Part shown: positions 1 through 64,000 of the stretch, piece by piece
Layout: each line of letters begins with the position of its first letter
Position numbering within the stretch: position 1 is the stretch's first letter
DNA from: Minisyncoccota bacterium
GTDB taxonomy: Bacteria; Patescibacteriota; Minisyncoccia; Phycocordibacterales; JAACPR01
DNA length: 64,000 nt
Reading direction: 5' to 3'
Assembly (NCBI GenBank): GCA_041674225.1
Contig: JBAYWG010000001.1
Coordinates: 169,401 to 233,400 of the forward strand
Position numbers and translations under genes: made by a program
The notes under the pieces: model-generated
Told to the model about the DNA's origin: nothing
What the model saw: only the letters and a program-made list of their open reading frames with translations
Database searches by the model: none

Positions 1-695
1 GTTGAAGGTAGCTTATTTCTGTCGATCTGATATCCGTTCTCATGAACTCGATCAAAGACTTCCTCTCCAAACACTCGAATGAGTGTTTCAGAACTGAGCC
101 GTGAACGACCCGGCGCATCCGTCACCGTAAAGTGATAGGACTTGAGACCAGTTTTCACGATACTTGCAGCCGTAAGGTAAGCAGCAGCGAAAAGACCGTA
201 TTGAGGATCTTCATCAGTGTCTCCACCTTCTGATTCAGGCACCATCATGCGAAGTTCTTCCGCAATTTTGATATCCATCTCAGCCTGACTCCTTTGAAGA
301 ACGTAGTTATCCACCACATCTCCAAAAATAGAACTGATGATCTGCAAATCGTAACGAGCCAAAGGTGCACCAACAGCCTCCATCAAAAGATGGTAAGCTC
401 GAGGCAATGAATCGAACGCAAGTTGAACATTGTGTCCCATGGACCCTGTAGTATCAAACAGAGTTTCAAGCAACATCGCTTGCGCGACATTGAGCCGAAA
501 CCACTTTTCCAACACATGCTCAAAACGATTCCTTGAGAACCTAATTCCGCCAAATCCTTTCGGATCGACTAGTTCATGCAGACCTTTGCCTTCCCGGTGA
601 CGCTGTTTACCGATTAAGGTTGCATCGCCACCACTTCTCTTTACTTCTTCAAAAACTTCAGCAAATGCAGCCTTAGTTGGTTTATTTTCTCCCAT
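1..695 (-). CDS. Partial CDS (5' part; continues beyond the window start). Hypothetical protein, possibly vWA-like (DTTGSM resembles a MIDAS DxSGSM motif)
   Basis: Open frame on the minus strand running from the window start to ATG at 695 (MGENKPTKAAFAEVFEEVKRSGGDATLIGKQRHREGKGLHELVDPKGFGGIRFSRNRFEHVLEKWFRLNVAQAMLLETLFDTTGSMGHN...). GC is ~50%, much higher than the window average. The vWA call rests on one motif and is weak. Confidence 0.35.
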   Translation of the reverse strand, partial: MGENKPTKAAFAEVFEEVKRSGGDATLIGKQRHREGKGLHELVDPKGFGGIRFSRNRFEHVLEKWFRLNVAQAMLLETLFDTTGSMGHNVQLAFDSLPRAYHLLMEAVGAPLARYDLQIISSIFGDVVDNYVLQRSQAEMDIKIAEELRMMVPESEGGDTDEDPQYGLFAAAYLTAASIVKTGLKSYHFTVTDAPGRSRLSSETLIRVFGEEVFDRVHENGYQIDRNKLPS

Positions 696-731
696 AATTT
701 TATTTTTGGTTTTTGGTTTGTTTTTGTATAT

Positions 732-1556
732 TCACGGCAGGATAGAATAAGCCGTAAAATTATGAAATCCAGAAGGCCAGAGTTCAAGTACTGTTGTGTA
801 AAATTGCGTATGCGCTTTTCCAGCATCAGACTCGACACCCTTAGTAAACTTCATGAGAAGTTTTTCATAGACATCACTGCCACCGTATTGATCATCAGCT
901 GGAAGTTTTCCAGTTTTCAAATCTCCACCTAGTGCAGTGATTGTAAGTTGTGCAGCTCGTGCAATCTGTTCAGAAACCCTTTTAGGTTCCAAAACCATGT
1001 TTGAAACAATTGAATTGCTCCAATCAAAAACAACAACACGATGGTTGTCTCGATTGATTAGAACATTGTCTCCACTGAACTGAACACTCACACCAATGTT
1101 GCATGCAAAATCAAGAAGCTTAAGTTGCTTCCCCATAATCCATACACTTGTTTTGGGATCTACACGAATTTTCTCACGAGCAGAAAGATGACCGAGTGGC
1201 ACAAGGTCACTCAGACTTTTCGCTACTCTTGATAAATCCAAGATAAGAACGTTTCTGTCTCCCTGCTCCTTCGAAATAAAACTTTCGAGAAGAAAAGGGA
1301 AAGACTTGTCGTACTGAAACGTATTTTCTGGATCAATTCTTTCGACACCATCCTGCAGAGTTTGCAGAACAAATGCCTCTAGATCAAGTTTTCCATTGTG
1401 CGTCTTTTCACGAGCAATCTTCAGGATTCCGGGTTTACAATCTTCCAGAATACACTCGTAAAGGGTAAAACTTTCTGTTTGACCCAAACGCTCACCAACT
1501 TCGTACTGAGCCGTGGGGCTTTGTATAAACTGAGCCGTAAAAGGTTTAGTTTTCAT
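732..1556 (-). CDS. Hypothetical protein with protein-kinase-like/APH-like fold motifs (SGDNVLINRDNHRVVVFDWSNS resembles HGDxxxxN...DFE catalytic/Mg loops; ILKIAREK may carry the ATP-binding Lys)
   Basis: 274-aa ORF, high GC like the upstream partial gene. Motif-level resemblance only. Confidence 0.4.
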   Translation of the reverse strand: MKTKPFTAQFIQSPTAQYEVGERLGQTESFTLYECILEDCKPGILKIAREKTHNGKLDLEAFVLQTLQDGVERIDPENTFQYDKSFPFLLESFISKEQGDRNVLILDLSRVAKSLSDLVPLGHLSAREKIRVDPKTSVWIMGKQLKLLDFACNIGVSVQFSGDNVLINRDNHRVVVFDWSNSIVSNMVLEPKRVSEQIARAAQLTITALGGDLKTGKLPADDQYGGSDVYEKLLMKFTKGVESDAGKAHTQFYTTVLELWPSGFHNFTAYSILP

Positions 1557-1645
1557 TGAGTTTTTGATTCTTTGGTTGATTATTAAAGATCTATTTTTAG
1601 GTTAAATTTTAGCTCTTTATATATATAAAATGGTGTTTTGTCAAT

Positions 1646-2929
1646 ATGAGCCATATCACAAAAAATAAACAATATGCTACGATACCAGCAATGAGCGCGG
1701 ATGTATGGGATGTAATAGTAATAGGTGGCGGACCAGCCGGAATGATGGCGGCGGGTCGTGCTGCAGAGCGAGGAAAAAAAGTCCTACTAATAGAGAAAAA
1801 TGATTCGCTTGGAAAAAAACTACTTATCACAGGAGGTGGTCGTTGTAATGTGACAAATGCAGAGCTCGACACCAGAAAATTATTATCAAAATTCAAAGAC
1901 GGAGGAAAATTTCTTTTTTCATCTTTTGCAGAATGGAATGTGCAAAATACTTTGGATTTTTTTCATACTAGAAATATGCCAACTAAAATTGAAAAAGAAT
2001 TGCGCGTCTTCCCTGTTTCCGACAAAGCACAATCAGTTTGGAATGTTTTAGTTGATTATATTAAAAAAAATAAAGTCACAATTCTTTCTGATTCCCCTGT
2101 TTCAGATTTTGTTTTAGAAGACGGAAAAATAGTTGGGGTGAAAGTGAAAAAAGATATTATCAAAGGTAAAAGTTTTATCCTGGCCACAGGAGGAACATCT
2201 AGACCGGAAACAGGTTCTACAGGTGACGGTTTCAAATGGCTTAAAAAAATTGGTCACACTGTAATAGAACCGGTTCCTTCTCTTGTGCCAATCGCCGCAA
2301 AAGATATTTGGATAAAAAGATTGTCTGGTGTGAGTCTGAATGACATAAAATTAACAGTCACACAAAACGGCGAGAAACAAAGTGTTCAAAAAGGAAGAAT
2401 TCTTTTTACTCATGTCGGCATTAGTGGACCAACAATTTTAAATATGTCCAAAGATATCGGTGAACTTCTGAAATATGGAGAGGTAAAAATTCTTTTGGAT
2501 CTTTTGCCAAATCATGATCACGCCAAATTAAATTCTACTCTTCAAGAAATTTTTAAAGAGAACGACAAAAAGAATTTCAAAAATTCCCTTTCAGGATTAA
2601 TTCCTTCTGCAATGATTCCAATAATTACTGAACTTTCAAAAATAGATCCGGATATCAAATGCAACAGCATCACTCGAGAATCACGAATGAAATTGATTGA
2701 ACTTCTAAAAAATATTCCACTAAATGTGCATAAATTACTTGGGGTTGATAAAGCAATTATTTCAAGCGGTGGAGTTTTACTCGACGAAGTAGATTTCAAA
2801 ACAATGTCATCGAGAATTTACCCGAATCTATTTTTAATTGGAGACATTCTAAACATCGACAGACCGAGTGGTGGCTATAGTTTGCAGTTGTGTTGGACAA
2901 CGGGTTTTGTCGCTGGGAATTCTATTTAA
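1646..2929 (+). CDS. HI0933-family FAD-dependent flavoprotein (NAD(FAD)-utilizing dehydrogenase / aminoacetone-oxidase family)
   Basis: N-terminal DVIVIGGGPAGMMAAGRAAERGKKVLLIEKN dinucleotide-binding motif followed by LLITGGGRCNVTN, and GDGFKWL later. These are typical HI0933-like features. The true start may be the internal Met at ~1691 (MSADVWDVIVIGGG). Confidence 0.8.
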   Translation: MSHITKNKQYATIPAMSADVWDVIVIGGGPAGMMAAGRAAERGKKVLLIEKNDSLGKKLLITGGGRCNVTNAELDTRKLLSKFKDGGKFLFSSFAEWNVQNTLDFFHTRNMPTKIEKELRVFPVSDKAQSVWNVLVDYIKKNKVTILSDSPVSDFVLEDGKIVGVKVKKDIIKGKSFILATGGTSRPETGSTGDGFKWLKKIGHTVIEPVPSLVPIAAKDIWIKRLSGVSLNDIKLTVTQNGEKQSVQKGRILFTHVGISGPTILNMSKDIGELLKYGEVKILLDLLPNHDHAKLNSTLQEIFKENDKKNFKNSLSGLIPSAMIPIITELSKIDPDIKCNSITRESRMKLIELLKNIPLNVHKLLGVDKAIISSGGVLLDEVDFKTMSSRIYPNLFLIGDILNIDRPSGGYSLQLCWTTGFVAGNSI

Positions 2930-2961
2930 TAAAGAAAACTCACACGAATGTGAGGGTGACT

Positions 2962-3213
2962 TTAGCGCAAAAAATCTTGCACTAAAACCAAAAGATCTGA
3001 TTCGACTTTTTCAGGATTACTTGCGCAACGCAAAATTTCCCCAAGTGAAACGATAGCGACAGCCTGACCTTCCGACCAGACTTTCATAACTGCCTTGCCT
3101 TTCGAATCAAGGATATTGTATCCGCCGCCTTCTCCACCTTTCCACGAATGGTCGGTGGCAGACAGAATGCATTCCACCAACTCTAAATGTTCCAATTGAT
3201 TTTTAGTTCTCAT
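2962..3213 (-). CDS. Hypothetical small protein (83 aa)
   Basis: ORF co-directional with and downstream of the hydrolase gene. It competes with a 62-aa plus-strand ORF (2868..3056). No recognisable motifs. Confidence 0.3.
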   Translation of the reverse strand: MRTKNQLEHLELVECILSATDHSWKGGEGGGYNILDSKGKAVMKVWSEGQAVAIVSLGEILRCASNPEKVESDLLVLVQDFLR

Positions 3214-3253
3214 TTAAAACCAACCTACAACAAAATTTACAGAAAGTGAATAG

Positions 3254-3811
3254 CTATATATTTTTCACAAACATTTTTTCTAACTCCTCCAAAACTTCAG
3301 GAAGTTTTTTCCAACCAGCAGATCCATTCAAGTGAACTCCGTTCGGGATAATAATAGGTTCTTTGTCTAATTTGTCTCCAAGTTTATAAGCATTTTCTAC
3401 AACAACCAAAGTGTCATTATCTCCATGAATTATCGACACGTCTTTTAGATTTGATTTTATAATTTCAAAATCAAAGTCTTTATAAAAATTTTCAGTAAGC
3501 GGGTTATTTGATTTTTCAAATCTACCTGCAACCAGAACTGCTCCCGGAAAACTTTTATCAGAATTTTGCAGATAATTTAAAATAGCAGCAACACCTAAAC
3601 TATGCCCAACAAAATATATTTCATCATTTTTATTTAAACCCACATGTCTAGAAATTTCATTAACCCACTCTGAACATATCGGAGCCTCTGGATTTGGCAT
3701 AGCCAAAGAACAGGCGTATACATCTTTTAATTTTAATTCCCCCATAAGCCAAGGAATCCAACTACTGTTTGGGCAACTATTAAAACCATGAATTATAAAT
3801 ACTTTTTTCAT
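3254..3811 (-). CDS. Alpha/beta-hydrolase, YdeN/RBBP9-like serine hydrolase
   Basis: MKKVFIIHGFNSCPNSSW...YFVGHSLGVAAIL nucleophile elbow (GHSLG). Size ~185 aa, typical of the YdeN/serine-hydrolase family. Confidence 0.7.
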   Translation of the reverse strand: MKKVFIIHGFNSCPNSSWIPWLMGELKLKDVYACSLAMPNPEAPICSEWVNEISRHVGLNKNDEIYFVGHSLGVAAILNYLQNSDKSFPGAVLVAGRFEKSNNPLTENFYKDFDFEIIKSNLKDVSIIHGDNDTLVVVENAYKLGDKLDKEPIIIPNGVHLNGSAGWKKLPEVLEELEKMFVKNI

Positions 3812-3872
3812 AAAAATAGTTTAACACAAACAAAAAAAGCCTTGAAACAAGACCCCTTTTGTTTTTTATAAA

Positions 3873-4013
3873 TTACTTTCCGTTAAGAGCCTTTTTTCGA
3901 GCTGCTGGTTTTAATGCTTTGATTCTTAGCATTTCCTTCTTTTTTGCAATTCGTGTTGGGCCTCTCTTAATAAAGCTTGTCTTTGCTTTGATTGATCCTG
4001 ATCTTTTTGCCAT
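3873..4013 (-). CDS. Small highly basic protein (46 aa, MAKRSGSIKAKTSFIKRGPTRIAKKKEMLRIKALKPAARKKALNGK), ribosomal-protein-like composition
   Basis: Translated by hand from the minus strand. Below the 60-aa cut-off of the ORF track. Sits in an otherwise empty 250-nt gap. Product identity unknown. Confidence 0.3.
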   Translation of the reverse strand: MAKRSGSIKAKTSFIKRGPTRIAKKKEMLRIKALKPAARKKALNGK

Positions 4014-4059
4014 AGGTAAATGAGTATATATTAAATTTAATTAAAATGCCACAGCGGGT

Positions 4060-4605
4060 TTAATTACGAACTTTTTCAGGAGACAAGAAAGTGAGTGCCA
4101 TTTCAATCCCTCTCATTTCACCCTTTAAACCTAGAGCAGTTTTTTGAGTCTCTTCGAATGTGTCTAAAGAACCTCCCGCTGGCACATTTTCTTTACCACC
4201 ATAACTTTCAATTTGAGCTTCTCTGTTGTAACGAACATCCGGTGCAGCAATAAGTCTTTCCTGCATTTTTATAATAGAAGCATACAAATTATTCAAACCA
4301 GCACCGCCTCCTGTTTGCTCAAACAATTCAAAAATTGATTTTACATTCACTTCAAATGCAGATAATTTTTTAAGCAATTCCGCAAACGCTTTTCTATGTA
4401 TCATATCGCTATAGACATTTCCATCAGTATAATTATGCGGACTCGTCATCTCAAACTGATGCAAAGCCGGCGCCACTTCTTTTTCAAATTCTTTTGTTAT
4501 TCCTTCCAAAACTTCAATTCTTTCGTTCAAGCTCTCAAATGACTCAGCCTTTGCTGGCTCTAATTCTTGTGGTAATTGATCTCTGCCAAATTTAAAGTTT
4601 TCCAT
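4060..4605 (-). CDS. Hypothetical protein (181 aa)
   Basis: Clean ORF in a co-directional gene string. No motifs recognised. Confidence 0.5.
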   Translation of the reverse strand: MENFKFGRDQLPQELEPAKAESFESLNERIEVLEGITKEFEKEVAPALHQFEMTSPHNYTDGNVYSDMIHRKAFAELLKKLSAFEVNVKSIFELFEQTGGGAGLNNLYASIIKMQERLIAAPDVRYNREAQIESYGGKENVPAGGSLDTFEETQKTALGLKGEMRGIEMALTFLSPEKVRN

Positions 4606-4624
4606 AATCGAATTATATTATGTT

Positions 4625-5170
4625 TTACTTATTCCACAACGGCTTTTTCTTTAAAGTTTTAGCGTAAATTGGGCAGTCTTTTGTATGTGCTCTAGGCAAA
4701 ATTCCGATACTCATCAAAAATTCATTCACTATTTCCCCGCCGGTAAATTTAAAAGTTTTCTTAAACAATTTCACCCATTCATCTTTTGTTTTGGGGTGAT
4801 TTATTTTTAACCAATTCTCAAAACTTTCAAAATCTTTTTGAATTTGAATAATTGTTTTTGCGTTTTCAATTGCTGCATTTATTTTTAGTCTATTGCGAAT
4901 AATTCCAGCATCATTCATAAGTCGCATTCTATCTTTCTCTGTATATTTCGCAATTTTTTTAATATCAAAATTACTATACGCTTTTCGAAAGGTTTCTTCT
5001 TTTTTCAAAATAGTTTCCCAACTCAAACCAGCTTGATTGATTTCTAAAATTAATCGACAAAATAATTCATTATCATCATGAATTGGAAAACCATACTGAG
5101 TATCGTGATATTTTTTGTGAATATTTTTCTTCGCTTCTGGAGCGGTGAGTATAAATTGACAGTATGACAT
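4625..5170 (-). CDS. tag: DNA-3-methyladenine glycosylase I
   Basis: KYHDTQYGFPIHDDNELFCRLILEINQAGLSWETIL matches the Tag signature (YHDxEWG...E.LxLExxQAGLSW). Start placed at the internal Met (MSYCQF..., ATG at 5170) rather than the 5242 ORF start. Confidence 0.85.
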   Translation of the reverse strand: MSYCQFILTAPEAKKNIHKKYHDTQYGFPIHDDNELFCRLILEINQAGLSWETILKKEETFRKAYSNFDIKKIAKYTEKDRMRLMNDAGIIRNRLKINAAIENAKTIIQIQKDFESFENWLKINHPKTKDEWVKLFKKTFKFTGGEIVNEFLMSIGILPRAHTKDCPIYAKTLKKKPLWNK

Positions 5171-5238
5171 TACTAGATTGTAACAAAAAATAAAAAAGAC
5201 CCCATCCAAAATTGGACGGGTCTTATTATAGAACAATA

Positions 5239-6066
5239 TCACACGGGGAGACCGGACTTTTGATACCCCTTGAGTATCAATTCCCTACATCGATTGAATG
5301 ATTTTTCAAAATCACCACTCAATTCTCCATCTTTCATAATTGAGATAAAGTGAGGTGGAAAATATTGAGTCCTGGTAGAAATTATTTCAGAGAAACTCTT
5401 CGTTTTAGTCTCTTCAGACATTCCCCAAAAAACCTCCGCGGCTTCAAAATTTTGTTTTGATTCAAACCAATAACCAAGATAGGAAAAAATTCTTTTAGGG
5501 TTGACGCGTTGATGAACCAGCATTCCGCCTATTTCAGTAAAAACATAAGCAAAATCGTCTTGAAGGTTTTTGTTTGGTTGAAATTTACCCAACACAGACA
5601 AAACTTCAACCAGATTTCCCATTTCTTCGCCAACGGTCAACGCCAATAATTCATAGGCCGGAACTTTTTCATTAAAAGCAATTGAGAATGAATCTCCTGC
5701 CCTGATTTTGTCATAGACTTCGATTAGAAGGGCTTTATGTTCTTCGAAAGAAACCTTTTCACTAATGAGCTTCAGGTTGGTCAGGATTGGTACATCCGAC
5801 CTAATTCCTTCGGCAATCAGGTTATACATTTTCCTCCGATCTTGATCCAGATCTTTTTCTCTAACCAGTTTTTGAAGATGATAGCTGATAAGAGGTCCTT
5901 GTGAATGATCTTCCAAACCTTCTTGGGAGATCTCGGTAACCGATGTCGGGTAAATAGACTTAGACCTCAAAGCTTCACAGACCTTGTCCATATCCTCCGC
6001 ATCCATTATTCCTTCCACCAAACCACCTCCATCGGATTTAAATCCAGTATATTTGAATCTTTTCAT
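5239..6066 (-). CDS. Hypothetical soluble protein. The N-terminus weakly resembles the cytoplasmic N-domain of PilC/GspF (FKYTGFKSDGGGLVEGIMDAEDMDKVCEALRSKSIYPTSV)
   Basis: 275-aa ORF with higher GC than its neighbours. No TM segments, so it is not a complete PilC. Confidence 0.45.
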   Translation of the reverse strand: MKRFKYTGFKSDGGGLVEGIMDAEDMDKVCEALRSKSIYPTSVTEISQEGLEDHSQGPLISYHLQKLVREKDLDQDRRKMYNLIAEGIRSDVPILTNLKLISEKVSFEEHKALLIEVYDKIRAGDSFSIAFNEKVPAYELLALTVGEEMGNLVEVLSVLGKFQPNKNLQDDFAYVFTEIGGMLVHQRVNPKRIFSYLGYWFESKQNFEAAEVFWGMSEETKTKSFSEIISTRTQYFPPHFISIMKDGELSGDFEKSFNRCRELILKGYQKSGLPV

Positions 6067-6257
6067 CTGTTTTCTCTATATTTGATTATTTCTTTACTTA
6101 AAGGTAGCCACTTGGAAACCTATTTCAATTTTGAGGTTAAACCTTTTGTAAGTGGTCGTCAAGGATTGAAATCAAATCCACTGAACCATTAAAGCAACTG
6201 GTCTTTGGCTTCAAAATATGTAATATAGTGCCAGAACAGAACTTCGCATAATAAAAA

Positions 6258-6938
6258 ATGATAAACCTAGAAGAATTAAACTCCGAATTGGAGGTTTTAC
6301 CACCGACAGACATTGTCCGTCACGCATTCAAAAACTTATTTGGAGACAGGCTTGTAGTAGCGTCTTCTTTTGGTGCTGACTCTGCTGTCATGCTTCACAT
6401 GGCAACACAAATCAATCCTCGGATACGAGTAATAATGATCGATACTGGATATCTTTTTCCGGAGACTCACGAGTATGTAATTACGCTTAAAGAAAGATTA
6501 AAGCTCAATCTGCACGTGTTTTATGGAAAAGAAACTCCCGAGGAGATGGAACGCAACCATGGGCAGCTTTGGGAATATGGTGAGGAAGGATTAAGCCTCT
6601 ACCACTCAATTCGAAAAGTTGAACCACTCAGGAGAGCGATTCAACAATTGAAAGTGAAAGGTATCCTCCATGGAGTCAGAAGAGATCAGACGGAACATCG
6701 TTCAAATTTGAACGTTATTGAAAGAGGATATGATGGAACATTCAAAATTCATCCGATTCTGAAATGGACTTCGCGAGATATTCGCAGCTACAATAAGACT
6801 CACAACCTACCGGAACATCCACTGTTTCTTCAAGGTTACGAATCAATTGGTGACATTCATAGCACAAAACCAGGTGAACGCCGCAGTGATCGAGATCTCG
6901 GAGAGAGTGATGAATGTGGGATAAATTATCAGATTTGA
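6258..6938 (+). CDS. cysH: Phosphoadenosine phosphosulfate (PAPS/APS) reductase family protein
   Basis: VVASSFGADSAVMLHMA (PP-loop-like SxGxDS), HPILKWTSRDIRSY, C-terminal ECGI..., all typical of CysH-type reductases. Confidence 0.75.
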   Translation: MINLEELNSELEVLPPTDIVRHAFKNLFGDRLVVASSFGADSAVMLHMATQINPRIRVIMIDTGYLFPETHEYVITLKERLKLNLHVFYGKETPEEMERNHGQLWEYGEEGLSLYHSIRKVEPLRRAIQQLKVKGILHGVRRDQTEHRSNLNVIERGYDGTFKIHPILKWTSRDIRSYNKTHNLPEHPLFLQGYESIGDIHSTKPGERRSDRDLGESDECGINYQI

Positions 6939-6966
6939 TTTGTGATTCAATTTCACAAATCAAAAA

Positions 6967-6996
6967 GCGCACGACTTCGTCGTGCGCTTTTTTTCT
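6967..6996 (+). terminator. Rho-independent terminator (9-bp perfect stem gcgcacgac/gtcgtgcgc, loop ttc, T-run), bidirectional between cysH-like gene and 7006..7341
   Basis: Read directly from the sequence. Confidence 0.7.
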
Positions 6997-7005
6997 TTTT
7001 AATTT

Positions 7006-7341
7006 TTATTTATCCCCTTTCCCAAACACCATCGAAATCAGAGCAAGCAAAACTCCAAAGAATAAAGCTGACCAAAATCCTGCAACTTCAAATCCAGACA
7101 CAACGTAATCAGTTAGCATCACCATTAATGCAGTGATCACCAATGAGAAAAGTCCCAAGGTCACAATGTTTATCGGCAAAGTTAAAATTGTAATTATAGG
7201 TCTTACAAAAGTGTTAACGATTGCTAAAACTACAGCTACAATAAGTGCGGTAAAGAAACCACCAACAAAAACTCCTGGTAACAAATATGCGGCAATTATC
7301 ACAGCAAGTGCGGACAAAATAAGATTAATTATTATTTTCAT
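7006..7341 (-). CDS. Small 4-TM membrane protein of the YvlD/DUF360 (phage-holin-4-like superfamily) type
   Basis: 111 aa, four hydrophobic helices, LLPGVFVGGFFTALIVAVVLAIVNTFVRP motif characteristic of DUF360. Confidence 0.5.
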   Translation of the reverse strand: MKIIINLILSALAVIIAAYLLPGVFVGGFFTALIVAVVLAIVNTFVRPIITILTLPINIVTLGLFSLVITALMVMLTDYVVSGFEVAGFWSALFFGVLLALISMVFGKGDK

Positions 7342-7433
7342 ATTGTTTATATTATTGATTAATTAGTTATATATCCATTATAGCAAATTTAAACCATATA
7401 ACTTTTATCTCCAAAATATAATAGAATACAACT

Positions 7434-8294
7434 ATGCAAATAAAACGCCTTCTAAAAATAAGCCGACCGAGATTTTGGATTTATGAAATAGGTCCTTATA
7501 TTGTAGGAATTGCAGCAGCAGCGGGTATAACACTGAACGCGTGGCTTTTAATCCCCGCGATCATATTTTTCTTTTTTTTCACATATCCAGCAAATATTTT
7601 TATCTACGGAATTAATGACATTTTTGATTACGAAACAGATAAATTAAATCCAAAAAAAATATCCTACGAATCTCTTGTAATGCCGGAAGAGTGGCCAAAG
7701 CTTTGGAAAAATATTATTTTGTTTTGTGCGCCTTTTTTAGTCTATGGATTTTTTGTTTTAAATATTCAAAGCTTCATCGCGCTTCTGGCTTTCTTTTTCT
7801 TTGCGGGATTTTATTCATCTACACCGATCCGTGCAAAAGCTCGTCCTTTTTTAGACAGTATTTTTAGTGCAGGACATTATGTTGCTACAGCCGTGTTTTC
7901 ATATTTGATGATTAATTATTTTTTAAATCAAGAAATTACTTGGGTTAATCTCGCGATTGGCACACTTGCAGGAATGTTTTGGGCTATAGCTATGCATGCA
8001 TATTCCGCAGTTCCGGATATTCAAGCAGACAGAGATGCAAAACTAGAAACCATTGCTACAAAGTTAGAAAAAAATAAAACAATAATTTTATGCTCAGTTC
8101 TTTATGCACTTTCTGGAATTCTTGCTTTCAAATTTTTAGGGATAGTCAGCATTATCCTTTCACTTGTTTATGTTGTATTTATGATCAAATCAATCAAAAC
8201 AACAGACGAACAACTTTTCAAAATTTATACTTATTTCCCAAAAATAAATTCTCTTTCAGGAATGATTATTTTCTTTTCAGTTTTACTTAATTAG
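7434..8294 (+). CDS. UbiA-family aromatic/polyprenyl prenyltransferase (membrane). Given its neighbours, a candidate lycopene elongase or carotenoid/prenyl-lipid prenyltransferase
   Basis: NDIFDYETDKLNPKK (NDxxDxxxD motif) and multiple TM helices. Convergent with crtI. Confidence 0.7.
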   Translation: MQIKRLLKISRPRFWIYEIGPYIVGIAAAAGITLNAWLLIPAIIFFFFFTYPANIFIYGINDIFDYETDKLNPKKISYESLVMPEEWPKLWKNIILFCAPFLVYGFFVLNIQSFIALLAFFFFAGFYSSTPIRAKARPFLDSIFSAGHYVATAVFSYLMINYFLNQEITWVNLAIGTLAGMFWAIAMHAYSAVPDIQADRDAKLETIATKLEKNKTIILCSVLYALSGILAFKFLGIVSIILSLVYVVFMIKSIKTTDEQLFKIYTYFPKINSLSGMIIFFSVLLN

Positions 8295-9796
8295 ATTTCT
8301 TTTAGTGGTTCTGCGTCTTGTATATTTTCTAATCTTTTATAAACCAACTCTGCAGAAATTAAACAAATAGGCATACCGATTCCTGGATTTGTACCGGCAC
8401 CCACATAATAAAGATTCTTAACCTTCTTGCTAACATTATTCGGTCGAAAAATTGCAGTCTGACTCAATGAGTGTGCAAAACCTAGTGCAGTACCTTTAAA
8501 TGCATTGTAGTCCTTGATGAAGTCTTTTACAGAATAAAGCTTTTTATACACAATTCTATTTTTGAAATCTGGAATATCCATATTTTCTGCCATTTGATTT
8601 ATTACAAACTCAGAATATTCTTCTAGTGATTCATCAGTGTGATCTAAACCAGAAGCAATTGGCACAAGTACAAACAAATTTTCTTTATCAGCTGGCGCTA
8701 CATTTGCATCAGTTTTTGATGGACAACAAACATACAGAGAAGGATCTGTTGGCCATGTAGGTTTTTTAAATATTTGTGAAAAGTTTTCTTCCCAATTTTC
8801 AGCAAACAAAAGATTGTGGTGTTGCAGAGACGGAATTTTTCCTTCTACTCCCATGTACATAATAAATGCAGATGGTGCAAGCAATCGTGATTCCCAATAT
8901 TTTTTACTTTTCTCCCGGTGTGGCTCATCCAAAAGATGCATATCTGTGTGAGCAGTATCTGCATTTGAAATCACAATATCAGCTCGAAATTCTTGTCCGT
9001 TTTCCAATCTCACTCCCACAGCAGTTTTATTTTCAACAATAATTTTATTTACAGGACTGTTTAACAAAATCTCAACTCCGTGTTTTTTGGCAATAGTTTC
9101 CAACGCTTCTATGATTTTATAAATACCTCCTTCTGGATACCAAATTCCCTCCACAAAATCTACATAATTCATCATGCTATAAATCCCCGGCGCATCTCCA
9201 GGAGAAGTTCCAAGCAAAACAGTTTGATATTGCATTACTTTTCTCAGAATTTCGCTTTTGAATTTTTTCTCGATGATAGACTTCACACTTGAGAAGAGCG
9301 GGAGTTTTCTTCCTTCTTTCATTACTCTTTTGTTGAAGAAGTCAAAAATAGTATCGTAGTTTTTAAACATGAATTCATTTTTTGCGATTTCATATTGATA
9401 CTTTGTACTATCCATATATTTTCTCAAAACATCACCAGAACCCGGCTCCAAACTTTCAAAAGTTTCGATTGTTTTTTCTAAATCAGAATAAAAATCATAA
9501 TGTTTCTTTTCGCTTTTTAGAAAAATCCGGTACGAAGGAGAAAGTCTTTTTAATTTTAAATATTGAGTAATATCTTCACCCATCAATTTAAAAAAGTGCT
9601 CAAAAATATCTGGCATCATGTACCAAGACGGCCCCATATCAAAAACAAAACCATCTTCGGAATAGATTCTGGCTCTACCGCCGACTTGATCATTTTTTTC
9701 AATCATCTTCACCTTGTATCCCTTTTTAGCCAACATACAAGCCGTAGAAAGGCCTCCGATACCTGTTCCTATTATGATTACTTCTTTTTGACTCAT
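8291..9796 (-). CDS. crtI: Phytoene desaturase / CrtI-family FAD-dependent carotenoid desaturase
   Basis: VIIIGTGIGGLSTACMLAKKGYKVKMIEKNDQVGGRA FAD-binding N-terminus and length ~500 aa typical of CrtI. 4-nt overlap with crtB. Confidence 0.85.
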   Translation of the reverse strand: MSQKEVIIIGTGIGGLSTACMLAKKGYKVKMIEKNDQVGGRARIYSEDGFVFDMGPSWYMMPDIFEHFFKLMGEDITQYLKLKRLSPSYRIFLKSEKKHYDFYSDLEKTIETFESLEPGSGDVLRKYMDSTKYQYEIAKNEFMFKNYDTIFDFFNKRVMKEGRKLPLFSSVKSIIEKKFKSEILRKVMQYQTVLLGTSPGDAPGIYSMMNYVDFVEGIWYPEGGIYKIIEALETIAKKHGVEILLNSPVNKIIVENKTAVGVRLENGQEFRADIVISNADTAHTDMHLLDEPHREKSKKYWESRLLAPSAFIMYMGVEGKIPSLQHHNLLFAENWEENFSQIFKKPTWPTDPSLYVCCPSKTDANVAPADKENLFVLVPIASGLDHTDESLEEYSEFVINQMAENMDIPDFKNRIVYKKLYSVKDFIKDYNAFKGTALGFAHSLSQTAIFRPNNVSKKVKNLYYVGAGTNPGIGMPICLISAELVYKRLENIQDAEPLKEI

Positions 9797-10701
9797 GATT
9801 TTTTAATTAATGTTAAAAACGCTAACTTAAGTTTTTCTCCAAAACTTAAATGAACTCTGCCAGCGAAAATGTCGTATTTTACAACCTCTATCTTAACAAT
9901 AATTTTTGAATATAAAACTCGTGCTACTTTTATCGCTTTCGCCTCTCTTTTAGGCAACATTTGCAATCCGATATCAGCTTTTTTATAAAGATCTTCAGTT
10001 CTAGCAATTTCAAATTTCATCAAATCAATAAAATTTTGATTTATATTTTTATTAACTAAATCATCTTTTGTCACCCCAAACTTTTGCATTTCATCTTGTG
10101 GAAGATAAACTCTATCTCTTTGTATTACATCTTCATAAATATCGCGCAAAAAATTTGTCATTTGAAATGCTTCGCCAAGCGCTTTTGCATGATCTAGAAT
10201 TTTATTTCTATAATCTAAATCTGTAACAAATCTTTTATCTTTTGAACAAACTATATAAACCATCATATAACCCACTACTACAGCCGAACCATACATATAG
10301 TCTTCCAATTCTTTATAATTTTGATACTCAGTTTTTGAAGTATCTTGAATCATAGCCGAAATAAAATCTTCACTATATTCAAAAGAAATTTTGTATGTGT
10401 CAAAAACATATTTTGTGGCACGTAAAACTTTTAATTCATCTCCTTCGGCAAAATATTCTTCACCGCGATAACACTTACCCCACACCTCCTTCCACTCATT
10501 TAATTTTTCTAAAGCTAAATCTTTTTGATCTTTATATGTAGTATCTATATATTCATCTGGTAAACGAAAAAATGCATACAAAACACAGATCGCATCACGA
10601 TACTCCGCACCCATTAACAAAGTTCCAAAATAAAAACTCTTCCCATATTCTCGATGAACTCCTCTGCAAAACTCTAAATCTAAATTATATTCTGGGTACA
10701 T
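9793..10701 (-). CDS. crtB: Phytoene synthase (squalene/phytoene synthase family)
   Basis: YGKSFYFGTLLMGAEYRDAICVLYAFFRLPDEYID and YMYGSAVVVGYMM (YxYxVAGxVG) motifs. Confidence 0.85.
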   Translation of the reverse strand: MYPEYNLDLEFCRGVHREYGKSFYFGTLLMGAEYRDAICVLYAFFRLPDEYIDTTYKDQKDLALEKLNEWKEVWGKCYRGEEYFAEGDELKVLRATKYVFDTYKISFEYSEDFISAMIQDTSKTEYQNYKELEDYMYGSAVVVGYMMVYIVCSKDKRFVTDLDYRNKILDHAKALGEAFQMTNFLRDIYEDVIQRDRVYLPQDEMQKFGVTKDDLVNKNINQNFIDLMKFEIARTEDLYKKADIGLQMLPKREAKAIKVARVLYSKIIVKIEVVKYDIFAGRVHLSFGEKLKLAFLTLIKKS

Positions 10702-11804
10702 TAAGATTTTCTCTTATCAAGCAATATCACAAAATCAAACCACACGTCTTTGATCATTGGTTTAAGATTTGATTTCAAAATTATTTTGTTGGCTTTATCT
10801 AATTGAGAATGAATTTCCTTTTCAGCATAATCAATTGCGCCTGTTTCTTGAAAAAGTTTTTGCAATACAAGTACTGAATATTCATCAATTTCTTTTCCAA
10901 AAAGTGCTAAGAATATATTTCTATCATTTTCTTTGGCGTTTTCAAAAATATATTGCGTCAAAATTGTGTGTTGACCGTCTTGCACATCCAGCAACCTTTT
11001 CTTTCCTGTTTTTTTAGGATCTCCCACAATATCCAAAAGGTCGTCTTGTATTTGAAAAGCCTGACCCAAGCACAACCCCAATTCCTTATAAAAATCTTTG
11101 TTAATATTTTTTCCAGTCAAATTTGCACCGATCAACATTGGATTAACAAAAGAATAAAAGGCTGTTTTGTATTCATTTTTAAGAAAAATATCTTTCATCT
11201 CTACTTCGTACTGAAGCATAAAAGATACATCTAGTATTTGTCCTGCGACCACTTCCTCAATCATTCTAAAAAATATTTGCTGTACTTTTTTATTATTCAA
11301 ACTAGAAATAACTTCATGCGACCAACTAAAAATTAAATCTCCCGCCAAAATAGCAATGGATTCTGCAATGTGTTTTTTATCGCCTCGAGGATACGATGAA
11401 ATAAATTTTTCTAAATAAACATGCGTCGTGTCTTTGGAATGTCTTTCTACACCTTTATCAATAATATCATCATGAATCAAAGCAAACGCATGAAATAATT
11501 CTAAAGCAATTCCAGCTCGCAAAACTTCTTCTTGGTTCACACCACCTTCTGTAGAGTACGCCAAAAAAGCCATATATGGACGAACTCTTTTTCCACCTTC
11601 ACGTACCAAAGACACAGCATAGTCCACTGCTTCCAAACTTAATTTATTATCAGAAAAGTTTTTATAGTTTAAAACTTTGTCATCCAAATACTCATTTAAA
11701 CGAATATTAAAAATATCTTGAAAAGATTTCAGATCATACGCTTTTACAACAGGAATAAAGTTGATTTTTTCTAAGTGAAGGAAAGAAAGAATGTTTTTAA
11801 TCAT
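10701..11804 (-). CDS. Polyprenyl diphosphate synthase (GGPP/FPP synthase-type trans-prenyltransferase)
   Basis: First DDxxD (LIHDDIIDKG) and second DDxxD (FQIQDDLLDIVGDPKKTGKK) aspartate-rich motifs. Confidence 0.85.
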   Translation of the reverse strand: MIKNILSFLHLEKINFIPVVKAYDLKSFQDIFNIRLNEYLDDKVLNYKNFSDNKLSLEAVDYAVSLVREGGKRVRPYMAFLAYSTEGGVNQEEVLRAGIALELFHAFALIHDDIIDKGVERHSKDTTHVYLEKFISSYPRGDKKHIAESIAILAGDLIFSWSHEVISSLNNKKVQQIFFRMIEEVVAGQILDVSFMLQYEVEMKDIFLKNEYKTAFYSFVNPMLIGANLTGKNINKDFYKELGLCLGQAFQIQDDLLDIVGDPKKTGKKRLLDVQDGQHTILTQYIFENAKENDRNIFLALFGKEIDEYSVLVLQKLFQETGAIDYAEKEIHSQLDKANKIILKSNLKPMIKDVWFDFVILLDKRKS

Positions 11805-11824
11805 GGTAGTGATTATAGCATTTT

Positions 11825-12460
11825 TTATTTATTCCCCGCTAAAGCAACTTTAATTCCAAGCGCGATAAGCACAGCGCCAGTAACTCTTTCTACGTAGTGT
11901 TGTACTTTTCCAATTTTGGTTCGTATAAGTGAGTTTGAGAAAAAGAGAGCAACTAAAACAAACCAAACAAAGGTAATCAGCATCATTTCTATTCCATAAG
12001 CGAACTGAATTATTTTAGGAGTTGAGAGATCAATTATTTGAGTGAACAATGCTAAAAAGAAAAGTGTAGCTTTTGGATTGAGTGCGTTTGTAAGAAATCC
12101 AATTTTAAATGATGACCAAAGACTTATATCTTGCTTTGCGACATTATCTTTTGTTTCAGTGTGCACCGCAGGCTTTGCTCTCAGAGATTTGTACCCGATG
12201 TAAATCAAATATCCCGCACCGATAAATTTAACAATATTAAAAATGATAACTGATTTAGAAATAACAAATCCAATTCCCAAAAGTGAATACGCCACATGCA
12301 CCAAAATTCCCACAGCAATTCCAATCGCTGTGTAAATTCCAGTCTTTCGAGAATAAATAATACTGTTACGAGCAACCATCGCAAAATCTGGACCTGGACT
12401 TACAACAGCCAAAAGATGCACTATTGCTACGGTTATAAACTGCGCAAGAAATATTGTCAT
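11825..12460 (-). CDS. LysE/RhtB-family amino-acid exporter
   Basis: AVVSPGPDFAMVARNS N-terminal signature. ~210 aa, 6 TM. Confidence 0.8.
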   Translation of the reverse strand: MTIFLAQFITVAIVHLLAVVSPGPDFAMVARNSIIYSRKTGIYTAIGIAVGILVHVAYSLLGIGFVISKSVIIFNIVKFIGAGYLIYIGYKSLRAKPAVHTETKDNVAKQDISLWSSFKIGFLTNALNPKATLFFLALFTQIIDLSTPKIIQFAYGIEMMLITFVWFVLVALFFSNSLIRTKIGKVQHYVERVTGAVLIALGIKVALAGNK

Positions 12461-12481
12461 TTTTTGATTATAACAGAAATT

Positions 12482-14371
12482 TTACTCCTCCAAACCAAAA
12501 TATCTTGGAAACAATACCGGTGTACTATCCGCCGTTATACCATCTCTTGTAATAGGAAGTTGTTGAGAAGTCGCGGGCCATGGCAGGGGAAGTTTTCCAA
12601 CAAAAGGTTTATCTCCAAAAAGCACATCCGCCACACCTTGCCCTTCACTACCAGGAAGCCACGCCGCCACAAGCGCATCCCAAGAAGAAATTTCGTTCGC
12701 AATAAGCAAAGGTCGTCCTGAAATTATTACTACCAAAACTTTTTCAGAAACTGCTTGAAGTTTTTTGATCGCCATCAAATCTTCAGAATATAAAATTGGA
12801 TATTCTCTATCGCCCACTCCTTCTGCATAAGGTTGCTCACCTACAAATGCAATTCCTAAATCAGCTTTCGTACCATCATCCACAAAATTACCTAGTGTTC
12901 GATAATCCACTCTGGTATTTTCGCTTACAGCATTTTTTATTCCATCTATTATAGAAGTCGCTCCTGGCAAATCATTTCCATTTATTCCTTGCCAATTTAC
13001 AGTCCAGGCTCCTGATTGATTTCCAATATTATTTGCAGCACTTCCAACAATACGAATATGTTTTATATTTTTATCAATTGGTAAAACTGAATTATCATTT
13101 TTTAACAGAACCAAAGATTGCGACACGGCATCTCTTGCAAGCGCACGATGTTCTACTGAACCAACAACTTCAGTTGAAATTTTATTTTCATTTTTATCAA
13201 AAAGACCTAGCTCAAATTTTGCATATAAAATTCTCCGCACAGCATCATCTATTCTGTCTTCGGAAACTTCTCCAACACGCACAGCTTTGGAAACATTTTT
13301 AACAAAAGGTTTGTAATCAAAAGGCAACATCACCATATCTACTCCAGCATTAATAGCCGTAATCACAGATCTATAATCACTCCCAGGAATTTCATAAACA
13401 CCATACCAATCAGAAACAACAAAACCTTTAAATCCAAGTTCTTTTTTTAGGACATCAGTAATCAAATATTCACTCGCAGACAATTTAGTTTCACCCCAAG
13501 TATTCAATCCAATCATTACACTTTTCACACCAGCATCTACAACGGCTCTAAATGGAACTAGATATTCTTCTCTAAGTAATTCTTCGTCAGCCAAAGTAGC
13601 ACCTTGATCTATTTTGTAATTTTCATTTGAAGAAGTGTCCCAAAGCATTCCACCAAGTCCAACAAAATGTTTTGCTGTACCTATCACAGAATTTCCCTGT
13701 AATCCTTTTATATATGCAACACCTAAATCAGATACGAGAGCAGGATCATCAGAAAAAGTTTCGTAAACTCTTCCCCAACGAATGTCGCGAGGCATATCAA
13801 GTGTTGGTGAAAAACTCCAATGCACATTTGTTGCTAAAAGTTCTTTTGCAGTAGCAGATGCAATATCTTCGACAAGCTTTGGATCCCTAGTCGCGCCAAG
13901 TCCAATAGAGTGCGGAAAAACTGTAGCTCCAGGAATATTTGAATGCCCATGAATGGCATCAACTCCATAAATTATCGGAATACCGAGACGACTATTTTTG
14001 GATTCATTTATAAAATCTGAAACCATTTTGTTCCAACCTTCAGGGGTATTATTTTCTGGATTCGCTCCAGCGCCACTTAGAAGTGCACCGAGTCCGTACA
14101 AAGAAACATCTTTCATTTCTTCAACACTTTTATTTTCAACAAGAGCCATCTGTCCAATTTTTTCTTCAAGTGTCATATAAGACAAAAGATCTTCAACACG
14201 TTCTTCTACAGAATTATTTGGATTTAAATACAAAGATTCTTTTGTTGGATTTCGTACAATCTTTGTTTCTTCATTCCGAAATAAAAATGATAAAAAATAA
14301 AAAATTCCCACCAAAATAATTAAAAATAAAAATAAGTACACAAGTTTAGCGTTCACTTTAAAATCATCCAT
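12482..14371 (-). CDS. Glycoside hydrolase family 3 (beta-glucosidase / beta-N-acetylhexosaminidase-like), N-terminally membrane-anchored
   Basis: GVDAIHGHSNIPGATVFPHSIGLGATRDPKL...FSPTLDMPRDIRWGRVYETFSDDP and KHFVGLGG are GH3 catalytic-domain signatures. N-terminal hydrophobic anchor. Confidence 0.85.
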   Translation of the reverse strand: MDDFKVNAKLVYLFLFLIILVGIFYFLSFLFRNEETKIVRNPTKESLYLNPNNSVEERVEDLLSYMTLEEKIGQMALVENKSVEEMKDVSLYGLGALLSGAGANPENNTPEGWNKMVSDFINESKNSRLGIPIIYGVDAIHGHSNIPGATVFPHSIGLGATRDPKLVEDIASATAKELLATNVHWSFSPTLDMPRDIRWGRVYETFSDDPALVSDLGVAYIKGLQGNSVIGTAKHFVGLGGMLWDTSSNENYKIDQGATLADEELLREEYLVPFRAVVDAGVKSVMIGLNTWGETKLSASEYLITDVLKKELGFKGFVVSDWYGVYEIPGSDYRSVITAINAGVDMVMLPFDYKPFVKNVSKAVRVGEVSEDRIDDAVRRILYAKFELGLFDKNENKISTEVVGSVEHRALARDAVSQSLVLLKNDNSVLPIDKNIKHIRIVGSAANNIGNQSGAWTVNWQGINGNDLPGATSIIDGIKNAVSENTRVDYRTLGNFVDDGTKADLGIAFVGEQPYAEGVGDREYPILYSEDLMAIKKLQAVSEKVLVVIISGRPLLIANEISSWDALVAAWLPGSEGQGVADVLFGDKPFVGKLPLPWPATSQQLPITRDGITADSTPVLFPRYFGLEE

Positions 14372-14601
14372 AACATCTATTATACCTTGTGAATCAATTA
14401 ATGACTGCCGAACTTCAACGATTTAATTATCGATGAATACAAGAAAGATAAAAATATCATCGTGGGATGAGTAAGTTGAAGGTGTTGTATAGGAAGTAAA
14501 GAAATCTTAATCTATTTACAAAAAATTATAGTGTTGTATAATATAAAAAGACATGCCCCAACTAAATTCAAACAAATCAGGCATGAAAACCTAGTACACT
14601 G

Positions 14602-15114
14602 ATGAAAAATATAGTTATCATTCTGTTAACTCTCACCATATTGATTCCAACTTTAACATTGGCCGATCGCGACCCAGTTGCGAGAGAAAAAATTGAAGAA
14701 ATCGAGAGAGTAATTCGAATCAATGGCTCTGAGAAATTTCTGAACGTCAACAATAACAAATCACTCGCAATCCAATTCTACGAGAACACCGAGCTCATGC
14801 TAATTGATCTCGATAAAGACGGCATCGCGGAATTTGTGAGGTTTAGGAATGAACGGGATATGTCTTCAAGAGACTTCTCTCGTAGAATCTGCACCTGGTT
14901 TATAACGGCCTGCACACCAACAGGTAATCCTGTCGGTGAGTGGGAAATCCGATACGACAACCAAGAACAAGGGCAGATTATTGCACTACTCTTCTTTTGC
15001 GAAAATGCCGAGTCTGCAGGTGTGAAGTCACTCCTATCGCCGATGCTTGTAACGAGTACCGGTATAATCAAAAAGGAACCTCTGGCTTTTCAGCTGAGTA
15101 AAGTCGATTGGTAA
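14602..15114 (+). CDS. Secreted hypothetical protein (signal peptide)
   Basis: MKNIVIILLTLTILIPTLTLADRDP signal-like N-terminus. Extended -10 (TGTTGTATAAT) upstream at ~14536-14548. First gene of the higher-GC segment. Confidence 0.5.
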   Translation: MKNIVIILLTLTILIPTLTLADRDPVAREKIEEIERVIRINGSEKFLNVNNNKSLAIQFYENTELMLIDLDKDGIAEFVRFRNERDMSSRDFSRRICTWFITACTPTGNPVGEWEIRYDNQEQGQIIALLFFCENAESAGVKSLLSPMLVTSTGIIKKEPLAFQLSKVDW

Positions 15115-15220
15115 GTCTCAAACAAAAGTTAGTACGGACCTGTCAGGAAGTAAAATTTCTGACAGGTTTTTTGTTTTCATAAAACCAACCAAAGCAAGCT
15201 AAATTTGATATTATTGATTC

Positions 15221-16078
15221 ATGAAAATCGCCATCATCACAGGAGGAGAAACAGGTGAACGAGAGGTCTCAATTAGATCAGCGAACAATGTTCGCAAAAT
15301 TGTAGATTTTGCAGAAACAACTATTTTCACATTTCCTGAAGACACAAAAAATTTTATTGAATCAGCGAAAGAATTTGATTTAGCAATACCAGTCATTCAC
15401 GGTATCGGAGGTGAAGACGGGAGTGTTCAAGGCTTATTCAAAAATTTACATATTCCTTTTATTTTTTCCGACATAAGCACGCATGCAATTGCGATAGATA
15501 AAAAATTTACAAAGGAAATTGCAGCATCACTTGGTATTACCTCTCCGAAAGAAACAAATGACTTCCCTCTCTTTGCAAAACCACGACACGGAGGTTCTTC
15601 TGTCTCTTCAAAATTTTGTGAATCTCAAAAAGATTTAGATGAACTTTTAAATACAAGTCCGGAAACAGATTTTCTTAAAGAAGAACCTATACGAGGAAGA
15701 GAATTTACAGTGGGTATCATCGATAATGGAGATGAGACAATTCCCTTGCCTGTTGTTGAAATAATAACCAACGGAGAATTTTTTGATTTTGAAAATAAAT
15801 ATAATCCCGAAAAACTAGCAACGGAAGTTTGTCCTGCAGAAATTGATATTTCACTTTCACAAGAATTACAAAGACAAGCGTTGTTAATTCACACTCATTT
15901 AAATACAAAATATTTATCTCGCTCTGACTTCATCGTAACTCCAGATAACAAAATATACTTTCTAGAAATAAATACTATTCCAGGAATGACCAACACCTCA
16001 CTGATTCCTAAAATGACGTCTGCCGCAAATCTTGATTTAAAAGAGATTTTTAAGTCTTGGTGTAGCAAACTGATCTAA
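15221..16078 (+). CDS. ddl: D-alanine--D-alanine ligase (short, 285 aa)
   Basis: MKIAIITGGETGEREVSIRSANNV N-domain and ATP-grasp C-terminus EINTIPGMTNTSLIPKMTSAANL. Confidence 0.8.
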   Translation: MKIAIITGGETGEREVSIRSANNVRKIVDFAETTIFTFPEDTKNFIESAKEFDLAIPVIHGIGGEDGSVQGLFKNLHIPFIFSDISTHAIAIDKKFTKEIAASLGITSPKETNDFPLFAKPRHGGSSVSSKFCESQKDLDELLNTSPETDFLKEEPIRGREFTVGIIDNGDETIPLPVVEIITNGEFFDFENKYNPEKLATEVCPAEIDISLSQELQRQALLIHTHLNTKYLSRSDFIVTPDNKIYFLEINTIPGMTNTSLIPKMTSAANLDLKEIFKSWCSKLI

Positions 16079-16080
16079 AC

Positions 16081-16120
16081 TAATAAAAGAAAAAGCCGGT
16101 TCGAGATGAGTCGAACCGGC
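16081..16120 (-). terminator. Rho-independent terminator for the minus-strand Ubl/E1/JAB unit (10-bp perfect stem gccggttcga/tcgaaccggc followed by a T-run on the minus strand)
   Basis: Read directly from the sequence. The T-tract is present only in the minus orientation. Confidence 0.65.
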
Positions 16121-16151
16121 TAAGTAAGTTAAGCCTGTTTGTTGGTAAGGC

Positions 16152-16520
16152 TTAGTTACCGCGAATCTTTGAAAAGATCAACACCTGTGCTCCTTCTTCG
16201 AGCACCTCCTCAAAATTGGAGATTGTCTGTCCGTTCAAACGAACCTCTCCTTCAATTTTGTCTCGATAACCGGCAATTACCAGCGCCTGTCTGATTGTGG
16301 TTCCAGAGTCCACCTCGAAAGGTTTGATCTGTCCACCGGGGAAAGCACCGACTTTCACGTTGATTTTCTCAACTTGTGCCGGAGTCTCCTTTTTGGAAGT
16401 TGCTTTCTTTGCAGCGGGTTTCTTGGTGGTTGCTTTCTTTGTGGTTCCTTTTTTCATGGTTCTTTTCTTTTGGTTTGTTTGTTGTTTACAGATTTTTTTA
16501 ACTGAACGACGAACCCACAA
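16152..16520 (-). CDS. Ubiquitin-like beta-grasp (ThiS/MoaD-like) protein with a Lys/Thr/Ala-rich histone-H1-like N-terminal tail. The C-terminus ...IFSKIRGN is not Gly-Gly
   Basis: The C-terminal ~75 aa (INVKVGAFPGG...EVRLNGQTISNFEEVLEEGAQVLIFSKIRGN) follow the ThiS/MoaD pattern. The N-terminal tail is MKKGTTKKATTKKPAAKKATSKKETPAQ. The gene overlaps the 3' end of the E1 gene by 23 nt; an alternative start is at 16457 (MKKGTTKK). Confidence 0.6.
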   Translation of the reverse strand: MWVRRSVKKICKQQTNQKKRTMKKGTTKKATTKKPAAKKATSKKETPAQVEKINVKVGAFPGGQIKPFEVDSGTTIRQALVIAGYRDKIEGEVRLNGQTISNFEEVLEEGAQVLIFSKIRGN

Positions 16521-17205
16521 TCATCATGGGTTGAAGTGAGAATATCAATTCATGCTCGAACTCATCGGTCGGTTCTTTACCTTCCTTAAGTTTCTGCATT
16601 TTCTGATACCATCGGATGAATTGCCACACAGCAAATCCCGAGACCATTTCTGCCGTCGGACCTACTGTGATAGTTGCTCCGCAAGCGGAGACTTCAGCAA
16701 CGTCATCACCATACAGAGTTTTTTCCCATCCCGAAACTTCTACGGGACTTGATGGATTCACTGTATAGATACGACCACTATTGGAACCCATACGAGTCTC
16801 AATAATAACCTCAACGTGAGGTCTGTAACGAAGTGATCCTTTCCAGATTTCTTGTCGTGAAGACATTGTATCTGTCAGCAGGAAAACAATCTGACCGAGA
16901 CGTTGTGTTCCATCAACTCGTTCATTGTGCACCGAAACTTCGGTACCTGTCTGCACGAGAATAATATCTTTCAACGCCTCAACCTTGAGTTGTCCATTGT
17001 GATTGTTACCGAATATTTGGTTTGGGACGTTGTGGGGTTCCACTACATCCGGATCCCAAATGTGAATGTTACGGATACCGAGCTTCGCCAACGAAAGGGC
17101 GATTCTAGATCCTGTAGCACCCACACCTATGATATCGATACGTCTATCACCAAATTCTTGCGGTGAAAACACATCAAGGTGTCTTATTACGTCTAGTTCT
17201 GGCAT
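16498..17205 (-). CDS. Minimal E1-like ubiquitin-activating/ThiF-MoeB family adenylyltransferase (235 aa, no rhodanese or zinc-ribbon domain)
   Basis: IDIIGVGATGSRIALSLAKLGIRNIHIWDPDVVEPHNVPNQIFG combines the GxGxxG P-loop and the DxDxVExxN...Q motif of the ThiF/MoeB/E1 superfamily. Confidence 0.8.
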   Translation of the reverse strand: MPELDVIRHLDVFSPQEFGDRRIDIIGVGATGSRIALSLAKLGIRNIHIWDPDVVEPHNVPNQIFGNNHNGQLKVEALKDIILVQTGTEVSVHNERVDGTQRLGQIVFLLTDTMSSRQEIWKGSLRYRPHVEVIIETRMGSNSGRIYTVNPSSPVEVSGWEKTLYGDDVAEVSACGATITVGPTAEMVSGFAVWQFIRWYQKMQKLKEGKEPTDEFEHELIFSLQPMMIVGSSFS

Positions 17206-17237
17206 TCTCTCTCCTTCTAGTTTTTATTGGTTATATC

Positions 17238-18023
17238 TTAACGAAACCTTTTCCGGAAAAACCGGGGTTTATATTTTCCTCCAAAACCCTTGAAAAAGGG
17301 TGGTGAATACGGAGCGAACCGCAAAGCAGTAACTTTCCGTTTCATTTCCTCCCGAAGATCATTACGAATTTCATCCAGTTTGTCCCAGTCATCTATGTCT
17401 TCTTCTGTCCATTTCCATGGAACAGAATGAAAAGCGAAACCCTTCTCCCAGTCATAAATTCCGAAATTGATATCTCCTTGACGATTTAAGATACCGCGCA
17501 AGAAAAAATCAGTACCGAAACTTTGAAAGATTTTCATCTGATCATTATCTTGACCAGATGGGTAAGTTCCACCATTTCCATGTGAATGTCCCCAGAAGCG
17601 TATGTTGTTGAAGATTTCGTCACCACCTTCTTTCGAAAGGATTTCCATGACAAATTCTTGAAGAGCTTCTGGAAGAATTTCAGTATGGCCACCGCTCACA
17701 GTCTGAGGAAAGAGGAACACGTCATCGATGATGAAGTCTTCTCCTAGTCGCCGAGCAGTTCCAAGCCACCCCACTTCAATATTGATTGCACCTACAATAA
17801 CGTACATCTTGAAGAGGGCCAATGGACTGACAAATACAGTCGGAATATGGTGTTTCAACGTCAGAACTTCCAGAGTTGTATGGAAAACATCCGACGGAGC
17901 AAAAAATTGTCCGTCTGTCTCTGCGAATTCCCATTGGTAAGGCTGCGGAGGGGTTGGAGTATATGGGCGAGGAGCACCAACAATTTTTGCTGGCAGAGGG
18001 AGTTTAGTATTGTTTTTTTTCAT
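17238..18023 (-). CDS. JAB/JAMM (MPN+) metalloprotease-domain protein with a ~120-aa N-terminal extension
   Basis: Exact JAMM signature WGHSHGNGGTYPSGQD (HxHx7Sx2D) with an upstream acidic residue. 32 nt upstream of the E1 gene. Confidence 0.8.
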   Translation of the reverse strand: MKKNNTKLPLPAKIVGAPRPYTPTPPQPYQWEFAETDGQFFAPSDVFHTTLEVLTLKHHIPTVFVSPLALFKMYVIVGAINIEVGWLGTARRLGEDFIIDDVFLFPQTVSGGHTEILPEALQEFVMEILSKEGGDEIFNNIRFWGHSHGNGGTYPSGQDNDQMKIFQSFGTDFFLRGILNRQGDINFGIYDWEKGFAFHSVPWKWTEEDIDDWDKLDEIRNDLREEMKRKVTALRFAPYSPPFFKGFGGKYKPRFFRKRFR

Positions 18024-18112
18024 TTAGATTCGATTGTGAAGGTTCTTTTTATACTACTTCTGTAATTCTTTTATTATATTTTAAGGGTTTTGTCAATACC
18101 CCACCCCTTTTT

Positions 18113-18152
18113 ATCTAATATAAAAAACCGCTCTCAGAAACTCTGAGAGCGG
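18113..18152 (-). terminator. Rho-independent terminator downstream of the 543-aa gene (stem accgctctcag/ctgagagcggt, T-run on minus strand)
   Basis: Read directly from the sequence. Confidence 0.6.
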
Positions 18153-18167
18153 TTTGACTTAAAGCCA

Positions 18168-19799
18168 TTATTTGATAGCAAGACTGCCATCAAATTCCTT
18201 CAAGAATTCCAGGACCAGCTCGATTACTGTTTCCAGATCGAGTTCTCCAAGAAGTTCCGGCAATGTCGCATGAAGAGGACCTATGGGTAGCCCTCCATCC
18301 CACATTGGGTGCAAATGAGGAATATTAATATCCGGCTCCATTTCGTTACCGATCGGAGAAATACTAACTAATCCTTTCAACACGTTGCACAAAATACGAA
18401 ACGATCCGATGTTGTGAATTTTTTCGGTTGAAATGTCCCTGCTTTTGATAGATCTAGTATCAACAACGAAGACATCATCTCCCTTGAAAAAGACACCCGA
18501 GACTTCCGGCCAGGCACTCACCCTTTGGATACGTTCATTGAACAAATCAGTGGTCACAGCAGCAGGAACCTTTACAAGGTTTTGGATAAAAACGTTTTGC
18601 GCTATCATCATCTGATTGCGACGAATATTATTCATCAACTTTTTCAGTTCATTTTCCTTATCCTGCTTCTGTGCTGCTCGTTCATCTACGAACAGATTAC
18701 GGAAAGCCGAGATCACGACAGGATCTTTAAGCGGTGGCTTTTTTGGATAATCGATACTTTTATCAACAACAGGAAACTTCCTCAAAACAGTGAGGTAATC
18801 TCCGTAATGAATTTCGTTTATCGTTCCAATTGCTTTAATGGCAACAAGGATGGACGCTTCGAACTCATAATCCTTGAGTAAAGGAAGAATAACCTTTCCT
18901 TCCCCCATACAAAATTGATTCGTGTACCGATCCACATGAGGATGACCAAAAGTGTGTCTTTCATACTCAACTCGACGAGTGAGGTTTTTAAACACAGCAG
19001 GTGTTTCTTCACCACCTCCAAAGAGAAGCTTGATCTCAAATTGTCCAAATTCATGAAGAATTTTAGTTCCGGGATCAACAGCATACATGGTCTGTGTGGT
19101 GAAAATGATTCTTCTACCATCCACTCTAATGTTCTGAATCTCAGGAATATTCCAAAGAGTTTGAAGCACCTTATCAGCTTCTTCGTAAGCTTGCTGGTTG
19201 TCATCATTCTTTGATACCAAAGAAGAAGTCAAAACAATATCGTTTTGAATCAGCCGACGATTTTCTGTAAGCTGTTTTTGAAGATCAACATCTTTCTTGG
19301 ACTTAGGAATTTTGAATTTCCCATTCTTGATTTGAACAAGACTAGGCAAATCTCCCCTGATGAGATTCATTGCTTCTGTAAGAATGTGTTTATACACATC
19401 CACGTTCGGCTTATTACAGCAATTGTTAGAAGCATCGTAAAGCAAATACAGATTATTTTTTCCAACGAGTTCTGCAACAGCATAATTGCTTTCAGGATCC
19501 ACAATAACAATCCCTCTACCAGAAGGTTGATATAGAGTACGATTACATGTACGAACTCTTTGTTTCCACAACTCGTCTGGAAGCGTCAATTCGACCTTAT
19601 CACCATCAGCAGTACCGAAGACGTTAAGAAAAAATGTAGTTGAAAAACGACGTACATCTCTTTGTCTTCCTTGACAGTTGTACAGTTGAATTTCATTGAA
19701 CCCCAATATTTCCAATGCATCACCCAAAACATCTCGGGTAGCTGATTCAAAAGAATCCGCAACACGAAAATCCCAATTTGTTTTTTCTATTCTTATCAT
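18168..19799 (-). CDS. Large hypothetical protein (543 aa) with a central UBC-like E2 active-site signature (ERHTFGHPHVDRYTNQFCMGEG; compare canonical HPN[IV]x3-4GxIC) flanked by uncharacterised N- and C-terminal regions
   Basis: Same strand and GC regime as the Ubl/E1/JAB genes. The E2-like call is motif-level only. Confidence 0.45.
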   Translation of the reverse strand: MIRIEKTNWDFRVADSFESATRDVLGDALEILGFNEIQLYNCQGRQRDVRRFSTTFFLNVFGTADGDKVELTLPDELWKQRVRTCNRTLYQPSGRGIVIVDPESNYAVAELVGKNNLYLLYDASNNCCNKPNVDVYKHILTEAMNLIRGDLPSLVQIKNGKFKIPKSKKDVDLQKQLTENRRLIQNDIVLTSSLVSKNDDNQQAYEEADKVLQTLWNIPEIQNIRVDGRRIIFTTQTMYAVDPGTKILHEFGQFEIKLLFGGGEETPAVFKNLTRRVEYERHTFGHPHVDRYTNQFCMGEGKVILPLLKDYEFEASILVAIKAIGTINEIHYGDYLTVLRKFPVVDKSIDYPKKPPLKDPVVISAFRNLFVDERAAQKQDKENELKKLMNNIRRNQMMIAQNVFIQNLVKVPAAVTTDLFNERIQRVSAWPEVSGVFFKGDDVFVVDTRSIKSRDISTEKIHNIGSFRILCNVLKGLVSISPIGNEMEPDINIPHLHPMWDGGLPIGPLHATLPELLGELDLETVIELVLEFLKEFDGSLAIK

Positions 19800-19865
19800 T
19801 TTGTACTAGGTATAATTTTAAAACAACTTCTGGCAGAAGAATATAACACAAATCAAGACATGTCA

Positions 19866-19906
19866 ATTATTAAAATAAAAAGCCGCCACCCAACCAGGGT
19901 GGCGGC
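19866..19906 (-). terminator. Rho-independent terminator downstream of the FAD-oxidoreductase gene (10-bp stem gccgccaccc/gggtggcggc, T-run on minus strand)
   Basis: Read directly from the sequence. Confidence 0.65.
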
Positions 19907-19913
19907 ATACACA

Positions 19914-21467
19914 TCAGCGAGCGAGCTGATATTCCGCGCTTCTCATAACAACACCAAACAAAACATCTCCAATCCGATGAAGCATGCCAGGAATGACGAT
20001 GGCATTCGGGTTGTGAGGAGTTTCCAACACAGACCCAAAGCCGTAATAACCAGACAAAATCCGCTTCTTAGGATCAGGACTGTGTTTGACGATAAACTCT
20101 CCATCGTAATCAAACAAAGGACACTTATCTACAGGATCGTAGGTGCAGCCCATGCTTTTCATAACTTCCGGCGAATTACCATACCCAATGAGTGTCATGA
20201 TCTTCCCAAAGGGAATTTTTTCAACCTCAGAGTGCTCTTTACGAAAGACGTAGACTTCCTTTCCAGCAACTTCCCAACGATTGACTCCATAAAGAATTTT
20301 TCCATTGTGAAGCGCACGGTAGTAATCACTACGACTTCTCGCAAGATCTCCCTGAAAATCAACCAGATTAGGAAGGGATACATCCCGAAATAATCTGCGT
20401 GCAACTCCATCAACGACAACAGTCGTGTTTGGATTATAAACACATTCTTCAGGGTAGTGAGTAAGAACACGATAGTCCACAGCCGCACCTCGATCAATCA
20501 GATTATGAATCTGAAAAAGCATCTCTGCCGTTGAATTACCGAGTCCGACGAGGATAATTCTCTTACCCTCAACTTCATCGCGATCAATAACCTTCTGCCA
20601 ACGTGAACCGGCTTGGGCAGTGGTCGCTTCAGTAGTCATGCGACTTGGATCAGAAAGCGGTTTTGGTTTACCGAGACCAATCGTATTAATAACGATTGGA
20701 AAAGTTTCTTTTTTTCCATTAGCGAAATGAAGCACGTGCTTCAACTTACCAGGAACAATCTTGACCACCGTCTCCTTTTTAGAACGGTAAGCTAGATTAT
20801 CTAGGAACCGGCGAACTTCTTCACCATCTCCAGGTGCAGGCCGCAAGATTCTATCAAAGAATTGTAGCTGACGTGGATTATTCCTAGACAGTCCAAAGAC
20901 ATTGTTCTGACTCCAGATACCCAGCGGCTTAGACTTCTCATATATGGTAATGTTATTAAAACCAAGTTGTCTGAGCGCGTAAGTGATAAGAATCCCCGCA
21001 GCCCCATAACCGACAACGGCAATTGGAACTCGAGACAAGGAATTTGGAATAGTAGATTGGCTGACAAAAAAAGTTGCCGCACCCTCTCCTAAAAACTGTT
21101 CCGGACTCCGAAGACCGCTATTGGCAAGAGCCAAATCGATACGACGATTCTGCAAATGTTCACCTCGATATTCAGGAAGATTATCTTCACTGTCGATAAA
21201 AGGAAGTGCTTGGGCATAACCATTAAGAACTCCTCCAACATCACCGACTCGAAGAACCAATTCAGAAAAAAGGTTACCCCAACGTCCTGTGTTTGACATT
21301 TCTTGGACAGCATCAAGACTGAATCCTTTCTCGTCAATCCATCTTCTCAGAACACCCAGCGAAACCTTTTTCATAAAAGAATCTCCTAGGGTCTTGAGCT
21401 TTTCACAAGCAGTCACTAAGTCACGAGGAGTTCTTTTTGAACTCATTCTTTTTGAAGCGGTATTCAT
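19914..21467 (-). CDS. FAD/NAD(P)-binding oxidoreductase with two dinucleotide-binding motifs (flavin monooxygenase / pyridine-nucleotide-disulfide-oxidoreductase-like) and a ~150-aa N-terminal extension
   Basis: VPIAVVGYGAAGILITYALRQLGFNNITIYEKSKPLG (GxGxxG) and RIILVGLGNSTAEMLFQIHNL (GxGxxA) Rossmann motifs. Confidence 0.7.
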   Translation of the reverse strand: MNTASKRMSSKRTPRDLVTACEKLKTLGDSFMKKVSLGVLRRWIDEKGFSLDAVQEMSNTGRWGNLFSELVLRVGDVGGVLNGYAQALPFIDSEDNLPEYRGEHLQNRRIDLALANSGLRSPEQFLGEGAATFFVSQSTIPNSLSRVPIAVVGYGAAGILITYALRQLGFNNITIYEKSKPLGIWSQNNVFGLSRNNPRQLQFFDRILRPAPGDGEEVRRFLDNLAYRSKKETVVKIVPGKLKHVLHFANGKKETFPIVINTIGLGKPKPLSDPSRMTTEATTAQAGSRWQKVIDRDEVEGKRIILVGLGNSTAEMLFQIHNLIDRGAAVDYRVLTHYPEECVYNPNTTVVVDGVARRLFRDVSLPNLVDFQGDLARSRSDYYRALHNGKILYGVNRWEVAGKEVYVFRKEHSEVEKIPFGKIMTLIGYGNSPEVMKSMGCTYDPVDKCPLFDYDGEFIVKHSPDPKKRILSGYYGFGSVLETPHNPNAIVIPGMLHRIGDVLFGVVMRSAEYQLAR

Positions 21468-21535
21468 TTGTATGTAATATGGGTTTAAAATTGAACAGTA
21501 TTCGTTTTCGAAATTAACATTATTTTATGCTATTG

Positions 21536-22462
21536 TCAATTTTTTTGGAATTTAATAGTTTGTTCTGTCCAATCAAAATATGGCCAGCTCACAATATTAT
21601 TTCTAGCAAGAATTCTAGGACCCCAATATGATAAGAAGAAAGTTCCAGAGACAATAAGAAGTACAGCAGTAAGGATTACCACACGATTAGTTTTAGCATT
21701 AAGCCATTTTTCAAATCTACCTCCAGTTCCATAGAAAAGAATCAAAAACAATACTGCCATTACAATAATATTTCCAATCCCCTGAAGAACAAAAGCGAGG
21801 CTACCATAAAATGGATTATGAGTTGAGGCCGCGTATTCAAACATTTTTCTAAAAAGTGGAAAGGGACGACCAATTAAAAATGCACCTATAGTTGCACCCA
21901 TGATAAAAGGAGCGGCCCACACATGTTTTGCAAAAAACTTCGAGAATGGATTAGGAATTACTTTAATAGTTCCCAATCCCCAAATAATATAAGTGATTCC
22001 AATCAAGCAGAATACAACAACCGACTGCAAGAGTCGCACTGGCATTCCATTTGAAAGTTGCTCGGTTGAAAGCTGAGGAAGGTTCGAGCCAATCAAAGCA
22101 CCTATCCCGCCATAAAGCGCAGCTACAACAATTAGACCAAGTGACAAAAATCCTAAAGGCTTCAAGACACTTCCAGTTGATCTCTTTCCACTTGAAAGTG
22201 GAGCGATCGCACTAAAAGCACAAATGTTGCAAGCAGTGAAAGTTCCTGCCAAACCTGAAACAAAGGCAAATAATGCACCCATAATTATTCCAGTAATTGG
22301 AGTAGTCTTAGCATCATATCCAAGAAGATTATTAGCTATAGGATCTCCAAGATCACTATCCACAAATGAAGCTGACCAAAATACACTTATAAGAAAACCC
22401 AACAAAACGCTACCTACCACTATTAAAGTTTTTTGTTTTCGGCTTATATTAATTTGTTCCAT
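21536..22462 (-). CDS. Polytopic integral membrane protein (~8 TM) with a Cys pair inside a TM helix (AGTFTACNICAFSAIAPL), possibly DsbD/CcdA-like
   Basis: Hydrophobicity pattern. Last gene before tRNA-Gln. GC like the island. Confidence 0.45.
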   Translation of the reverse strand: MEQINISRKQKTLIVVGSVLLGFLISVFWSASFVDSDLGDPIANNLLGYDAKTTPITGIIMGALFAFVSGLAGTFTACNICAFSAIAPLSSGKRSTGSVLKPLGFLSLGLIVVAALYGGIGALIGSNLPQLSTEQLSNGMPVRLLQSVVVFCLIGITYIIWGLGTIKVIPNPFSKFFAKHVWAAPFIMGATIGAFLIGRPFPLFRKMFEYAASTHNPFYGSLAFVLQGIGNIIVMAVLFLILFYGTGGRFEKWLNAKTNRVVILTAVLLIVSGTFFLSYWGPRILARNNIVSWPYFDWTEQTIKFQKN

Positions 22463-22502
22463 ATTTCTAAACTACAATTTTAATATGAACATGTCAATTT
22501 TA

Positions 22503-22575
22503 GGTTGCCCGACAGGGATTCGAACCCCGATTAATGGCTCCAGAAACCACTGTCCTACCATTAGACGATCAGGCA
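22503..22575 (-). tRNA. tRNA-Gln (anticodon CUG)
   Basis: Hand-folded cloverleaf: acceptor UGCCUGA/UCGGGCA with the U1:A72 pair typical of bacterial tRNA-Gln, D-arm GUCU-AAUGGUA-GGAC, anticodon arm GUGGU-UUCUGGA-GCCAU, T-arm CGGGG-UUCGAAU-CCCUG. CCA not encoded. Confidence 0.8.
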
Positions 22576-22613
22576 ATGTGTGAATATTATCAGTAAACTA
22601 GTTCGTTTCCAAC

Positions 22614-23522
22614 CTATTGAGTTTCCAACGGCTCATTCGTAAAAGGATCTCTAGGACCAGTGTATTCTGGTGGAGCTGGTTCTGCAGGCGCTTCATCTTC
22701 TACTTTTATTAGTTGATCTAAAATTTCAGATGATTGTTCATCTGTTTTATTTAAAAAGAAAAACCAAAAGAAAAATAATCCAATCAAACCTAACAAAACT
22801 ATTAGAACAAAAATCATAGGCCATGGACTTTTTTCAATTTTCTTTTGCTGTTCTTCCGCTAAAACTTTTTCCATTTCTGGCATTCCTGCAAAACCAACAT
22901 TTATATATTGTTGTGCCTGCACTTTTGTTGGCATGAATGGAACACTTGAAACTGGAGCTTCACCTTCTACTGATCCAGTTTCATTTAGAACTTTTGGAGT
23001 CGAGTTCTCTTTTTGATTTGCAATTTCATTTGGCAGAAGTGTCGTTCCGGGAGCTGGCAATCTTTGCCCACCACTTGCCATCAAATGTGCAGCGGTCTGC
23101 GTATTCGTTCCAACATTCATAAAAGTCTGTGCTGAATCTTTTACAGCAGATTGTGCAGAACCTTCTTTTTCAAAACCTACAGGGACGAAACCTTTTTTAA
23201 TTTCCGGATGAACAAAATCATGTTTAAACAATTTTTCTTTTGCTTTTAAATTTTCTTCTGCAGGAGCAACGACAGACGGTGCAACATTTGTCTGACTTTT
23301 TATTAATCCTAAATCTGTATCGACTTCAGGTGATGTTGTTGTTCCAATTGTGGGTACAGGGTTTTTCACTGCCGGTTCACTCCCACGATACTGAGAAAAC
23401 AATTCACTAATGTCTGCATCTTGAAAACCTTGTTTCATCAAAACATCACGAATATCTTCATAATCGCGCCCCTCGGCCAAACTACTCTCAATCAATACTT
23501 GTAATTGTTTTGTTAAAATCAT
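22614..23522 (-). CDS. Hypothetical protein with one C-proximal TM helix and a low-complexity middle region
   Basis: 302-aa ORF. PWPMIFVLIVLLGLIGLFFFWFFFL hydrophobic segment. Confidence 0.5.
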   Translation of the reverse strand: MILTKQLQVLIESSLAEGRDYEDIRDVLMKQGFQDADISELFSQYRGSEPAVKNPVPTIGTTTSPEVDTDLGLIKSQTNVAPSVVAPAEENLKAKEKLFKHDFVHPEIKKGFVPVGFEKEGSAQSAVKDSAQTFMNVGTNTQTAAHLMASGGQRLPAPGTTLLPNEIANQKENSTPKVLNETGSVEGEAPVSSVPFMPTKVQAQQYINVGFAGMPEMEKVLAEEQQKKIEKSPWPMIFVLIVLLGLIGLFFFWFFFLNKTDEQSSEILDQLIKVEDEAPAEPAPPEYTGPRDPFTNEPLETQ

Positions 23523-23540
23523 TATTTATTATTCTACTAT

Positions 23541-25172
23541 CTATTTCTTTTTTGCCACTCTCACAAACTCTGTAAAAAGTGGATGAGGAGAAAGAGGTCG
23601 TGCCTTAAACTCTGGATGAAATTGTGTTCCTAGCATAAACGGATGAGATTTTTTTGAAAGTTCTGCAATTTCCATCAATCTTTTATCTTTTGAAGTTCCA
23701 GAAAAAATCAATCCAGAATCTTCGAGTTGAGCAATATATTCTGGATTCACTTCATATCGATGACGATGTCTTTCTGAAATTAACGATTTCCCATACGCTT
23801 TTTCTGCAATTGTTCCCTTTCTCAAAAAACACGGATATTCACCAAGTCTCATTGTGCCACCAAATTCCCCTCTCGCAATTTTTTCTTTTTGATCTGGCAT
23901 CATATCTATCACACAATTTTTTCCATCAGGATTTATTTCTGCAGTCTGAGCATCTTTGATTCCCAAGACATTTCGCGCGTATTCAATTGTCATCAATTGC
24001 ATTCCATAACAAAGTCCTAGATACGGAATTTTATTTTCTCGCACAAATTTTATCGCAGCCATTTTCCCTTCGATACCAGTTTCTCCAAAACCTCCAGGCA
24101 CAATCACTCCATCAAAATCAGCCAGTTCTTTTACAAGCTTCGGATTGTCATCGTATTTTTTAGAATTTATCCAAGTCAATTCCGCTTTTACACCTTCATA
24201 ATATGAAGAATATTTTATCGCTTCAATCACTGACAAATACGAATCCGACAAAACAAAATCCCCAGTATCAAAATATTTTCCAACCACAGCAATCTTCAAA
24301 GCTTTCTTTGTATTTTTTGTTTTTGAAACAAACTTTTTCCAATCAGTTAAATTCGCTTTCGGATTTTTCAAATTCAACTCTTCCGCAATCATTTCTCCAA
24401 TTTTGTCTTTTTCAAAATTAATTGGAACATCATAAATACTTTCAATATCGGGCGCTGAGATTACATTTTCTTTTTGCACATTACACTGAATTGCTAGCTT
24501 TTCTTTTCTTCTTGCATCAAGCGGAACAGAGCTTCTGGCGATAATAAAATCTGCTTGAATCCCGTAAGAGTTCAATTGTCGAATCGCATTTTGAGTTGGC
24601 TTTGTTTTCATTTCTCCCAAAGTTTGTGGAATCGGCAGATAACTCACCATAATAAATAAAACATCTTTCGGATTTTTTAATTTCAAAACACGCGCCGCTT
24701 CCATGAACATAATGTTTTGATAATCCCCAATCGTCCCTCCAATTTCTACAATAGTTACATCTGATTTATTTAATACTCCAGACTTTTCATATCGCCGTAG
24801 TATTTCATCTCTAATATGCGGAATCGCCTCTACACAATTTCCTCCATACTTTCCTTGTCGTTCACGATCGATAACATGTTTATAAACCATTCCAGAAGTT
24901 AGATAATCCGCTGTCGACAAATCGCGATTTAAAAATCTTTCATAATTCCCCATGTCCTGATCTGTTTCTAAACCAGAGTTCATCACAAAAGTTTCTCCGT
25001 GCTCTTTTGGATTCATCGTACCTGCGTCCACATTCAAATAAGGATCAACTTTCATCAAGTTGACCTTATTTCCCATAGATTGAAGTATAGTACCAATAGA
25101 GGCGGTGCTTATACCTTTGCCGACTCCTGACATCACTCCTCCTACGACAAAAATATATTTGTGGCCTTTCAT
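23541..25172 (-). CDS. pyrG: CTP synthase
   Basis: MKGHKYIFVVGGVMSGVGKGISTASIG N-terminus and GLCYGMQ glutamine-amidotransferase triad region. 543 aa. Confidence 0.9.
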   Translation of the reverse strand: MKGHKYIFVVGGVMSGVGKGISTASIGTILQSMGNKVNLMKVDPYLNVDAGTMNPKEHGETFVMNSGLETDQDMGNYERFLNRDLSTADYLTSGMVYKHVIDRERQGKYGGNCVEAIPHIRDEILRRYEKSGVLNKSDVTIVEIGGTIGDYQNIMFMEAARVLKLKNPKDVLFIMVSYLPIPQTLGEMKTKPTQNAIRQLNSYGIQADFIIARSSVPLDARRKEKLAIQCNVQKENVISAPDIESIYDVPINFEKDKIGEMIAEELNLKNPKANLTDWKKFVSKTKNTKKALKIAVVGKYFDTGDFVLSDSYLSVIEAIKYSSYYEGVKAELTWINSKKYDDNPKLVKELADFDGVIVPGGFGETGIEGKMAAIKFVRENKIPYLGLCYGMQLMTIEYARNVLGIKDAQTAEINPDGKNCVIDMMPDQKEKIARGEFGGTMRLGEYPCFLRKGTIAEKAYGKSLISERHRHRYEVNPEYIAQLEDSGLIFSGTSKDKRLMEIAELSKKSHPFMLGTQFHPEFKARPLSPHPLFTEFVRVAKKK

Positions 25173-25174
25173 AA

Positions 25175-26101
25175 TTATCTGATGCGCAAGTATCTTTTAA
25201 TTGCTAAGAAGCTTGAAACTGAACCAATGAATATTCCTGAACCAACTATTATCAAGAACATTTCCCCAAAAGAGCTAATGTAGTATTCAAAAATATTTGT
25301 CTCTACAAAAAATCTTTCTGTGATTGGACCAAGCCAAAATGTTACCGGCCAGAATATTATCAGTGTAATAACAGAAGAAACGATTCCGTACATTGCACCT
25401 GTTACCAAGAATGGCCCTGTGATAAAGTTGCTCGAAGCTCCAACTAGTTTCATTACATTAATTTCATCTTTTGAAATAAACATCGCAAGACGAATTGTGT
25501 TTAGCGTAATCAAAATTGAAATGATTATGAATATTATTGTAACAATCGCACCAAGTTTTTCTCCTGCATCAATAATCTGACCAAGCTGATCAATAGCTTG
25601 CTTGTTTTGGAAATAATTTACTTTCTCCACAATACTCACTCCATCTCCAATTGGATAATTTTGTTCCAAGAAATTTGCTACACCCTCGTACTGAGAAGGT
25701 TCTTTAGCTTTAATATTTAGCACTGCCCCAAGAGGGTTTGCGTCAAGCTCGTCTAGAGCTTCTAGAGTTTTTTGATCATTCTTGTGTCTTTCTCGGAAAT
25801 TTTCTAGCGCAACATCTTTTGAAACATAAGAAACAAAATCAACTTCTGGCAATTCTTCGATAGAAGATTTAACACTCAAAATATCCATCTCTACAGCATC
25901 TGGTACAAAATAAACATTGATATCAACTTTGTCTTCAATAGAAACTAAAGATTTTTTCAAAAGAGCTGAAGAAAAAATCACACTTCCGATAACAAACAAA
26001 GTAATAATCATCACCAACACCGCAGAAAGTGAAACCACACCGTTACGCCAAAACTGCACAAAACCTGTTCTAAATATTCTTCTTAAATTAAGCATTAACA
26101 T
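25175..26101 (-). CDS. ftsX: Cell-division ABC transporter permease FtsX-like
   Basis: 4-TM topology with a large periplasmic loop. Immediately downstream of ftsE. Confidence 0.8.
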   Translation of the reverse strand: MLMLNLRRIFRTGFVQFWRNGVVSLSAVLVMIITLFVIGSVIFSSALLKKSLVSIEDKVDINVYFVPDAVEMDILSVKSSIEELPEVDFVSYVSKDVALENFRERHKNDQKTLEALDELDANPLGAVLNIKAKEPSQYEGVANFLEQNYPIGDGVSIVEKVNYFQNKQAIDQLGQIIDAGEKLGAIVTIIFIIISILITLNTIRLAMFISKDEINVMKLVGASSNFITGPFLVTGAMYGIVSSVITLIIFWPVTFWLGPITERFFVETNIFEYYISSFGEMFLIIVGSGIFIGSVSSFLAIKRYLRIR

Positions 26102-26104
26102 AAA

Positions 26105-26785
26105 TTACAAAATATATTTTCCTGAAAATTCGTCACGAATAATTTTACCATTATCGACAGTGATAACGCGACGCTGTAGTTGATCGATAATATGTTTATT
26201 GTGAGTTGTCAAAATCACAGTTGTACCAAGGTCGTTAATTTTCTTTAGAATTTGAATAATATCGTGAGTGTTTAGAGGATCTAGATTTCCTGTTGGCTCA
26301 TCAGCCACTAAAATATCTGGTTGATTCACAATAGCTCGTGCGATAGCAACACGCTGTTGTTCTCCTCCTGAAAGTTCATGAGGAAAATTCCATGCCTTTT
26401 TTGTAAGACCAACAAGTTCAAGCGCATGCGGAACATCTTCTCGAATCTCTTCTTCTGTTCGTCCTGCGACTTCCATAGCAAAAGCAATATTTTCGAAAAT
26501 AGTTTTATTAGAAATCAATCTGAAATCTTGAAAAATTGTTCCGATGTTTCTTCTCAATCGACAAACTTCATTTCCTTTCAAACAATGAATATCTACAGAT
26601 TCAAAAAACACACGACCATCAGTCGGAGTTTCTTCTGCCAAAAGCAATTTAATTAATGTTGTTTTCCCAGCACCAGAGTGACCAACTATAGAGACAAATT
26701 CACCTGGTTCGATTTTTAAATCAACATTTTCTAATGCAATCGTGTCGTCAGAATATATTTTTGTAACATTATCAAAGTAAATCAT
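26105..26785 (-). CDS. ftsE: Cell-division ABC transporter ATP-binding protein FtsE
   Basis: GHSGAGKTTLIKLL Walker A, LSGGEQQRVAIARAI ABC signature, ILVADEPTGNLD Walker B. Confidence 0.9.
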   Translation of the reverse strand: MIYFDNVTKIYSDDTIALENVDLKIEPGEFVSIVGHSGAGKTTLIKLLLAEETPTDGRVFFESVDIHCLKGNEVCRLRRNIGTIFQDFRLISNKTIFENIAFAMEVAGRTEEEIREDVPHALELVGLTKKAWNFPHELSGGEQQRVAIARAIVNQPDILVADEPTGNLDPLNTHDIIQILKKINDLGTTVILTTHNKHIIDQLQRRVITVDNGKIIRDEFSGKYIL

Positions 26786-27656
26786 TTTGTTTTGCTGATT
26801 CTATAAATCCATCAATATCTCCTCCTAAAACTTTTTCAATATCTCGTACTTCGTAATCTGTTCTGTGATCTTTTACCATTTGATATGGATGTAATACATA
26901 AGAACGAATTTGATTACCCCACTTGGCATCAGTTGTTTTTGAAATCTGCATACCGCGTTCTTTTTCTAATCGTTCTTGTTCTCTAAGATTATACACTTTT
27001 CCTCGGATGAGTTCCAATGCTTTTTCCTTGTTTTGTAATTGGCTTCTCTCTGTATCGATAAAAGCCGATAATTTACTAGGTTTATGCACCACTCGCACTG
27101 CTGTTTCTCTTTTATTTACGTTTTGTCCTCCTGGACCACTAGATTTTGTGAAATCAATTTCAAGTTCGTCTTCTGGAATTTCATAGTCTGTAACTTTTTC
27201 TAATTTAGGAATTACCTCCACCATTATAAAAGAAGTGTGTCTTTGCGATGCTGAATTAAAAGGTGAAATTCGTACGAGCCGATGAACACCGGATTCAAAT
27301 TTCAAATTGCCGTAAACATTTTTTCCATCTATTTCATAAGTGATATTTCTGTATCCGCCGACTGTGTTTTTATTTTCATGGAGCACGTGTATCAACCAAT
27401 TTTTTGATTGAGAGTAAGACACATACATTTCTGCAATCATTCTCGCAAAATCTTCTGCATCATCTCCGCCCGCTCCCGCGAAAATTGTTAAGTGAGCTCC
27501 ACCTCTGTCGTATTTTCCAAAACCTTGCAACTCGTCTTTTAATTCTTGAAGTTCACGAATCATTTGTTGTGCTTTGTCTTTATCAGACCAAAAATCTCCT
27601 TGCGTCATCGCAGTCTCAATTTCTTTTATTCGTACTTCGACGTCGGCTTTTTGCAT
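26772..27656 (-). CDS. prfB: Peptide chain release factor 2 (short form, no programmed frameshift seen)
   Basis: SPF tripeptide (RISPFNSASQRHTSF) and GGQ (SSGPGGQNVNK). No CUU-UGA frameshift site upstream: the upstream gene ends 9 nt before this ATG. Confidence 0.85.
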   Translation of the reverse strand: MQKADVEVRIKEIETAMTQGDFWSDKDKAQQMIRELQELKDELQGFGKYDRGGAHLTIFAGAGGDDAEDFARMIAEMYVSYSQSKNWLIHVLHENKNTVGGYRNITYEIDGKNVYGNLKFESGVHRLVRISPFNSASQRHTSFIMVEVIPKLEKVTDYEIPEDELEIDFTKSSGPGGQNVNKRETAVRVVHKPSKLSAFIDTERSQLQNKEKALELIRGKVYNLREQERLEKERGMQISKTTDAKWGNQIRSYVLHPYQMVKDHRTDYEVRDIEKVLGGDIDGFIESAKQNDLL

Positions 27657-27665
27657 TGTAAAAAA

Positions 27666-28340
27666 CTACTGATTAGAATTTAATCTAGACCTTATTTCAG
27701 ATAATTCTTTTTCTTTATCAAGATCTGATTGATTTAATTCTTCTAAATCTTTTTTATATTCCTCAATATTAGCTTCGTCAGAATCTGAAAGTTTGTCTCC
27801 ATACTTTTCAGGAGCACTTGCAACTTCAAGTTGTTTTTCAAGTGATTCTCTCGGACCCCAATCTATTTGTGGTTTTGAAAAATGCAGGGGTTGAATAAAA
27901 GCAAGATTTTCATTTTCATCTTTAATAAAAACAGTTGCATAACCTACCTTTTCATACCCCAAAGTTTCAGCTACATTTGTATGAGCATTTTCATGAGCTA
28001 AATATTTTCCAACCCAATCTCGATACTTGCCAAATCTGTCTCCTAATTGATCTAGCATTTCTTTAAATTCTACAATTGTGTCAGCAATGGCACTGGAAGC
28101 AAATATCTCTTTCTCTATACTATCTTCATCATCAATTTCAGGACTTTCCCTATAACCTTTTTTCAAAAAATTTTCTTTTAAATTCTGTAATTGTAATTCC
28201 AACTCAGAGAATCTTTCTTCAGAAATAGGATTATTAATAGCTCTATCCAATCTTCCAGAAATCTCCTCCTTCATCTCCTGAATAATTCTCTCGTTTGAAT
28301 TAATAGGTGGTGGTGATTCCTGCGACTTAGAAAAATTCAT
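27666..28340 (-). CDS. Hypothetical acidic, coiled-coil-rich protein
   Basis: Start moved to the internal Met (MNFSKSQ, ATG at 28340) because the longer ORF runs into tRNA-Thr. Confidence 0.5.
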   Translation of the reverse strand: MNFSKSQESPPPINSNERIIQEMKEEISGRLDRAINNPISEERFSELELQLQNLKENFLKKGYRESPEIDDEDSIEKEIFASSAIADTIVEFKEMLDQLGDRFGKYRDWVGKYLAHENAHTNVAETLGYEKVGYATVFIKDENENLAFIQPLHFSKPQIDWGPRESLEKQLEVASAPEKYGDKLSDSDEANIEEYKKDLEELNQSDLDKEKELSEIRSRLNSNQ

Positions 28341-28363
28341 GTGTGCATTATAACAAAATATTG

Positions 28364-28435
28364 AGCCGTTATCGAGGATTGAACTCGAGGCCTCCCCATT
28401 ACCAATGGAGTGCTCTACCACTGAGCTATAACGGC
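28364..28435 (-). tRNA. tRNA-Thr (anticodon GGU)
   Basis: Hand-folded: acceptor GCCGUUA/UAACGGC, D-arm GCUC-AGUGGUA-GAGC, anticodon arm CUCCA-UUGGUAA-UGGGG, T-arm UCGAG-UUCAAUC-CUCGA. Confidence 0.8.
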
Positions 28436-28519
28436 ATAGTACAGAGCATATAGTATATAAAATTTTGATAAAAGAAAATTAAAATAATAGTGTTATTTAT
28501 ATTTAAGCCTTTGTTTAGG

Positions 28520-29404
28520 CTATATGATGTCTTTCAGAGCTTCTTCGATATTTTTATACTTAAAATCAAACCCATCAATTTCAGTCTTTATTTTCTGACT
28601 CACAGCGATCTCGTTGGCGAACCCTCCATACAACACCTTCAAAGCGAATATTGGTATAAATAAAAAGTGCGGTCTGTGTAAAATCTTTGCAAAAGTTTTT
28701 GAAAATAATTTATTCTGAATTTTTTCTGGCGCAACTGCATTAATAACACCTTGATTCAATTCTCCGACAGACGCTTTAATATAAAGTTCTGCACAATCTT
28801 CTACATGAATCCAAGGCATCCATTGTTTTCCGTTTCCAATCGGTCCACCAATTCCCCATTCATAATACGGTCTCAAAACTTTTATTAATCCGGATTTTCC
28901 TAAAATTAATCCATTTCGAATAATTGTAGTTTTTATATTGAAATTTTTCGCTTGCAAAACTTCCTTCTCCCAATCCAAACAAACGTCCGACAAAAATCCG
29001 CTACCTTTTTCTGTGTTGATTGTAATTTCTTTTTCACCTTGTTCTCCATAAAAACCAACAGCCGAAGCGGATACAAAAACTTCAGGACGAAATTCTGTAT
29101 CCTCAAACAAAGAAACTAAATTTCTTGTTCCCAAAATTCTCGAATCATAAATTAATTTCTTTTTTTCTTTATTCCATTTTCCAAAAATTGGAGTGCCAGC
29201 CAGATTGATAACTGATTTTGGATTTTTTAGCAATTCATCTTTTGGAATTGATTCCGATAAATTTGCTTTTACAAAATTTAAAGTTGAATCTCGAGGCGGG
29301 ATGATGTCTAGGATTACGACGAAATAGCCGCGCGCCTTTAGGCGCGCGGCTATTTCACTCCCTAAAAAACCAGATCCTCCTGTGATAATAATTTTTTTAG
29401 ACAT
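28520..29404 (-). CDS. NAD-dependent epimerase/dehydratase family protein of the YfcH (SDR39U1, DUF1731 C-terminus) type
   Basis: MSKKIIITGGSGFLGSEIAARLKARGYFVVILD Rossmann N-terminus. Length and C-terminal region typical of YfcH. Confidence 0.75.
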   Translation of the reverse strand: MSKKIIITGGSGFLGSEIAARLKARGYFVVILDIIPPRDSTLNFVKANLSESIPKDELLKNPKSVINLAGTPIFGKWNKEKKKLIYDSRILGTRNLVSLFEDTEFRPEVFVSASAVGFYGEQGEKEITINTEKGSGFLSDVCLDWEKEVLQAKNFNIKTTIIRNGLILGKSGLIKVLRPYYEWGIGGPIGNGKQWMPWIHVEDCAELYIKASVGELNQGVINAVAPEKIQNKLFSKTFAKILHRPHFLFIPIFALKVLYGGFANEIAVSQKIKTEIDGFDFKYKNIEEALKDII

Positions 29405-29425
29405 AAAATATTATCAGCTAAAAAA

Positions 29426-30382
29426 TTATTGTTCTCGGATGTCAGGGTTCACTAGACATCGAACAGGTCCTCCTGTCACAGAAAATTCTGTTTCTGGATT
29501 TTCACAACGAATTGTATAAGTACCTGGCTCCACGTCCATATCTACAGATGTAGTATTTTCTAATTCCAAACTTTCCAAATCCATAGGTACACTGTTTCTG
29601 TAAAGAATACATGAATCGGCACTATCAACTACCCAACTCAATCCACAAGTTCCACCTTCATTTGCAACACCAGTAGTCAAAGTTAGAGGAGAAGTAAATA
29701 CCGGTGGTGGCAATTCACAAGTGAAACTACTCTGACTACAGAATAATCCTTCAGCGCATTCATCATCCACCATACATTCTCTTATAAAAATCGAACAATA
29801 ACCTGTAGAAACATTGCTAGTGTCTGGATCGGTTATTCTCACACTTGCTGTTTTTGATTCGCCTTTTACAGCATAGTCAACAGGTCCAACATTTTGGTTA
29901 TTTTCTACACCAGTAATCGCAGTTCCTCCCCACAAATAATCAAATGGACCTTCTCCATTTGCTGCACTTGATTTCCAGTAGACATCTTCACCAACATTAA
30001 AAAATGTTTTTGGGACAGTAGCACTTAAAGAAGAATAAGCTGCACATGAAGCTTTGAACTCATCGACTTCTTGTATATGTGAACAAGACGCCATATTTGA
30101 AACCACTTCGCCAGTTCCAACAATCCTTGCTTCTACATTAACCAAATATTCTGTTGTTTCTTCAGGGTCATCATAAACAATATCGTATGCCCCACCATCA
30201 ACAGATCCGGAAGTAACTACTTCATTATCATTATTTTGAGCAAGTACGGTTGAGAAAACATTATTGGCAATTACATAAATTATTATTACAGCAACCACAA
30301 AAAATAATTGTTTAAATTCTTTACTTTCGATTTGCCATTTTTTTAATTTATTTTTTGTCATTTTTTTAAATTGTCTCATCAA
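29426..30382 (-). CDS. Membrane-anchored or secreted Cys-rich hypothetical protein
   Basis: N-terminal basic region followed by the LFFVVAVIIIYVIANNVF anchor and a Cys-rich C-terminal domain. 4-nt overlap with the upstream giant gene. Confidence 0.5.
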   Translation of the reverse strand: MMRQFKKMTKNKLKKWQIESKEFKQLFFVVAVIIIYVIANNVFSTVLAQNNDNEVVTSGSVDGGAYDIVYDDPEETTEYLVNVEARIVGTGEVVSNMASCSHIQEVDEFKASCAAYSSLSATVPKTFFNVGEDVYWKSSAANGEGPFDYLWGGTAITGVENNQNVGPVDYAVKGESKTASVRITDPDTSNVSTGYCSIFIRECMVDDECAEGLFCSQSSFTCELPPPVFTSPLTLTTGVANEGGTCGLSWVVDSADSCILYRNSVPMDLESLELENTTSVDMDVEPGTYTIRCENPETEFSVTGGPVRCLVNPDIREQ

Positions 30383-33300
30383 TTATTAGATGGGTAATAA
30401 TGCTCAGGACCATAACAAGGGTACTCCTCACCGTCGTAACTCTCACCAGGAGCGTCATAGGTACAAACACAACTTCCATCATCATAATTATATTTGGGAC
30501 CTGCAATTGAATCAAAATTGTCAGCCCAAGACACACGACATCCTCCACCATAATCACATCCATCGTATGCGCCTGTGTAAGGATTAACATAAGTAGGGTG
30601 TGTAGCCTGGGAGTTATAACTAGGATGAAGTGGGTCTCTACATCCAAAAATAACAGTTGTAGTAGGAGGATAAAATTGACACGCTTCATTCTTTCCATAA
30701 TTAGAAGATGGCCAACCTTGAGCGTTAAACTCTTCTTCACAAGCCGTACAAGGACACATCTCCAAAGAAACCGATTCTGAATCGTAAACAGTTCTAGTTA
30801 CTCCTTGATTAATACGGCTGCTACGTGTCCAACCATCAACAGTAACCGTATCTGAATCTTCAGCATCACTCAAATAACCAGATCTATTAATTGGAGCATC
30901 CCAACTATCACCATGTTTTCTTGTATCAGTTCTGATTCGACTCCCATTAAAATTTGTATTTATAAACCAAAGTTCTCCAGTGTTACAAGGATCCCTTAAA
31001 GATAAGGTTGCACCGATAACTGTGTAGCTTTTTCCATAATATAATCCTCCACACATATCTTTTTCATGTTCATAACAAGCTTGCAAGGTGGTAGCAACAT
31101 TCGTGATAGTAACTGAGGCTGGGGTTGTACATTTTGGTGTTTCAGCTGGCGGTTCAGTTGGAGGAGTATAAATTACACCACCAGAACTAGGACTTCCAGA
31201 TTCAGGCTCAACATCACCAGTCCAAACATATTCTAGTTCTTCTTGTGTATGGTCATCTGAATAGAAATTATCAATATACCAACCCACTCCTGGATTAGCC
31301 GCACAAGAAAGAGTCACAGGATACAAATTTTTTATTCCCACTCTAGATTTTAGAATTTCTCCAGCAGCAACAGGGAAATAACTGTTCCCCGGACTATATT
31401 CTGTATACCAAGCATCATTAAAGAAGTACTCTACACCAGTCTGAATCCAACCAAAACTGTTTGATGGATCTAACTTTGCAATATAATTCCCAAAATCAAC
31501 TGTTTTGAAAAAATAAGGAATATCATCAGGAGAATTACAATCCTGTGGAATCAGACCACCTAAAATACTTTCAGAAAATTGTTTTTGCACAGCACCCAAT
31601 GGAAGTCCTTCAACTCCTATACAATAAGAAGTCGCGTTGTTTGATTTTATATACGGCTCATCACTGTCTTTAAGACCGTCCTCACTGTAATCCAAATAAA
31701 AGCTCGATTGTATTTCAGAATCCAAAGCACACATCATTTGTCTATCGCTTCGACTTACATCTGTAAATTCTAAATTTTGTCTTGAATCTCCTTGTTCAAA
31801 ATCAACTCGACAATAGTCTCCCCCAAAGTCTGCTCTAGCCTCCAAACGATATGTTTGACTCAAGACTCCATTAGTTTCTACTCTTTGTGGATGATCAACA
31901 TCAAAACAAAATTCCTCCACAAATGGGCCAAAGATCCACTCGTTAACGCTAGTACTAGAGGTTGTATTCATATTCCAAGTTTTTGTTTTTGCAGGATCAA
32001 CAGTATCATTATAAAAATCAACAGTTACATCTACAGGTAAATTACCGCACGCTTTACAACTAACCTTCACATAAAATTCAACATCAGAACAACTGTTTTC
32101 ACCAGAACAAAGACCTTGATATCCTTCAGGTTCACCATCTGGAACAGACCAAATATCTATAAGATCTCCATATAGTATTGGTTTTGTTTGATTGCTATTA
32201 CCATCATTACTATCACCAGCGTCTTGGTAATATAGACATGTTCCATCGTTCACATTAGCTTGGTAGTTATAATTAGAAGCACTAGGATCAGTACAACCCC
32301 AATAAGTAATATATTCCTGGGCAGAAGCTAAATTATTTTTTGAATCAATTATAGTTCCTCCAACAAAAAGGAGTGCAATCGCAATACTTACAAGTGTAAA
32401 ATTAGTTTTCTTTTTTAAGAAAGCAAGCAATCCCACAACTACAACCAAGGCAAGCAGACTCCATAAAAGATTTCTAAGTAGATTAGATTTTGGGTATTCA
32501 AATATTTTATTTGGATCCATTGTTACAACTTGAGTATCTAAAATATTTCCATTCTCATCAGATAAAATCAATTCTATTTCATCAATCAAAGTTTTAGATT
32601 TTATTTTTTTGTCACTAAAGTCGACGTCAACGTCTGTTCCTTGAAAAGTCCCATTTAAATCAATCTCTTTTTCAACTTCTTGTATTACTTCACTTTTACT
32701 TTTAAATATTGCTTTTAGTGTAGCTTTTTTTGCCATCGGATCACCTGCCACAATTGTATTCACAATCAAACTAATAGGTTCACCTTTTCTGTACGAATTT
32801 ATATTTGTTTGAGTTTCATAAATTCTTCCAATCAATCCTCTATATAAAAGGCGAACTGATATATTTTCTGAAATTTGTTCCCCTCTAGCATTTTTAAAAG
32901 AAATAAAAGCAGTGTGTGAACCAGATAAAATATTTTCCCAAGGATCTATTTTGAACTCCAAAGCTTCACCGTCTTCTCTTATTAAATCTTCTAAGAGAAT
33001 ATTATTTTCTTCATAAACTATTTTAGCGTTATCCGATATGTGGGAAATTTTTATATCAGAATAAATATCTTCTCTAGCGATAGCATCAAACAATTCTTGA
33101 TTGGTGCTCTCTGGAAACGAAACAATATAGGATTTATCTTTTTCCAAAGTTGGACCCTCCATCAATTGATAAGAATTCTTAGTTTCCACATCCACGAGGG
33201 ACGCTTGTTTGTTAGAAATAAAAGTTCCTCTACCTGTCAGACGTAGAGGTTCTTTTGTATATGTAATTCCGTAATAAGAAAGTTCTTCATTAAAAACAGT

Positions 33301-33711
33301 TCCTCTTATAAAATAACTCCCCCCAGGGATGGTAGGCGGTAATTCATATTGAATAGTTTGTCTTCCGGATTCTCCAGGAGCCAATCTTGGAAAAGTATCA
33401 GACGTAGAAACTATATAGTCCAAATTTCTGAATAATAAACCTGTGGTTTCTAATTTTTCTCCATTATAAAATTCAAAACTATATTTCAAATTGTCGACAA
33501 AAGTTGTGGAGTTGTTTTGTACACTAAAATCTATACTTACCAATCTCTTATCAGATGAATACGCCGTGTTGTGTATTTCTACGACCAAAGGAATAGTCTC
33601 TTGTCTTACAACTTCTGAGGTTTGTGCAAAAATTTCTGCAGGAAATACAGAAGATAGAATTAAAGATAAAGATAGAATAGTAAAAAATTTACTACAAACT
33701 TTTTTAAACAT
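30379..33711 (-). CDS. Giant cell-surface protein (1110 aa) with signal peptide, a central hydrophobic segment and a Cys-rich C-terminal half containing a repeated GC[TR]DPxxxxYN...DDGSC-like motif
   Basis: MFKKVCSKFFTILSLSLILSSVFPAEIFAQT signal peptide. Motif copies: WGCTDPSASNYNYQANVNDGTC, FGCRDPLHPSYNSQ...YDGC, YNYDDGSCVC. Confidence 0.6.
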   Translation of the reverse strand: MFKKVCSKFFTILSLSLILSSVFPAEIFAQTSEVVRQETIPLVVEIHNTAYSSDKRLVSIDFSVQNNSTTFVDNLKYSFEFYNGEKLETTGLLFRNLDYIVSTSDTFPRLAPGESGRQTIQYELPPTIPGGSYFIRGTVFNEELSYYGITYTKEPLRLTGRGTFISNKQASLVDVETKNSYQLMEGPTLEKDKSYIVSFPESTNQELFDAIAREDIYSDIKISHISDNAKIVYEENNILLEDLIREDGEALEFKIDPWENILSGSHTAFISFKNARGEQISENISVRLLYRGLIGRIYETQTNINSYRKGEPISLIVNTIVAGDPMAKKATLKAIFKSKSEVIQEVEKEIDLNGTFQGTDVDVDFSDKKIKSKTLIDEIELILSDENGNILDTQVVTMDPNKIFEYPKSNLLRNLLWSLLALVVVVGLLAFLKKKTNFTLVSIAIALLFVGGTIIDSKNNLASAQEYITYWGCTDPSASNYNYQANVNDGTCLYYQDAGDSNDGNSNQTKPILYGDLIDIWSVPDGEPEGYQGLCSGENSCSDVEFYVKVSCKACGNLPVDVTVDFYNDTVDPAKTKTWNMNTTSSTSVNEWIFGPFVEEFCFDVDHPQRVETNGVLSQTYRLEARADFGGDYCRVDFEQGDSRQNLEFTDVSRSDRQMMCALDSEIQSSFYLDYSEDGLKDSDEPYIKSNNATSYCIGVEGLPLGAVQKQFSESILGGLIPQDCNSPDDIPYFFKTVDFGNYIAKLDPSNSFGWIQTGVEYFFNDAWYTEYSPGNSYFPVAAGEILKSRVGIKNLYPVTLSCAANPGVGWYIDNFYSDDHTQEELEYVWTGDVEPESGSPSSGGVIYTPPTEPPAETPKCTTPASVTITNVATTLQACYEHEKDMCGGLYYGKSYTVIGATLSLRDPCNTGELWFINTNFNGSRIRTDTRKHGDSWDAPINRSGYLSDAEDSDTVTVDGWTRSSRINQGVTRTVYDSESVSLEMCPCTACEEEFNAQGWPSSNYGKNEACQFYPPTTTVIFGCRDPLHPSYNSQATHPTYVNPYTGAYDGCDYGGGCRVSWADNFDSIAGPKYNYDDGSCVCTYDAPGESYDGEEYPCYGPEHYYPSNN

Positions 33712-33746
33712 ACAAAAATTGTATCATACAAAAAGTTCAGTTTTTT

Positions 33747-35525
33747 TTATTCGCTTTGGATATCCACAAGTGTCTTGTATGGCAAGCATTCTTTATATAG
33801 AGTCTCGTGATCTCCAATACCTGCAATCTTTCCTCCATCAAGGCAGATTATTTTATCTGCATGACGAACAGTTGAAAGTCTGTGAGCAATCACAATCACA
33901 GTTCTATTCTTAAACGCTTCTTTCATAGCATCGTGAATTGCTTTTTCATTTTCACCATCCAGAGAGCTTGTAGCTTCATCGAAAATTAAAATCTCAGGAT
34001 TTACAGAAAGAGCACGGGCGATACCCACTCTTTGTCTTTGACCTCCTGAAAGTTTTATACCTCTTTCACCCACCACTGCTTCAAAAGGTTTTTCACCAAG
34101 CCTTTCAAAAAATTGATCAATTCGTGTGATTTTTGCTAGTTCAACTAATTTCTCATCTGTCCATTTTTCTTTTTCTTCATCAGAAAGTCCAAACAAAATA
34201 TTTTCGCGCAGAGTTGTGTTTTGCAGGATTACTTCTTGTTCAACAATTCCGATATTTTTTCGGTGAGCTTCTAGTGAAAGTTTTTTCAACTCAACATCCT
34301 CAATTTTTATTTTTCCATTATCTGGATCAAATGCTCGCAGAAGGAGATTTATAATTGTAGTTTTCCCAGCACCAGAGCGACCAACAATTGCACACACTTC
34401 TCCAGAATTAATTTCAAAAGAAACATCATCGAGTGCTTTCAAAATTTTCTTTTCCTCACCTTCATCGTTGGCATGTGAGAAATTTACATTTTCAAATTTG
34501 ATTGAATACCCACCTTCTTTTGATTCTAAAATTTTTGGATTTTTTACTTCTTTAATATCATTTTCAATTTCTAGAATTTCAAAGAATTTTTCAACTCTAG
34601 GCCATAAAAATGCTAACCTTCTAAATCTTCCAAAAACATGATCAACCATTACAATTTGCCTCATTCCATAAGTAAGTAAAGTAACGAAAGCTCCCACAGT
34701 CAATGTATTCCAGTTTGTAATAGATAAAACAGAGAGAAAAATCAAAACAATTAAGTTCACGTCTCCCATTAAATTTATTGCAGCGGTTTTTACTTCATAA
34801 GGAGTCCAAGTCTTTTGATAGTGTTTTTTCAAATCTTCTAATTTGTCATTTTGTTCTCCAACAACATTTTTAGTTGCACCTCTAAAAATAATAGTTGTTA
34901 TGATTCTAATTATTTCACCATTCCATCTATCAACTTCCACTCGATGATCTCTGAATTCTCTGAATCTTTTCATGAACACCTTATTGCAGTATTGATAAAG
35001 TGAAAAATGAATCAAACTTATTCCAAAAGTTACTAACCCTATCAACGGAGAAACAAAAATCATCGCAACAAGAATAAAAAGATACCTCAAAACATTTGGA
35101 AAAATATCATAATTCATCATGAAGAAAATCTCTGAAACGGAATTCTTTCCTTGATCAAGAACACTTTGCTTAAAACCACTATCAGATCTAATATGTTGAC
35201 CAACCGACAAGTCAGACATCTTTTTTAAAGAGACTTGATTTAAAAGATTTTCGGATTGAAGCTGAATATTTTGAGTTTCATTATATCCACGAATAAAATT
35301 AATCAGAGAATTCAATAATAGTGAACCTGCTAATATAAAAATATAATTTTGTATTTCAAAAAAAGATTGACCCTGTGTGATACCATCAATAATCTTTCCG
35401 AAATAATAAGGCCAAATCAACGAAGAAATCGAGAATAAAACTATAAGTAGCAACTGTACAACAATAACCACTCTAAGTGGTTTAAAGAATTTAAATATTT
35501 TAATTAGGTTTGATGTTAGATTCAT
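33747..35525 (-). CDS. ABC transporter, fused permease/ATP-binding exporter (MsbA/MdlB-like)
   Basis: 6-TM N-domain. GRSGAGKTTIINLL Walker A, LSGGQRQRVGIARAL signature, ILIFDEATSSLD Walker B. Confidence 0.85.
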   Translation of the reverse strand: MNLTSNLIKIFKFFKPLRVVIVVQLLLIVLFSISSLIWPYYFGKIIDGITQGQSFFEIQNYIFILAGSLLLNSLINFIRGYNETQNIQLQSENLLNQVSLKKMSDLSVGQHIRSDSGFKQSVLDQGKNSVSEIFFMMNYDIFPNVLRYLFILVAMIFVSPLIGLVTFGISLIHFSLYQYCNKVFMKRFREFRDHRVEVDRWNGEIIRIITTIIFRGATKNVVGEQNDKLEDLKKHYQKTWTPYEVKTAAINLMGDVNLIVLIFLSVLSITNWNTLTVGAFVTLLTYGMRQIVMVDHVFGRFRRLAFLWPRVEKFFEILEIENDIKEVKNPKILESKEGGYSIKFENVNFSHANDEGEEKKILKALDDVSFEINSGEVCAIVGRSGAGKTTIINLLLRAFDPDNGKIKIEDVELKKLSLEAHRKNIGIVEQEVILQNTTLRENILFGLSDEEKEKWTDEKLVELAKITRIDQFFERLGEKPFEAVVGERGIKLSGGQRQRVGIARALSVNPEILIFDEATSSLDGENEKAIHDAMKEAFKNRTVIVIAHRLSTVRHADKIICLDGGKIAGIGDHETLYKECLPYKTLVDIQSE

Positions 35526-35604
35526 ATCATTGATATTAATACTAAAAAATAAAAAACACCAATTAAAGTCTTCAGGGCCTAATCTAGCTCGACCCTATTG
35601 GTCG

Positions 35605-36858
35605 CTAGGAATATATTTTAGGTATATCTTCCCAAGAAGTTGTAAACTCGCCGGAAATAAATTTAGTGTTTGGTGCCCATTTTTTATCAACACCTTCAGA
35701 CGCTAGCCTCACTGTACCCTTTCCATAAATCAAATTCAGCGAATCAATTGATTTCATCAGTTTCTCAGTATCAAAAGTTTTTTGTCCAAATAAATCTTCG
35801 CTCTGACATGAATCTATTGGAACAAAATCTCCAAGCATGACGCCCGTCTTTTTATATTCAAAACCATCTTGATACATTGATTTCAAAATTTTATTTGCAA
35901 TTTTTGTTAGTTCAATCGTGTCCGACACAGGTTTGTCTAAAACAATTGATTCCGTTTGATAATACTGGGCAGTGTTAGTAAAACGATTTGTCGAAATTGT
36001 GATACTCAAAAATTTTGTTGCACTTCCTTCTTCTCTCATTTGTTGAGCACAGTTTGAGACATGATGTGACACCGACTGAAATAAAGTTTTAAAGTCTGAT
36101 ACATTTTTCCCGAAAGAACGCGAACTAATAATCGATTTTCGAGATTCTTTTTGAGCATCCATTAAAAGGCACGACTCACCTTTTAATTCTCTAGAAATCC
36201 GCAATAAACCAATTCCAAAGTTTTTTTGAATCCACTGATCATTTTGTTTAGTTAAATCAAGTGCCGAGTTGATCCCAAATTTTGATAGCGACAAAGAAAT
36301 CCTCGAACCAATTCCCCAAATCTTTCCAACAGAAACATCTTCCAAAATTTTATTGAGATTATTATCTTTTTCGATTTGATATACGACAGTTTTGTTATCC
36401 TTTGAAATTCTATTTGCGAGTTTAGCTAAAGTTTTTGTTGGAGCTATTCCAATTGAAACTGGTATTCCTGTGTATTGTCTTATTTTTGCGTGCAACTCCT
36501 CACAAAATTTTTTAGGATCACTCACGTCAGTCAAATCAATAAAAGCCTCATCGATAGAATATACTTCCATTTCATTTGAAAATTCTTGAATAATATTCAT
36601 TACCCGGTCTGACATATCTCTATATAATTTAAAATTGGTTGAGAAGATAGCGATTTTTGACATGTCATAATTATTTTTCATTTTAAAATGAGGAATACCC
36701 ATCGGGATCCCCATGTCTTTTACTTCTTGTGAACGAGAAATCACACAACCATCATTACTCGAAAGAATTAGTGTGGGCTTATTTTGTATTGAAGGATTAA
36801 AAACCCTCTCACACGATACAAAGAAATTATTACAATCAACAAGCGCGTAGGTTTTCAT
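35605..36858 (-). CDS. umuC: Y-family translesion DNA polymerase, UmuC-type
   Basis: LVDCNNFFVSCERVFNPSIQNKPTLILSSNDGCVISRSQEVKDMGIPMGIP aligns closely with the UmuC N-terminus ([41 protein letters not shown]). Confidence 0.85.
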   Translation of the reverse strand: MKTYALVDCNNFFVSCERVFNPSIQNKPTLILSSNDGCVISRSQEVKDMGIPMGIPHFKMKNNYDMSKIAIFSTNFKLYRDMSDRVMNIIQEFSNEMEVYSIDEAFIDLTDVSDPKKFCEELHAKIRQYTGIPVSIGIAPTKTLAKLANRISKDNKTVVYQIEKDNNLNKILEDVSVGKIWGIGSRISLSLSKFGINSALDLTKQNDQWIQKNFGIGLLRISRELKGESCLLMDAQKESRKSIISSRSFGKNVSDFKTLFQSVSHHVSNCAQQMREEGSATKFLSITISTNRFTNTAQYYQTESIVLDKPVSDTIELTKIANKILKSMYQDGFEYKKTGVMLGDFVPIDSCQSEDLFGQKTFDTEKLMKSIDSLNLIYGKGTVRLASEGVDKKWAPNTKFISGEFTTSWEDIPKIYS

Positions 36859-36859
36859 T

Positions 36860-37153
36860 TTAAATTAGTTTATGCACGACATGACAAACAACACCCCAAA
36901 CTTCTTGATCTTCTTGCTGTGAAAATTTTTGAATTACAAATTCTCCGTCTAGATTTACTAAAACAATACTTCCAATTTTTGGCGACACCGAACGATCTAT
37001 CACCAGTACATCATTTTTTGCAATAAGAAGTTCTGGCAAATCAAAACCTTCATATCTAAAATAAAAAGTTGCGTGTGGATGAAGTGTAACAAGATTATAT
37101 AAATCCAACCTATCGTGACTAACATTTTCTGCAGATTGAAATAACGGTGTCAT
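36860..37153 (-). CDS. UmuD'-like / LexA C-terminal (S24 peptidase fold) protein, 97 aa, apparently lacking the catalytic Ser-Lys dyad and the N-terminal cleavable arm
   Basis: YEGFDLPELLIAKNDVLVIDRSVSPKIGSIVLVNLDGEFVIQKF aligns with UmuD [20 protein letters not shown]...GDIVIAAVDGEFTVKKL, with GDSM replaced by GFDL. Stop is 1 nt before the umuC start. Confidence 0.6.
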   Translation of the reverse strand: MTPLFQSAENVSHDRLDLYNLVTLHPHATFYFRYEGFDLPELLIAKNDVLVIDRSVSPKIGSIVLVNLDGEFVIQKFSQQEDQEVWGVVCHVVHKLI

Positions 37154-37207
37154 CCGTATATTGTATCTTTTATTTTTCTAGTCTGTCAACTTTTCTAGTT
37201 TTAAGTT

Positions 37208-37618
37208 TTAAACGACCTTACTCAAATCTCCCTCTATTAAAGTCGGATTAAAGCCAATAATCTCATCTTTTAGAATTCCTTCTGGAATATTAGCAAACAA
37301 AAATATTTTTTTATTTAATTTAAACGCATCATACATTTCCAAAAAAGTTGCGCCTCCAATGTAGTTTTGAATTCCATGTTTTTCAAAATTCAAAACAAGC
37401 ACTGCATCCTGATTATTTATCACACTCTCACTGTGTTTAATCATCGAAGATTTCCATTTTGAGTGTTCATCAAATCCAAGATCTCTGTATCTAGCCTCTG
37501 TCCCTGGATCATCAAAGCAATTCGGAAGTGTTACAACATGACCAGCGTCTTCTAGTTCATTTTTTATTTCAGGTATTTTATCGTAAAAGACCTTGCTGCA
37601 AATTAAAAATAATTTCAT
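37208..37618 (-). CDS. Hypothetical protein, weakly nucleoside 2-deoxyribosyltransferase-like (Rossmann-like, MKLFLICSKVF...DAVLVLNFEK...GGATFLEMYDAFKLNKKIFLF)
   Basis: Start set at the internal ATG (37618), 8 nt after the stop of the upstream gene. The longer 186-aa ORF overlaps that gene. Confidence 0.4.
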   Translation of the reverse strand: MKLFLICSKVFYDKIPEIKNELEDAGHVVTLPNCFDDPGTEARYRDLGFDEHSKWKSSMIKHSESVINNQDAVLVLNFEKHGIQNYIGGATFLEMYDAFKLNKKIFLFANIPEGILKDEIIGFNPTLIEGDLSKVV

Positions 37619-37625
37619 ACTAGAA

Positions 37626-38132
37626 TTATAACCCCCTACTATCATATGCCCAATGTAACACAGCTTGCCTTTGCCTAGCACGACAACTCTCGTCACCTTT
37701 CCTGCAATTTTTAACGATTTGCGCAATGTGTCGACTAATCGCCTTCCATCTCTTGATTTGTCTTGCATCCTCTTTTGGAATCCGACGTCCTAAATAATAT
37801 CTACAATACCATTGAAACCAACCTCGCGGATCTTCGTTATAAATCCAACCTTTCTTTTGCCATTCTTCCAAAGACTGCGATGCTTTTATACCAAAATAAT
37901 TTTTATCTTTCTCGTATTTTCCAGATACAGACAGGCTCGCTCCCTTAAACCAATCTTTCGGAAATTCATCATGCTCTCCATCAAAATATTTTCCTCCAAA
38001 TATTCCCAGTTTCAACATTTGCTTCGGTGTCAGATCCGGTTTGAATTCAGGATCAAAATTCTTCCCCTCTTTTTCAGTGAGTGTGTATTTGTAGTTTTTT
38101 TGATATCTATCGTTTACTTTTACTTCTTTCAC
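37626..38132 (-). CDS. Hypothetical protein (168 aa, Trp/Tyr/Arg-rich: GWFQWYCRYYLGRRIPKEDARQIKRW)
   Basis: GTG start preceded by GGGAGGTGG, which is part of the repeated intergenic module. Confidence 0.5.
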   Translation of the reverse strand: MKEVKVNDRYQKNYKYTLTEKEGKNFDPEFKPDLTPKQMLKLGIFGGKYFDGEHDEFPKDWFKGASLSVSGKYEKDKNYFGIKASQSLEEWQKKGWIYNEDPRGWFQWYCRYYLGRRIPKEDARQIKRWKAISRHIAQIVKNCRKGDESCRARQRQAVLHWAYDSRGL

Positions 38133-38140
38133 ACTAAAAA

Positions 38141-38186
38141 TATACCACCTCCCAAAACAAAAAACACCTCAATATTGAGGTGTTTT
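38141..38186 (-). repeat. Intergenic terminator/RBS module, copy 1 (hairpin acacctcaa-tat-ttgaggtgt + T-run + GGGAGGTG on the minus strand)
   Basis: About 40 of 45 nt identical to copies 2 and 3. Confidence 0.7.
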
Positions 38187-38198
38187 GGGAACTAATCC

Positions 38199-39095
38199 TT
38201 ATAAAGATTCAATCATTTTCCCATAAGCATCAAAAGACTTTTCCGCATTAACACGATCTTTACCTCCCTTTTTATAGTCCTCAACATTATCAATCAATCC
38301 TGATAAAAATGAATTTGTGATCAATCTAGCCAATGAAAGTTTGTTATTACTCTCCTCTTCATAAGAGTCAATAATATGTTGGAAGTGATTTGGAAAATCT
38401 CTAATATATCTAGAAAACTCTCTTGCAGTTTCACCATATTCGGAATTACCAAAATCGATAAAACCAGATATTTTTTTATCTTTTATTAAAACATTTTCGT
38501 GATGAGCATCGTTGTGAATAAATTGAAAAACAGACTGATCCAAAGTTGTGTCAAAAATACTTTTTGCTTTCTGAGCTAAATCTATCATATTTTTTGGCAA
38601 AGACTCATCAGAAATAATTAAATGATAATCTGCTAACACTTCTAAATGAAGTCCTGTAGAGTCGTCAACCAAGACACCCATTTCATTTGCGTTTTGTTTA
38701 CTAATTATTTTACCGATTTGGGCATGAAAATATCCAAGATTTCGCAAAATATCAATTCTTTCTTCTTCTGATAAATCTTTCCAAACATTACGCAGAGTAT
38801 CACCCTCAATAAATGAATATCCATACATGTCTGGATCTTGGGAAACAAAAATAACTTCAGGAACAGGAATTGTTAAATTTGATTCATATAATTTCTGTGC
38901 AACTTTTGCTTCAATAACTAAACTGTTTTGAGGAGTAAATTCTTGAATTTCTTTTTCCACTTTTACAATACATTTTTTACCAGTCTTAGTTTCCAAATAA
39001 TATGCGTTGTTAACAAACCCTGACGCTTTTAATTCAAATTTAGTAATTTTCTCTTTTATTATTTTTTCAATATCACCCCTTAAGTCTTCTGACAT
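38199..39095 (-). CDS. Aminoglycoside phosphotransferase (APH)/choline-kinase-like small-molecule kinase
   Basis: HNDAHHENVLIKDKKISGFIDFGNSEYGE (HxDxxxxN...DFG) catalytic and Mg-binding loops of the APH family. Confidence 0.75.
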   Translation of the reverse strand: MSEDLRGDIEKIIKEKITKFELKASGFVNNAYYLETKTGKKCIVKVEKEIQEFTPQNSLVIEAKVAQKLYESNLTIPVPEVIFVSQDPDMYGYSFIEGDTLRNVWKDLSEEERIDILRNLGYFHAQIGKIISKQNANEMGVLVDDSTGLHLEVLADYHLIISDESLPKNMIDLAQKAKSIFDTTLDQSVFQFIHNDAHHENVLIKDKKISGFIDFGNSEYGETAREFSRYIRDFPNHFQHIIDSYEEESNNKLSLARLITNSFLSGLIDNVEDYKKGGKDRVNAEKSFDAYGKMIESL

Positions 39096-39104
39096 ACAAA
39101 AAAT

Positions 39105-39146
39105 ATAGCACTTCCCAAAACAAAAAACACCTCAATCTTGAGGTGT
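39105..39146 (-). repeat. Intergenic terminator/RBS module, copy 2
   Basis: cacttcccaaaacaaaaaacacctcaatcttgaggtgt. Confidence 0.7.
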
Positions 39147-39170
39147 CGATAAGTTAAGTTGTTGTATATA

Positions 39171-39968
39171 TTAAATTTTCTTTTTCCAAAACACTCTACT
39201 ATTCACAGGCTCACCTTCTTCTCTTGATAATGAAATTTCATTTGTTTCAACTCTTTCAAAATCAATACTTTCTGGAACCGTCTCATACAAAAGCTTGGCT
39301 TTTGTATCCTTCATTAAACCCGCATATTGTTCTAAAATTGTTTCAGAAGTCGGCATAAGAAACACATCAACGCCAATTTCTTTTGCAGCTGACTTAACAT
39401 CTTCCAACAATTCCTTTTGATAATTTGGAATACTACCGGCACCAAAGCACTTATTACATTTTACATATTCTGTTTTAGTAACATTCACACCCCCTTTTCC
39501 ATTGCACATCTCACACTTATCACGACTTACTTCTTTAAGTTTCTTATTCTTGGTTTTTTGTAATAGATCAGATTGAATCTCCTCGATAAGCCAAGCCTTT
39601 TCAAATACACCTAAATCGCTTACAACATTTCTTTGACTTATTTTCATCCAAGAGTAAACCTCCAGAGGTTTATCTGTTCTGAAATGTGAACTCGTATGCA
39701 TATAATCTAACTCGGCGTCACCTAATTCATAAACATTAATCATTTCTTCTAACGAAGCTTCTTTGATTATTATTATTCTATCTCCTTCACCTCTTTTAAC
39801 ATAAGGCAAAATATCCGAAGAAAATGCTTTTAATCCATCTTTCAAAATACCATTATTTAATCTTTTTACAGTCTCATTAATATCTTCTATACTTTCAATA
39901 TCATTCTCTATTTCATCATCAAAAATAGTTTGAGGAAATTTTTCTTTCATATACAAAAATTCTACCAC
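39171..39968 (-). CDS. Hypothetical protein with C-terminal CxxC...CxxC zinc-ribbon (CEMCNGKGG...CNKCFGAGS)
   Basis: 265-aa ORF. The true start may be the second Met (MKEKFPQ). Confidence 0.5.
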   Translation of the reverse strand: MVEFLYMKEKFPQTIFDDEIENDIESIEDINETVKRLNNGILKDGLKAFSSDILPYVKRGEGDRIIIIKEASLEEMINVYELGDAELDYMHTSSHFRTDKPLEVYSWMKISQRNVVSDLGVFEKAWLIEEIQSDLLQKTKNKKLKEVSRDKCEMCNGKGGVNVTKTEYVKCNKCFGAGSIPNYQKELLEDVKSAAKEIGVDVFLMPTSETILEQYAGLMKDTKAKLLYETVPESIDFERVETNEISLSREEGEPVNSRVFWKKKI

Positions 39969-40009
39969 TCTCCTAAAACAAAAAACACCTCAATCTTGAG
40001 GTGTTTTTT
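39961..40009 (-). repeat. Intergenic terminator/RBS module, copy 3 (directly abutting tRNA-Asp)
   Basis: ctaccactctcctaaaacaaaaaacacctcaatcttgaggtgtttttt. Confidence 0.7.
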
Positions 40010-40015
40010 GAACTG

Positions 40016-40089
40016 CGCGAGTGATGGGACTCGAACCCACGACCTTCCGCGTGACAGGCGGACGCTCTAACCAGCTGAGCTACACCCGC
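40016..40089 (-). tRNA. tRNA-Asp (anticodon GUC)
   Basis: Hand-folded: acceptor GCGGGUG/CACUCGC, D-arm GCUC-AGCUGGUUA-GAGC, anticodon arm UCCGC-CUGUCAC-GCGGA, T-arm GUGGG-UUCGAGU-CCCAU, discriminator G. Confidence 0.85.
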
Positions 40090-40170
40090 AAATGTGTAAG
40101 CAAATTACATAACAAATGCGTTTCGCTACTTTACCAAATAAAGCTCTGTTTATCAAATACCCCTAACGTG

Positions 40171-40244
40171 TCCCGAGGGACGGAATTGAACCGTCGACCT
40201 TAGCTTTATGAGTGCTACGCTCTAACCAACTGAGCTACCCCGGG
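40171..40244 (-). tRNA. tRNA with CAU anticodon (elongator Met or Ile2/lysidine type; C1-G72 paired, so not an initiator)
   Basis: Hand-folded: acceptor CCCGGGG/CCUCGGG, D-arm GCUC-AGUUGGUUA-GAGC, anticodon arm UAGCA-CUCAUAA-AGCUA (A31:A39 mismatch), T-arm GACGG-UUCAAUU-CCGUC. Confidence 0.7.
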
Positions 40245-40292
40245 ATTCTACAAAACCTTTGCAGAACACACTATAATAGTATCAGTCAATTT

Positions 40293-41264
40293 TTACAAGT
40301 CGGAGTCCAATTCCACACTTTCATTAACCAAAAACTCAACCTCTTGCTCTAGTCTTATTCTCACAGAACTATCTAAAGTTGTTGAAGCATTAGTGAAATC
40401 AGATCCCAATATCTCCTCTTTTGCTTCCAGCACGATATCGTCTACAAGAGACTCGACCTCTTCAACTCGAGTATTTGAAATATCTTCCACATGTTTAGAT
40501 AGAGCATCTAGCGCAACATTTCTTAATGAACGAAATTTTTCTCGCATTTCTTTTTTATCGTTTTCTTTTTCTGTTTCTTCTTTTAGCTCAACTAATTCAA
40601 CTTGTTCATCTTCGGCTTTTTTTTCATCAATATCTTTATCATCAACTTCTTCTTTTGTTTCAATTTCAGATATGATAGAGAAAGATACAGAAGCATCTAG
40701 TTCTCCGGTTTCTTCAGACAACCCCAAGACATCTTCACTAATATCTAGAGCAGCGACAACCACTTGATGATCTTCCAATGTATCTTCTTCCGAATCTTCA
40801 GAAACTTCCAAAGCCAAAATTACATCAGAAACATTTTCTTCCAAAGCCTCTTCAAAATCTACAAGTGCATCCTTTTTTATTTCACCCTCCCTAGCAAGAA
40901 TTTTTATTTCACTCACTCTTTTTGTTAAAAGAGATTGATAGTATTCGTTCTTCTCTTCTTTAGGAACAAATGCAGCTTTTACTTCTTCATTTATATTTGT
41001 TTTTACTTTATACAAAACATCCCCGGGCAAACTTCTTTCAGCAGCAAAAGAAACAGGCGCTCCAATAATTGCAAACATTATCAAAGCCGCTGGTACTGCG
41101 CGTAAATAAAAAGACCAAGCAAAGAAAGGTGACGGTTGTGCAACTGGTGTAATTCTCCCAAAAATATTTGATTTTAGATTTTCTTTTTCAGAAACACTCA
41201 AAGACACTTGCTTGTACGCATTTTCAAAATTTTCAATATCTTTTTGTAATTTTGGGTTATTCAT
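40293..41264 (-). CDS. Putative membrane-anchored anti-sigma factor / acidic hypothetical protein
   Basis: 8-nt overlap with the upstream ECF sigma gene. Single TM (AVPAALIMFAIIGAPVSFAA) after a short cytoplasmic N-terminus, and a highly acidic extracytoplasmic C-terminal half. Function inferred from position only. Confidence 0.4.
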   Translation of the reverse strand: MNNPKLQKDIENFENAYKQVSLSVSEKENLKSNIFGRITPVAQPSPFFAWSFYLRAVPAALIMFAIIGAPVSFAAERSLPGDVLYKVKTNINEEVKAAFVPKEEKNEYYQSLLTKRVSEIKILAREGEIKKDALVDFEEALEENVSDVILALEVSEDSEEDTLEDHQVVVAALDISEDVLGLSEETGELDASVSFSIISEIETKEEVDDKDIDEKKAEDEQVELVELKEETEKENDKKEMREKFRSLRNVALDALSKHVEDISNTRVEEVESLVDDIVLEAKEEILGSDFTNASTTLDSSVRIRLEQEVEFLVNESVELDSDL

Positions 41265-41808
41265 TTTTTTCTTTTTTATTATATAAATCTTCTAACTGTG
41301 CGAGTGCTCTATGCAATCTCACAGAAATAACATTTTCACTTACACCATGTATATCAGCAATTTCTTTTACAGAAAAGCCTTCAATGTGTCTCAATAAAAT
41401 CAGATCGGAATCTTTCTTTTCTATAAGACCGAGCATCTGATTTAGATCTGAAGCAATTATTGTTTTTGAAATATCTTGGCTATTATCCGCGATATCAAAA
41501 CCTGCTTCAGACAGCGTATCCAATGAAGAATGATGCACATCTCTCTCGTAGCTATTCACCAAAAGATTATGAGCGATTCTATATAAAAGAGCTTTTGGGA
41601 ATTCCACATCTTTCCCTTTTCCAAGATACGATTGCCACATCCGAACAAACACCTCTTGAGTCAAATCAAGTGCTTTTTCTTTGTCTCGAATACGAAACAT
41701 CAAATATCTGAAAATGTCATCAACATAAGCGTCGTACAACATTTCCATATTTTTTCGGCTTTTATTATTCATTGAATATGTACGTATTCGCAACTGGTAA
41801 CCCTGCAA
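41257..41808 (-). CDS. ECF-type RNA polymerase sigma-70 factor
   Basis: Region 2 (ALDLTQEVFVRMWQSYL...ALLYRIAHNLLVNSYER) and region 4 HTH (ILLRHIEGFSVKEIADIHGVSENVISVRLHRALAQL). Confidence 0.85.
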   Translation of the reverse strand: MQGYQLRIRTYSMNNKSRKNMEMLYDAYVDDIFRYLMFRIRDKEKALDLTQEVFVRMWQSYLGKGKDVEFPKALLYRIAHNLLVNSYERDVHHSSLDTLSEAGFDIADNSQDISKTIIASDLNQMLGLIEKKDSDLILLRHIEGFSVKEIADIHGVSENVISVRLHRALAQLEDLYNKKEKNE

Positions 41809-41956
41809 ATACTGATTTCTTACATTCTATGTAAGATTTTAGCTCCTGCGGTGTCATTAATAGTGGAACCCCATGTACTCTGACAATTAAATATTACTCA
41901 GAAAAGCATGGAGTTATTATAGTTAACAACACACTTATAAGTATAACAATATTACT

Positions 41957-43981
41957 ATGAATCAATCTAATCAAAAATTTGATGTGGTTTGGCACTCAAG
42001 AATCAGCCGCACATTAAAGAAACTAAAGAAAAGTACTGCCCAAATGACAGTAGCTTTAGTGATGGCAGCAATTATTGCTGTTCCATCAGTAAGCGCACTA
42101 ACATCAAGCGATGTAGAATTATTAATCGCACTTGGAATCATTCCAGCTGATAAAGCCGCTGTAGCACGAGCTGCTGTTTCAGGAAATTCAAACACAGTAT
42201 CATGTGGTGTTTTCATGAGAGATTTAACTCTTGGATCAACAGGATCTGATGTAGTCTCTCTACAAACATTTCTTGAATCAAAAGGAAAACTAACAATGCC
42301 AGTTGGAGTTTCAAAAGGATATTTTGGACAACTAACAAGACAAGCTCTTGCGAGTTACCAAGCTTCAGTTGGAATTGCTCCAGCTGTAGGATATTTTGGA
42401 CCAATCACTAGATCAAATGTTGCTCTAGCATGTGCTCCAGGAAATCCAAATCCAGGTACACCTAACAATCCAAACCCAGAACTTTCAAATAAGGAAGCAA
42501 GACTTTCTGATTACGACCGAGAGAACTCATATTCAAATGAAACTCTTGAGGAAGGAGAAACAGCAAAAGTTTTTGCTGCTGAATTTTCTGTGGAAGATGG
42601 AGATGTAAAAATAGACCGTGTAGATATTGCTCTTGAAGCAGTGTCAGAAACTAACGAGGATGAACCTTGGAAACAAATTGAATCTATTACTTTGTTCATC
42701 AACGGTGACGAAGTTGATTCAATGGATGTAGATAGCGAAGATGATTGGTCACGAGAATCAAGTACAGAAACTCCTACAACTAGCCGAGCCTACGAAGTAA
42801 GATTCGCTGGATTGGATACTGTAGTTGAAGAAGGTGATGACGCTCTAATCGAAATTGAAATCAAAACATCAGACCGAATTGATGACAACGATCTAACACA
42901 ATCATGGAAAATTTGGATCCCAACAGATGGAATCCGAGCCGTGGATGGAAAAGGAATTGATCATTATGAAGGTTCAAACTCAGAATCAACAGAATTCGAA
43001 ATCGAAACTGCTGATGATGGTGATGTATCAATTCGTTCAAGTGATGATGATCTAGATGCATCTATCTTGGTTGTAGATACTGACACTAAATCTTCATCAT
43101 ACGAAGTGTTTAGATTTGAAGTTGAAGCAGATGATGCTGATATTTTCCTAAACACTCTTACAATCGTAGCTTCAACTTCTGATAACAACATTAATGATGT
43201 TGTATCAGAACTTACAGTTGAAATTGACGGAGACGAATTTGATTTCGACTCAGTATCAACTACAGCTAACGTAGGAGAATACCTATTCGACTTTGAAGAT
43301 AACAACGATGACGTTGGTGTGGACAAAGACGATACTGTTGAAGTAGTTGTATTTGTAAGATTCCACAAAAATACAGGAAACTATGCAGATGGTACTACTG
43401 TACAATTTGGAATCGGAAAAATTGATGGTTCTGACTACGGTGATATTGGAATCACAGCAGAAGGACAATCAACTGGAGACAATGCTGATGTAACAGGACG
43501 ACAAGAAGGTTCTCTACACACATTGAGAACAGAAGGAATTTCAACTACCTCAACTGGTAATACATTCACTTACCGAGACAACCTAACAGGTACATTGTCA
43601 GACGATGAAGGAATTTACAAATTCCAAATAAGAGTTACAGCTCTAGAAGAGGATGCTTGGATCGACAACAGTGTTGCGACAACATCATCAACAACAGCTG
43701 GATTTGTAGCGACTGTCACAGGAGATACATTCAATGGTGAATCATCAGCGAGAATTGCTGACACAACAGCAGATGTATTAACTAATAATCGATACAAAAT
43801 TTCAGAAGGAACTTCAGAGACATTCGAGATTGTAGTAGAACTTGATCCAGCTACTGCAGGAGCATATGGTTTGACACTTTCAAACATCAACTTCGCAATC
43901 AGCTCAAATGGAACACAAGTAGAATACGTTGTACCGAATGAAACTCAATACAGAATTTCAAGTAAAACAATCAAAAATTAA
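41957..43981 (+). CDS. Secreted protein with N-terminal peptidoglycan-binding (PG_binding_1-like) repeats and a long acidic Asp/Thr/Ser-rich region
   Basis: Signal/anchor MTVALVMAAIIAVPSVSA. Two repeats of the DLTLGSTGSDVVSLQTFLESKG...GYFGQLTRQALASYQ / GYFGPITRSNVALAC type. Confidence 0.6.
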   Translation: MNQSNQKFDVVWHSRISRTLKKLKKSTAQMTVALVMAAIIAVPSVSALTSSDVELLIALGIIPADKAAVARAAVSGNSNTVSCGVFMRDLTLGSTGSDVVSLQTFLESKGKLTMPVGVSKGYFGQLTRQALASYQASVGIAPAVGYFGPITRSNVALACAPGNPNPGTPNNPNPELSNKEARLSDYDRENSYSNETLEEGETAKVFAAEFSVEDGDVKIDRVDIALEAVSETNEDEPWKQIESITLFINGDEVDSMDVDSEDDWSRESSTETPTTSRAYEVRFAGLDTVVEEGDDALIEIEIKTSDRIDDNDLTQSWKIWIPTDGIRAVDGKGIDHYEGSNSESTEFEIETADDGDVSIRSSDDDLDASILVVDTDTKSSSYEVFRFEVEADDADIFLNTLTIVASTSDNNINDVVSELTVEIDGDEFDFDSVSTTANVGEYLFDFEDNNDDVGVDKDDTVEVVVFVRFHKNTGNYADGTTVQFGIGKIDGSDYGDIGITAEGQSTGDNADVTGRQEGSLHTLRTEGISTTSTGNTFTYRDNLTGTLSDDEGIYKFQIRVTALEEDAWIDNSVATTSSTTAGFVATVTGDTFNGESSARIADTTADVLTNNRYKISEGTSETFEIVVELDPATAGAYGLTLSNINFAISSNGTQVEYVVPNETQYRISSKTIKN

Positions 43982-44006
43982 TAATTTCTGATTAGTTGAA
44001 AGAAAG

Positions 44007-44040
44007 CAAAAGGCCGCCCGTAAGGGCGGCCTTTTGCTTT
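44007..44040 (+). terminator. Rho-independent terminator (stem ggccgccc/gggcggcc, loop gtaa, T-run), A-run upstream so potentially bidirectional
   Basis: Read directly from the sequence. Confidence 0.7.
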
Positions 44041-44069
44041 GTCTGTTTTATTAGCTTCAATCTAACTTG

Positions 44070-44140
44070 TTGCGGGGCCCGGAATTGCACCGGGGTCTAG
44101 AGGTTATGAGCCTCTCGAGGTACTACTCCTCTACCCCGCG
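44070..44140 (-). tRNA. Initiator tRNA-fMet (anticodon CAU, C1:A72 mismatch)
   Basis: Hand-folded: acceptor CGCGGGG/CCCCGCA leaves C1 opposite A72, the bacterial initiator hallmark. D-arm GAGG-AGUAGUA-CCUC, anticodon arm AGAGG-CUCAUAA-CCUCU, T-arm CCCGG-UGCAAUU-CCGGG. 71 nt. Confidence 0.7.
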
Positions 44141-44207
44141 ATATATTTACCAACTTTTTGGATGCCCAAAATACTACACGAAAAAACCTGTTTAGTCAAT
44201 TTCAATC

Positions 44208-45215
44208 CTAAATATAATAAAACTCTTCAAAAACTTGTCGATACAAATTAATCACTCTTTCAGCTTCAGATTTTGAGAAAGTAAAATCACCTCCTCTGTG
44301 AGCAATATGATTTCTAATCTTATGAGCCTCCCATGCTTTATTCAAAGTAATAAAATCTGACTCCTCAATTTGTTTTAATTTGTCACCAATAGAATCTCCG
44401 TCGTAATTCATTCGAGAAAGCATTTCATCTAAAATAATATCCGCCTCAATAATAGCTTGTCTCCAATCACTTGAACTATGAGATTGAATTAAATTTTCAA
44501 CTCTAATCCATCTTTCATTTTTGGGACCAGTTGGAGTTTGTTCTTCTACTTCAAAAGAAAATCCCAACGCGCTAGCATCTCCGGTCGGCAAGTTTGAAGG
44601 CAATCCGAAACTTGCCAAACTAACTGGTTCAGAAAATTCTTCATTCTGTTTAATTTTTCTTTGCAAAGATTGGAATTCTAAACTTTTTTTATTCTGAGAA
44701 AGAATAGTGGCTTTCTTTTGTTTTTTAGAAATATTAAAAATCAAAAATAAAAACACAATCGCTAAAATTAATCCAATTGGTCTAAATATATCTAGAAAAA
44801 TTGGTACAATATTTAAAGCTCTGAAGAAACCTATTTCACTTGTTAGATCTTTTGCAGAAACCCAACCGTCAGGAGTTTCTTGATAATCAACTCTAAACCA
44901 TTTCTGTCCGTACAAATCTACAGGGCCCTCTAAAATTTTTCCAATAGCACCTTTTATTTGTTCACCAATAATCGCACCAGCTGGGGTTTGTCTTACCTTT
45001 GTATCCCAAATATTTGCAACTTTTTTTCCTACAGATAAATCTCCTACAGGAACAATTCTCAAATCCCCTTCAGTGATTCCCACTTCCAAATTTTGTTCTT
45101 CTACTTTGTTTGTAAATTTATTTACAAAACTTCCAAAAATAAAAACTATCGCAATCATTGCGACAACTGTCCAAAGTAATCCTGAGTCAGTGCTTTCAAC
45201 TGGTTTATCTGCCAT
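44208..45215 (-). CDS. Membrane-associated protein with an SH3b-like segment (GQKWFRVDYQETPDGWVSAKDL) and a C-terminal HEPN-like Rx4H motif (KIRNHIAHRGGD)
   Basis: Starts 1 nt after the gatA stop. Two hydrophobic helices. Domain calls are motif-level. Confidence 0.45.
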   Translation of the reverse strand: MADKPVESTDSGLLWTVVAMIAIVFIFGSFVNKFTNKVEEQNLEVGITEGDLRIVPVGDLSVGKKVANIWDTKVRQTPAGAIIGEQIKGAIGKILEGPVDLYGQKWFRVDYQETPDGWVSAKDLTSEIGFFRALNIVPIFLDIFRPIGLILAIVFLFLIFNISKKQKKATILSQNKKSLEFQSLQRKIKQNEEFSEPVSLASFGLPSNLPTGDASALGFSFEVEEQTPTGPKNERWIRVENLIQSHSSSDWRQAIIEADIILDEMLSRMNYDGDSIGDKLKQIEESDFITLNKAWEAHKIRNHIAHRGGDFTFSKSEAERVINLYRQVFEEFYYI

Positions 45216-46631
45216 CTATTTTATTTTCTCAAATTTTTTACCAATCTCAAAGAGTTTTTTTTCATTATACTGCGCAGAAATAAATTGCATTCCAACTGGA
45301 AGATTTTTTCCATCACGATTTACTTCATTTCCAGGTACAGAAATAGCGGGAACGCCAGCAACATTAGCAAGAACCGTAAAAATATCATTCAAATACATCT
45401 TCAAAGGATCACTAGATTTTTCACCAATTTTAAAAGCAGGAGTTGGAGCAACAGGCATTGCAATCACATCAACTTCTTTAAAAACGTTTTCGACTTTTTT
45501 TCTAATCATATTTCGCACTTGCCAAGCTTTTCTATAAAATTGATCAGCATAACCAGCAGACAAAACATAAGTCCCTAGCATGATTCTTCTTTTCACCTCA
45601 GAACCCAAGAGTTGTCCCCGAGTTTTCATATAAGTATCCAACAAGTCTTTTCCTTCAATTCTTTCACCAAACTTTACTCCGTCATATCTAGACATATTTG
45701 AAGAAACTTCAGCTGGCACCAAAACATAATAAACAGCTAGAGAATGTTCAATCCCAGGAATTTTAATATCTTTTATTTCATACCCTTCAGATTTCAATTT
45801 TTCAATTCCATCATTAAAAGATTTCAATACATCTTCATCAATTCCTTCTTTCAAAAAATCATAAGGGACTCCGATTGTTTTCACACTTGAATCTTCGTTT
45901 AAAATTGAGTGACTTGTTGAGTCCATTTCATCTTTTCCTCGCACAGCATCAAAAAGGATTTCTACATCATCGACATTTTTTGCAGTTGGACTAATCACGT
46001 CAAATGAACTCGCCATCGCAATCAATCCATATCTAGAAACACTTCCGTATGTTGGTTTCAATCCAACCACTCCACAAAAACTCGCAGGCTCTCGAATCGA
46101 ACCACCTGTATCAGAACCGAATCCTCCAGCCGCCATTTCCGCAGCTACAGAAGCAGTCGCACCTCCAGAAGAACCTCCTGCAACTCTTTCAGTATCATGA
46201 GGATTTTTTGTCACACCATATGCACTGTTTTCAGTTGAAGCACCTTGAGCAAATTCGTCAGTGTTTGTTTTTCCTAAATACACAGGACAATGTTCATCCA
46301 ATTTTAAAATAGCTGTAGCAGAATATGGAGCAACATAATTTTCTAAAATTTTTGAACCAGCAGTAGTGCGTCGATCTTTCATACACATATTGTCTTTCAT
46401 TGAAATCGGAATACCTGTCAGAAGTGTTGCAGTACCAGCATCAATTTTTTCTTGAGCTTTTTTTGCTTGCTCCATCACATCATCAAAAATAGTTAAATAC
46501 ACATTCAATTCAGGATTTTTTTCTTGAATATTTTTTAAATATGCATTCGCCAAATCTACAGCCGTAATTTCTTTTGCGACTAATTTTTTGTGAGCTTCTT
46601 TAATTGTTAGTTTAGTTAGATCCATTGTCAT
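45216..46631 (-). CDS. gatA: Glutamyl/aspartyl-tRNA amidotransferase subunit A
   Basis: Amidase signature GGSSGGATASVAAEMAAGGFGSDTGGSIREPASFCGVVGLKPTYG. Confidence 0.9.
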   Translation of the reverse strand: MTMDLTKLTIKEAHKKLVAKEITAVDLANAYLKNIQEKNPELNVYLTIFDDVMEQAKKAQEKIDAGTATLLTGIPISMKDNMCMKDRRTTAGSKILENYVAPYSATAILKLDEHCPVYLGKTNTDEFAQGASTENSAYGVTKNPHDTERVAGGSSGGATASVAAEMAAGGFGSDTGGSIREPASFCGVVGLKPTYGSVSRYGLIAMASSFDVISPTAKNVDDVEILFDAVRGKDEMDSTSHSILNEDSSVKTIGVPYDFLKEGIDEDVLKSFNDGIEKLKSEGYEIKDIKIPGIEHSLAVYYVLVPAEVSSNMSRYDGVKFGERIEGKDLLDTYMKTRGQLLGSEVKRRIMLGTYVLSAGYADQFYRKAWQVRNMIRKKVENVFKEVDVIAMPVAPTPAFKIGEKSSDPLKMYLNDIFTVLANVAGVPAISVPGNEVNRDGKNLPVGMQFISAQYNEKKLFEIGKKFEKIK

Positions 46632-46929
46632 TGTTTAAAATTTTCTGCACTTGGATAAAATCATCTTTCGTTTTTGGAGCGCATTTCAAAAGTGAATCTT
46701 TATAAGTTTCTGGTTCATCGGCATTTGTGTCTTCTCGAAAAACGTTTCTATCTCCAGAATTTTCAATCAAATTGAAGTCTCCTTCTGATTCTCCGATAGC
46801 AGAGTTAATTTGTTCAATATAGCCCAAAATAGAGCCTATTTCTTGGCTATATTTATCCACTTCATTTTCAGTTAGTTCTAGGCGAGCTAGTTTCGCCAAG
46901 TTGATTATGTCTTCTTTATTCATAGGCAT
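46612..46929 (-). CDS. gatC: Glutamyl/aspartyl-tRNA amidotransferase subunit C
   Basis: MPMNKEDIINLAKLARLELTENEVDKYSQEIGSILGYIEQI typical of GatC. 20-nt overlap with gatA. Confidence 0.8.
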   Translation of the reverse strand: MPMNKEDIINLAKLARLELTENEVDKYSQEIGSILGYIEQINSAIGESEGDFNLIENSGDRNVFREDTNADEPETYKDSLLKCAPKTKDDFIQVQKILNNDNGSN

Positions 46930-46937
46930 ATCCTAGC

Positions 46938-48953
<2,016 letters not shown>

Positions 48954-49559
48954 TTATGAACGATACTGTAACACAAGTCCTCTTTGTACTGCACGTTCGT
49001 CTCCTTCAGGGTCACAGGTGTTTAAACCTTGAGAAGTGATAATTGTATACGACTCATTTTCTTCACCCTCTGTAGCAACAGTTTTCTCTACTGTAACTTC
49101 TGCACAAGACAAAATATTTCTTGTATTATCTCCATTATTTGAGATAGCAATTCTGAAAACAGTTGAGCTTTCTGCAGTATCCCATCCACCTTGTGTGTAT
49201 GATTGCTCATAAACCGAGACCCCTGTCGCTATATTTGTTCCAGAACATTCAAAAGCATTTGTGTCAGTTCTTCTCAAACCTTCTTCACCTCCGGGAGGAA
49301 ATACATACTGAGCTACACCAGTGTTAGGATCTACAATAGTTCCATTTAAATCCCAATACAATGCACATTCCATTCCTGTGTTTGCAGCATAAAAAGCAAA
49401 CTGCGACTCTCTTCCTGCACCAGAAAGAATAACTTGTTTCAAAGCAATATTAATAATTGAAGCGCCCACAGCAAGCACCATCACCGAAACCAAAACTGCG
49501 AAAAGCAAAGCAAATCCTTTTTCTTTATTATCTATTTTTTTAAACGTAAATTTTTTCAT
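48954..49559 (-). CDS. Pilus minor pilin / PilX-like protein (N-terminal hydrophobic helix GFALLFAVLVSVMVLAVGASI)
   Basis: Pilin-type N-terminal TM. Co-directional with the pilin cluster. Confidence 0.5.
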   Translation of the reverse strand: MKKFTFKKIDNKEKGFALLFAVLVSVMVLAVGASIINIALKQVILSGAGRESQFAFYAANTGMECALYWDLNGTIVDPNTGVAQYVFPPGGEEGLRRTDTNAFECSGTNIATGVSVYEQSYTQGGWDTAESSTVFRIAISNNGDNTRNILSCAEVTVEKTVATEGEENESYTIITSQGLNTCDPEGDERAVQRGLVLQYRS

Positions 49560-49562
49560 ATC

Positions 49563-50156
49563 TTATGGTGTTGTTGGTGCTATGTTTGGAATCCAATTAA
49601 AAATATTTTCTTGCACCACAATTCTTGAATCTCCGACACGAACATTTGAAGTCCAAGTCATCTCAACAACTATTTGCAACTCTGCTCCCGGGACCACTTC
49701 AGTAAGATAAATATTTCTTGTAAATCTAGAATCAGAAGAATCGTTTATAGAAAAGTTATAACCAAACCTTCCGCTTGCATCAGTTTTTAAAGGAGGACAG
49801 GTTCCTGAAGTACAAATATCAATTTCAGGAGTGGTCGTACTCATTGTGGTATCAATAGAAATCAAACAAGTTGGATTCAAGTTTTGATCACAAGCAAAAA
49901 TACCGTCTAGCCAATTGTTTGCACCATTTAAAGCATTATTGTCTCTCATGTTTTTAATTGTCTCAACTGCATCTTGAGCTAAAAAGAAAGATGTGATTTG
50001 ATCTCTAGCCAAAAAAGCTGTTCTCAACCCTGATTGAGCAAAAACCATCGGACCTGTAATAGAAAGAACTAAAATAAAAATTGCGACAAGAGTTTCTAAA
50101 ATTGTAAAACCTCTATCTCTTTTTTCGTTTATTATTTTTTTAATAAAATTTTTCAT
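49563..50156 (-). CDS. Type IV pilin-like / pseudopilin (prepilin leader KRDRGFTILETLVAIFILVL)
   Basis: Class III signal peptide G|FT(L/I)(L/V)E motif. Confidence 0.65.
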   Translation of the reverse strand: MKNFIKKIINEKRDRGFTILETLVAIFILVLSITGPMVFAQSGLRTAFLARDQITSFFLAQDAVETIKNMRDNNALNGANNWLDGIFACDQNLNPTCLISIDTTMSTTTPEIDICTSGTCPPLKTDASGRFGYNFSINDSSDSRFTRNIYLTEVVPGAELQIVVEMTWTSNVRVGDSRIVVQENIFNWIPNIAPTTP

Positions 50157-50159
50157 ATT

Positions 50160-50777
50160 TTATGGTGCTATATCAAGCTCACTACCAGTAATGTTCAATC
50201 TTCTTTGAGAAACAGATGTCTGCAAAGAAAACGAAGATGATATTTTTTCGTTAACCTGAACTGTTCCAGAAATAACAATTTGGGTTCTGGGTTGAGTTAA
50301 GTCATTATTTACACCACCACCCACAACTAAAACTTCAAAACTTTCAATATCAACTAAATCTGATGTGATAGGAACCCACTGATTAGCATCACACAATTCA
50401 TCATCGTAATCAGTATCTACACATTGTACAATGTATCCTCTTTGTCGACCCGCAACAGTGTCGTCTGTCACTAGTCGATATCTAGTTTTTTCTCTTTGAA
50501 AACCTGCCTCATCTAAAACAATTGCACTCACATGCAAAATTCTATTTGAAGATTCGTAGTTTGGCTCAACTCCTGTTTTCAAAGATCTTGTAATCATTTC
50601 AACAGAAAAGTTTAGATTGTTCATCACTTCTGTCAGAGTACGAGCTTTTCTATTTGCATCTAAAATTGTAAGAATTGCACCCAACGCAATCATCACCACA
50701 ATAGAAAAAATTGCAACGGACACCATCATCTCCACCAGAGTAAAACCTTTATTATTCTGTAATTTGTTTTTATTCAT
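50160..50777 (-). CDS. Type IV pilin-like / pseudopilin (NKGFTLVEMMVSVAIF)
   Basis: Start placed at the internal ATG (MNKNKLQNNKGFTLVEMM) giving an 8-nt overlap with the upstream gene. The longer ORF overlaps that gene by 100 nt. Confidence 0.6.
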   Translation of the reverse strand: MNKNKLQNNKGFTLVEMMVSVAIFSIVVMIALGAILTILDANRKARTLTEVMNNLNFSVEMITRSLKTGVEPNYESSNRILHVSAIVLDEAGFQREKTRYRLVTDDTVAGRQRGYIVQCVDTDYDDELCDANQWVPITSDLVDIESFEVLVVGGGVNNDLTQPRTQIVISGTVQVNEKISSSFSLQTSVSQRRLNITGSELDIAP

Positions 50778-51510
50778 TTGAATTACCAGAGTCACCACCT
50801 GAGCTTGGGCTTGGACTAGAACTTGAACTTGAACCACAAATATCATTTCCAGAAACTGAAATCTGACCATTTTTTCTTATTAAGACATAACTAGGATTTG
50901 TCTCTGTGGCTGGGGCTTCAACCTTTAATTGCAAAAATCCAAAACCATCAACAAAATTATCTTGTCTTCTAATTCGAGCTTCCGGACTAGGTCTTTTAAA
51001 TGTCACAGCAGCAGCAGTTACATGAGTTACACTTCCAACCACCTCATTTACACAACTATCGTTTCCGACTTCGATTTCAGTAATTCTAATATTTCTTTGT
51101 AATGTAAGTCGATTGATACACTCATCTCCAGCCGCACAAACACAACTTGAAAAACCTGAGCTCTCGGTACCAGTACCACAACGCTTATCATCGTTTCTAT
51201 CTACAAAAAATACAAAGTCTCTAGATGGTCCATCATTTAAATAAAAATAAACTCCATAAGGATAACCAAAACCCCTGTCACCATCTAATTCAAAACCACG
51301 AACTCCAACTCCAAAAGCTTGTGCCTGTCTTGTTGTAAGAGCTATCTCATAAGCCATGTTTGTTACCAGAAGGTTTGAAGTAAAGTCTCCATATTTTACC
51401 ACCACAATCACAGTTAGAATCGCAAAGATTGCTGCAACAATTGTCATTTCAACCAAAGTAAAACCTCGAGAGGTATTTTCTTTTATTTTTTTATTAAAAA
51501 GTTTAAACAT
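50770..51510 (-). CDS. Type IV pilin-like / pseudopilin (SRGFTLVEMTIVAAIFAIL) with a Ser/Pro/Gly-rich C-terminus
   Basis: Prepilin leader motif. 8-nt overlap with the pilD start. Confidence 0.65.
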   Translation of the reverse strand: MFKLFNKKIKENTSRGFTLVEMTIVAAIFAILTVIVVVKYGDFTSNLLVTNMAYEIALTTRQAQAFGVGVRGFELDGDRGFGYPYGVYFYLNDGPSRDFVFFVDRNDDKRCGTGTESSGFSSCVCAAGDECINRLTLQRNIRITEIEVGNDSCVNEVVGSVTHVTAAAVTFKRPSPEARIRRQDNFVDGFGFLQLKVEAPATETNPSYVLIRKNGQISVSGNDICGSSSSSSPSPSSGGDSGNSNE

Positions 51511-52330
51511 TTAAGTTGAAAAACAATGTTAGCCCTAAAATATCTATTGGAACAAAAAACAAAATCAGGGTTCCAATAATTAAAAACGGAGCAAAAGGAA
51601 TTTCAGACTTAATTGTAATATTTTGGCCGCGTATATTCAATCGAGAAAGCAACATAATTAAGATTCCAAAAATTGCACCAATCCAAAAAGATAAAATAAT
51701 AGCCGATATTCCCGAAATAAATCCTAGCAAAAATCCAATTCCCAAAGCCAGCTTCCCATCACCAAGTCCAATCCACCTTCCAGAAGAAAAAAACCACAGA
51801 CAAAAGAAAGGTACGAAGAAAATGAATCCGGAAACAATATCTAAAGCAAATGGAAACTGAAACCATAAATCATAAGGTGTACTTATCACAGCGTATAAAA
51901 AAGAAATTCCAGCAAAAGTATATACAAGCGAGTTTGGAATAATAGTATGTTTGATGTCATAAACAAAAATTACAATCAGAAGACTCCAAATAATAAAATA
52001 TGCAATCATCCCAATAATTGCGAGAAGTGGTGCGTAAGTAAAAACGGAAAGTTGTTTCAGAAAAATTCCAAGAAACATTAGCCCAGTAGAAATTTCTACC
52101 AAGCAGTACTGCCAAGAAATTTTCGAAAGACAACCTGAACATCTTTTCTTTAAAAGAAAAAAAGAGACTACGGGAATTAATTCATGCCAGTGCAATTTTT
52201 TATTACAACTCAAGCATCCAGATCTACCATTTAAACCTTTTCCTGTATTAAATCTTAAAATTACAACATTCAAAAAACTTCCAATGATAATTCCTAGTAT
52301 TAAAAATATAATTGAGAAAAATAAAGTCAT
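51503..52330 (-). CDS. pilD: Prepilin peptidase (A24 family, PilD/TadV-like)
   Basis: N-terminal tetracysteine (CLSCNKKLHWHELIPV...CSGCLSK), catalytic-Asp region GLGDGKLALGIGFLLG, ~8 TM. Confidence 0.85.
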   Translation of the reverse strand: MTLFFSIIFLILGIIIGSFLNVVILRFNTGKGLNGRSGCLSCNKKLHWHELIPVVSFFLLKKRCSGCLSKISWQYCLVEISTGLMFLGIFLKQLSVFTYAPLLAIIGMIAYFIIWSLLIVIFVYDIKHTIIPNSLVYTFAGISFLYAVISTPYDLWFQFPFALDIVSGFIFFVPFFCLWFFSSGRWIGLGDGKLALGIGFLLGFISGISAIILSFWIGAIFGILIMLLSRLNIRGQNITIKSEIPFAPFLIIGTLILFFVPIDILGLTLFFNLNV

Positions 52331-52741
52331 TTAATTACAAGATGTGTCATCTTCTCCGAGTGTATCACCAATACTGTCGTACTCTTTTGCGACACCGTCG
52401 GCATCTACACAAAAAGCTCCGTCTGGTATAACAGAAGAAATAGCCCAACTAGATCTACCGTCATAACACAGGGGAGCAGTTCCGCCATTTAGTCTTTGAG
52501 CTTCTGACATTGCCCGAACAATTATAGAATCCGAACAAACCCCCTCAAAACTATACCCGCTCGCAAAAACTAATTCCGCCTGAGTACGCACATTAACGAG
52601 TGTCGACTTGATCGCTGCAGTGTTTCCCTTTCCTTTTGCATCAGACAAAGAGGCTAACACAATAGAGCCAAGTAAACCTATTATAGAAATCACAACAAGC
52701 AACTCAATCAATGTAAAACCTCTTTTTCCGACTAATTTCAT
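52331..52741 (-). CDS. Type IV (major) pilin-like protein
   Basis: KRGFTLIELLVVISIIGLLGSIVLASL prepilin leader plus a C-terminal Cys pair. Confidence 0.75.
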   Translation of the reverse strand: MKLVGKRGFTLIELLVVISIIGLLGSIVLASLSDAKGKGNTAAIKSTLVNVRTQAELVFASGYSFEGVCSDSIIVRAMSEAQRLNGGTAPLCYDGRSSWAISSVIPDGAFCVDADGVAKEYDSIGDTLGEDDTSCN

Positions 52742-52842
52742 TAATAAAATTGTACCATATTAAATATTATTGAATAAGATTGGTAAAACAAAAAACCGAC
52801 TTGCGCCGGTTTTTTGTTGATTATAACTTAGGAAGTTAAACC

Positions 52843-53247
52843 TTATGAACAAGCATCTGCTAGTTCCCAATCTGTACCATTAGCAACAGGTGTTGTAGTT
52901 GTTGCAGAAGCACCAGTACTATCTACACAGAAGTAAGTTCCTGCTGTATCTAATTCTGCAGTAGCTGTCCATCCATCTTCTGAATCAAGACAAGTTGCTC
53001 CTGCTGCTTCAACAGCAGACGCGATACCTGCAGCTGAAACACAAACTCCAGCATATGATGTTGGGGCATTATCATAAAATAGTTCCGCTTGAGCTCTTGC
53101 GTTTGCAAGGTTTGCTTTGATAGCTGCATCTTGTCCCTTTCCTCGAGCTGTGTTTAGCGAAGCCAAAACAACTGAAGATAGAATTCCGATGATTGCAATC
53201 ACAACCAACAACTCAATCAATGTAAAACCTCTATTTGTATTCTTCAT
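52843..53247 (-). CDS. Type IV (major) pilin-like protein
   Basis: NRGFTLIELLVVIAIIGILSSVVLASLNTAR and C-terminal Cys...Cys (CVDSTGA...DACS). Confidence 0.75.
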   Translation of the reverse strand: MKNTNRGFTLIELLVVIAIIGILSSVVLASLNTARGKGQDAAIKANLANARAQAELFYDNAPTSYAGVCVSAAGIASAVEAAGATCLDSEDGWTATAELDTAGTYFCVDSTGASATTTTPVANGTDWELADACS

Positions 53248-53356
53248 AAATTTTATTTATTTATAATTAGTTAACTAATAATAGATTTGAGTAAATCAAA
53301 ATCTACTGGTTTTAATTATAGACCTGTTATATATTACAATCTATTCTTTTCCACAC

Positions 53357-54262
53357 TTAATTTTCTAAAGATTTTCTAGCCAGACTTATAGCGCCCTCCA
53401 AACTTTTTGCAATTGCTAAAAATATTCCTCTGTGGCAAAAAACAGCATCACCCACTCCTGAAACTTTTTGTAATTCTAAATCAGACAATCCCGCCCATTC
53501 TTTTGGAAAAGGTTTTCTTGAAGGGAAATCATCTGGTTTTATTCTCATCGCTTTTACACTCCATTGATCATGCTCTTCACGATATTTCAAAAAATATAAA
53601 ACTTCCGGCTTTGAAAATAAAGCTCTCGAAATATCTTCGTCAGAAAAACTGTATCTTTTATCTAGAACAACAATTCTTTTATCTTCTGATTTTTCATAAT
53701 CTCTTAAAATAATTTCTTCAGATTCAAAAGAGTGTTCTGCTCGAACGATTTCTCTTTGTAATATTTTTTTAACCATTTCCACTGCTTCAAAAAAACCTTC
53801 ATCAAAAGTAAATTTTTCTTTCCAACTAGGCATCAAAGAATAAAGCATGTTTGGAACAATATAAGGAAAAACTCCAAAATCTTGATTAACAGAAAATGTA
53901 GTCAGACCATTATCTCCAGCATCGATTGGTTGCACGATTTTCTCTTCAATATGTTTACAGACCTTTTCGTTACAAATTCTTGAACCAAAATGCTTCCAAA
54001 TTAATCCAAAACTGGCATAAGGAATGCCATTTTCCCTTATTCCTGCACCTTCTTTTTGATGATGATCAAATCTGTTTTTTTCAGCATCATAAACGCCTCC
54101 AATATCCAAGACGATGTCTGCCTCATTAATCAACTTTTCATCTCTAGTTCTAGTAACCTTTATTTTTCCTTTAAAAACTATATCCAAGACAGCTACAGAA
54201 AAAATATCATCAGCATGAAATCTAGAATCATGAGTTACAATTTTTATTTTTTTACCAAACAT
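53357..54262 (-). CDS. MYG1/UPF0160-family metal-dependent hydrolase
   Basis: KIVTHDSRFHADDIFSVAVL matches the Myg1 N-terminal THxGxFHADE signature. ~300 aa. Confidence 0.75.
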   Translation of the reverse strand: MFGKKIKIVTHDSRFHADDIFSVAVLDIVFKGKIKVTRTRDEKLINEADIVLDIGGVYDAEKNRFDHHQKEGAGIRENGIPYASFGLIWKHFGSRICNEKVCKHIEEKIVQPIDAGDNGLTTFSVNQDFGVFPYIVPNMLYSLMPSWKEKFTFDEGFFEAVEMVKKILQREIVRAEHSFESEEIILRDYEKSEDKRIVVLDKRYSFSDEDISRALFSKPEVLYFLKYREEHDQWSVKAMRIKPDDFPSRKPFPKEWAGLSDLELQKVSGVGDAVFCHRGIFLAIAKSLEGAISLARKSLEN

Positions 54263-54275
54263 TTTTATTTATTAG

Positions 54276-55442
54276 TTATTTATTTACAACACTCCCCCAA
54301 CGTACTTTTTCATACAAATAAAACCAAACCGAACCAAAGGCAGCTAAAATAAATACAAATCTTGTAATATCTCCAAGTACTGGAACAAATTGCAGAAGAG
54401 TTAGTACAATCACACCAAGAGTAGCTGTCTGGAATGAAACTTCAAGATTTTTATTTTTAGAGAAAGTTTTTTTCATGATCGCACCCAAGGTTATTCCCGC
54501 GATTGAAGTAGAAATTATAAATACACCCACATAAACCATTCCTAATAAAATTGCGATTGGGAACAAAATCAAACTAGCTAAAAATATCACCACCGCAACA
54601 GGAATAAATATAAATGAAACTAAACCAATCAATAAACTTTTCCAAAAAGATTGAAGGCTTCTTAATGCAGTTTTTTGAGAGAAGATTTTAAATACATAAA
54701 CGAGAACAAAAGTTAAAATAAGAGTAGTAACAAATCTAAATAACATCCAGAAATTCAAGAAGCTCACAATTGTGTGCTGAACCAAACCATTTTCTCGAAG
54801 AGAATCTACTTTATTAAAACTCACCGAACCAGAAATTTTAGAACCCTCTTCCAAAATAGCTTGCCTAGGAGAAAAATAACTTATATCACCAGACACTTCT
54901 GCATCTTTTAAGATATCTATTTTTTCAGAAGTTATATTTGCTGTGCCTGCAAGTTTACCTGAAATCAATGTCATACCTGAAATTATTCGAACGTGGGTAT
55001 TCGTTTCATTTTCTAAACTCACACTCGCACCAATCAAAATCAAATCCCCACCCACCACAGCACCTGGTAGAATTTTTATTTCAGAACCAATCACAACAAG
55101 ATCTCCTGAAATACTTTTCTCAACCACAACAATACCACCCACAACTCTCACATCTCCGTTCACATCTCCTTTAATATTTAAATTTCCACCAGCAGAAAAA
55201 ACATCTCCGTTCACATCTCCGGCGATTTCGATATTATTCCCCACAACCACCACATCTCCTTCAATGTTTCCTAAAAACTTTGGTTCGGCACCAGCTAAAT
55301 AAATATTTCCTAAAATAGACTCACCTTGAGCCACACTAGCCGCTTTATCAGTTCGTATTGTAGCGGCCGACAAATCAAAAGGTGCAGTAAATATGGTAAA
55401 AACAAAAAGGATTAAAGCTATTTTTATATAAGCTTTTTTCAT
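54276..55442 (-). CDS. Membrane protein with signal peptide, bactofilin-like beta-helix repeats (GDVNGDV... repeated) and C-terminal multi-TM region
   Basis: IAGDVNGDVFSAGGNLNIKGDVNGDVRVVGG repeats. 5-6 C-terminal hydrophobic helices. Confidence 0.5.
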   Translation of the reverse strand: MKKAYIKIALILFVFTIFTAPFDLSAATIRTDKAASVAQGESILGNIYLAGAEPKFLGNIEGDVVVVGNNIEIAGDVNGDVFSAGGNLNIKGDVNGDVRVVGGIVVVEKSISGDLVVIGSEIKILPGAVVGGDLILIGASVSLENETNTHVRIISGMTLISGKLAGTANITSEKIDILKDAEVSGDISYFSPRQAILEEGSKISGSVSFNKVDSLRENGLVQHTIVSFLNFWMLFRFVTTLILTFVLVYVFKIFSQKTALRSLQSFWKSLLIGLVSFIFIPVAVVIFLASLILFPIAILLGMVYVGVFIISTSIAGITLGAIMKKTFSKNKNLEVSFQTATLGVIVLTLLQFVPVLGDITRFVFILAAFGSVWFYLYEKVRWGSVVNK

Positions 55443-55474
55443 AGCCTAATGCTAACATTATTCGACTTAGATTT

Positions 55475-57982
55475 CTAGCTTTTTAGAGTCCACCCATCAT
55501 TCAACATTTCTTCTGCTTTTTTCCATTTTACCTCTTTTTCTTCACCGTCTTTTTCAATTTTTACAATATCATTCCTACCAAATTTTGGAGATGTGCTTTG
55601 ATTATTTTCAGAAGTTTGATCTTGGTTAGAAATCATTTGAGCTTTTTTCATTGTCTCTTTCAATTTTTCTTCTTCTTTTTGAAAAGCTCCAGCTCCAATG
55701 TGAGGTAAAAGATTAATTATATTCTCATCAATACCAGCAAGCATTTCATTAAACACTCGCAAACCTTCTTTTTTATACTCAATTAAAGGGTCTCTTTGAC
55801 CATAGGCTCTCAGACCTACACTTGAACGCAAATAACTCATCAGTTCCAAATGATCTATCCAAAAATTATCAATAGATTGCAACATCAATCTTCTCAATGC
55901 AGCGATTAATTCTTCCTCATTTAAAATTGCCTTTTTTTCTTCAACAATTTTTGAAACTTTTTCATCCAAACTAGCAAGTCTTTTCAATTCTGACTCTATA
56001 TAAGGAACATCTCCCAGAAGTAGTTTTCTTCTTCTTTCATAAATAGACTTTCTTTGTGTATTTAAAACGTTATCGAATTCTAAAATATGTTTTCGTGAAT
56101 CAAAGTTAAAACCTTCAATTTTTGTTTGAGCAGATTCTAGAGATTTTGTGATAATTTTATTTTCAATAGGTTGATCTTCTGGCAGGCCTAGTTTACTCAT
56201 CAAAGTTTTTACACCTGAAGAAGCAAAAATTCTCATTAAGGAATCATCCAAAGAAACAAAGAATTGTGTCTCTCCTGGATCTCCCTGACGTCCAGAACGA
56301 CCTCGTAACTGATTATCGATTCTGCGAGCGTCGTGTCTTTCTGTACCAACTACAAATAATCCCCCCAAAGATTTTATCTCTTTATAAGCATCTTCTTCAT
56401 ATGGTGCACCTCCCAAAATAATATCTACTCCACGACCAGCCATGTTTGTGGCAATAGTCACAGAACCCTTTCGTCCAGCTTGTGCGATTATTTGACCTTC
56501 TTGTTCGTGATTTTTTGCATTCAAAACTTGATGAGGAATTCCTTCTGAAGCAAGAAAAGTTGAGAGTAGTTCGTTTGTTTCAATAGAAACAGTACCAATC
56601 AAAACCGGTTGACCTGTTGAGTGGATTTCTTTTACTTTTTTTGCAATCGCTTTAAACTTTCCTATTTGAGTTTGAAAAATTAAATCATCTCTATCCAAAC
56701 GAATAGTTGGCGAGTTTGGAGGAACTGTTACAACATCCAGATTGTAAACTTTCAAAAACTCCTCTCCGTTAGTTTTTGCTGTACCAGACATACCAGAAAG
56801 TTTTTCATACATTCTAAAATAATTTTGATATGTGATAGAAGCGTAAGTTCTAGACTCTTGTTGAATCTTTACACCCTCCTTCGCCTCGATAGCTTGATGA
56901 AGTCCTTCAGACCATCTTCGTCCTGGTTGCATTCTTCCAGTAAATTCATCCACAATAACAATTTCATTATCTTTCACCACATATTGTTTATCTTTTTTGA
57001 AAAGAGATTTAGCTCGAACAGCAGTTTCCAAATGATGCACATATTTAACACCTTTTTCTGTATAGATATTTTCAACTCCAAGTGCTTTCTCTGCTTTATC
57101 AATTCCAGAATCATTTATCGAAACGGCTTTTAATTTTTCATCAACTGTAAAATCCTCATCTTCTTTTAACTGTTCTGCAATCTGTGAAAAAATACCATAA
57201 AGGTCTTGTGAATCCGCCGCCGGAGCAGAAATAATAAGCGGAGTTCTGGCTTCATCAATAAGAATTGAATCTATTTCATCAATAATTGCGAAGTTATGGC
57301 CTCTTTGTCTTAAAGAATTTTCATTATATTCGATGTTGTCTCTCAAATAATCAAAACCAAATTCACTGTTTGTTCCATATGTAATGTCCGCGGCATAAGC
57401 TTCTTTTCTTGTAACTGGTCGCAAAAATTCGTGAACTATTTTAAATGAACCTTCCTCATCTCTTTCTTCATCCAAATTTTGATGTGCTGAGTCATAAATA
57501 AAAGAACCAGCTTGAGCAATCACACCCACACTCAATCCAAGGAAGTCATGAATTTGTCCCATCCAAACAGCATCTCTTTGTGAAAGATAATCGTTTACCG
57601 TCACAACATGAACTCCTTTTCCACTAAGTGCATTTAAATAAGAAGGCAGAGTCGCCATCAAAGTTTTTCCTTCACCAGTACGCATTTCTGCTAAGTTACC
57701 ATCATTCAAAATCATTCCTCCAATAAGTTGAACATCGAAGTGTCTTTTTTCTGAAACTCTTTTCGAAGCTTCGCGCACAACAGCAAAAGCTTCTGGCAAA
57801 ATATCATCTAAAGTTGAACCTGATTGCAATCTGTTTTTAAATTCTTCAGTTTTAGATCTTAATTCTGCGTCGCTTAGTTTTTGAAGGTTTTCTTCAAAAG
57901 AATTAATAAGAGGAACACGCGCTTCGTAGCGTTTTAGCATCTTTTCGTTTTCGTCTTTAAACAGACCCGATAAAAATCCCAT
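55475..57982 (-). CDS. secA: Preprotein translocase ATPase SecA
   Basis: LRTGEGKTLMATLPSYLNAL Walker A region, DEAD-like motor, 835 aa. Confidence 0.95.
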   Translation of the reverse strand: MGFLSGLFKDENEKMLKRYEARVPLINSFEENLQKLSDAELRSKTEEFKNRLQSGSTLDDILPEAFAVVREASKRVSEKRHFDVQLIGGMILNDGNLAEMRTGEGKTLMATLPSYLNALSGKGVHVVTVNDYLSQRDAVWMGQIHDFLGLSVGVIAQAGSFIYDSAHQNLDEERDEEGSFKIVHEFLRPVTRKEAYAADITYGTNSEFGFDYLRDNIEYNENSLRQRGHNFAIIDEIDSILIDEARTPLIISAPAADSQDLYGIFSQIAEQLKEDEDFTVDEKLKAVSINDSGIDKAEKALGVENIYTEKGVKYVHHLETAVRAKSLFKKDKQYVVKDNEIVIVDEFTGRMQPGRRWSEGLHQAIEAKEGVKIQQESRTYASITYQNYFRMYEKLSGMSGTAKTNGEEFLKVYNLDVVTVPPNSPTIRLDRDDLIFQTQIGKFKAIAKKVKEIHSTGQPVLIGTVSIETNELLSTFLASEGIPHQVLNAKNHEQEGQIIAQAGRKGSVTIATNMAGRGVDIILGGAPYEEDAYKEIKSLGGLFVVGTERHDARRIDNQLRGRSGRQGDPGETQFFVSLDDSLMRIFASSGVKTLMSKLGLPEDQPIENKIITKSLESAQTKIEGFNFDSRKHILEFDNVLNTQRKSIYERRRKLLLGDVPYIESELKRLASLDEKVSKIVEEKKAILNEEELIAALRRLMLQSIDNFWIDHLELMSYLRSSVGLRAYGQRDPLIEYKKEGLRVFNEMLAGIDENIINLLPHIGAGAFQKEEEKLKETMKKAQMISNQDQTSENNQSTSPKFGRNDIVKIEKDGEEKEVKWKKAEEMLNDGWTLKS

Positions 57983-58059
57983 AGGAGAGCATCATAACAT
58001 AAAACACCTGCCACGGCGACATGTCAGGTGTTTTATGTATTTGAGATTGAAAGAATCGA

Positions 58060-58215
58060 TTATCGTTTCTTTGTTGTCTTCTTTTTAGCAGCTGGTCGTT
58101 TTGTTGCTTTTTTAGCTGTCTTTTTTACTGTCTTCTTAACAGCTTTTTTTACAACTTTTTTAACAGCCTTTTTCTTTGGAGCTGCTTTTTTTGTTGCTTT
58201 TTTCTTTGTTGCCAT
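58060..58215 (-). CDS. Small lysine/alanine-rich histone-H1/Hc1-like protein (51 aa: MATKKKATKKAAPKKKAVKKVVKKAVKKTVKKTAKKATKRPAAKKKTTKKR)
   Basis: Hand-translated minus-strand ORF not in the ORF track (<60 aa). Composition mirrors the N-terminal tail of the Ubl protein at 16152..16520. Confidence 0.5.
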   Translation of the reverse strand: MATKKKATKKAAPKKKAVKKVVKKAVKKTVKKTAKKATKRPAAKKKTTKKR

Positions 58216-58475
58216 TTGTCTTGATTAATTATTGTATTTAAATAATACTCGACCTCTATGTATTAATTATCGGACACATGAAAACTACTTACAATATTTT
58301 TTTTACAAAATGTGTGGATAAACTTTTTTAAAAAAATAAAAAAATATTTTTTTATTTTTGTTTTTTAAATTAAAAAACTTTTTTATTTTTGTTTTTGTGA
58401 AAATTTTATTTTTATTTCGAAGAAAATTTAATTTTATTTTTTTAAAAAAACTACGGTAAAATTAAGTAGATAAAA

Positions 58476-58510
58476 TAAAAAACTCTCAGCAAGCTGAGAG
58501 TTTTTTATTT
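58476..58510. terminator. Bidirectional rho-independent terminator (ctctcagc-aa-gctgagag flanked by A-run and T-run)
   Basis: Read directly from the sequence. Confidence 0.7.
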
Positions 58511-58672
58511 CACAATCCGAAACGGCCGGCAGGTACGAGCTCCAAAATGAATATCTAATGTGAGTGTAGCTGTCGGCCATTTCGAATAACGAATCTAGGA
58601 CAAATTATAGCGGATAGAAATAAATCCACAACAGCCAATTTAGTGTTTATTTAAAAAATATTTATTCAAATT
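58511..58672 (-). ncRNA. Candidate small structured RNA between two intrinsic terminators; unassigned family
   Basis: Minus-strand reading gives TTGTGG-16nt-TATAAT followed ~7 nt later by a GC-richer (~45%) segment. This segment has a 9-bp stem (GGCCGACAG...CUGCCGGCC) and ends in the 58476..58510 terminator. No ORF. The strand assignment is tentative. Confidence 0.3.
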
Positions 58673-58703
58673 TTAAAATGAAAAGACCCACTTTCGTGGG
58701 TCT
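58673..58703 (-). terminator. Rho-independent terminator downstream of the 58787..60922 gene (stem agacccac/gtgggtct, loop tttc)
   Basis: Read directly from the sequence. Confidence 0.65.
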
Positions 58704-58786
58704 TTTCACAGATATTCATTTTTGGCGCTGCGTACTGCAACACTCACAATTACTAATATAGCATATAAATCAGATAATGCAATAGC

Positions 58787-60922
58787 TTAAAATACTTCTT
58801 CGCCTGCTTTTATTTTTTCGATGATTAATTCAGATTGAGTTTTTGATTGTGGAAATTTCAAAATAATATCATTTAAAATTTCAATGGCTCTTTCAGGATT
58901 ACCCGCTCGATAATGCGCTACTGCCAAAGATGCGTGTGCTTGTGCGCTCTCCGGGTTTCTTTCCAAATTATATTCTGATAGATAAATCACACGATCCCCT
59001 CTTCCTGTTGCAAAAGCTTCTTCAATCAAAGAATTGTATAAAGCTTCATCACCACTTCTAATAGCAGATCTAACATAAGTTCCCCATACCAAAGTATTGT
59101 CTGTATTGATCTCGTAAACTCTTTTTATCAATTCAAGTGCTTCGGTATTTTTACCTTGTTGAAATAATATTTCTACAACAGGTTGATACATAAATTGTTT
59201 CTGTGGAGATATGTTTATAGCAGAATCAAAAAACTTTAAGGAAGTTTCTAGATTACCTGTCTGTGCTAAAAATTGTCCGGCAATCAACATTGTCCTAGAA
59301 TCTGTAGGATTTTCATTAATATATTTTTGTATTTCTACCGCAGACAAGTCCACAAAAGACTGCTTCACCTCCATACTTACGTTATCTGTTCTAATTATCC
59401 GACTTGTGAAATCAATCAACTGCATCAAAACTTCTTGATTACCATAAGTATTACGAGCTAAAGATTTTTCAAATAAATCTCTGCTGACACTAACTTCTTC
59501 CACAGTAGCAGGACGAATAGCTTTCATCATTTCTGTATTTTGGAAATATCCATTTGAATTTATTGCCCAAGCTACAAATGGTGTTGATATTAAAACCAAA
59601 CTCGCAATCGCAATCGTAACATTTCGAGGAAAACTAATTTTTTCTAGAGACGGAATTGGTTTTGCAACTTGTGAATGTATGAAAGCAAATATAAAGAATA
59701 AAATTAAATAACTTGTAAGACTGTCGAATACAAACATCACATGCACAAAATATGCAGCAAACAATGCAGTGAAAGAAGCTTTCGTTGCATTAGAAAAATT
59801 ACTTGAAGACTTCCATAAATAATAAAGAGTTGAACCAATTATAGACAAGTAAGAAAGTAGTCCTAAAAATCCAGCAGCAATTAACCAATCAAAGAATAAA
59901 TTGTGAACACGATCAAACCATTGTTCTTGATTCCACATTCGAGAATCGTAATTATTATCAAAAATAATTCCGTAATTTCCCTGACCATATCCCAAAAGAG
60001 GTTTTTCTTTTATTGCACTCCAAGATATTCCCCAGTTGATAACTCTAGCAAGAACTGTACCACTATCTAAAGAAATTTCTGAAAGTCTTTGTAAAGGAAC
60101 AGTTTGTTGAACGAGATTAGATTCTTTAAAACCAAAAACTAAACTTACAAAAAGAACAATCGCAATCAACGCCCCGCCAACACTCCATCTAAGAAACTTT
60201 TTCTTTGGTTCTAAAATAGCTAGAATTAAAATGGCTAGAAACAATCCCCCAATCACCGCAATAAAAGTACCTCTAGTAGCTGTAAAAAAAACTGTAACTA
60301 CTTGCAATACAATCGCTGATATATAGAAGTATTTTGCCTTTGCATAAGAGCTTCCCTTTGTTAATAGATAGAAGGCCACAAATACACCAAACATCATGTA
60401 TGCCGCAAGATAAGTTGCGTTTCCAAAAGTTCCATCGATACGATCAGCAGAAAGACCGACTTTTAAAACTCCAGTAATTTGCAAGATAGAGTAAAAAGAT
60501 TGAACAACAGTTATTCCAACAAAAGAATTCAAGAAAATATCCCAAATCTTTTTTGTGTTAAACACAGAAGATATTACCAAGAAGTATCCAAACAAGTGTG
60601 CAAGTGTCACATAACCTTCCATTCTTTCGTAATTACTCCAAAAACTGTAATCCGGATTTGTTCCCTGCAGATTAGCAATTAAAACAATCACCATGAAAGA
60701 AATCGAGCTCCATAGTATGCAAGATTTCTTAGGACGAGCAGATGGATCAAAAAGAGTCAGAGCAATCCAAACGATAAACATTACTTCTGTTAAGATTCTA
60801 AATGTAAAAGCTTTACCTGTAATAAATGGGAAATATAAACTAGAATCTACGATAAAAGGGATTAGTAATGTTGCAAAAATACCGACTATTAAAATTCTTC
60901 TCAAAATTGTTTGAATTGTCAT
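58787..60922 (-). CDS. O-antigen ligase/polymerase (Wzy_C)-family polytopic membrane protein with C-terminal TPR repeats
   Basis: ~12 TM with a DGTFGNATYLAAYMMFGVFVAFYLL-type Wzy_C loop region. The C-terminal ~250 aa are TPR-like (AHASLAVAHYRAGNPERAIEIL...). Confidence 0.7.
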   Translation of the reverse strand: MTIQTILRRILIVGIFATLLIPFIVDSSLYFPFITGKAFTFRILTEVMFIVWIALTLFDPSARPKKSCILWSSISFMVIVLIANLQGTNPDYSFWSNYERMEGYVTLAHLFGYFLVISSVFNTKKIWDIFLNSFVGITVVQSFYSILQITGVLKVGLSADRIDGTFGNATYLAAYMMFGVFVAFYLLTKGSSYAKAKYFYISAIVLQVVTVFFTATRGTFIAVIGGLFLAILILAILEPKKKFLRWSVGGALIAIVLFVSLVFGFKESNLVQQTVPLQRLSEISLDSGTVLARVINWGISWSAIKEKPLLGYGQGNYGIIFDNNYDSRMWNQEQWFDRVHNLFFDWLIAAGFLGLLSYLSIIGSTLYYLWKSSSNFSNATKASFTALFAAYFVHVMFVFDSLTSYLILFFIFAFIHSQVAKPIPSLEKISFPRNVTIAIASLVLISTPFVAWAINSNGYFQNTEMMKAIRPATVEEVSVSRDLFEKSLARNTYGNQEVLMQLIDFTSRIIRTDNVSMEVKQSFVDLSAVEIQKYINENPTDSRTMLIAGQFLAQTGNLETSLKFFDSAINISPQKQFMYQPVVEILFQQGKNTEALELIKRVYEINTDNTLVWGTYVRSAIRSGDEALYNSLIEEAFATGRGDRVIYLSEYNLERNPESAQAHASLAVAHYRAGNPERAIEILNDIILKFPQSKTQSELIIEKIKAGEEVF

Positions 60923-60968
60923 ATGGAAAAGACTATATCAAAAAACTAGGCATAAAAATAGCAAAGAC

Positions 60969-62018
60969 CTAACGTGAGTTAATATACTCCATCTTTTTTT
61001 TGAAAAAATCTGCTTCAATCAAATCAAAATCAACCATCATCTTTACAAGCTCATCGATTCCTACTTTTGGTTTCCACCCCAACACTTTTTGAGCCTTAGA
61101 TGAATCCCCACACAAGTCACTTGTCTCTACCGGTCTATATAGATTTTTATCTACCTTAATTATTATGTTTCCCTCTGAATCTTTTCCGATTTCATCTACA
61201 CCTTCGCCTTCCCATGTGATAGGCATATCTAAATAATCAGCTACCTTATTTACAAACTCTCTCACAGAATACATTTCTCCAGTAGCAATAACATAATCAT
61301 CAGGAACTTCCTGTTGAAGCATAGTCCACATAAGATTCACATAATCTCCAGCAAATCCCCAATCTCTTTTTGCATCAAGATTTCCAAGTTCTAAATGTTT
61401 TTGTAGTCCTAATTTTATTTTTGATAAACCAAAAGTAATTTTTCTAGTCACAAAAAGCTTACCTCTTTTCGGCGACTCATGATTGAACAAAATTCCAGAA
61501 CAAATGAAAACATTGTTTTCTTTTCTATATTTCAAAACTACAGACTGATGAGCCTTCAACTTAGCCTCCGCATAAGGACTAACGGGATCAAATTTTGTAT
61601 TCTCATTTTGAGGAGGTTGAGACGCACCAAACATTTCACTTGTTGAAGCTTGATAAATTTTTACATTAGGATTTTTTAAAACAGCATGTCTCACTAATCT
61701 TTCCAAACCATTGTAATTTACATCCCAAGTCTCTTCTGGACACACAAAGGAAGTGTCGACATGTGACTGCGCAGCTAGATTATAAATTTCATCAGGAACG
61801 AAATTTTGAAATAATCTCTCTATTGTTCCTTCGTCTCTCAAATTACCGTACACTAGCTTAATTTTGCTCGATATATTTGGATCATCAAAATTACTAAAAG
61901 GATCAGAGCTTTTTCTTCTTAAGAAACCACATATCTCGTAACCTTTATCTAATAAAAATTCAACCAAATAAGATCCATCTTGTCCGGTGAAACCTGTTAC
62001 TAAAGCTTTTTTTGACAT
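60969..62018 (-). CDS. gmd: GDP-mannose 4,6-dehydratase
   Basis: KKALVTGFTGQDGSYLVEFLLDKGYEI...(GxxGxxG), YAEAKLKAH catalytic YxxxK. ~350 aa. Confidence 0.9.
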   Translation of the reverse strand: MSKKALVTGFTGQDGSYLVEFLLDKGYEICGFLRRKSSDPFSNFDDPNISSKIKLVYGNLRDEGTIERLFQNFVPDEIYNLAAQSHVDTSFVCPEETWDVNYNGLERLVRHAVLKNPNVKIYQASTSEMFGASQPPQNENTKFDPVSPYAEAKLKAHQSVVLKYRKENNVFICSGILFNHESPKRGKLFVTRKITFGLSKIKLGLQKHLELGNLDAKRDWGFAGDYVNLMWTMLQQEVPDDYVIATGEMYSVREFVNKVADYLDMPITWEGEGVDEIGKDSEGNIIIKVDKNLYRPVETSDLCGDSSKAQKVLGWKPKVGIDELVKMMVDFDLIEADFFKKKMEYINSR

Positions 62019-62090
62019 AATTAATTAATGTAATACTTAAAATATAATCTCACCATTCATGATAATTAGAGGCAATCTTAGCACAATCAT

Positions 62091-63932
62091 TTAAGACTTT
62101 ACATCCAGTATTTCTTTCAGTTCATCTGATGAAATTTCGTTTGATTTTGCTTGAGGAGTTGAGGCTAGAGCTTGGGCTTGAGTTTCATTTTTAGCCTTAT
62201 TTTCAGGCATATTTGCGAGCACAGCAGCCAAAGCATTTTTTAAGCTATTTTTGTTTTCACTACTAATCTGTTTTGGATCTTGAAATACTCTTTTTTTACT
62301 TTCCAAAGACTTCAAAGATAGAGATTCTTCCTCCAAAGAAATTTCCGGCTCTGGTGGCAATTCTTCCATTTGTTTTTTCATCATTTGTCTGTGTGCAGAT
62401 TCTTCCAGTTCTCGACGAGTTTTTTCATCAATCATTGGGCGAGGTGAAGTAGGTTGAGGACGAGGTTGTGATTGTTGCTGTGGTTGTGAAGAATTATTAT
62501 TTTGAGGATAATTTTTCGGAGCAGATTGATTTTGAGGTTTGTTTTCGCGAGGCTTGTTGTCGTAATTACTTTTTGGTTTATCAAAACTGTTCTTTTTATT
62601 GAAATCAGGTTTTTTATCTTCAGTTTTCTTAGGTGCATCACGACCTTCTTCCAAAAGTTCTTTTACTCTAGCTTCCACAGAGTCTCGAGGTTGAGCATAT
62701 TGTTTTCTAGACGCCTCAATAATCTCTTTTACATAATTAGTGTCTTCTTTTGCAATTGGAGGAAGAGTTCTAGCAGAAAAAGGTTGAGAACCAATTCCAT
62801 CAATCATCAATCTCAAATATGTTTGAGTAAAACCAAGGTTCACAATATCCTGTGCCAAGAAAACTGGAGCGAATTCTTTTTCCAAATATTCGGCGTCAGT
62901 CGCACCTACACGGAAAGTAATAAAAGTACCAACGTTTCCGAAAACGGCAGCACGAACCTCTTCTGGCATCTGTTCAATGTATTGGTGAGCAATCGTTAAG
63001 TTCAATTTATATTTTCGAGCTTCAGACAAAATGTCCGCAAAGGATTCATTGGCAAAAGATTGAAACTCATCCACAAATAAATAAAAGTTCGGAAGCTTTT
63101 TTAAATCTTCTTCGTTTGTATCAGCGCGACTCATCGCAGCAAGATAAATTTTTGTCACAATCATACTTCCCAAAAGCTGTGCGTTAATTTCACCTATTCG
63201 CCCTTTAGATAAGTTGATGATTACGATTTTTCTTTGATCCATCAATTCACGAATATCGAAACTCGAATTTGGTTGACCAACAATATTTCTAATCAAAGGA
63301 TTCGATGTAAACTGACCAATTTTGTTTTGAATCGCAGGAGTAGCTTCGGCAGCAAATCTTTCTGTATATTTTGCAAACTCATCCACCCAAAAAGATTTAA
63401 CAGACGCATCGGTAATATTGTCCACCACTTTCTGACGGAAATTTTTATCTGACAACATTTTGTTTACAGAAAGCAAAGTAGAATCTGGATATTCCAAAAG
63501 CGCCAAAAGCGTATTCGAAAGAATGTATTCCATTCTCGCAGACCAAGCATCTTGCCAAATCTTTTTGAAAGTAGACATCAAACCAGAAACAACAAGGTGC
63601 CGCTTATCGTATCCCACATCTTCCATTACGTTAAAAGAAATTGGGAAATCAGTATCAAAAGGAGCGAAATAAACCACATCATTGATTCTTTCTTTTGGAA
63701 TATATTCTAAAAGTAGGTCTGCAGTCTTTCCGTGAGGGTCCATAAAACAAACCCCATTTCCGTTTCTCAAATCCTGCACGGCAAGATTTTCTAGCAGAGT
63801 AGATTTACCCATACCAGTTTTCCCAATCACATACATGTGACGTGAACGATCTTTTGCTTTTATACCAAACGGAATGCGTTTATTTCTCGCATCTGTTTCT
63901 GCAAAATATGTAATTTGCTCAGGGTTCTCCAT
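62091..63932 (-). CDS. VirD4/TraG/TraD-like P-loop ATPase (type IV coupling-protein-like, no N-terminal TM) with a Gln/Pro/Asn-rich C-terminal tail
   Basis: Walker A VIGKTGMGKSTLLENL, Walker B FYLFVDEFQSFA, TIAHQYIEQM (HQ motif of TrwB/TraG AAD-binding domains). The C-terminus is low complexity (PQNNNSSQPQQQSQPRPQP). Confidence 0.5.
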   Translation of the reverse strand: MENPEQITYFAETDARNKRIPFGIKAKDRSRHMYVIGKTGMGKSTLLENLAVQDLRNGNGVCFMDPHGKTADLLLEYIPKERINDVVYFAPFDTDFPISFNVMEDVGYDKRHLVVSGLMSTFKKIWQDAWSARMEYILSNTLLALLEYPDSTLLSVNKMLSDKNFRQKVVDNITDASVKSFWVDEFAKYTERFAAEATPAIQNKIGQFTSNPLIRNIVGQPNSSFDIRELMDQRKIVIINLSKGRIGEINAQLLGSMIVTKIYLAAMSRADTNEEDLKKLPNFYLFVDEFQSFANESFADILSEARKYKLNLTIAHQYIEQMPEEVRAAVFGNVGTFITFRVGATDAEYLEKEFAPVFLAQDIVNLGFTQTYLRLMIDGIGSQPFSARTLPPIAKEDTNYVKEIIEASRKQYAQPRDSVEARVKELLEEGRDAPKKTEDKKPDFNKKNSFDKPKSNYDNKPRENKPQNQSAPKNYPQNNNSSQPQQQSQPRPQPTSPRPMIDEKTRRELEESAHRQMMKKQMEELPPEPEISLEEESLSLKSLESKKRVFQDPKQISSENKNSLKNALAAVLANMPENKAKNETQAQALASTPQAKSNEISSDELKEILDVKS

Positions 63933-64000
63933 TACTCTTTATTGTATCAAACAACTTTAAAATATTGGAGTTGAAAACTTTTACAAAATAAAAAACCGAT

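Follow-up and report, generated by a model that had tools for sequence, protein, structure and literature searches.

Whether a compact carotenoid-type gene cluster in a small, CPR-like genome extends its pathway beyond C40 through a UbiA-family prenyltransferase is the question raised by this locus. In the window (the whole 64-kb stretch of DNA that was analysed), the ORF list contains four intact genes packed end to end at positions 7434-11804, with a UbiA-family gene on the plus strand facing genes for CrtI, CrtB and a polyprenyl synthase on the minus strand. They probably make up a self-contained cassette for carotenoid synthesis in a Paceibacterota (CPR) bacterium, for which we infer catalytic steps leading to a bisanhydrobacterioruberin-like C50 product.

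Layout and conservation of the locus

The identities of the genes were established as follows. The UbiA-family gene (7434..8294, plus strand, 286 aa; Pfam UbiA, 4e-21) encodes a homologue of the UbiA-superfamily carotenoid C5-elongases and is a candidate for a LyeJ-like lycopene elongase/hydratase. Its 3' end overlaps by 4 nt with that of the gene for a CrtI-family desaturase (nearest to the 'CrtID', C0507 type; 8291..9796, minus strand, 501 aa; Pfam Amino_oxidase, 4e-33), the start of which shares 4 nt with the stop of the phytoene synthase gene crtB (9793..10701, minus strand, 302 aa; Pfam SQS_PSY, 1e-62). The start of crtB shares 1 nt with the stop of the gene for a short-chain trans-polyprenyl diphosphate synthase, a probable GGPP synthase (10701..11804, minus strand, 367 aa; Pfam polyprenyl_synt, 2e-46). 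Genes for LysE (11825-12460, minus strand; Pfam LysE, 2e-36) and GH3 (12482-14371, minus strand; Pfam GH3 N-terminal domain, 2e-76) are separated from the synthase gene and from each other by 20 nt and 21 nt, respectively; both were not kept as neighbours in related loci and are probably unrelated to the cassette.

All six ORF positions in the original prediction were exact, and the carotenoid-type cluster of four genes that it described, with the UbiA-family gene convergent with crtI, was borne out by Pfam matches of 4e-21 to 1e-62. The genome had also been called CPR-like, which is confirmed by the label of an NCBI protein identical to the UbiA-family protein (MFA7193470.1, 'MAG: prenyltransferase [Candidatus Paceibacterota bacterium]'). 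The opinion that a pigment pathway is unexpected in small genomes was not upheld: the cassette was found again in dozens of Patescibacteria MAGs and species, and it adds a member to a lyeJ/crtD/cruF pathway already reported in Patescibacteria (PMC9948471).

The linkage of the genes is conserved. Among loci that bear either a CPR label or none and have 4 kb or more of downstream sequence, crtI was present in 43/43 and the identical convergent layout in 32/43; crtB was found in all 32 convergent loci and the polyprenyl synthase gene in 27 of them. The UbiA gene shared its locus with crtI in 43/43 CPR and 15/15 non-CPR loci of sufficient sequence, crtB always adjoined crtI in related cassettes, and the flanks of the cassette were unrelated from locus to locus. 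In 24/25 non-CPR-labelled loci (mostly Acidobacteriota and Abditibacteriaceae), a gene for a homologue of CruF, the bacterioruberin hydratase, lies upstream of the elongase gene at a distance of less than 600 bp, and most CPR cassettes were without cruF. In the present locus cruF was not found within the 64-kb window, and a search for its homologues returned none on a contig of the window's size. Neither the window nor any of the 84 related loci gave a match to a C50 cyclase (CrtYe/Yf).

Placement of the UbiA-family prenyltransferase

The predicted NDxxDxxxD motif was present in the UbiA-family protein (N61-D62..D65...D69) and, like a second DxxxD motif (D195-D199), was invariant across 51 homologues; several homologues are named 'lycopene elongase/hydratase' in the JGI annotation. 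The AF2 model (pLDDT 93.5) has the UbiA fold (4TQ3, E 3e-7; 6M31, TM 0.74). The protein had its highest NCBIfam score, 221 bits, on NF009516, the model matched by haloarchaeal LyeJ proteins (cutoff 205, passed); it scored 140 bits on the CrtEb model NF009608 (cutoff 217) and just 23-36 bits on the NCBIfam MenA, UbiA, ChlG and homogentisate models. For calibration, haloarchaeal prenyltransferases from crtD-lyeJ-cruF clusters, to whose LyeJ the protein is 31-33% identical, gave 397-426 bits on NF009516, and Arthrobacter CrtEb (crtE-B-I-Ye-Yf/Eb cluster) gave 134 bits on NF009516 and 469 bits on NF009608. Two haloarchaeal paralogues outside carotenoid clusters also passed NF009516 (223 and 232 bits), so its cutoff is not function-specific.

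In the phylogenetic placement by an NJ tree, which had been proposed as a check, 200/200 bootstraps split LyeJ, CrtEb and the UbiA-family protein from E. coli UbiA and MenA and from further UbiA-family proteins of archaea. By this split and the scores of 23-36 bits, an identity as a quinone or lipid prenyltransferase was rejected. The likeness to lycopene-elongase-type C50 loci that had been recognised is supported by the crtI/crtB linkage in related loci and by CruF in sister lineages. As for the elongase class, the assignment to the LyeJ/CrtEb group stood, and the tree gave no clear preference for the LyeJ type or the CrtEb type: the bacterial clade formed a separate lineage, joined with CrtEb in 102/200 bootstraps and with haloarchaeal LyeJ and paralogues in 41/200, in a tree that holds one CrtEb sequence, with accordingly weak support on that side.

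An elongase of the CrtEb type, which would add C5 to lycopene without forming a C-1 tertiary alcohol and would lead to flavuxanthin-like or novel acyclic C45/C50 products instead of the bacterioruberin series, is possible but unlikely. The position beside the lone CrtEb, the 140 bits on the CrtEb model and the lack of cruF in the window and in most CPR cassettes are in line with it; however, that score is below the model's cutoff and lower than the score on the LyeJ-type model, CrtYe/Yf is missing from the window and all related loci, the sister loci carry CruF, an enzyme of bacterioruberin-series intermediates, and the desaturase belongs with the lyeJ-linked desaturases of haloarchaea rather than with actinobacterial CrtI.

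It is considerably more doubtful that the minus-strand genes yield C40 carotenoids only (lycopene or a didehydro derivative), with an unrelated UbiA-family enzyme prenylating a lipid, quinone or cell-envelope acceptor. Lying on the opposite strand, the UbiA gene is not transcribed together with crtI, crtB and the synthase gene, and haloarchaeal LyeJ paralogues outside carotenoid clusters score alike on the family model, yet the UbiA-crtI linkage persists in every sufficiently long CPR and non-CPR locus despite the unrelated flanks, and both the low scores on the MenA, UbiA, ChlG and homogentisate models and the unanimous NJ split speak against such a function.

Desaturase, phytoene synthase and polyprenyl synthase

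The CrtI-family desaturase gave 632 bits on the CrtID model NF058655, just under the cutoff of 640, 509 bits on TIGR02734 (crtI_fam, cutoff 238) and 43 bits on HpnE. On NF058655, haloarchaeal lyeJ-adjacent desaturases scored 750 bits and Arthrobacter CrtI 453 bits, and the identity of the desaturase was 42-45% to the former against 37% to the latter. Judged by sequence, its closest kin is the haloarchaeal bifunctional phytoene desaturase/3,4-desaturase ('CrtID', C0507 type). For C0507 of Ha. japonica, both CrtI and CrtD activities (phytoene desaturation and 3,4-desaturation) have been shown experimentally (PMC11946383).

The CrtB protein contains two DxxxD motifs (DEYID and DIYED) and is 33-35% identical to haloarchaeal CrtB from bacterioruberin clusters. 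It scored 161 bits on cyanobacterial CrtB, 157 on HpnD and 138 on HpnC, all under the cutoffs; since HpnD was likewise the top model (193 bits, under the cutoff) for an authentic haloarchaeal CrtB encoded in a bacterioruberin cluster, this ranking is uninformative. The top NCBIfam matches of the polyprenyl synthase were all short-chain (C15-C20) synthases, all under cutoffs. Its FARM motif, DDIID, lacks the two inserted residues seen in E. coli IspA and is preceded by F at -5 and A at -4, a pattern kept in the CPR homologues, and the enzyme is a probable GGPP synthase, its product length being read from motif rules only.

The HpnCDE pathway requires two SQS_PSY paralogues. A squalene/hopanoid-type (HpnCDE) or C30 (CrtM/CrtN) pathway in place of a C40 carotenoid one, the former having been named in the original prediction as its counter-case, is highly improbable: the nearly equal SQS_PSY scores fit it, but the window holds a single SQS_PSY gene, the flavoprotein clearly prefers the CrtID model to HpnE, and the linked synthase shows the GGPP-type motif pattern.

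Proposed pathway and related systems

In the proposed pathway, GGPP would be formed from IPP and DMAPP by the polyprenyl synthase, two GGPP would be condensed to phytoene by CrtB, and phytoene would be converted to lycopene by the single CrtI-family enzyme. The convergent UbiA-family enzyme would then transfer C5 from DMAPP onto C-2 at both ends of lycopene, the C-1 carbocation probably being quenched by water as in LyeJ, and 3,4 double bonds would probably be introduced by the same CrtI-family desaturase, by analogy with its closest characterised relative. Because cruF is lacking within 64 kb, the predicted end product is an acyclic, bisanhydrobacterioruberin-like C50 diol; full bacterioruberin would be expected if cruF is located elsewhere in the genome. 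Such a carotenoid would likely serve as a membrane-spanning stiffener and as an antioxidant/photoprotectant. As to precursor supply, no MEP or MVA genes or IDI were found within the window, and freshwater CPR classes except Gracilibacteria have been described as encoding only the C10-C20 steps (Chiriac et al., PMC9166423).

The haloarchaeal bacterioruberin cluster, crtD(c0507)-lyeJ-cruF with crtB (Haloarcula japonica, Halobacterium salinarum; examples used, Halocatena salina L004 and Halarchaeum L006), likewise has a UbiA-family elongase that passes NF009516 and adjoins an NF058655-family desaturase, with phytoene synthase nearby, and one desaturase can serve the CrtI and CrtD steps. Besides the identities given above for elongase, desaturase and CrtB, the present cassette differs in its missing cruF, its convergent rather than co-directional elongase gene, its GGPP-type synthase and its bacterial, non-halophilic host, and its elongase clade was not nested in the haloarchaeal one in the NJ tree.

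The decaprenoxanthin-type cluster of Corynebacterium glutamicum is crtE-crtB-crtI-crtYe-crtYf-crtEb. Such actinobacterial clusters, compared here through Arthrobacter sp. StoSoilB13 (L005), also combine GGPP synthase, CrtB, CrtI and a UbiA-family lycopene elongase and have a C50 product. The window, however, has no crtYe/Yf C50 cyclase genes, its elongase is far below CrtEb on NF009608, and its desaturase (37%) and CrtB (23%) are less identical to the Arthrobacter proteins than to the haloarchaeal ones.

The identical convergent UbiA/CrtI-CrtB arrangement was seen in Acidobacteriota (Pyrinomonadaceae/Blastocatellia labels) and Abditibacteriaceae loci (e.g. L050 and L067), whose elongases and desaturases are 42-47% and 53-57% identical to those of the window and whose elongases form one NJ clade with it (150/200). 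Unlike the window, these loci carry the upstream CruF homologue in divergent orientation, often with a fused or adjacent type-1 IPP isomerase, and usually no polyprenyl synthase (present in 1/15). No paper tying Acidobacteria or Abditibacteria to bacterioruberin was found.

For Lake Baikal Patescibacteria, lyeJ/crtD/cruF have been reported by homology only, with a suggested role in the membrane (Haro-Moreno et al. 2023, PMC9948471). Likened by description, they share the phylum and the proposed bacterioruberin-type C50 pathway with the present locus, but there cruF is present and the genes are often unlinked or on separate reads, whereas here crtB and a GGPP-type synthase complete a tight four-gene cassette.

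That the cassette is foreign to the CPR organism through mis-assembly or mis-binning, or is a decaying relic, has very little probability: several related loci do bear implausible taxon labels (e.g. Nanoarchaeia and Gammaproteobacteria) and crtB is split into two called pieces in one relative (L008), but 4/4 ORFs of the window are intact, independent contigs from ENA and Logan, up to 242 kb long, show the same gene order (an NCBI contig is recorded as 476 kb), the G+C content of the cassette (31-33%) is inside the 31-44% range of the window, the cassette is flanked on its contig by genes typical of CPR, and its closest homologues are numerous (up to 87% identity) and, where they carry a taxon label, CPR.

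As further support for the proposed pathway, the record titles trace the relatives for the most part to lakes, reservoirs, river surface water, ponds and glacier-fed streams. In the same vein, genes neighbouring the cassette in relatives include those for photolyase, MsrA/B, thioredoxin, peroxiredoxin and cytochrome bd.

Gene layout and type of the prenyltransferase

The six ORFs named in the original prediction were all found at their positions with Pfam E-values of 4e-21 to 2e-76, and their assignments are therefore not due to chance. They encode a UbiA-family protein (7434-8294, + strand; Pfam PF01040), a CrtI-like flavoprotein desaturase (8291-9796, - strand; NCBIfam NF058655/TIGR02734), an SQS_PSY protein (CrtB; 9793-10701, - strand; Pfam SQS_PSY), a polyprenyl synthase (10701-11804, - strand; Pfam polyprenyl_synt), LysE (11825-12460, - strand; Pfam) and a membrane-anchored GH3 glycosidase (12482-14371, - strand; Pfam). 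The UbiA gene is convergent with crtI, their 3' ends sharing 4 nt, and the expected overlapping or abutting order of the crt genes was likewise confirmed, with overlaps of 4 nt between crtB and crtI and of 1 nt between the polyprenyl synthase gene and crtB. Promoter and terminator scanning gave counts no better than those obtained with shuffled sequence.

The UbiA-family protein was recognized by PF01040 over residues 21-255 (75.9 bits; cutoff, 34.2; E, 4e-21). The predicted NDxxDxxxD motif is present as N61-D62-D65-D69, and a second Asp-rich motif, DxxxD, is formed by D195-D199, both being invariant across 51 homologues. An AF2 model (pLDDT, 93.5; pTM, 0.91) was matched by Foldseek to AfUbiA (4TQ3; E, 3e-7; TM, 0.66), DGGGPS (6M31; TM, 0.74) and ApUbiA (4OD5; TM, 0.71), and the protein is thus modeled with the all-helical membrane fold of solved UbiA homologues. 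A sequence search of the PDB with the protein returned no match, no lycopene elongase structure was among the PDB matches of the sequence and fold searches, and a search of a phage collection returned no match.

NF009516 and NF009608, both anonymous 'prenyltransferase' models of NCBIfam, were calibrated with loci retrieved by tblastn from a plasmid collection. In the loci of Halocatena salina and Halarchaeum sp., LyeJ is encoded between a crtI-family gene and cruF and adjoins phytoene synthase, which is the canonical bacterioruberin cluster, and these cluster-encoded LyeJ proteins scored 397-426 bits on NF009516. Arthrobacter CrtEb, from a crtE-crtB-crtI-crtYe-crtYf/crtEb cluster, scored 469 bits on NF009608 and 134 bits on NF009516; because the calibration scores split in this way, NF009516 was taken as the LyeJ-type model and NF009608 as the CrtEb-type model. 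The window protein scored 220.7 bits on NF009516 (cutoff, 205), 139.6 bits on NF009608 (below the cutoff of 217) and 137 bits on NF010119, and by score it is nearer to the LyeJ-type than to the CrtEb-type model. Passage of the NF009516 cutoff was not accepted as proof of LyeJ function, since two haloarchaeal LyeJ paralogues outside carotenoid clusters also exceeded it (223 and 232 bits); this 'equivalog' is therefore necessary but not function-specific. The two paralogues are located at 3941-4828 of a Haloferax larsenii plasmid locus (L093) and 3959-4828 of a Halomontanus rarus plasmid locus (L094), and one of them is surrounded by further genes of the UbiA family and by geranylgeranyl reductase genes.

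A neighbor-joining tree was constructed from 47 taxa and 278 columns with 200 bootstraps, with E. coli UbiA, E. coli MenA and two further UbiA-family proteins of Haloferax included for comparison. The placement proposed as a check in the original prediction was borne out with regard to the family, because the window clade, haloarchaeal LyeJ, the paralogues and CrtEb were split from these comparison proteins in 200/200 replicates, and it divided between the two elongase types. The bacterial clade itself was recovered in 150/200 replicates, and with references of two LyeJ and one CrtEb, the only one yielded by the plasmid collection, it joined CrtEb in 102/200, haloarchaeal LyeJ plus paralogues in 41/200 and haloarchaeal LyeJ alone in 12/200.

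The main rival to a LyeJ-type activity is CrtEb-like chemistry, that is, elongation without hydration. It is disfavoured, though not by the tree: the HMM scores are against it, CruF is found in sister loci, and the linkage typical of CrtEb, to the C50 cyclases crtYe/crtYf, had no match in the window or in 84 related loci. The linkage typical of LyeJ, to a CrtD/CrtID-type desaturase, is present as the 4-nt convergent overlap with a desaturase of 632 bits on NF058655. A quinone, chlorophyll or archaeal-lipid prenyltransferase was rejected, since, besides the separation in 200/200 replicates, the scores of the protein with the MenA, UbiA, ChlG and homogentisate models were no higher than 23-36 bits (cutoffs, 181-313).

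Desaturase, phytoene synthase and polyprenyl synthase

The window desaturase narrowly missed the cutoff of NF058655 ('bifunctional phytoene desaturase/3,4-desaturase', CrtID; 632.1 bits versus 640), on which haloarchaeal lyeJ-adjacent desaturases scored approximately 750 bits and Arthrobacter CrtI 453 bits, and passed TIGR02734 crtI_fam (509 bits versus 238). It is 42-45% identical to the haloarchaeal enzymes and 37% identical to Arthrobacter CrtI. No second CrtI-family gene was found in the window. In Ha. japonica, both CrtI and CrtD activities of C0507 were demonstrated by knock-out and complementation (Yatsunami et al. 2024, PMC11946383), and a single desaturase would therefore be enough for a pathway of the bacterioruberin series.

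The SQS_PSY protein scored 212 bits on the Pfam model, and its translation contains two DxxxD motifs, DEYID and DIYED. Its identity to haloarchaeal CrtB is 33-35%, and its scores with the CrtB, HpnD and HpnC models of NCBIfam were similar, each lying below the cutoff. A genuine CrtB from a haloarchaeal cluster behaved likewise and also fell below the cutoffs of these three models, and the ranking among them was dropped as uninformative for this reason. The HpnCDE squalene route, which had been named as the outcome that would speak against carotenoid enzymes, was rejected, because its two-paralogue HpnCD scheme is ruled out by the single SQS_PSY gene in the window and the flavoprotein scored 43 bits on the HpnE model against a cutoff of 283.

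The polyprenyl synthase scored 159 bits on Pfam polyprenyl_synt and contains FARM (DDIID) and SARM (DDLLD) motifs. It matched short-chain synthase models only, and no equivalog cutoff of NCBIfam was reached. The two residues inserted in the FARM of E. coli IspA are missing from its FARM, which is preceded by F at -5 and A at -4; this pattern is kept in the CPR homologues and, under published chain-length rules, presumably fits an archaeal-type GGPP synthase.

Related loci, cruF and the predicted pathway

At E <= 0.001, 2345 relatives of the UbiA protein are present in the databases; identity is 48-100% within the top 120, and several of the top relatives are named 'lycopene elongase/hydratase (dihydrobisanhydrobacterioruberin-forming)' by JGI. 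Scanning of one genome per GTDB species gave at least 588 relatives, the best 80 of which are mostly from Patescibacteria MAGs, with labels including Paceibacteria, Nomura-, Uhr-, Taylor- and Peribacteria, Absconditabacterales and 'Saccharibacteria'. Among the matches listed, relatives of 41-47% identity are from MAGs mostly labelled Acidobacteriota (Pyrinomonadaceae, Blastocatellia and 'Chloracidobacterium') and Abditibacteriaceae. One pipeline gives the label 'Saccharibacteria' to many CPR loci, and some MAGs with cassettes of CPR or acidobacterial type bear the name 'Candidatus Nanoarchaeia archaeon' or 'uncultured Gammaproteobacteria bacterium' (L058, L033, L079 and L090); these odd labels are probably label or binning artefacts, and the taxon labels of the MAGs are therefore to be read loosely.

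The layout was surveyed by local tblastn of the 84 related loci, a CPR locus being regarded as adequately long if it extends at least 4 kb downstream. Linkage of UbiA and CrtI is kept in all adequately long loci (58/58). The convergent layout was found in 32/43 such CPR loci, the other 11 carrying crtI elsewhere in the locus, and in 15/15 such non-CPR loci; the 32 convergent CPR loci contain crtB in 32 and a polyprenyl synthase gene in 27 cases. The flanking genes vary. The record titles of the relatives refer for the most part to lakes, reservoirs, river surface water, ponds and glacier-fed streams, and genes for photolyase, MsrA/B, thioredoxin, peroxiredoxin and cytochrome bd are among their neighbours. 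The CPR cassette of L010 lies beside cytochrome bd oxidase subunits I and II and peroxiredoxin (13206-15433 and 16650-16846), and that of L008 beside MsrA/MsrB, thioredoxin and DNA photolyase (3951-7209 and 12448-13920); both neighbourhoods fit a role in oxidative or light stress.

No CruF homologue was detected by tblastn in the 64-kb window. Such a homologue lies less than 600 bp upstream in 24/25 non-CPR-labelled loci (mostly acidobacterial or abditibacterial), and these proteins scored better on TIGR03460 'bisanhydrobacterioruberin hydratase CruF' than on the gamma-carotene hydroxylase CruF model. Among the 84 loci, the only CPR-labelled ones with cruF nearby are L034, L045 and L086, together with L033, which carries the label Gammaproteobacteria but whose sister locus is L034 of Uhrbacteria. 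CPR CruF proteins were numerous in a CruF profile search, none of them on a contig whose length matched that of the window contig. A type-1 IPP isomerase (IDI) is fused or directly adjacent to the CruF-like hydratase in 19 loci without a CPR label, almost all of them acidobacterial (for example, L067, L073, L088, L059 and L083), as in a 442-aa ORF of L067 (4616-5941, - strand) with a score of 209 bits for IDI and of 127 bits for CruF. This fusion or adjacency would couple DMAPP supply to the C5-elongation pathway. IDI was found neither in the window nor in the CPR loci, and a Pfam survey of the window detected no MEP/MVA genes, rhodopsin or photolyase. According to Chiriac et al. (PMC9166423), the isoprenoid steps encoded by freshwater CPR are limited to C10-C20 in every class except Gracilibacteria.

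The best explanation is a cassette that would convert GGPP via phytoene to lycopene, to which C5 units would then be added twice, probably together with hydration as in the LyeJ reaction (C5 addition at C-2 and hydration of the 1,2-bond); with 3,4-desaturation this would give a bisanhydrobacterioruberin-like C50 carotenoid. The occurrence of bacterioruberin genes in Patescibacteria is not a new idea, because lyeJ, crtD and cruF were reported in Patescibacteria of Lake Baikal, with a proposed role in cold membranes (Haro-Moreno et al. 2023, PMC9948471). No other report of these genes in Patescibacteria was found in the literature, and none was found for the acidobacterial or abditibacterial loci. 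The window cassette is a variant distinguished by the lack of cruF in the window, a built-in GGPP-type synthase and the convergent layout, its elongase lineage is separate from the characterised elongases, and its value is that of a clean, linked example with a comparative picture around it. We consider it a tentative and rather doubtful possibility that a third C5-elongase lineage, beside LyeJ and CrtEb, is made up of the enzymes from Patescibacteria, Acidobacteriota and Abditibacteriaceae, and that the cruF-less CPR cassette makes a distinct C45/C50 carotenoid.

CPR/Patescibacteria are thought to have lost almost all lipid and secondary metabolism. Conservation of the intact cassette across many lineages of lakes, rivers and glacier streams suggests that these organisms devote resources to making a membrane pigment themselves, which bears on how membranes made of scavenged lipids are stabilised, on how CPR cells cope with light, oxygen and cold, and on the origin of their isoprenoid precursors. 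Under the doubtful third-lineage possibility, the distinct pigment could span the bilayer as a rivet and act as an antioxidant in very small cells unable to build fatty acids, its synthesis might be fed by host-derived IPP/DMAPP, and this synthesis would be one of the few of lipid type that CPR organisms retain. The large predicted clade of bacterial lycopene elongases, which Patescibacteria have in common with Acidobacteriota and Abditibacteriaceae, could also yield C50 carotenoids for biotechnology.

The contig and other genes of the window

A protein identical to the window UbiA protein is recorded at NCBI as MFA7193470.1 ('MAG: prenyltransferase [Candidatus Paceibacterota bacterium]') and sits on 242-476 kb contigs from independent assemblies in ENA, Logan, JGI and NCBI. 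The G+C content of the cassette (31-33%) is inside the range of the window, and the remainder of the window has typical CPR content, including genes for type IV pili and for a VirD4-like ATPase as well as numerous ORFs with no Pfam match. Contamination was rejected on the basis of the agreement of the independent assemblies, the CPR-type genes on the same contig and the G+C content.

The lysE and GH3 genes, expected to follow the cassette, are present at 11825-14371 on the strand of the crt genes, and may be co-transcribed with them here because the gaps are only 20-21 nt. They are not conserved and were rejected as members of the cassette, since no homologue occurs in any of the 84 related loci and the flanks vary.

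A four-ORF run at 18168-23522 (- strand; 302-543 aa) and a 1110-aa ORF at 30379-33711 (- strand) had no Pfam match at E <= 1e-5. The 5' end of a 251-aa GTG-start ORF at 27666-28421 (- strand) overlaps tRNA-Thr at 28363-28435 (- strand); this ORF or its start is doubtful because of the overlap, the lack of a Pfam match and its absence from the recorded gene calls. The gene at 35605-36858 (- strand) encodes a translesion DNA polymerase of the Y family (UmuC/ImpB-like) whose C-terminal part is a DUF4113 domain; this polymerase may be relevant to tolerance of UV damage. A type IV pilus block, consisting of prepilins and a prepilin peptidase, lies at 49563-54262 (- strand) and a VirD4/TrwB-like coupling ATPase at 62091-63932 (- strand), systems that are commonly described in Patescibacteria.

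Follow-up and report, generated by a model that had tools for sequence, protein, structure and literature searches.

A GC-rich five-gene cassette, most likely of horizontal origin, lies downstream of tRNA-Gln in a Paceibacterota genome and apparently encodes an undescribed kind of bacterial ubiquitin-like protein tagging

Given that a segment of raised GC content lies beside a tRNA-Gln gene in this Paceibacterota genome, we asked whether it marks an island integrated at the tRNA and what its genes might encode. The initial annotation of the window, by which we mean the whole 64,000-nt stretch of DNA analysed, had placed a higher-GC segment at 14400-22575; the anomaly is real at 16079-21535, but it is smaller and narrower than proposed, and a host-like ddl gene parts it from a second, small GC-rich gene. 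The segment contains the following features:

14515-14542: promoter-like site of the 170-aa protein gene (11/12 matches)
14602-15114, plus strand: 170-aa predicted secreted protein, a separate GC-rich single-gene unit (GC3 0.462, z 4.9)
15136-15169: terminator of the 170-aa protein gene
15221-16078, plus strand: 285-aa D-Ala-D-Ala ligase, ddl (Pfam Dala_Dala_lig_C 5e-38 and Dala_Dala_lig_N; GC3 0.234, z -0.2)
16079-21535, no single strand assigned: five-gene GC-rich cassette, the true extent of the compositional anomaly
21536-22462, minus strand: 308-aa multi-pass membrane protein between the cassette and tRNA-Gln (GC3 0.249, z +0.1)
22503-22575, minus strand: tRNA-Gln(CTG), called by ARAGORN, the terminus of a conserved PrfB-FtsE-FtsX-PyrG-tRNA-Gln synteny block

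The GC-rich block (5.4 kb, five minus-strand genes) reaches 41.8% GC, compared with a background of 34.5% (sd 1.1, maximum 36.7%) in 5,457-bp windows not overlapping it. Its five genes show GC3 values of 0.35-0.48 (z = +2.4 to +5.3) against a background of 0.244 ± 0.045 (n=50); their codon-usage distance is raised too, GC1 is high as well, and tetranucleotide usage stands out at 16-18 kb (z 2.8) and at 19-21 kb (z 2.0). GC, tetranucleotide and codon-usage plots, which had been suggested as a check on the segment, set 16079-21535 apart but leave ddl, whose codon distance is inside the background range, and the membrane gene host-like. The compositional outlier is consequently discontinuous, consisting of the five cassette genes and the separate gene at 14602-15114. 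The 43-50% GC originally given for 14400-22575 is an overestimate, since the whole segment computes to 40.2%; of the two examples offered, 17281-17340 does have 48% GC, but 8291-8350 has 28% and not 33%.

We then considered the relation of this block to the tRNA. The minus-strand tRNA-Gln does point its 3' end (22503) towards the segment, as described; however, the segment does not end exactly there. Because ddl and the tRNA-adjacent membrane gene are host-like, the GC-rich block ends about 1 kb before the tRNA, stopping at ~21.5 kb, and the intervening 927-bp gene of host composition carries its own promoter-like site. Consistent with the initial annotation, which had seen no integrase, no recombinase domain was found in any gene of window positions 1-30 kb, nor was any integrase or transposase. 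The 22-nt tRNA 3'-end sequence proposed as a repeat probe is single copy in the window with up to 3 mismatches allowed, and no att-like direct repeat of at least 12 nt was found. The host-like flanking genes, the missing integrase and the unduplicated tRNA 3' end argue against an ~8-kb island integrated at the tRNA, and its supposed cargo divides accordingly: the ubiquitin-like (Ubl)/E1/JAB cassette does lie in foreign-looking DNA, but ddl is host-like by composition and not cargo, while the secreted-protein gene is GC-rich but is separated from the cassette by ddl. The secreted protein itself gave no family matches and forms a singleton cluster.

In ~39 of 80 related loci PyrG is followed within 5 kb by a tRNA-Gln on the same strand, and the conserved PrfB-FtsE-FtsX-PyrG-tRNA-Gln synteny of the relatives stops at the tRNA. 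Two relatives (L038 and L048) encode large serine recombinases at a distance of 1-2.8 kb beyond their tRNA-Gln, and others have restriction-type genes there (GmrSD or PD-(D/E)xK nuclease), which identifies the tRNA-Gln 3' flank as a variable region. The 308-aa membrane protein is present in none of the 80 related loci, and its only homologues (46-61% identity) are on contigs of 45-60% GC that look unlike Patescibacteria, with no tRNA near. It could accordingly be argued that 14.4-22.5 kb is a degraded ~8-kb island, integrated by a recombinase at the tRNA-Gln 3' end, that has since lost its integrase and att sites: the tRNA 3' end faces the segment, the tRNA is the exact endpoint of synteny, the relatives bear recombinase and nuclease genes at this position, serine recombinases do not leave long direct repeats, and the tRNA-adjacent membrane protein is itself sporadic. 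We regard this as distinctly unlikely given the host-like GC3 and codon usage of ddl and the tRNA-adjacent gene, the position of ddl between the 14.6-kb GC-rich gene and the cassette, the unique tRNA 3'-end sequence and integrase-free 1-30 kb already described, and the finding that the cassette adjoins neither tRNA-Gln nor a recombinase in five other genomes.

How the cassette arrived can be addressed through its distribution. A synteny comparison, suggested originally as a way to find the same block in relatives, recovered the cassette in 0 of 80 related PyrG loci, the closest genomes found sharing 60-69% PyrG identity, and the narrow cassette family had no member found in IMG/VR. Elsewhere, three loci (L083, L084 and L085) hold the same genes in the same order, FAD-(DUF6008)-E2-like-JAB-E1-Ubl, and three more (L086, L097 and L099) hold a four-gene core without the flavoprotein; each of these loci stands among different housekeeping genes, and the contexts in other Patescibacteria are unrelated to the one here. 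The nearest E1 is 78% identical at the amino acid level and is encoded on a contig of 68% GC, the next is 74% identical on a contig of 55% GC, and the host PyrG is at most 69% identical to any species representative returned. The unrelated contexts of the cassette, together with the nearest E1 being on a 68% GC contig, indicate horizontal transfer.

The GC signal nevertheless has a second possible source. Cassette GC is equal to or above flank GC in 5/5 loci compared and the Ubl gene has the top GC3 in every host, hosts of 45-65% GC included, so that part of the signal may be intrinsic and not a mark of recent transfer. Extended to the whole block, this reasoning would make it native and vertically inherited, with its GC arising from gene-specific constraints (amino acids, selection on codons or mRNA structure, GC-rich terminators); the high GC1 of the cassette genes fits such constraints, and the fast decay of gene order in Patescibacteria makes differing contexts weak evidence of transfer. 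We consider native origin unlikely, however, as amino-acid content does not explain the shifted GC3 and synonymous codon usage, the cassette is missing from all 80 related PyrG loci and the 543-aa protein it encodes has very few close homologues, and the nearest E1 exceeds in identity the host PyrG's match to any sampled species. In addition, the cassette GC3 of L086 and L084 is the same as that of their hosts, which is what one would see if composition depended on the donor and on the time spent in the host. Taken together, the cassette was most likely acquired by horizontal transfer into a variable region downstream of tRNA-Gln.

We next turned to the genes of the cassette, the features of which are listed here in minus-strand order:

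21506-21543, minus strand: promoter-like element of the flavoprotein gene, TTGACA-17-TAATTT, read directly (weak -10 hexamer, unlisted by the scan)
19914-21467, minus strand: 517-aa FAD/NAD(P)-binding oxidoreductase-like protein of flavin monooxygenase or amine oxidase type (weak Pfam NAD_binding_8 and Pyr_redox_2)
20994-21011, minus strand: GYGAAG dinucleotide loop of the flavoprotein
19882-19906, minus strand: flavoprotein-gene terminator, 10-pair stem (9 G-C) followed by TTTTTATTTT
19838-19866, minus strand: promoter-like site of the E2-like gene, TTGACA-17-TATTCT (10/12 matches)
18168-19799, minus strand: 543-aa E2-like protein (AF2 model, profile-profile match, family alignment)
19320-19799, minus strand: its N-terminal domain, fold unassigned
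18765-19202, minus strand: its predicted active E2/UBC-like domain, followed by a long helix
18897-18947, minus strand: its active-site motif GHPHVDRYTNQFCMGEG, residues 285-301, with Cys297 at 18909-18911
18180-18530, minus strand: its inactive E2-like duplicate, without Cys and without HPH
18125-18155, minus strand: terminator- or attenuator-like hairpin between the E2-like and JAB genes, 14-pair stem and T-rich tail
17238-18023, minus strand: 261-aa JAB/JAMM metallopeptidase (complete JAMM motif; Pfam Prok-JAB match below threshold)
17679-17693, minus strand: upstream Glu of the JAMM protein (GGHTE)
17547-17588, minus strand: complete JAMM motif HSHGNGGTYPSGQD (HxHx7Sx2D)
16498-17205, minus strand: 235-aa single-domain ThiF/MoeB-type E1 adenylyltransferase (Pfam ThiF 2.9e-17)
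17107-17127, minus strand: nucleotide loop of the E1, GVGATGS
16678-16689, minus strand: Cys175 of the E1 (SACG), invariant in 24 homologues
16152-16457, minus strand: 101-aa ubiquitin-like protein (122 aa if the start is TTG at 16520)
16377-16457, minus strand: Lys/Thr/Ala-rich N-terminal tail of the Ubl
16155-16160, minus strand: Gly-Asn of the Ubl C-terminus (...FSKIRGN)
16094-16121, minus strand: intrinsic-terminator hairpin after the JAB-E1-Ubl unit, 11-pair stem followed by TTTTTCTTTT, in the 73-bp gap ahead of the convergent ddl

Closer inspection of the 543-aa protein points to an E2 component, a role that had gone unrecognised in the initial annotation. Its AF2 model (pLDDT 85.6) has secondary structure in agreement with a UBC fold, and profile comparison with eukaryotic E2s by hhalign returned 79% probability (E 1.6e-5, 103 columns) with Cys297 placed on the catalytic Cys. 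Across 21 members of the E2-like family H286 and C297 never vary and P287 and H288 hardly vary, and the wider superfamily follows the consensus [HA]PH[VI]xxxGxxC[LM]G. In profile-profile comparison the C-terminal module resembles the middle one with 99% probability (E 8e-18), consistent with a duplicated domain. Foldseek support for the UBC fold was weak, the Pfam E2 models did not match the protein, and the sole PDB sequence match to the motif was the UBE2W active site HPHVYSNGHICL, whose E of 1.8 is not significant. Based on the profiles and the model, residues 200-345 are predicted to belong to the UBC/E2 superfamily at the level of fold. Relatives of this protein make up at least 696 representative library clusters.

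Homologues of the JAMM protein are 44-48% identical and are present in all cassette loci. The E1 has at least 809 homologues, its best PDB sequence matches are PaaA and MoeB and its best NCBIfam match is ThiF, and it also matches the PADLOC Cap2 E1-E2 models in part, with E down to 8e-15 over ~90 residues. The Ubl aligns with the small ORF that follows the E1 gene in every cassette locus, and in 9/9 examined the C-terminus is G-N with at most one residue more. Pfam ThiS is matched (1.4e-4) only by a distant member of the family, and the beta-grasp fold of the Ubl encoded here is a putative one. The flavoprotein gene forms its own transcription unit, accessory to the cassette. Its profile matches in the PDB are to the FAD Rossmann motif of flavin monooxygenases and amine oxidases only, and homologues 52-54% identical adjoin the cassette in L083, L084 and L085, with none in L086. 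That this gene is part of the recurring cassette had also been missed at first reading. Its promoter-like TTGACA overlaps the stop codon of the membrane-protein gene, and the same region shares a 38-nt similarity with the sequence upstream of the membrane gene (repeat family D3).

These assignments suggest how the encoded proteins might act. The JAMM peptidase would first cut the invariant C-terminal Asn off the pro-Ubl (...RG|N) to expose Gly, much as BilC removes exactly one residue past the reactive Gly of BilA (bioRxiv 10.1101/2023.09.26.559546). The minimal ThiF-type E1 would then adenylate the exposed Gly, possibly with a thioester on Cys175, and the Ubl would be handed to Cys297 in the E2-like domain of the 543-aa protein. 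The inactive E2-like duplicate and the N-terminal domain may stand in for an E3 or UEV partner by binding either the target or an acceptor Ubl, which would let the Ubl be transferred to a lysine; Bil operons likewise have no E3, and their E2 has been proposed to recognise targets directly (bioRxiv 10.1101/2024.11.21.623953). The same JAMM peptidase could reverse the modification, with the flavoprotein as an accessory partner. By analogy with Bil, Bub and CBASS the role is most plausibly conflict- or stress-related, and possibly antiviral, which is the weakest step of this proposal. The neighbours at cassette loci are housekeeping genes throughout and not defence islands, and the PADLOC defence models match no cassette protein besides the partial Cap2 matches of the E1.

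An alternative is that the Ubl/E1/JAB trio belongs to a small-molecule pathway, in which the Ubl is a sulfur carrier (a thiocarboxylate, as in CysO-Mec+ or QbsE-QbsD) or the substrate of a MccB/PaaA-like Asn modification, with the flavoprotein in a tailoring role. The PDB and NCBIfam matches of the E1 and the linkage of a flavin enzyme to the cassette in 4/5 Patescibacteria loci compared are consistent with this, as is the invariant Asn after Gly in the Ubl; MccB-type enzymes need a C-terminal Asn. However, some Ubls end in GNN or GNA, which indicates that the Asn is not invariably terminal, L086, L097 and L099 manage without the flavoprotein, and the cassette lacks a rhodanese, a cysteine desulfurase, a peptide-clamp domain, an exporter and an immunity gene. 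As every cassette includes an E2-like protein with an invariant HPH...C in constant gene order, we judge a small-molecule pathway highly improbable. Our preferred reading, which we hold to be probable, is that of a transferred, self-contained cassette encoding a ubiquitination-like protein-conjugation system, without trace of integrase-mediated tRNA insertion.

The five-gene block apparently encodes an undescribed kind of bacterial ubiquitin-like protein tagging. The family spans Patescibacteria, Cyanobacteriota/Melainabacteria and high-GC bacteria, and the coupling of its Patescibacteria subfamily to a flavin monooxygenase-like enzyme and a DUF6008 membrane protein hints at a redox- or membrane-linked function. 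More tentatively, and somewhat short of an even chance, these loci may define a previously undescribed, widely dispersed ubiquitination-like family built on a minimal E1, a JAMM peptidase, a Gly-Asn Ubl and an HP[NH]...C E2 fused to an inactive UEV-like copy. That bacterial ubiquitination-like pathways (type II CBASS, Bil and Bub) carry out genuine protein conjugation is a recent discovery, and these pathways are relevant to the origin of eukaryotic ubiquitination. If our reading is true, the system would add a branch in which a classical E2 HPN-type site and an inactive E2 copy share one chain, recalling Ubc13-UEV, and which runs on the smallest possible E1; it would also be the first such system noted in the Patescibacteria, ultra-small and host-dependent bacteria about whose defence and proteostasis very little is known. 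For annotation, all five proteins are at present "hypothetical" or generic "ThiF", and a GC bump beside a tRNA does not by itself amount to an integrated island.

The locus does resemble tRNA-linked genomic islands in having DNA of foreign composition in a variable region 3' of a tRNA gene, with recombinase and restriction-type genes at the same tRNA in relatives; it differs in that the block lacks an integrase and att repeat, a host-composition gene stands between block and tRNA, and other genomes have the cassette in places away from tRNAs. Sulfur-carrier systems that pair ThiS/MoaD and ThiF/MoeB with a JAB protein (CysO-Mec+, QbsE-QbsD) likewise combine a small beta-grasp-type protein (the fold being putative for the Ubl here) whose C-terminal Gly is blocked, a single-domain ThiF-type adenylyltransferase and a JAMM peptidase, whereas here every cassette has an E2-like protein with a catalytic Cys and no sulfurtransferase, rhodanese or downstream biosynthetic genes accompany it. 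Among eukaryotic systems, Ubc13-UEV pairs an active E2 with an inactive E2 variant, and the 543-aa protein similarly joins an active E2 fold to a catalytically dead E2-fold partner like that of Ubc13-Mms2/Uev1a, though fused in one chain and as an analogy of architecture only, with no specific sequence relationship.

Among bacterial systems, type II CBASS shares a JAB partner (Cap3 is a JAB protein), and of the defence models in PADLOC the adenylation domain of Cap2 is closest to the E1. However, PADLOC and Pfam gave no CD-NTase or effector match here, E1 and E2 are separate genes in place of the Cap2 E1-E2 fusion, and a dedicated Ubl is present where in CBASS the conjugated moiety is the CD-NTase C-terminus. 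Bub (6E/DUF6527) also has an operon of Ubl, E1, E2 and peptidase, with variable Ubl N-terminal extensions; its E1 and E2 have no catalytic cysteines and it uses an oxyester route and a DUF6527 serine protease, unlike the E1 and E2-like protein here, which have an invariant Cys and are accompanied by no DUF6527 match in Pfam. Bil (BilABCD, Bacterial ISG15-like; Iyer 2006 operon type 6d) shares separate genes for the Ubl, E2-type protein, JAB/JAMM peptidase and E1 within a single operon that lacks an E3, a JAB/JAMM peptidase (HxHx7Sx2D plus the upstream Glu in the cassette), one or more residues after the reactive Gly of the Ubl, which in Bil are JAB-trimmed (E. aridi BilC takes one), and a sporadic, mobile distribution. 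The differences from Bil are an E1 of one 235-aa adenylation domain as opposed to IAD-AAD-CYS, a multi-module 543-aa E2-like protein with an inactive duplicate as opposed to a small, stand-alone E2, retention of the classical HP[NH] histidine that type 6d E2s lack, and the accompanying flavoprotein, with or without the DUF6008 membrane protein; no sequence relationship to the solved Bil chains was detectable. Since the cassette misses the defining features of Bil, Bub and type II CBASS, we read it, from its sequences, as a putative new variant of the bacterial ubiquitination-like systems.

The initial annotation had described a GC-rich island of about 8 kb at 14400-22575, integrated at the 3' end of a tRNA-Gln gene, in a window of 35.5% GC annotated at NCBI as Candidatus Paceibacterota (Patescibacteria/CPR; locus tags WC087_00980-01015). 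A GC rise does exist here, though it covers less DNA and reaches lower values than claimed: the whole interval has 40.2% GC, and the anomalous part spans 16079-21535, with 41.8% GC compared to a mean of 34.5% (sd 1.1, maximum 36.7%) in non-overlapping 5,457-bp windows. Tetranucleotide distance has its maxima at 16-18 kb and 19-21 kb, and GC3, measured against a background of 0.244 ± 0.045 (n = 50 genes), splits the genes of the region cleanly.

Genes of the region, with the five cassette genes in 5' to 3' order on the minus strand
14602-15114, plus strand: predicted secreted protein of 170 aa; GC3 0.46 (z 4.9)
15221-16078, plus strand: D-Ala-D-Ala ligase (ddl); GC3 0.234, on the background mean
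16152-21467, minus strand: the five cassette genes; GC3 0.35-0.48 (z +2.4 to +5.3)
Cassette gene 1: 517-aa flavoprotein in which only a FAD Rossmann motif is recognisable, like that of flavin monooxygenases and amine oxidases
Cassette gene 2: 543-aa protein unmatched in Pfam, NCBIfam, PHROG, PADLOC and PDB sequence searches
Cassette gene 3: 261-aa JAB protein whose JAMM motif is complete, HSHGNGGTYPSGQD
Cassette gene 4: 235-aa ThiF-family adenylyltransferase (E1; Pfam 2.9e-17) that partly matches the E1 portion of CBASS Cap2 models
Cassette gene 5: 101-aa Ubl with a Lys/Thr/Ala-rich N-terminal tail and the C-terminal end FSKIRGN
21536-22462, minus strand: membrane protein of 308 aa, touching the tRNA gene; GC3 0.249, on the background mean
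22503-22575, minus strand: tRNA-Gln(CTG), its 3' end (22503) toward the segment (ARAGORN)

Codon-usage distance is also elevated in the five cassette genes. Since both ddl and the membrane-protein gene are host-like in GC3, about 1 kb separates the GC-rich block from the tRNA that it was said to abut, and ddl interrupts the block on its other side. Of the cargo ascribed to the island, the Ubl, E1 and JAB genes do lie within the block, but ddl is host-like and the secreted-protein gene is separate from the cassette. The latter is a GC-rich orphan that has a promoter-like site and a terminator to itself, forming a singleton cluster with no match among the fetched loci. Elsewhere in the window, adjacent T2SSF-like and PAPS reductase genes (5239-6938; GC3 0.36, z 2.6) form a second, weaker compositional outlier, and the strongest tetranucleotide outlier (z 4.2), also high in codon-usage distance, encodes a 674-aa PG_binding_1 protein on the minority strand (41957-43981, plus). 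An isoprenoid or carotenoid-like cluster at 7434-11804 (UbiA prenyltransferase, amine-oxidase/phytoene-desaturase-like protein, SQS_PSY and polyprenyl synthase) is notable for a reduced Patescibacteria genome.

The 22-nt tRNA 3' end, proposed to recur as a direct repeat, has no second copy in the window when up to 3 mismatches are allowed. Searches for direct and inverted repeats across 12-24 kb returned no att-like repeats, only chance or promoter-like matches. One repeat pair stands out (21506-21543 and 22464-22501); read on the minus strand, it comprises two TTGACA-17-TAnnTT promoter-like elements, one ahead of the flavoprotein gene and the other ahead of the membrane-protein gene. As had been observed, no integrase is visible, with recombinase and transposase domains absent from all genes of window 1-30 kb.

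For synteny we compared 80 related loci, the host PyrG being at most 69% identical to any locus returned by a scan of 185,579 species-representative genomes. PyrG is accompanied by FtsX, FtsE and PrfB in 57-68 of the 80, and in about 39 a tRNA-Gln on the same strand follows PyrG within 5 kb, many of the other contigs being cut short. Within 5 kb past the tRNA-Gln, no gene family recurs in more than 5 of the 34 loci with enough sequence, and none is common to the window. In two related Paceibacterota (L038 and L048), large serine recombinases (Resolvase + Recombinase + Zn_ribbon_recom) lie 1-2.8 kb downstream of the tRNA; the same flank holds a GmrSD-type gene (GmrSD_N) in L050 and a PD-(D/E)xK nuclease in L006. 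No att repeats were seen there, repeat searches in the recombinase-carrying relatives included. Another related locus (L028) carries two tRNA-Gln(CTG) genes downstream of PyrG (15954-16025 and 19451-19524, 3.5 kb apart), where an inserted element may have brought its own tRNA copy. The conserved PyrG side, the unshared downstream genes and the recombinases among them indicate that at the tRNA-Gln a conserved block ends and gives way to a variable, partly mobile region. On this variable region the island interpretation has a point, but it is otherwise largely unsupported: the window lacks the defining features of a tRNA-integrated island, with no integrase within 1-30 kb, no tRNA repeat and a GC-rich block that does not touch the tRNA.

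The membrane-protein gene is itself sporadic, a metagenome scan having returned homologues only on short contigs of 45-60% GC that are not Patescibacteria-like, and the gene may be an older, ameliorated acquisition. In L091 (1610-2326), one homologue adjoins a protein that weakly resembles DUF6008 (pairwise E 0.01). A DUF6008 membrane protein sits beside the flavoprotein in three cassette loci (L083 5933-6529; L084 6647-7219; L085 8473-9039) and is absent from the window. We considered the window's membrane protein as a stand-in for DUF6008 in the cassette but do not claim it, the sole basis being that one weak pairwise match, made by a neighbour of a neighbour.

The flavoprotein, 543-aa and Ubl genes each have a strong hairpin terminator behind them (19882-19906, 18125-18155 and 16094-16121, respectively; the last lies in the 73 bp that separate the Ubl gene from the convergent ddl), indicating that the block is transcriptionally self-contained. 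The cassette recurs in other Patescibacteria, where its housekeeping neighbours differ each time and every locus lacks a recombinase.

Cassette loci in other Patescibacteria
L083: beside guaA
L084: between ClpB and L33
L085: between RuvA/S20 and RuvX
L086: beside a sigma factor in a complete 943-kb genome; no flavoprotein
L097: between L21 and RuvX/map/adk/secY genes

Identity to the window proteins is 67-71% for E1, 52-54% for the flavoprotein, 44-48% for JAB, 39-46% for Ubl and 30-35% for the E2-like protein. The nearest E1 (78% identical, against the ceiling of 69% for the host PyrG) is on a contig of 68% GC and the next (74%) on one of 55% GC; some E1 homologues carry Cyanobacteriota or Obscuribacterales names, and other contigs (L088-L090) show the more distant gene order Ubl-JAB-E1-405 aa-286 aa. 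The cassette was probably acquired horizontally. In none of the five loci compared is it lower in GC than its flanks, and GC3 within the cassette peaks at the Ubl gene in every host (0.48 to 0.82; window, L083-L086, L097), whatever the host GC, so part of the GC signal may be intrinsic.

A word-indexed search returned only 1-2 relatives of the 543-aa protein, and an exhaustive HMMER search was required to recover 696. About 20 are full length; the others, of 370-1100 aa and varied architectures, have only residues ~60-345 in common, and ten of these contained no Pfam domain. Pfam, NCBIfam, PHROGs and PADLOC scans of the protein, its relatives and the E2-like domain gave no matching family, only scattered weak Pfam matches in single members. 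The narrow family has an invariant GHPHVDR..WC.GEG motif and the superfamily a consensus of [HA]PH[VI]xxxGxxC[LM]G, with one member reading HPNINDNGWC; as a motif, this has the shape of an E2 HPN...C active site. Searched against PDB, the E2-like domain profile had a single sequence match, the UBE2W active site HPHVYSNGHICL, non-significant alone at E 1.8. Profile-profile comparison with approximate sequences of six eukaryotic E2s gave 79% probability (E 1.6e-5, 103 columns) and aligned the His-Pro and Cys297 with their catalytic residues.

AF2 prediction from 2 sequences gave a pLDDT of 45, too low for use; with 21 sequences the prediction was confident (pLDDT 85.6), with helix/beta-meander/helix modules linked by a 50-residue helix. 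The C-terminal module (residues ~424-540; window 18180-18530) clearly duplicates the catalytic one (hhalign 99% probability, E 8e-18) but lacks both the HPH and the Cys. The protein thus joins a predicted active E2-like domain to an inactive one of E2-variant type. Collectively, these findings point to the 543-aa protein as the cassette's missing E2, with a predicted fused E2 + UEV-like architecture behind an N-terminal domain of no recognised affinity. In IMG/VR, neither the narrow E2-like family nor the E1 had a match. A Foldseek search of BFVD with the model of 18168-19799 matched five unnamed viral proteins of 423-542 aa (A0A516KZW4, A0A516LAI7, A0A516ML27, A0A516M3P8 and A0A516LW79; E 6e-4 to 5e-2).

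The remaining components look catalytically competent. Invariant across 24 E1 homologues are the GxGAxGSR loop, several Asp/Asn/Lys positions and Cys175 (SACG), and the C-terminus is Gly-Asn plus 0-1 residue in each of the nine Ubls examined (window 16155-16160; L083-L086, L088, L097, L098, L099). In the Ensifer aridi Bil system, the JAB BilC trims just the single residue that lies beyond the reactive Gly (bioRxiv 10.1101/2023.09.26.559546), a direct precedent for Ubls with this ending; that the Asn never varies may be due to JAB P1' specificity or to a chemistry of its own. The N-terminal Ubl tail (16377-16457) is histone-H1-like in its Lys/Thr/Ala richness; the two nearest Ubl relatives have Lys/Gly/Ala-rich tails (L098 1100-1390; L099 3700-3996), and the more distant cassette Ubls have none.

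We infer a conjugation mechanism from motifs and homology, and the cassette probably encodes an apparently undescribed form of ubiquitination-like conjugation machinery in bacteria. By analogy alone, we propose a role in antiviral defence or stress; neither its housekeeping surroundings nor the lack of matches on IMG/VR viral contigs lends this independent support. The literature searched, of incomplete coverage, contained no paper describing the cassette family, which may be described elsewhere, and nothing relevant on DUF6008 or on ubiquitin-like systems in Patescibacteria/CPR. Among known systems, the cassette resembles Bil (type 6d of Iyer et al. 2006) in gene content, with Ubl, E1, E2 and JAB and no E3; however, Bil E1s have an IAD-AAD-CYS architecture that the cassette E1 lacks, and type 6d E2s are without the classical histidine, a feature not shared by the cassette's E2-like protein. 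It further differs from Bub systems, which carry DUF6527 and are without catalytic cysteines, from type II CBASS, which requires a CD-NTase and a fused Cap2, and from sulfur-carrier systems, which are without E2s.

Follow-up and report, generated by a model that had tools for sequence, protein, structure and literature searches.

The locus described here raises the question of what a small, predicted ubiquitin-like protein (Ubl) with a lysine-rich tail and a Gly-Asn end, in place of Gly-Gly, is doing in the genome of a Minisyncoccota bacterium (GCA_041674225.1). The gene lies in a 64,000-nucleotide stretch (the window) covering positions 169,401 to 233,400 of contig JBAYWG010000001.1. The original prediction described an open reading frame at 16152..16520 as a ThiS/MoaD-type Ubl fused to a histone H1-like tail, with a terminus suggesting either JAB-dependent processing or a non-canonical activation chemistry. 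The observation itself was confirmed, although the start, and hence the length, of the protein required correction. The interpretation was supported only in part, as the tail label and the supposed peculiarity of the terminus did not hold up, and as the feature considered most important here, a conserved set of neighbouring genes including an E2/UEV-like protein, had not been recognized. This set looks like a bacterial and phage version of the ubiquitin tagging machinery, of which literature searches for the family, or for a Gly-Asn Ubl, found no description.

The gene, its lysine-rich tail and its predicted fold

The open reading frame exists on the minus strand, but the TTG at 16520 overlaps the 3' end of the upstream E1 gene, whose stop is at 16498-16500. 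The real start is the ATG at 16457, giving a protein of 101 aa, which is also the deposited annotation (hypothetical protein WC087_00990, Candidatus Paceibacterota), and the lysine-rich residues originally described as the first ~30 already begin at this ATG. A start downstream of the lysine-rich segment had been named in advance as a result that would overturn the claim, and this was examined. There is no canonical Shine-Dalgarno sequence before the ATG, the spacer is A-rich, and the repeat that encodes the tail runs 12 nt upstream of the ATG, all of which could suggest that the tail is an annotation artefact of an A-rich spacer. However, this ATG is the only Met codon in the frame, and the first alternative, a GTG at Val34, would delete half of strand beta-1. 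All orthologues, moreover, have in-frame open N-terminal extensions of differing sequence that begin at an ATG just after their E1 stop (25–35 nt), so that an untranslated tail appears very improbable, and the original reading of the tail as translated and Lys-rich is supported.

Table 1. Coordinates within the window of the Ubl gene, its parts and the neighbouring features.
Position	Strand	Feature
16094..16121	-	Terminator-like hairpin after the Ubl gene
16152..16457	-	Ubl gene, 101 aa plus stop
16155..16169	-	C-terminal tail K97-I98-R99-G100-N101, with the family hallmark [KR]-G-N
16170..16367	-	Predicted beta-grasp core, residues 31-96, with the invariant GAFPGG turn
16368..16457	-	Disordered Lys-rich N-terminal tail, residues 1-30, (KKxxx)x5
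16419..16469		15-nt tandem repeat underlying the pentapeptide repeat
16498..17205	-	Minimal ThiF-type E1, 235 aa, with GVGATGS and an invariant Cys175 (nt 16681-16683)
17238..18023	-	JAMM/MPN+ metallopeptidase, 261 aa, E83 ... H146-S-H148-x7-S156-x2-D159
18125-18155		Similar hairpin, after the E2-like gene
18168..19799	-	543-aa protein: N-terminal domain, E2-like module with the catalytic-type motif, coiled coil, Cys-less UEV/RWD-like module
18909..18944	-	Invariant G-H286-P-H288-V-D-R ... C297-x-G-E-G motif of the E2-like module (HPH-x8-Cys)
19882-19906		Similar hairpin, after the flavoprotein-like gene
19914..21467	-	517-aa flavoprotein-like protein with two Rossmann motifs

The tail contains 10 Lys in 30 residues, arranged as five pentapeptides (KKGTT, KKATT, KKPAA, KKATS and KKETP), and the underlying repeat was reported by TRF with a period of 15, 3.4 copies and 80% matches. 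Lys makes up 7.2% of residues in the long ORFs of the window, so that about 0.27 segments with 10 or more Lys in 28 residues are expected by chance, and only the 51-aa ORF at 58060-58215 is more Lys-rich. The label "histone H1/Hc1-like" is, however, only compositional, as the Pfam HC2 model scores E = 0.045 and 14.3 bits against a 40-bit cut-off, and the NCBIfam Rv3852 family model scores E = 0.098. The tail is a fast-evolving slippage repeat whose sequence is not conserved. Similar basic tails recur in the relatives P0012, P0031 and P0033, but the tail is missing from the orthologues at loci L002 and L007, which keep the whole cassette and the invariant RGN end, so it is not core to the mechanism.

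Fold prediction and alignment to profiles of known Ubls, both of which had been put forward beforehand as ways to check the assignment, agreed with it. AlphaFold2 with a 42-sequence alignment gives beta-beta-alpha-beta-beta-beta for residues 31-95 at a pLDDT of about 95, while the tail scores 56–58. The top Foldseek hits in the PDB are MoaD (6jbz_B, TM 0.73), Mth1743, TtuB, SAMP1, SUMO, ubiquitin and ISG15. The window protein alone hits no Pfam model, and relatives give only weak matches to SAMP2, ThiS, RnfH and Ub-Mut7C, but the family profile hits PF1061/SAMP2 at 1.8e-5 (including chain 5lda_B of the PfJAMM1-SAMP2 complex), MoaD at 6.6e-5 and ThiS at 0.03.

Neighbouring genes and their distribution

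The Ubl gene ends a conserved set of four upstream genes, encoding a flavoprotein-like protein, the 543-aa E2/UEV-like protein, an Rpn11-like JAMM peptidase and a minimal E1; the position of the Ubl next to an E1 and an intact JAMM/JAB peptidase supports the original interpretation. In 7 other loci, identities to the window proteins are 68–78% for the E1, 43–52% for the JAMM, 30–34% for the E2-like protein and 37–57% for the Ubl, with host GC ranging from 35 to 68%. A ThiF-family gene lies immediately upstream of the Ubl in the window and in all 7 related loci, and is also there for the relatives P0009 and P0010. Terminator-like hairpins separate the E2-like gene from the JAMM-E1-Ubl unit, though these are consensus matches only, with 11 found against 5.8 expected. 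A prophage reading of the window was rejected, because ddl and pyrG flank a 5–6-gene island of raised GC.

The E1 has a single ThiF domain covering residues 21-203 (Pfam, 2.9e-17) and aligns end to end with the 251-aa ThiF, with Cys175 aligned to ThiF Cys184. Its family profile hits MccB at 5.8e-12 and ThiF at 3.3e-11, whereas PaaA is the top hit for the single sequence, and all NCBIfam ThiF/MoeB equivalog scores are far below their cut-offs. The JAMM motif is conserved in all orthologues, and the closest solved relatives are Rpn11 (1.7e-5) and CSN5.

The E2 assignment rests on remote homology only. The two modules of the 543-aa protein match each other at E = 8.8e-13, and the HPH...C motif is invariant in 7 orthologues and is also present at locus L010 and in the 892-aa protein of phage PhiXhv-12. 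An hhalign comparison of module 1 alone with E2s gave nothing, as did a PDB sequence search with the whole protein beyond coiled-coil noise, and only a mixed 12-sequence module profile placed H286-P-H288 and Cys297 on the HPN and catalytic Cys of E2s (H75-P-N77 and Cys85 of UBE2D2), at E = 2.8e-4. No structure was modelled from the roughly 50 viral E2-like homologues. The flavoprotein-like protein is 52–54% identical in L002, L003, L005 and L007, with the motifs VGYGAAGI and GLGNSTAEM conserved, but Pfam matches to NAD_binding_8 and Pyr_redox are sub-threshold, and its link to the system is unexplained.

Pfam, NCBIfam (2026), PADLOC (2023) and PHROGs gave nothing for the Ubl, the JAMM or the E2-like protein apart from a sub-threshold Prok-JAB match. 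Word-indexed searches found only 1–2 relatives per query, even with a 7-sequence profile, and it was an exhaustive search of representatives that revealed a family of at least 263 clusters, including tandem "poly-Ubl" forms of 2–4 units. A 3148-aa protein (P0007) with 21 matched stretches was a false positive, being an adhesin-like repeat with no KGN ends, and the family maximum seen is 4 units.

The core cassette, without the flavoprotein, is common on viral metagenome contigs. The E1 was found on 178 IMG/VR contigs, and of the best 80 loci, 70 have a GN-Ubl, 77 the JAMM and 52 the E2-like module, although CPR contigs can be mistaken for viral ones. Neighbours include phage DNA polymerase, DnaB-like helicase and thymidylate synthase. 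Apparent hits to the 517-aa protein in viral loci were the Rossmann fold of the E1 and therefore artefacts, and the flavoprotein-like gene is specific to the CPR loci. SbcC-like and SbcD-like genes flank the cassette at L013, L014 and L015, and an SbcC/SMC-like gene does so at L010, but only 8 of 80 viral loci show this, and a general link was therefore not retained. Searches by tblastn of deposited phage genomes with the Ubl, or with a 2-unit relative, found nothing, as did a BLAST search of plasmids with the E1 and a viral scan with GAFPGG-subfamily patterns, while cultured phages carry only distant E1 relatives at 25–32% identity.

The Gly-Asn terminus and the proposed mechanism

The C-terminal RGN is invariant in all 7 orthologues. 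The non-GG end is not a peculiarity of this protein, as originally implied, but the hallmark of a large family: K or R precedes the Gly in 245 of 269 units, and the following residue is Asn in 233 (87%), Ala in 21 and Gly in 14. Exactly one residue follows the Gly in 74 of 143 terminal units, and conservation stops after this residue.

The most likely explanation, held with moderate confidence, is that the product is the modifier of a ubiquitination-like protein-conjugation cassette encoded on the minus strand from 19799 to 16152. In this view, the JAMM peptidase would mature the Ubl, with a cut between Gly100 and Asn101 favoured here, and in relatives would also cut poly-Ubl and Ubl-fusion precursors. 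The E1, presumably a homodimer, would adenylate the new C-terminus and may take it onto Cys175, after which the Ubl would pass to Cys297 of the E2-like module, with the UEV/RWD-like module and the N-terminal domain positioning the Ubl or selecting targets. The Ubl would then be ligated to lysines, and the JAMM would reverse the modification. The tail would be an accessory, not needed for the core reaction, that could supply acceptor lysines for self-conjugation or chains, or bind polyanions. The predicted fold, the motifs, the conserved gene set and the family distribution come directly from the analysis, whereas every catalytic step is inferred; no biochemical data exist for any member, and neither cleavage after the Gly nor isopeptide conjugation was assayed here. 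Removal of the Asn by the JAMM, as originally proposed, is a reasonable reading with a direct precedent, as BilC cuts BilA between Gly97 and Ala98, and poly-Ubl relatives with units each ending in KGN imply proteolytic processing at this motif. The conserved flavoprotein-like neighbour has no place in this model, strong conservation of Asn is unusual for a disposable cap, and the terminator-like hairpins that separate the E2-like gene from the JAMM-E1-Ubl unit also count against it.

Alternatively, the Asn may be kept and be the residue that the E1 activates, with the JAMM in relatives cutting after Asn. An adenylated Asn101 would cyclize to a succinimide, as in MccB acting on MccA, which could be opened by a Cys or Lys nucleophile to give an Asn/isoAsn-linked conjugate, or be converted to a peptidyl-nucleotide. 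The protein ends exactly at this position in about half the members, and members ending in KGG or KGA show that it tolerates only N, A or G. Profile alignments place G-N on the G-G of SAMP2, PF1061 and MoaD, I-R-G-N matches the L-R-G-G register of ubiquitin, and MccB is the best PDB match of the E1 profile. However, MccB outscores ThiF by only 2.5 bits, and only over the Rossmann half (positions 11-99), and the E1 lacks the N-terminal peptide-clamp domain of MccB. Variants with Ala or Gly cannot form a succinimide, E. aridi BilA has the same hydrophobic-x-G-x end and is experimentally cut after the Gly, and, to our knowledge, every characterized JAMM Ubl peptidase cuts after Gly. This reading is considered less likely, though whether the Asn is trimmed, as in BilA, or is itself activated, as with MccB, is still open, and if true it would represent a new ubiquitin-like conjugation chemistry in a mainly phage-encoded system with genetically encoded poly-Ubl precursors, such that phages, rather than only their hosts, would tag proteins with ubiquitin-like modifiers.

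Two further explanations appear very unlikely. The Ubl could be a sulfur carrier, like ThiS, MoaD, CysO, QbsE or HcyS, that the E1 converts to a thiocarboxylate and the JAMM only uncaps, with the flavoprotein-like protein acting in a small-molecule pathway. This would agree with the nearest structural and profile relatives (MoaD, ThiS, TtuB and SAMP2), with the ThiF/MoeB-type E1, with the conserved oxidoreductase-like neighbour and with the JAMM uncapping of sulfur carriers by QbsD, HcyD and Mec+. There is, however, no Gly-Gly end, and no rhodanese domain, CxxC zinc site, or sulfurtransferase or biosynthetic partner was found in any locus. Tandem poly-Ubl relatives make no sense for a sulfur carrier, an E2-like protein is conserved in the cassette, and the core cassette lies in phage replication modules without the flavoprotein. 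The protein could also be a non-conjugated adaptor whose basic tail binds DNA or RNA, like H1, Hc1 or HC2, and whose beta-grasp domain mediates protein contacts, with the neighbouring enzymes acting on something else. The weak HC2 match, the DNA-metabolism genes around the phage versions and the existence of non-conjugated beta-grasp proteins such as YukD are in line with this, but the orthologues at L002 and L007 lack the tail, the tail sequence is not conserved, and a flexible [KR]-G-N end conserved across at least 263 clusters, next to an E1, points to C-terminal chemistry.

The biological role is probably in phage-host conflict or phage replication control, because the same core cassette is common in phage replication modules. 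Bacterial ubiquitination-like systems (CBASS Cap2/3, Bil and Bub) have only recently been shown to be real conjugation machines, and are central to ideas on the origin of eukaryotic ubiquitin. The cassette would add a further architecture, with the smallest E1 type, one protein carrying both an active E2-like and a UEV-like module, an Rpn11/CSN5-like JAMM, and mono- and poly-Ubl precursors with a conserved Lys/Arg-Gly-Asn end. It occurs in reduced CPR/Patescibacteria genomes but is more common on phage contigs, next to replication genes, which raises the possibility that phages tag proteins themselves, for host takeover, counter-defence or replication control. The conserved Asn offers a sharp and cheap test of whether all Ubl systems use a C-terminal Gly, and the four proteins, being small and separate, suit reconstitution in E. 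coli.

Comparison with known systems

The type II Bil (BilABCD) system (Chambers et al., preprint 10.1101/2023.09.26.559546; Hor et al., 2024) has the same four separate components, and its single-domain Ubl has a single conserved Gly followed by a short extension, from which BilC removes one residue before adenylation; the Ubl can be conjugated to itself, and variable N-terminal tails on bacterial Ubls are documented. The cassette is nonetheless not Bil, as its E1 is a single adenylation domain without the inactive adenylation domain and the inserted, mobile CYS domain of BilD, its E2-like protein carries tandem modules and coiled coils, the residue after the Gly is a conserved Asn and not a variable one, and many members are phage-borne. 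The absence of PADLOC and NCBIfam hits leaves this comparison where it was, since whether these libraries contain Bil models was not checked.

Nor is the cassette Bub (operon type 6e of Iyer et al., 2006), which has Ubl-E2 or E2-E1 fusions, a JAB-E1 fusion and a DUF6527 serine protease, and works through oxyester intermediates. Here, the genes are separate, no DUF6527 was detected by Pfam, and Cys is conserved in both the E1 and the E2-like module. Type II CBASS, in which an E2-E1 fusion (Cap2) acts on a CD-NTase alongside a Cap3 JAB, can likewise be set aside, as the PADLOC "E1-E2" models match only the Rossmann part of the E1 (residues 16-107), and there is no CD-NTase in the neighbourhood.

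In archaeal sampylation (SAMP2/UbaA/JAMM1), SAMP2 is the closest sequence-profile relative of the Ubl, the E1 is also of the minimal MoeB/ThiF type with a crossover-loop Cys, and a JAMM acts as the isopeptidase. Sampylation uses no E2, however, and SAMPs end in Gly-Gly and double as sulfur carriers, whereas here there is an E2-like partner, a Gly-Asn end and poly-Ubl relatives. In MccA/MccB (microcin C7) and PaaP/PaaA, a ThiF-fold adenylating enzyme also acts on a substrate whose C-terminal residue is a conserved Asn, but MccA is a heptapeptide, and the E1 here matches only MccB residues 108-198. No export or immunity genes are present in the neighbourhood, and the substrate is a folded 70-aa domain, by prediction, accompanied by a JAMM and an E2-like protein.

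With respect to eukaryotic polyubiquitin, Ubc13-Mms2 and Rpn11, there is no detectable direct sequence relationship to ubiquitin itself, the E1 is minimal, the two E2-like modules lie on one polypeptide, and no E3 was identified. Relatives nevertheless encode head-to-tail poly-Ubl precursors, yeast UBI4 also ends with one extra Asn, the hydrophobic-Arg-Gly-X register is shared, the JAMM is closest to Rpn11 and CSN5, and the pairing of an active E2 module with a Cys-less UEV-like module recalls Ubc13-Mms2.

The open reading frame and its predicted fold

The ORF described in the original prediction is real and lies on the minus strand, although its start required correction. The listed 122-aa ORF starts at a TTG inside the 3' end of the upstream gene, whereas the only ATG in the frame lies 40 nt after the stop of that gene, giving a 101-aa protein (MKKGTTKKATTKKPAAKKATSKKETPAQVEKINVKVGAFPGG...VLIFSKIRGN) which is exactly the deposited "hypothetical protein" of a Candidatus Paceibacterota MAG on a 476-kb contig. 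Orthologues also start at an ATG 25–35 nt after the stop of their E1 gene. The coordinates of this and the other features discussed here are as follows.

Positions of the features in the window and in the compared loci
Sequence	Position	Strand	Feature
Window	9793-11804	-	Adjacent ORFs for a squalene/phytoene-synthase-like and a polyprenyl-synthetase-like protein
Window	16094-16121	-	Terminator-like hairpin after the Ubl gene
Window	16419-16469		15-nt tandem repeat encoding the tail
Window	16457	-	ATG start of the Ubl gene (101 aa)
Window	16498-17205	-	ThiF-type E1 (235 aa); stop at 16498-16500
Window	16520	-	TTG start of the listed 122-aa ORF
Window	17238-18023	-	JAMM peptidase (261 aa)
Window	18125-18155	-	Terminator-like hairpin after the E2-like gene
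Window	18168-19799	-	E2-like protein (543 aa)
Window	19866-19838	-	TTGACA-17-TATTCT promoter-like site before the E2-like gene
Window	19882-19906	-	Terminator-like hairpin after the flavoprotein-like gene
Window	19914-21467	-	Flavoprotein-like protein (517 aa)
Window	55475-57982		secA
Window	58060-58215	-	Lys-rich ORF (51 aa)
L001	370-1074		E1 compared with the window E1
L002	6678-8216		Flavoprotein-like protein
L003	3059-4591		Flavoprotein-like protein
L005	2294-3832		Flavoprotein-like protein
L007	2164-3696		Flavoprotein-like protein
L008	139-2618		Two tandem paralogues of the E2-like protein
L010	293-6923		Cassette with an SbcC/SMC-like neighbor
L012 (Xanthomonas phage PhiXhv-12, PV764601.1)	138517-149044		E1 and adjacent 892-aa protein
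L013	2394-9229		Cassette with SbcD-like and SbcC/SMC-like neighbors
L014	2653-9401		Cassette with SbcD-like and SbcC/SMC-like neighbors

The window protein alone matched no Pfam, NCBIfam, PADLOC or PHROG model. An exhaustive profile search with the core of this protein and its one close homologue, however, found 263 cluster representatives at E ≤ 1e-3, and with 42 of these as the alignment, AlphaFold2 predicted a beta-beta-alpha-beta-beta-beta domain for residues 31–95 at a pLDDT of about 95. Foldseek placed the model with MoaD, Mth1743, TtuB, SAMP1, SUMO, ubiquitin and ISG15, whilst the family profile hit Pyrococcus SAMP2/PF1061 at 1.8e-5 and MoaD at 6.6e-5. A fold other than beta-grasp had been named in advance as an outcome that would overturn the prediction, and this was not what was found; the protein is a ubiquitin-like protein (Ubl). 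The interpretation originally attached to the ORF was nevertheless only partly supported, as the likeness of its N-terminal tail to histone H1 and chlamydial Hc1 proved, like that to HC2, to be compositional only.

The C-terminus is a hallmark of the family, with all seven orthologues ending in ...[IV]RGN. Among 269 units scored in the top 149 family members, the residue before the Gly is K or R in 245, and the residue after the Gly is N in 233, A in 21 and G in 14. Of 143 terminal units, 74 have exactly one residue after the Gly and 36 have exactly two. Two thirds of the members are head-to-tail repeats of 2–4 units, each ending in KGN with essentially no spacer, and a few are Ubl-X fusions, which implies that a protease must cut at this motif. 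One apparent 21-unit member is a false positive. Some family Ubls carry extensions after KGN, one being a Lys-rich tail with a CCGCGC motif (family member P0095) and two being hydrophobic (F/V-R-F)n tails (P0093 and P0106), and these resemble cleavable C-terminal cargo or anchors.

The N-terminal tail

Residues 1–30 hold 10 Lys arranged as five KKxxx pentapeptides, encoded by a 15-nt tandem repeat, and are predicted to be disordered, with a pLDDT of 56–58. As Lys makes up 7.2% of residues in the long ORFs of this window, about 0.27 such stretches would be expected by chance. Only one ORF is richer in Lys, a free-standing 51-aa ORF just downstream of secA that is 45% Lys (MATKKKATKKAAPKKKAVKK...), is built from 12-, 15- and 24-nt tandem repeats and has no Pfam match. 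It may be a small histone-like or polyanion-binding protein, or it may not be a gene.

In the subfamily closest to the window protein, which shares the GAFPG[G] turn, 8 of 11 representatives have N-terminal extensions of 16 aa or more, four of which are strongly basic with a net charge of +8 to +9, whilst others are Gly-rich or neutral. The orthologues in loci L002 and L007 have only about 10 neutral residues yet keep the whole gene set, and elsewhere in the family the median extension is 2 residues. Six of the seven strongly basic tails occur on single-unit proteins (Fisher p = 0.006), but four of these belong to one subfamily, so this is weak support for the idea that a Lys-rich tail substitutes for encoded poly-Ubl. 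Variable N-terminal tails on bacterial Ubls are already known, including N/G-rich tails, coiled coils and DUF1508.

A conserved gene set and its distribution

Upstream of the Ubl on the same strand lie four genes, encoding a ThiF-type E1 (Pfam ThiF, 2.9e-17), a JAMM peptidase, a 543-aa protein with no family match and a 517-aa flavoprotein-like protein. All five genes recur together in MAGs of Saccharibacteria, Paceibacterota, Parcubacteria and other Patescibacteria, and in two further metagenomic contigs, with host GC ranging from 35 to 68%. The E1 stays 68–78% identical throughout, reaching 78% between a 35%-GC Paceibacterota genome and a 68%-GC contig (the comparison with locus L001), whereas the E2-like partner, the 543-aa protein, is only 30–34% identical across loci. 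The E1 is under very strong constraint, and horizontal transfer is likely. In the window the genes have a GC content of 0.38–0.44 against 0.30–0.37 in the flanks and sit between ddl and pyrG, and therefore form an accessory island, not a prophage. Three strong terminator-like hairpins follow the Ubl, E2-like and flavoprotein-like genes, suggesting three transcription units or attenuation points within the island. Elsewhere in the window of this reduced CPR genome, ORFs for squalene/phytoene-synthase-like and polyprenyl-synthetase-like proteins lie adjacent, a reading made from the translations only and not checked with family models.

The JAMM peptidase has the complete E83...H146-x-H148-x7-S156-x2-D159 motif, and its closest solved relatives are Rpn11 (1.7e-5) and CSN5. 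The E1 family profile aligns over its whole length with E. coli ThiF and puts the single invariant Cys175 on ThiF Cys184; MccB scores marginally better than ThiF, but only over the Rossmann half.

The 543-aa protein consists of an N-terminal domain and two homologous modules separated by coiled coil, which match each other in hhalign at E = 8.8e-13. The first module carries an invariant G-H-P-H-V-D-R-x(4,5)-C-x-G-E-G motif, whilst the second lacks the Cys. A 12-sequence module profile aligned against four eukaryotic E2s, the sequences of which were entered by hand rather than retrieved from a database, gave E = 2.8e-4 and placed H286-P-H288 on H75-P-N77 and Cys297 on the catalytic Cys85 of UBE2D2. 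This is taken as reasonable but not conclusive evidence for an active E2-like module followed by a UEV-like module. In locus L008, two tandem paralogues of the E2-like protein (366 and 462 aa) sit on one short contig, the second being an inactive variant with APNV in place of HPHV and no catalytic Cys.

The flavoprotein-like protein (510–517 aa) has two Rossmann motifs (VGYGAAGI and GLGNSTAEM) and a roughly 130-aa N-terminal domain, is 52–54% identical across CPR loci and always lies next to the cassette, in either orientation. A search found no PDB relative and only sub-threshold Pfam hits, and its role alongside a Ubl system is unexplained. The gene is specific to the CPR version, as its apparent hits in viral loci were the E1 Rossmann fold.

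A related four-gene set lies in locus L010, comprising a 531-aa E2-like protein with APHV...C, a JAMM, an E1 and a 3x poly-Ubl, and sits between an SMC-like ATPase and a helicase. A scan of IMG/VR with the E1 profile found 178 viral contigs at 34–55% identity. In the best 80 loci (±6 kb of flank), 70 encode a GN-type Ubl, 77 the JAMM and 52 the E2-like module, often in the same gene order as in the window (E2-like, JAMM, E1, Ubl). Classification in IMG/VR is not proof of viral origin, and CPR contigs can be misclassified, although the neighbors, which include phage-type DNA polymerase, DnaB-like helicase, thymidylate synthase and SbcCD-like proteins, look phage-like where they are replication genes. 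Contig sizes reach 208 kb. In some viral or metagenomic loci the cassette is bracketed by SbcD-like phosphoesterase and SbcC/SMC-like ATPase genes (L013 and L014) or flanked by an SbcC/SMC-like gene (L010), but only 8 of the 80 viral loci show an SbcC-like neighbor.

Cultured jumbo Xanthomonas and Erwinia phages and crAss-like phages carry only distant E1 relatives. In the jumbo phage PhiXhv-12 (locus L012), the E1 is annotated "thiamine biosynthesis protein" and lies directly after an 892-aa protein with an IHPH...C E2-like module and Cys-rich ends. Nearby are a 140-aa protein ending in ...KASGG with a low-complexity N-tail and a 146-aa protein with a Lys-rich C-tail, but no JAMM was detected. 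This is probably a distant GG-type cousin of the cassette, and the annotation is probably wrong.

Proposed mechanism and comparison with known systems

The best-supported reading is a JAMM-matured, E1/E2-like-driven Ubl conjugation system, the steps of which are inferred from homology. The scissile and activated residue is the open point, and two readings of it are considered. Trimming between G100 and N101 agrees with the observation that BilC cuts E. aridi BilA between G97 and A98, one residue from the end of a hydrophobic-x-G-x terminus, with the cleavage after Gly, so far as is known, by all characterized JAMM Ubl peptidases, and with the existence of Ala and Gly variants at the Asn position. 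Alternatively, the Asn may be retained, as it is conserved far more than a disposable cap should be and the conservation boundary lies after it, G-N aligns on the G-G of SAMP2 and MoaD, I-R-G-N mirrors the L-R-G-G of ubiquitin, and MccB, whose substrate ends in Asn, is the best structural-database match of the E1 profile. Trimming is considered somewhat more likely than not, whilst activation of the Asn is a possible but tentative alternative.

The interest of the finding lies less in the tail than in the protein being the modifier of an uncharacterized and apparently widespread conjugation cassette, much of it phage-borne, with a conserved non-Gly terminal residue. Literature searches found no description of a Gly-Asn Ubl family or of this cassette, which may be compared with several systems that are already known. 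The cassette is not Bub, which has fusions, DUF6527 and oxyester chemistry, nor is it CBASS Cap2/3, as there is no CD-NTase and no E2-E1 fusion. It is not a sulfur-carrier pathway, because there is no sulfur-transfer context and poly-Ubl forms exist, and it is not a microcin C system. Whilst its Ubl, JAMM and E2-like protein were not recognized by the curated models searched, which were not checked for the presence of Bil models, and its E1 does not have the architecture of BilD, in this reading the cassette works like Bil.
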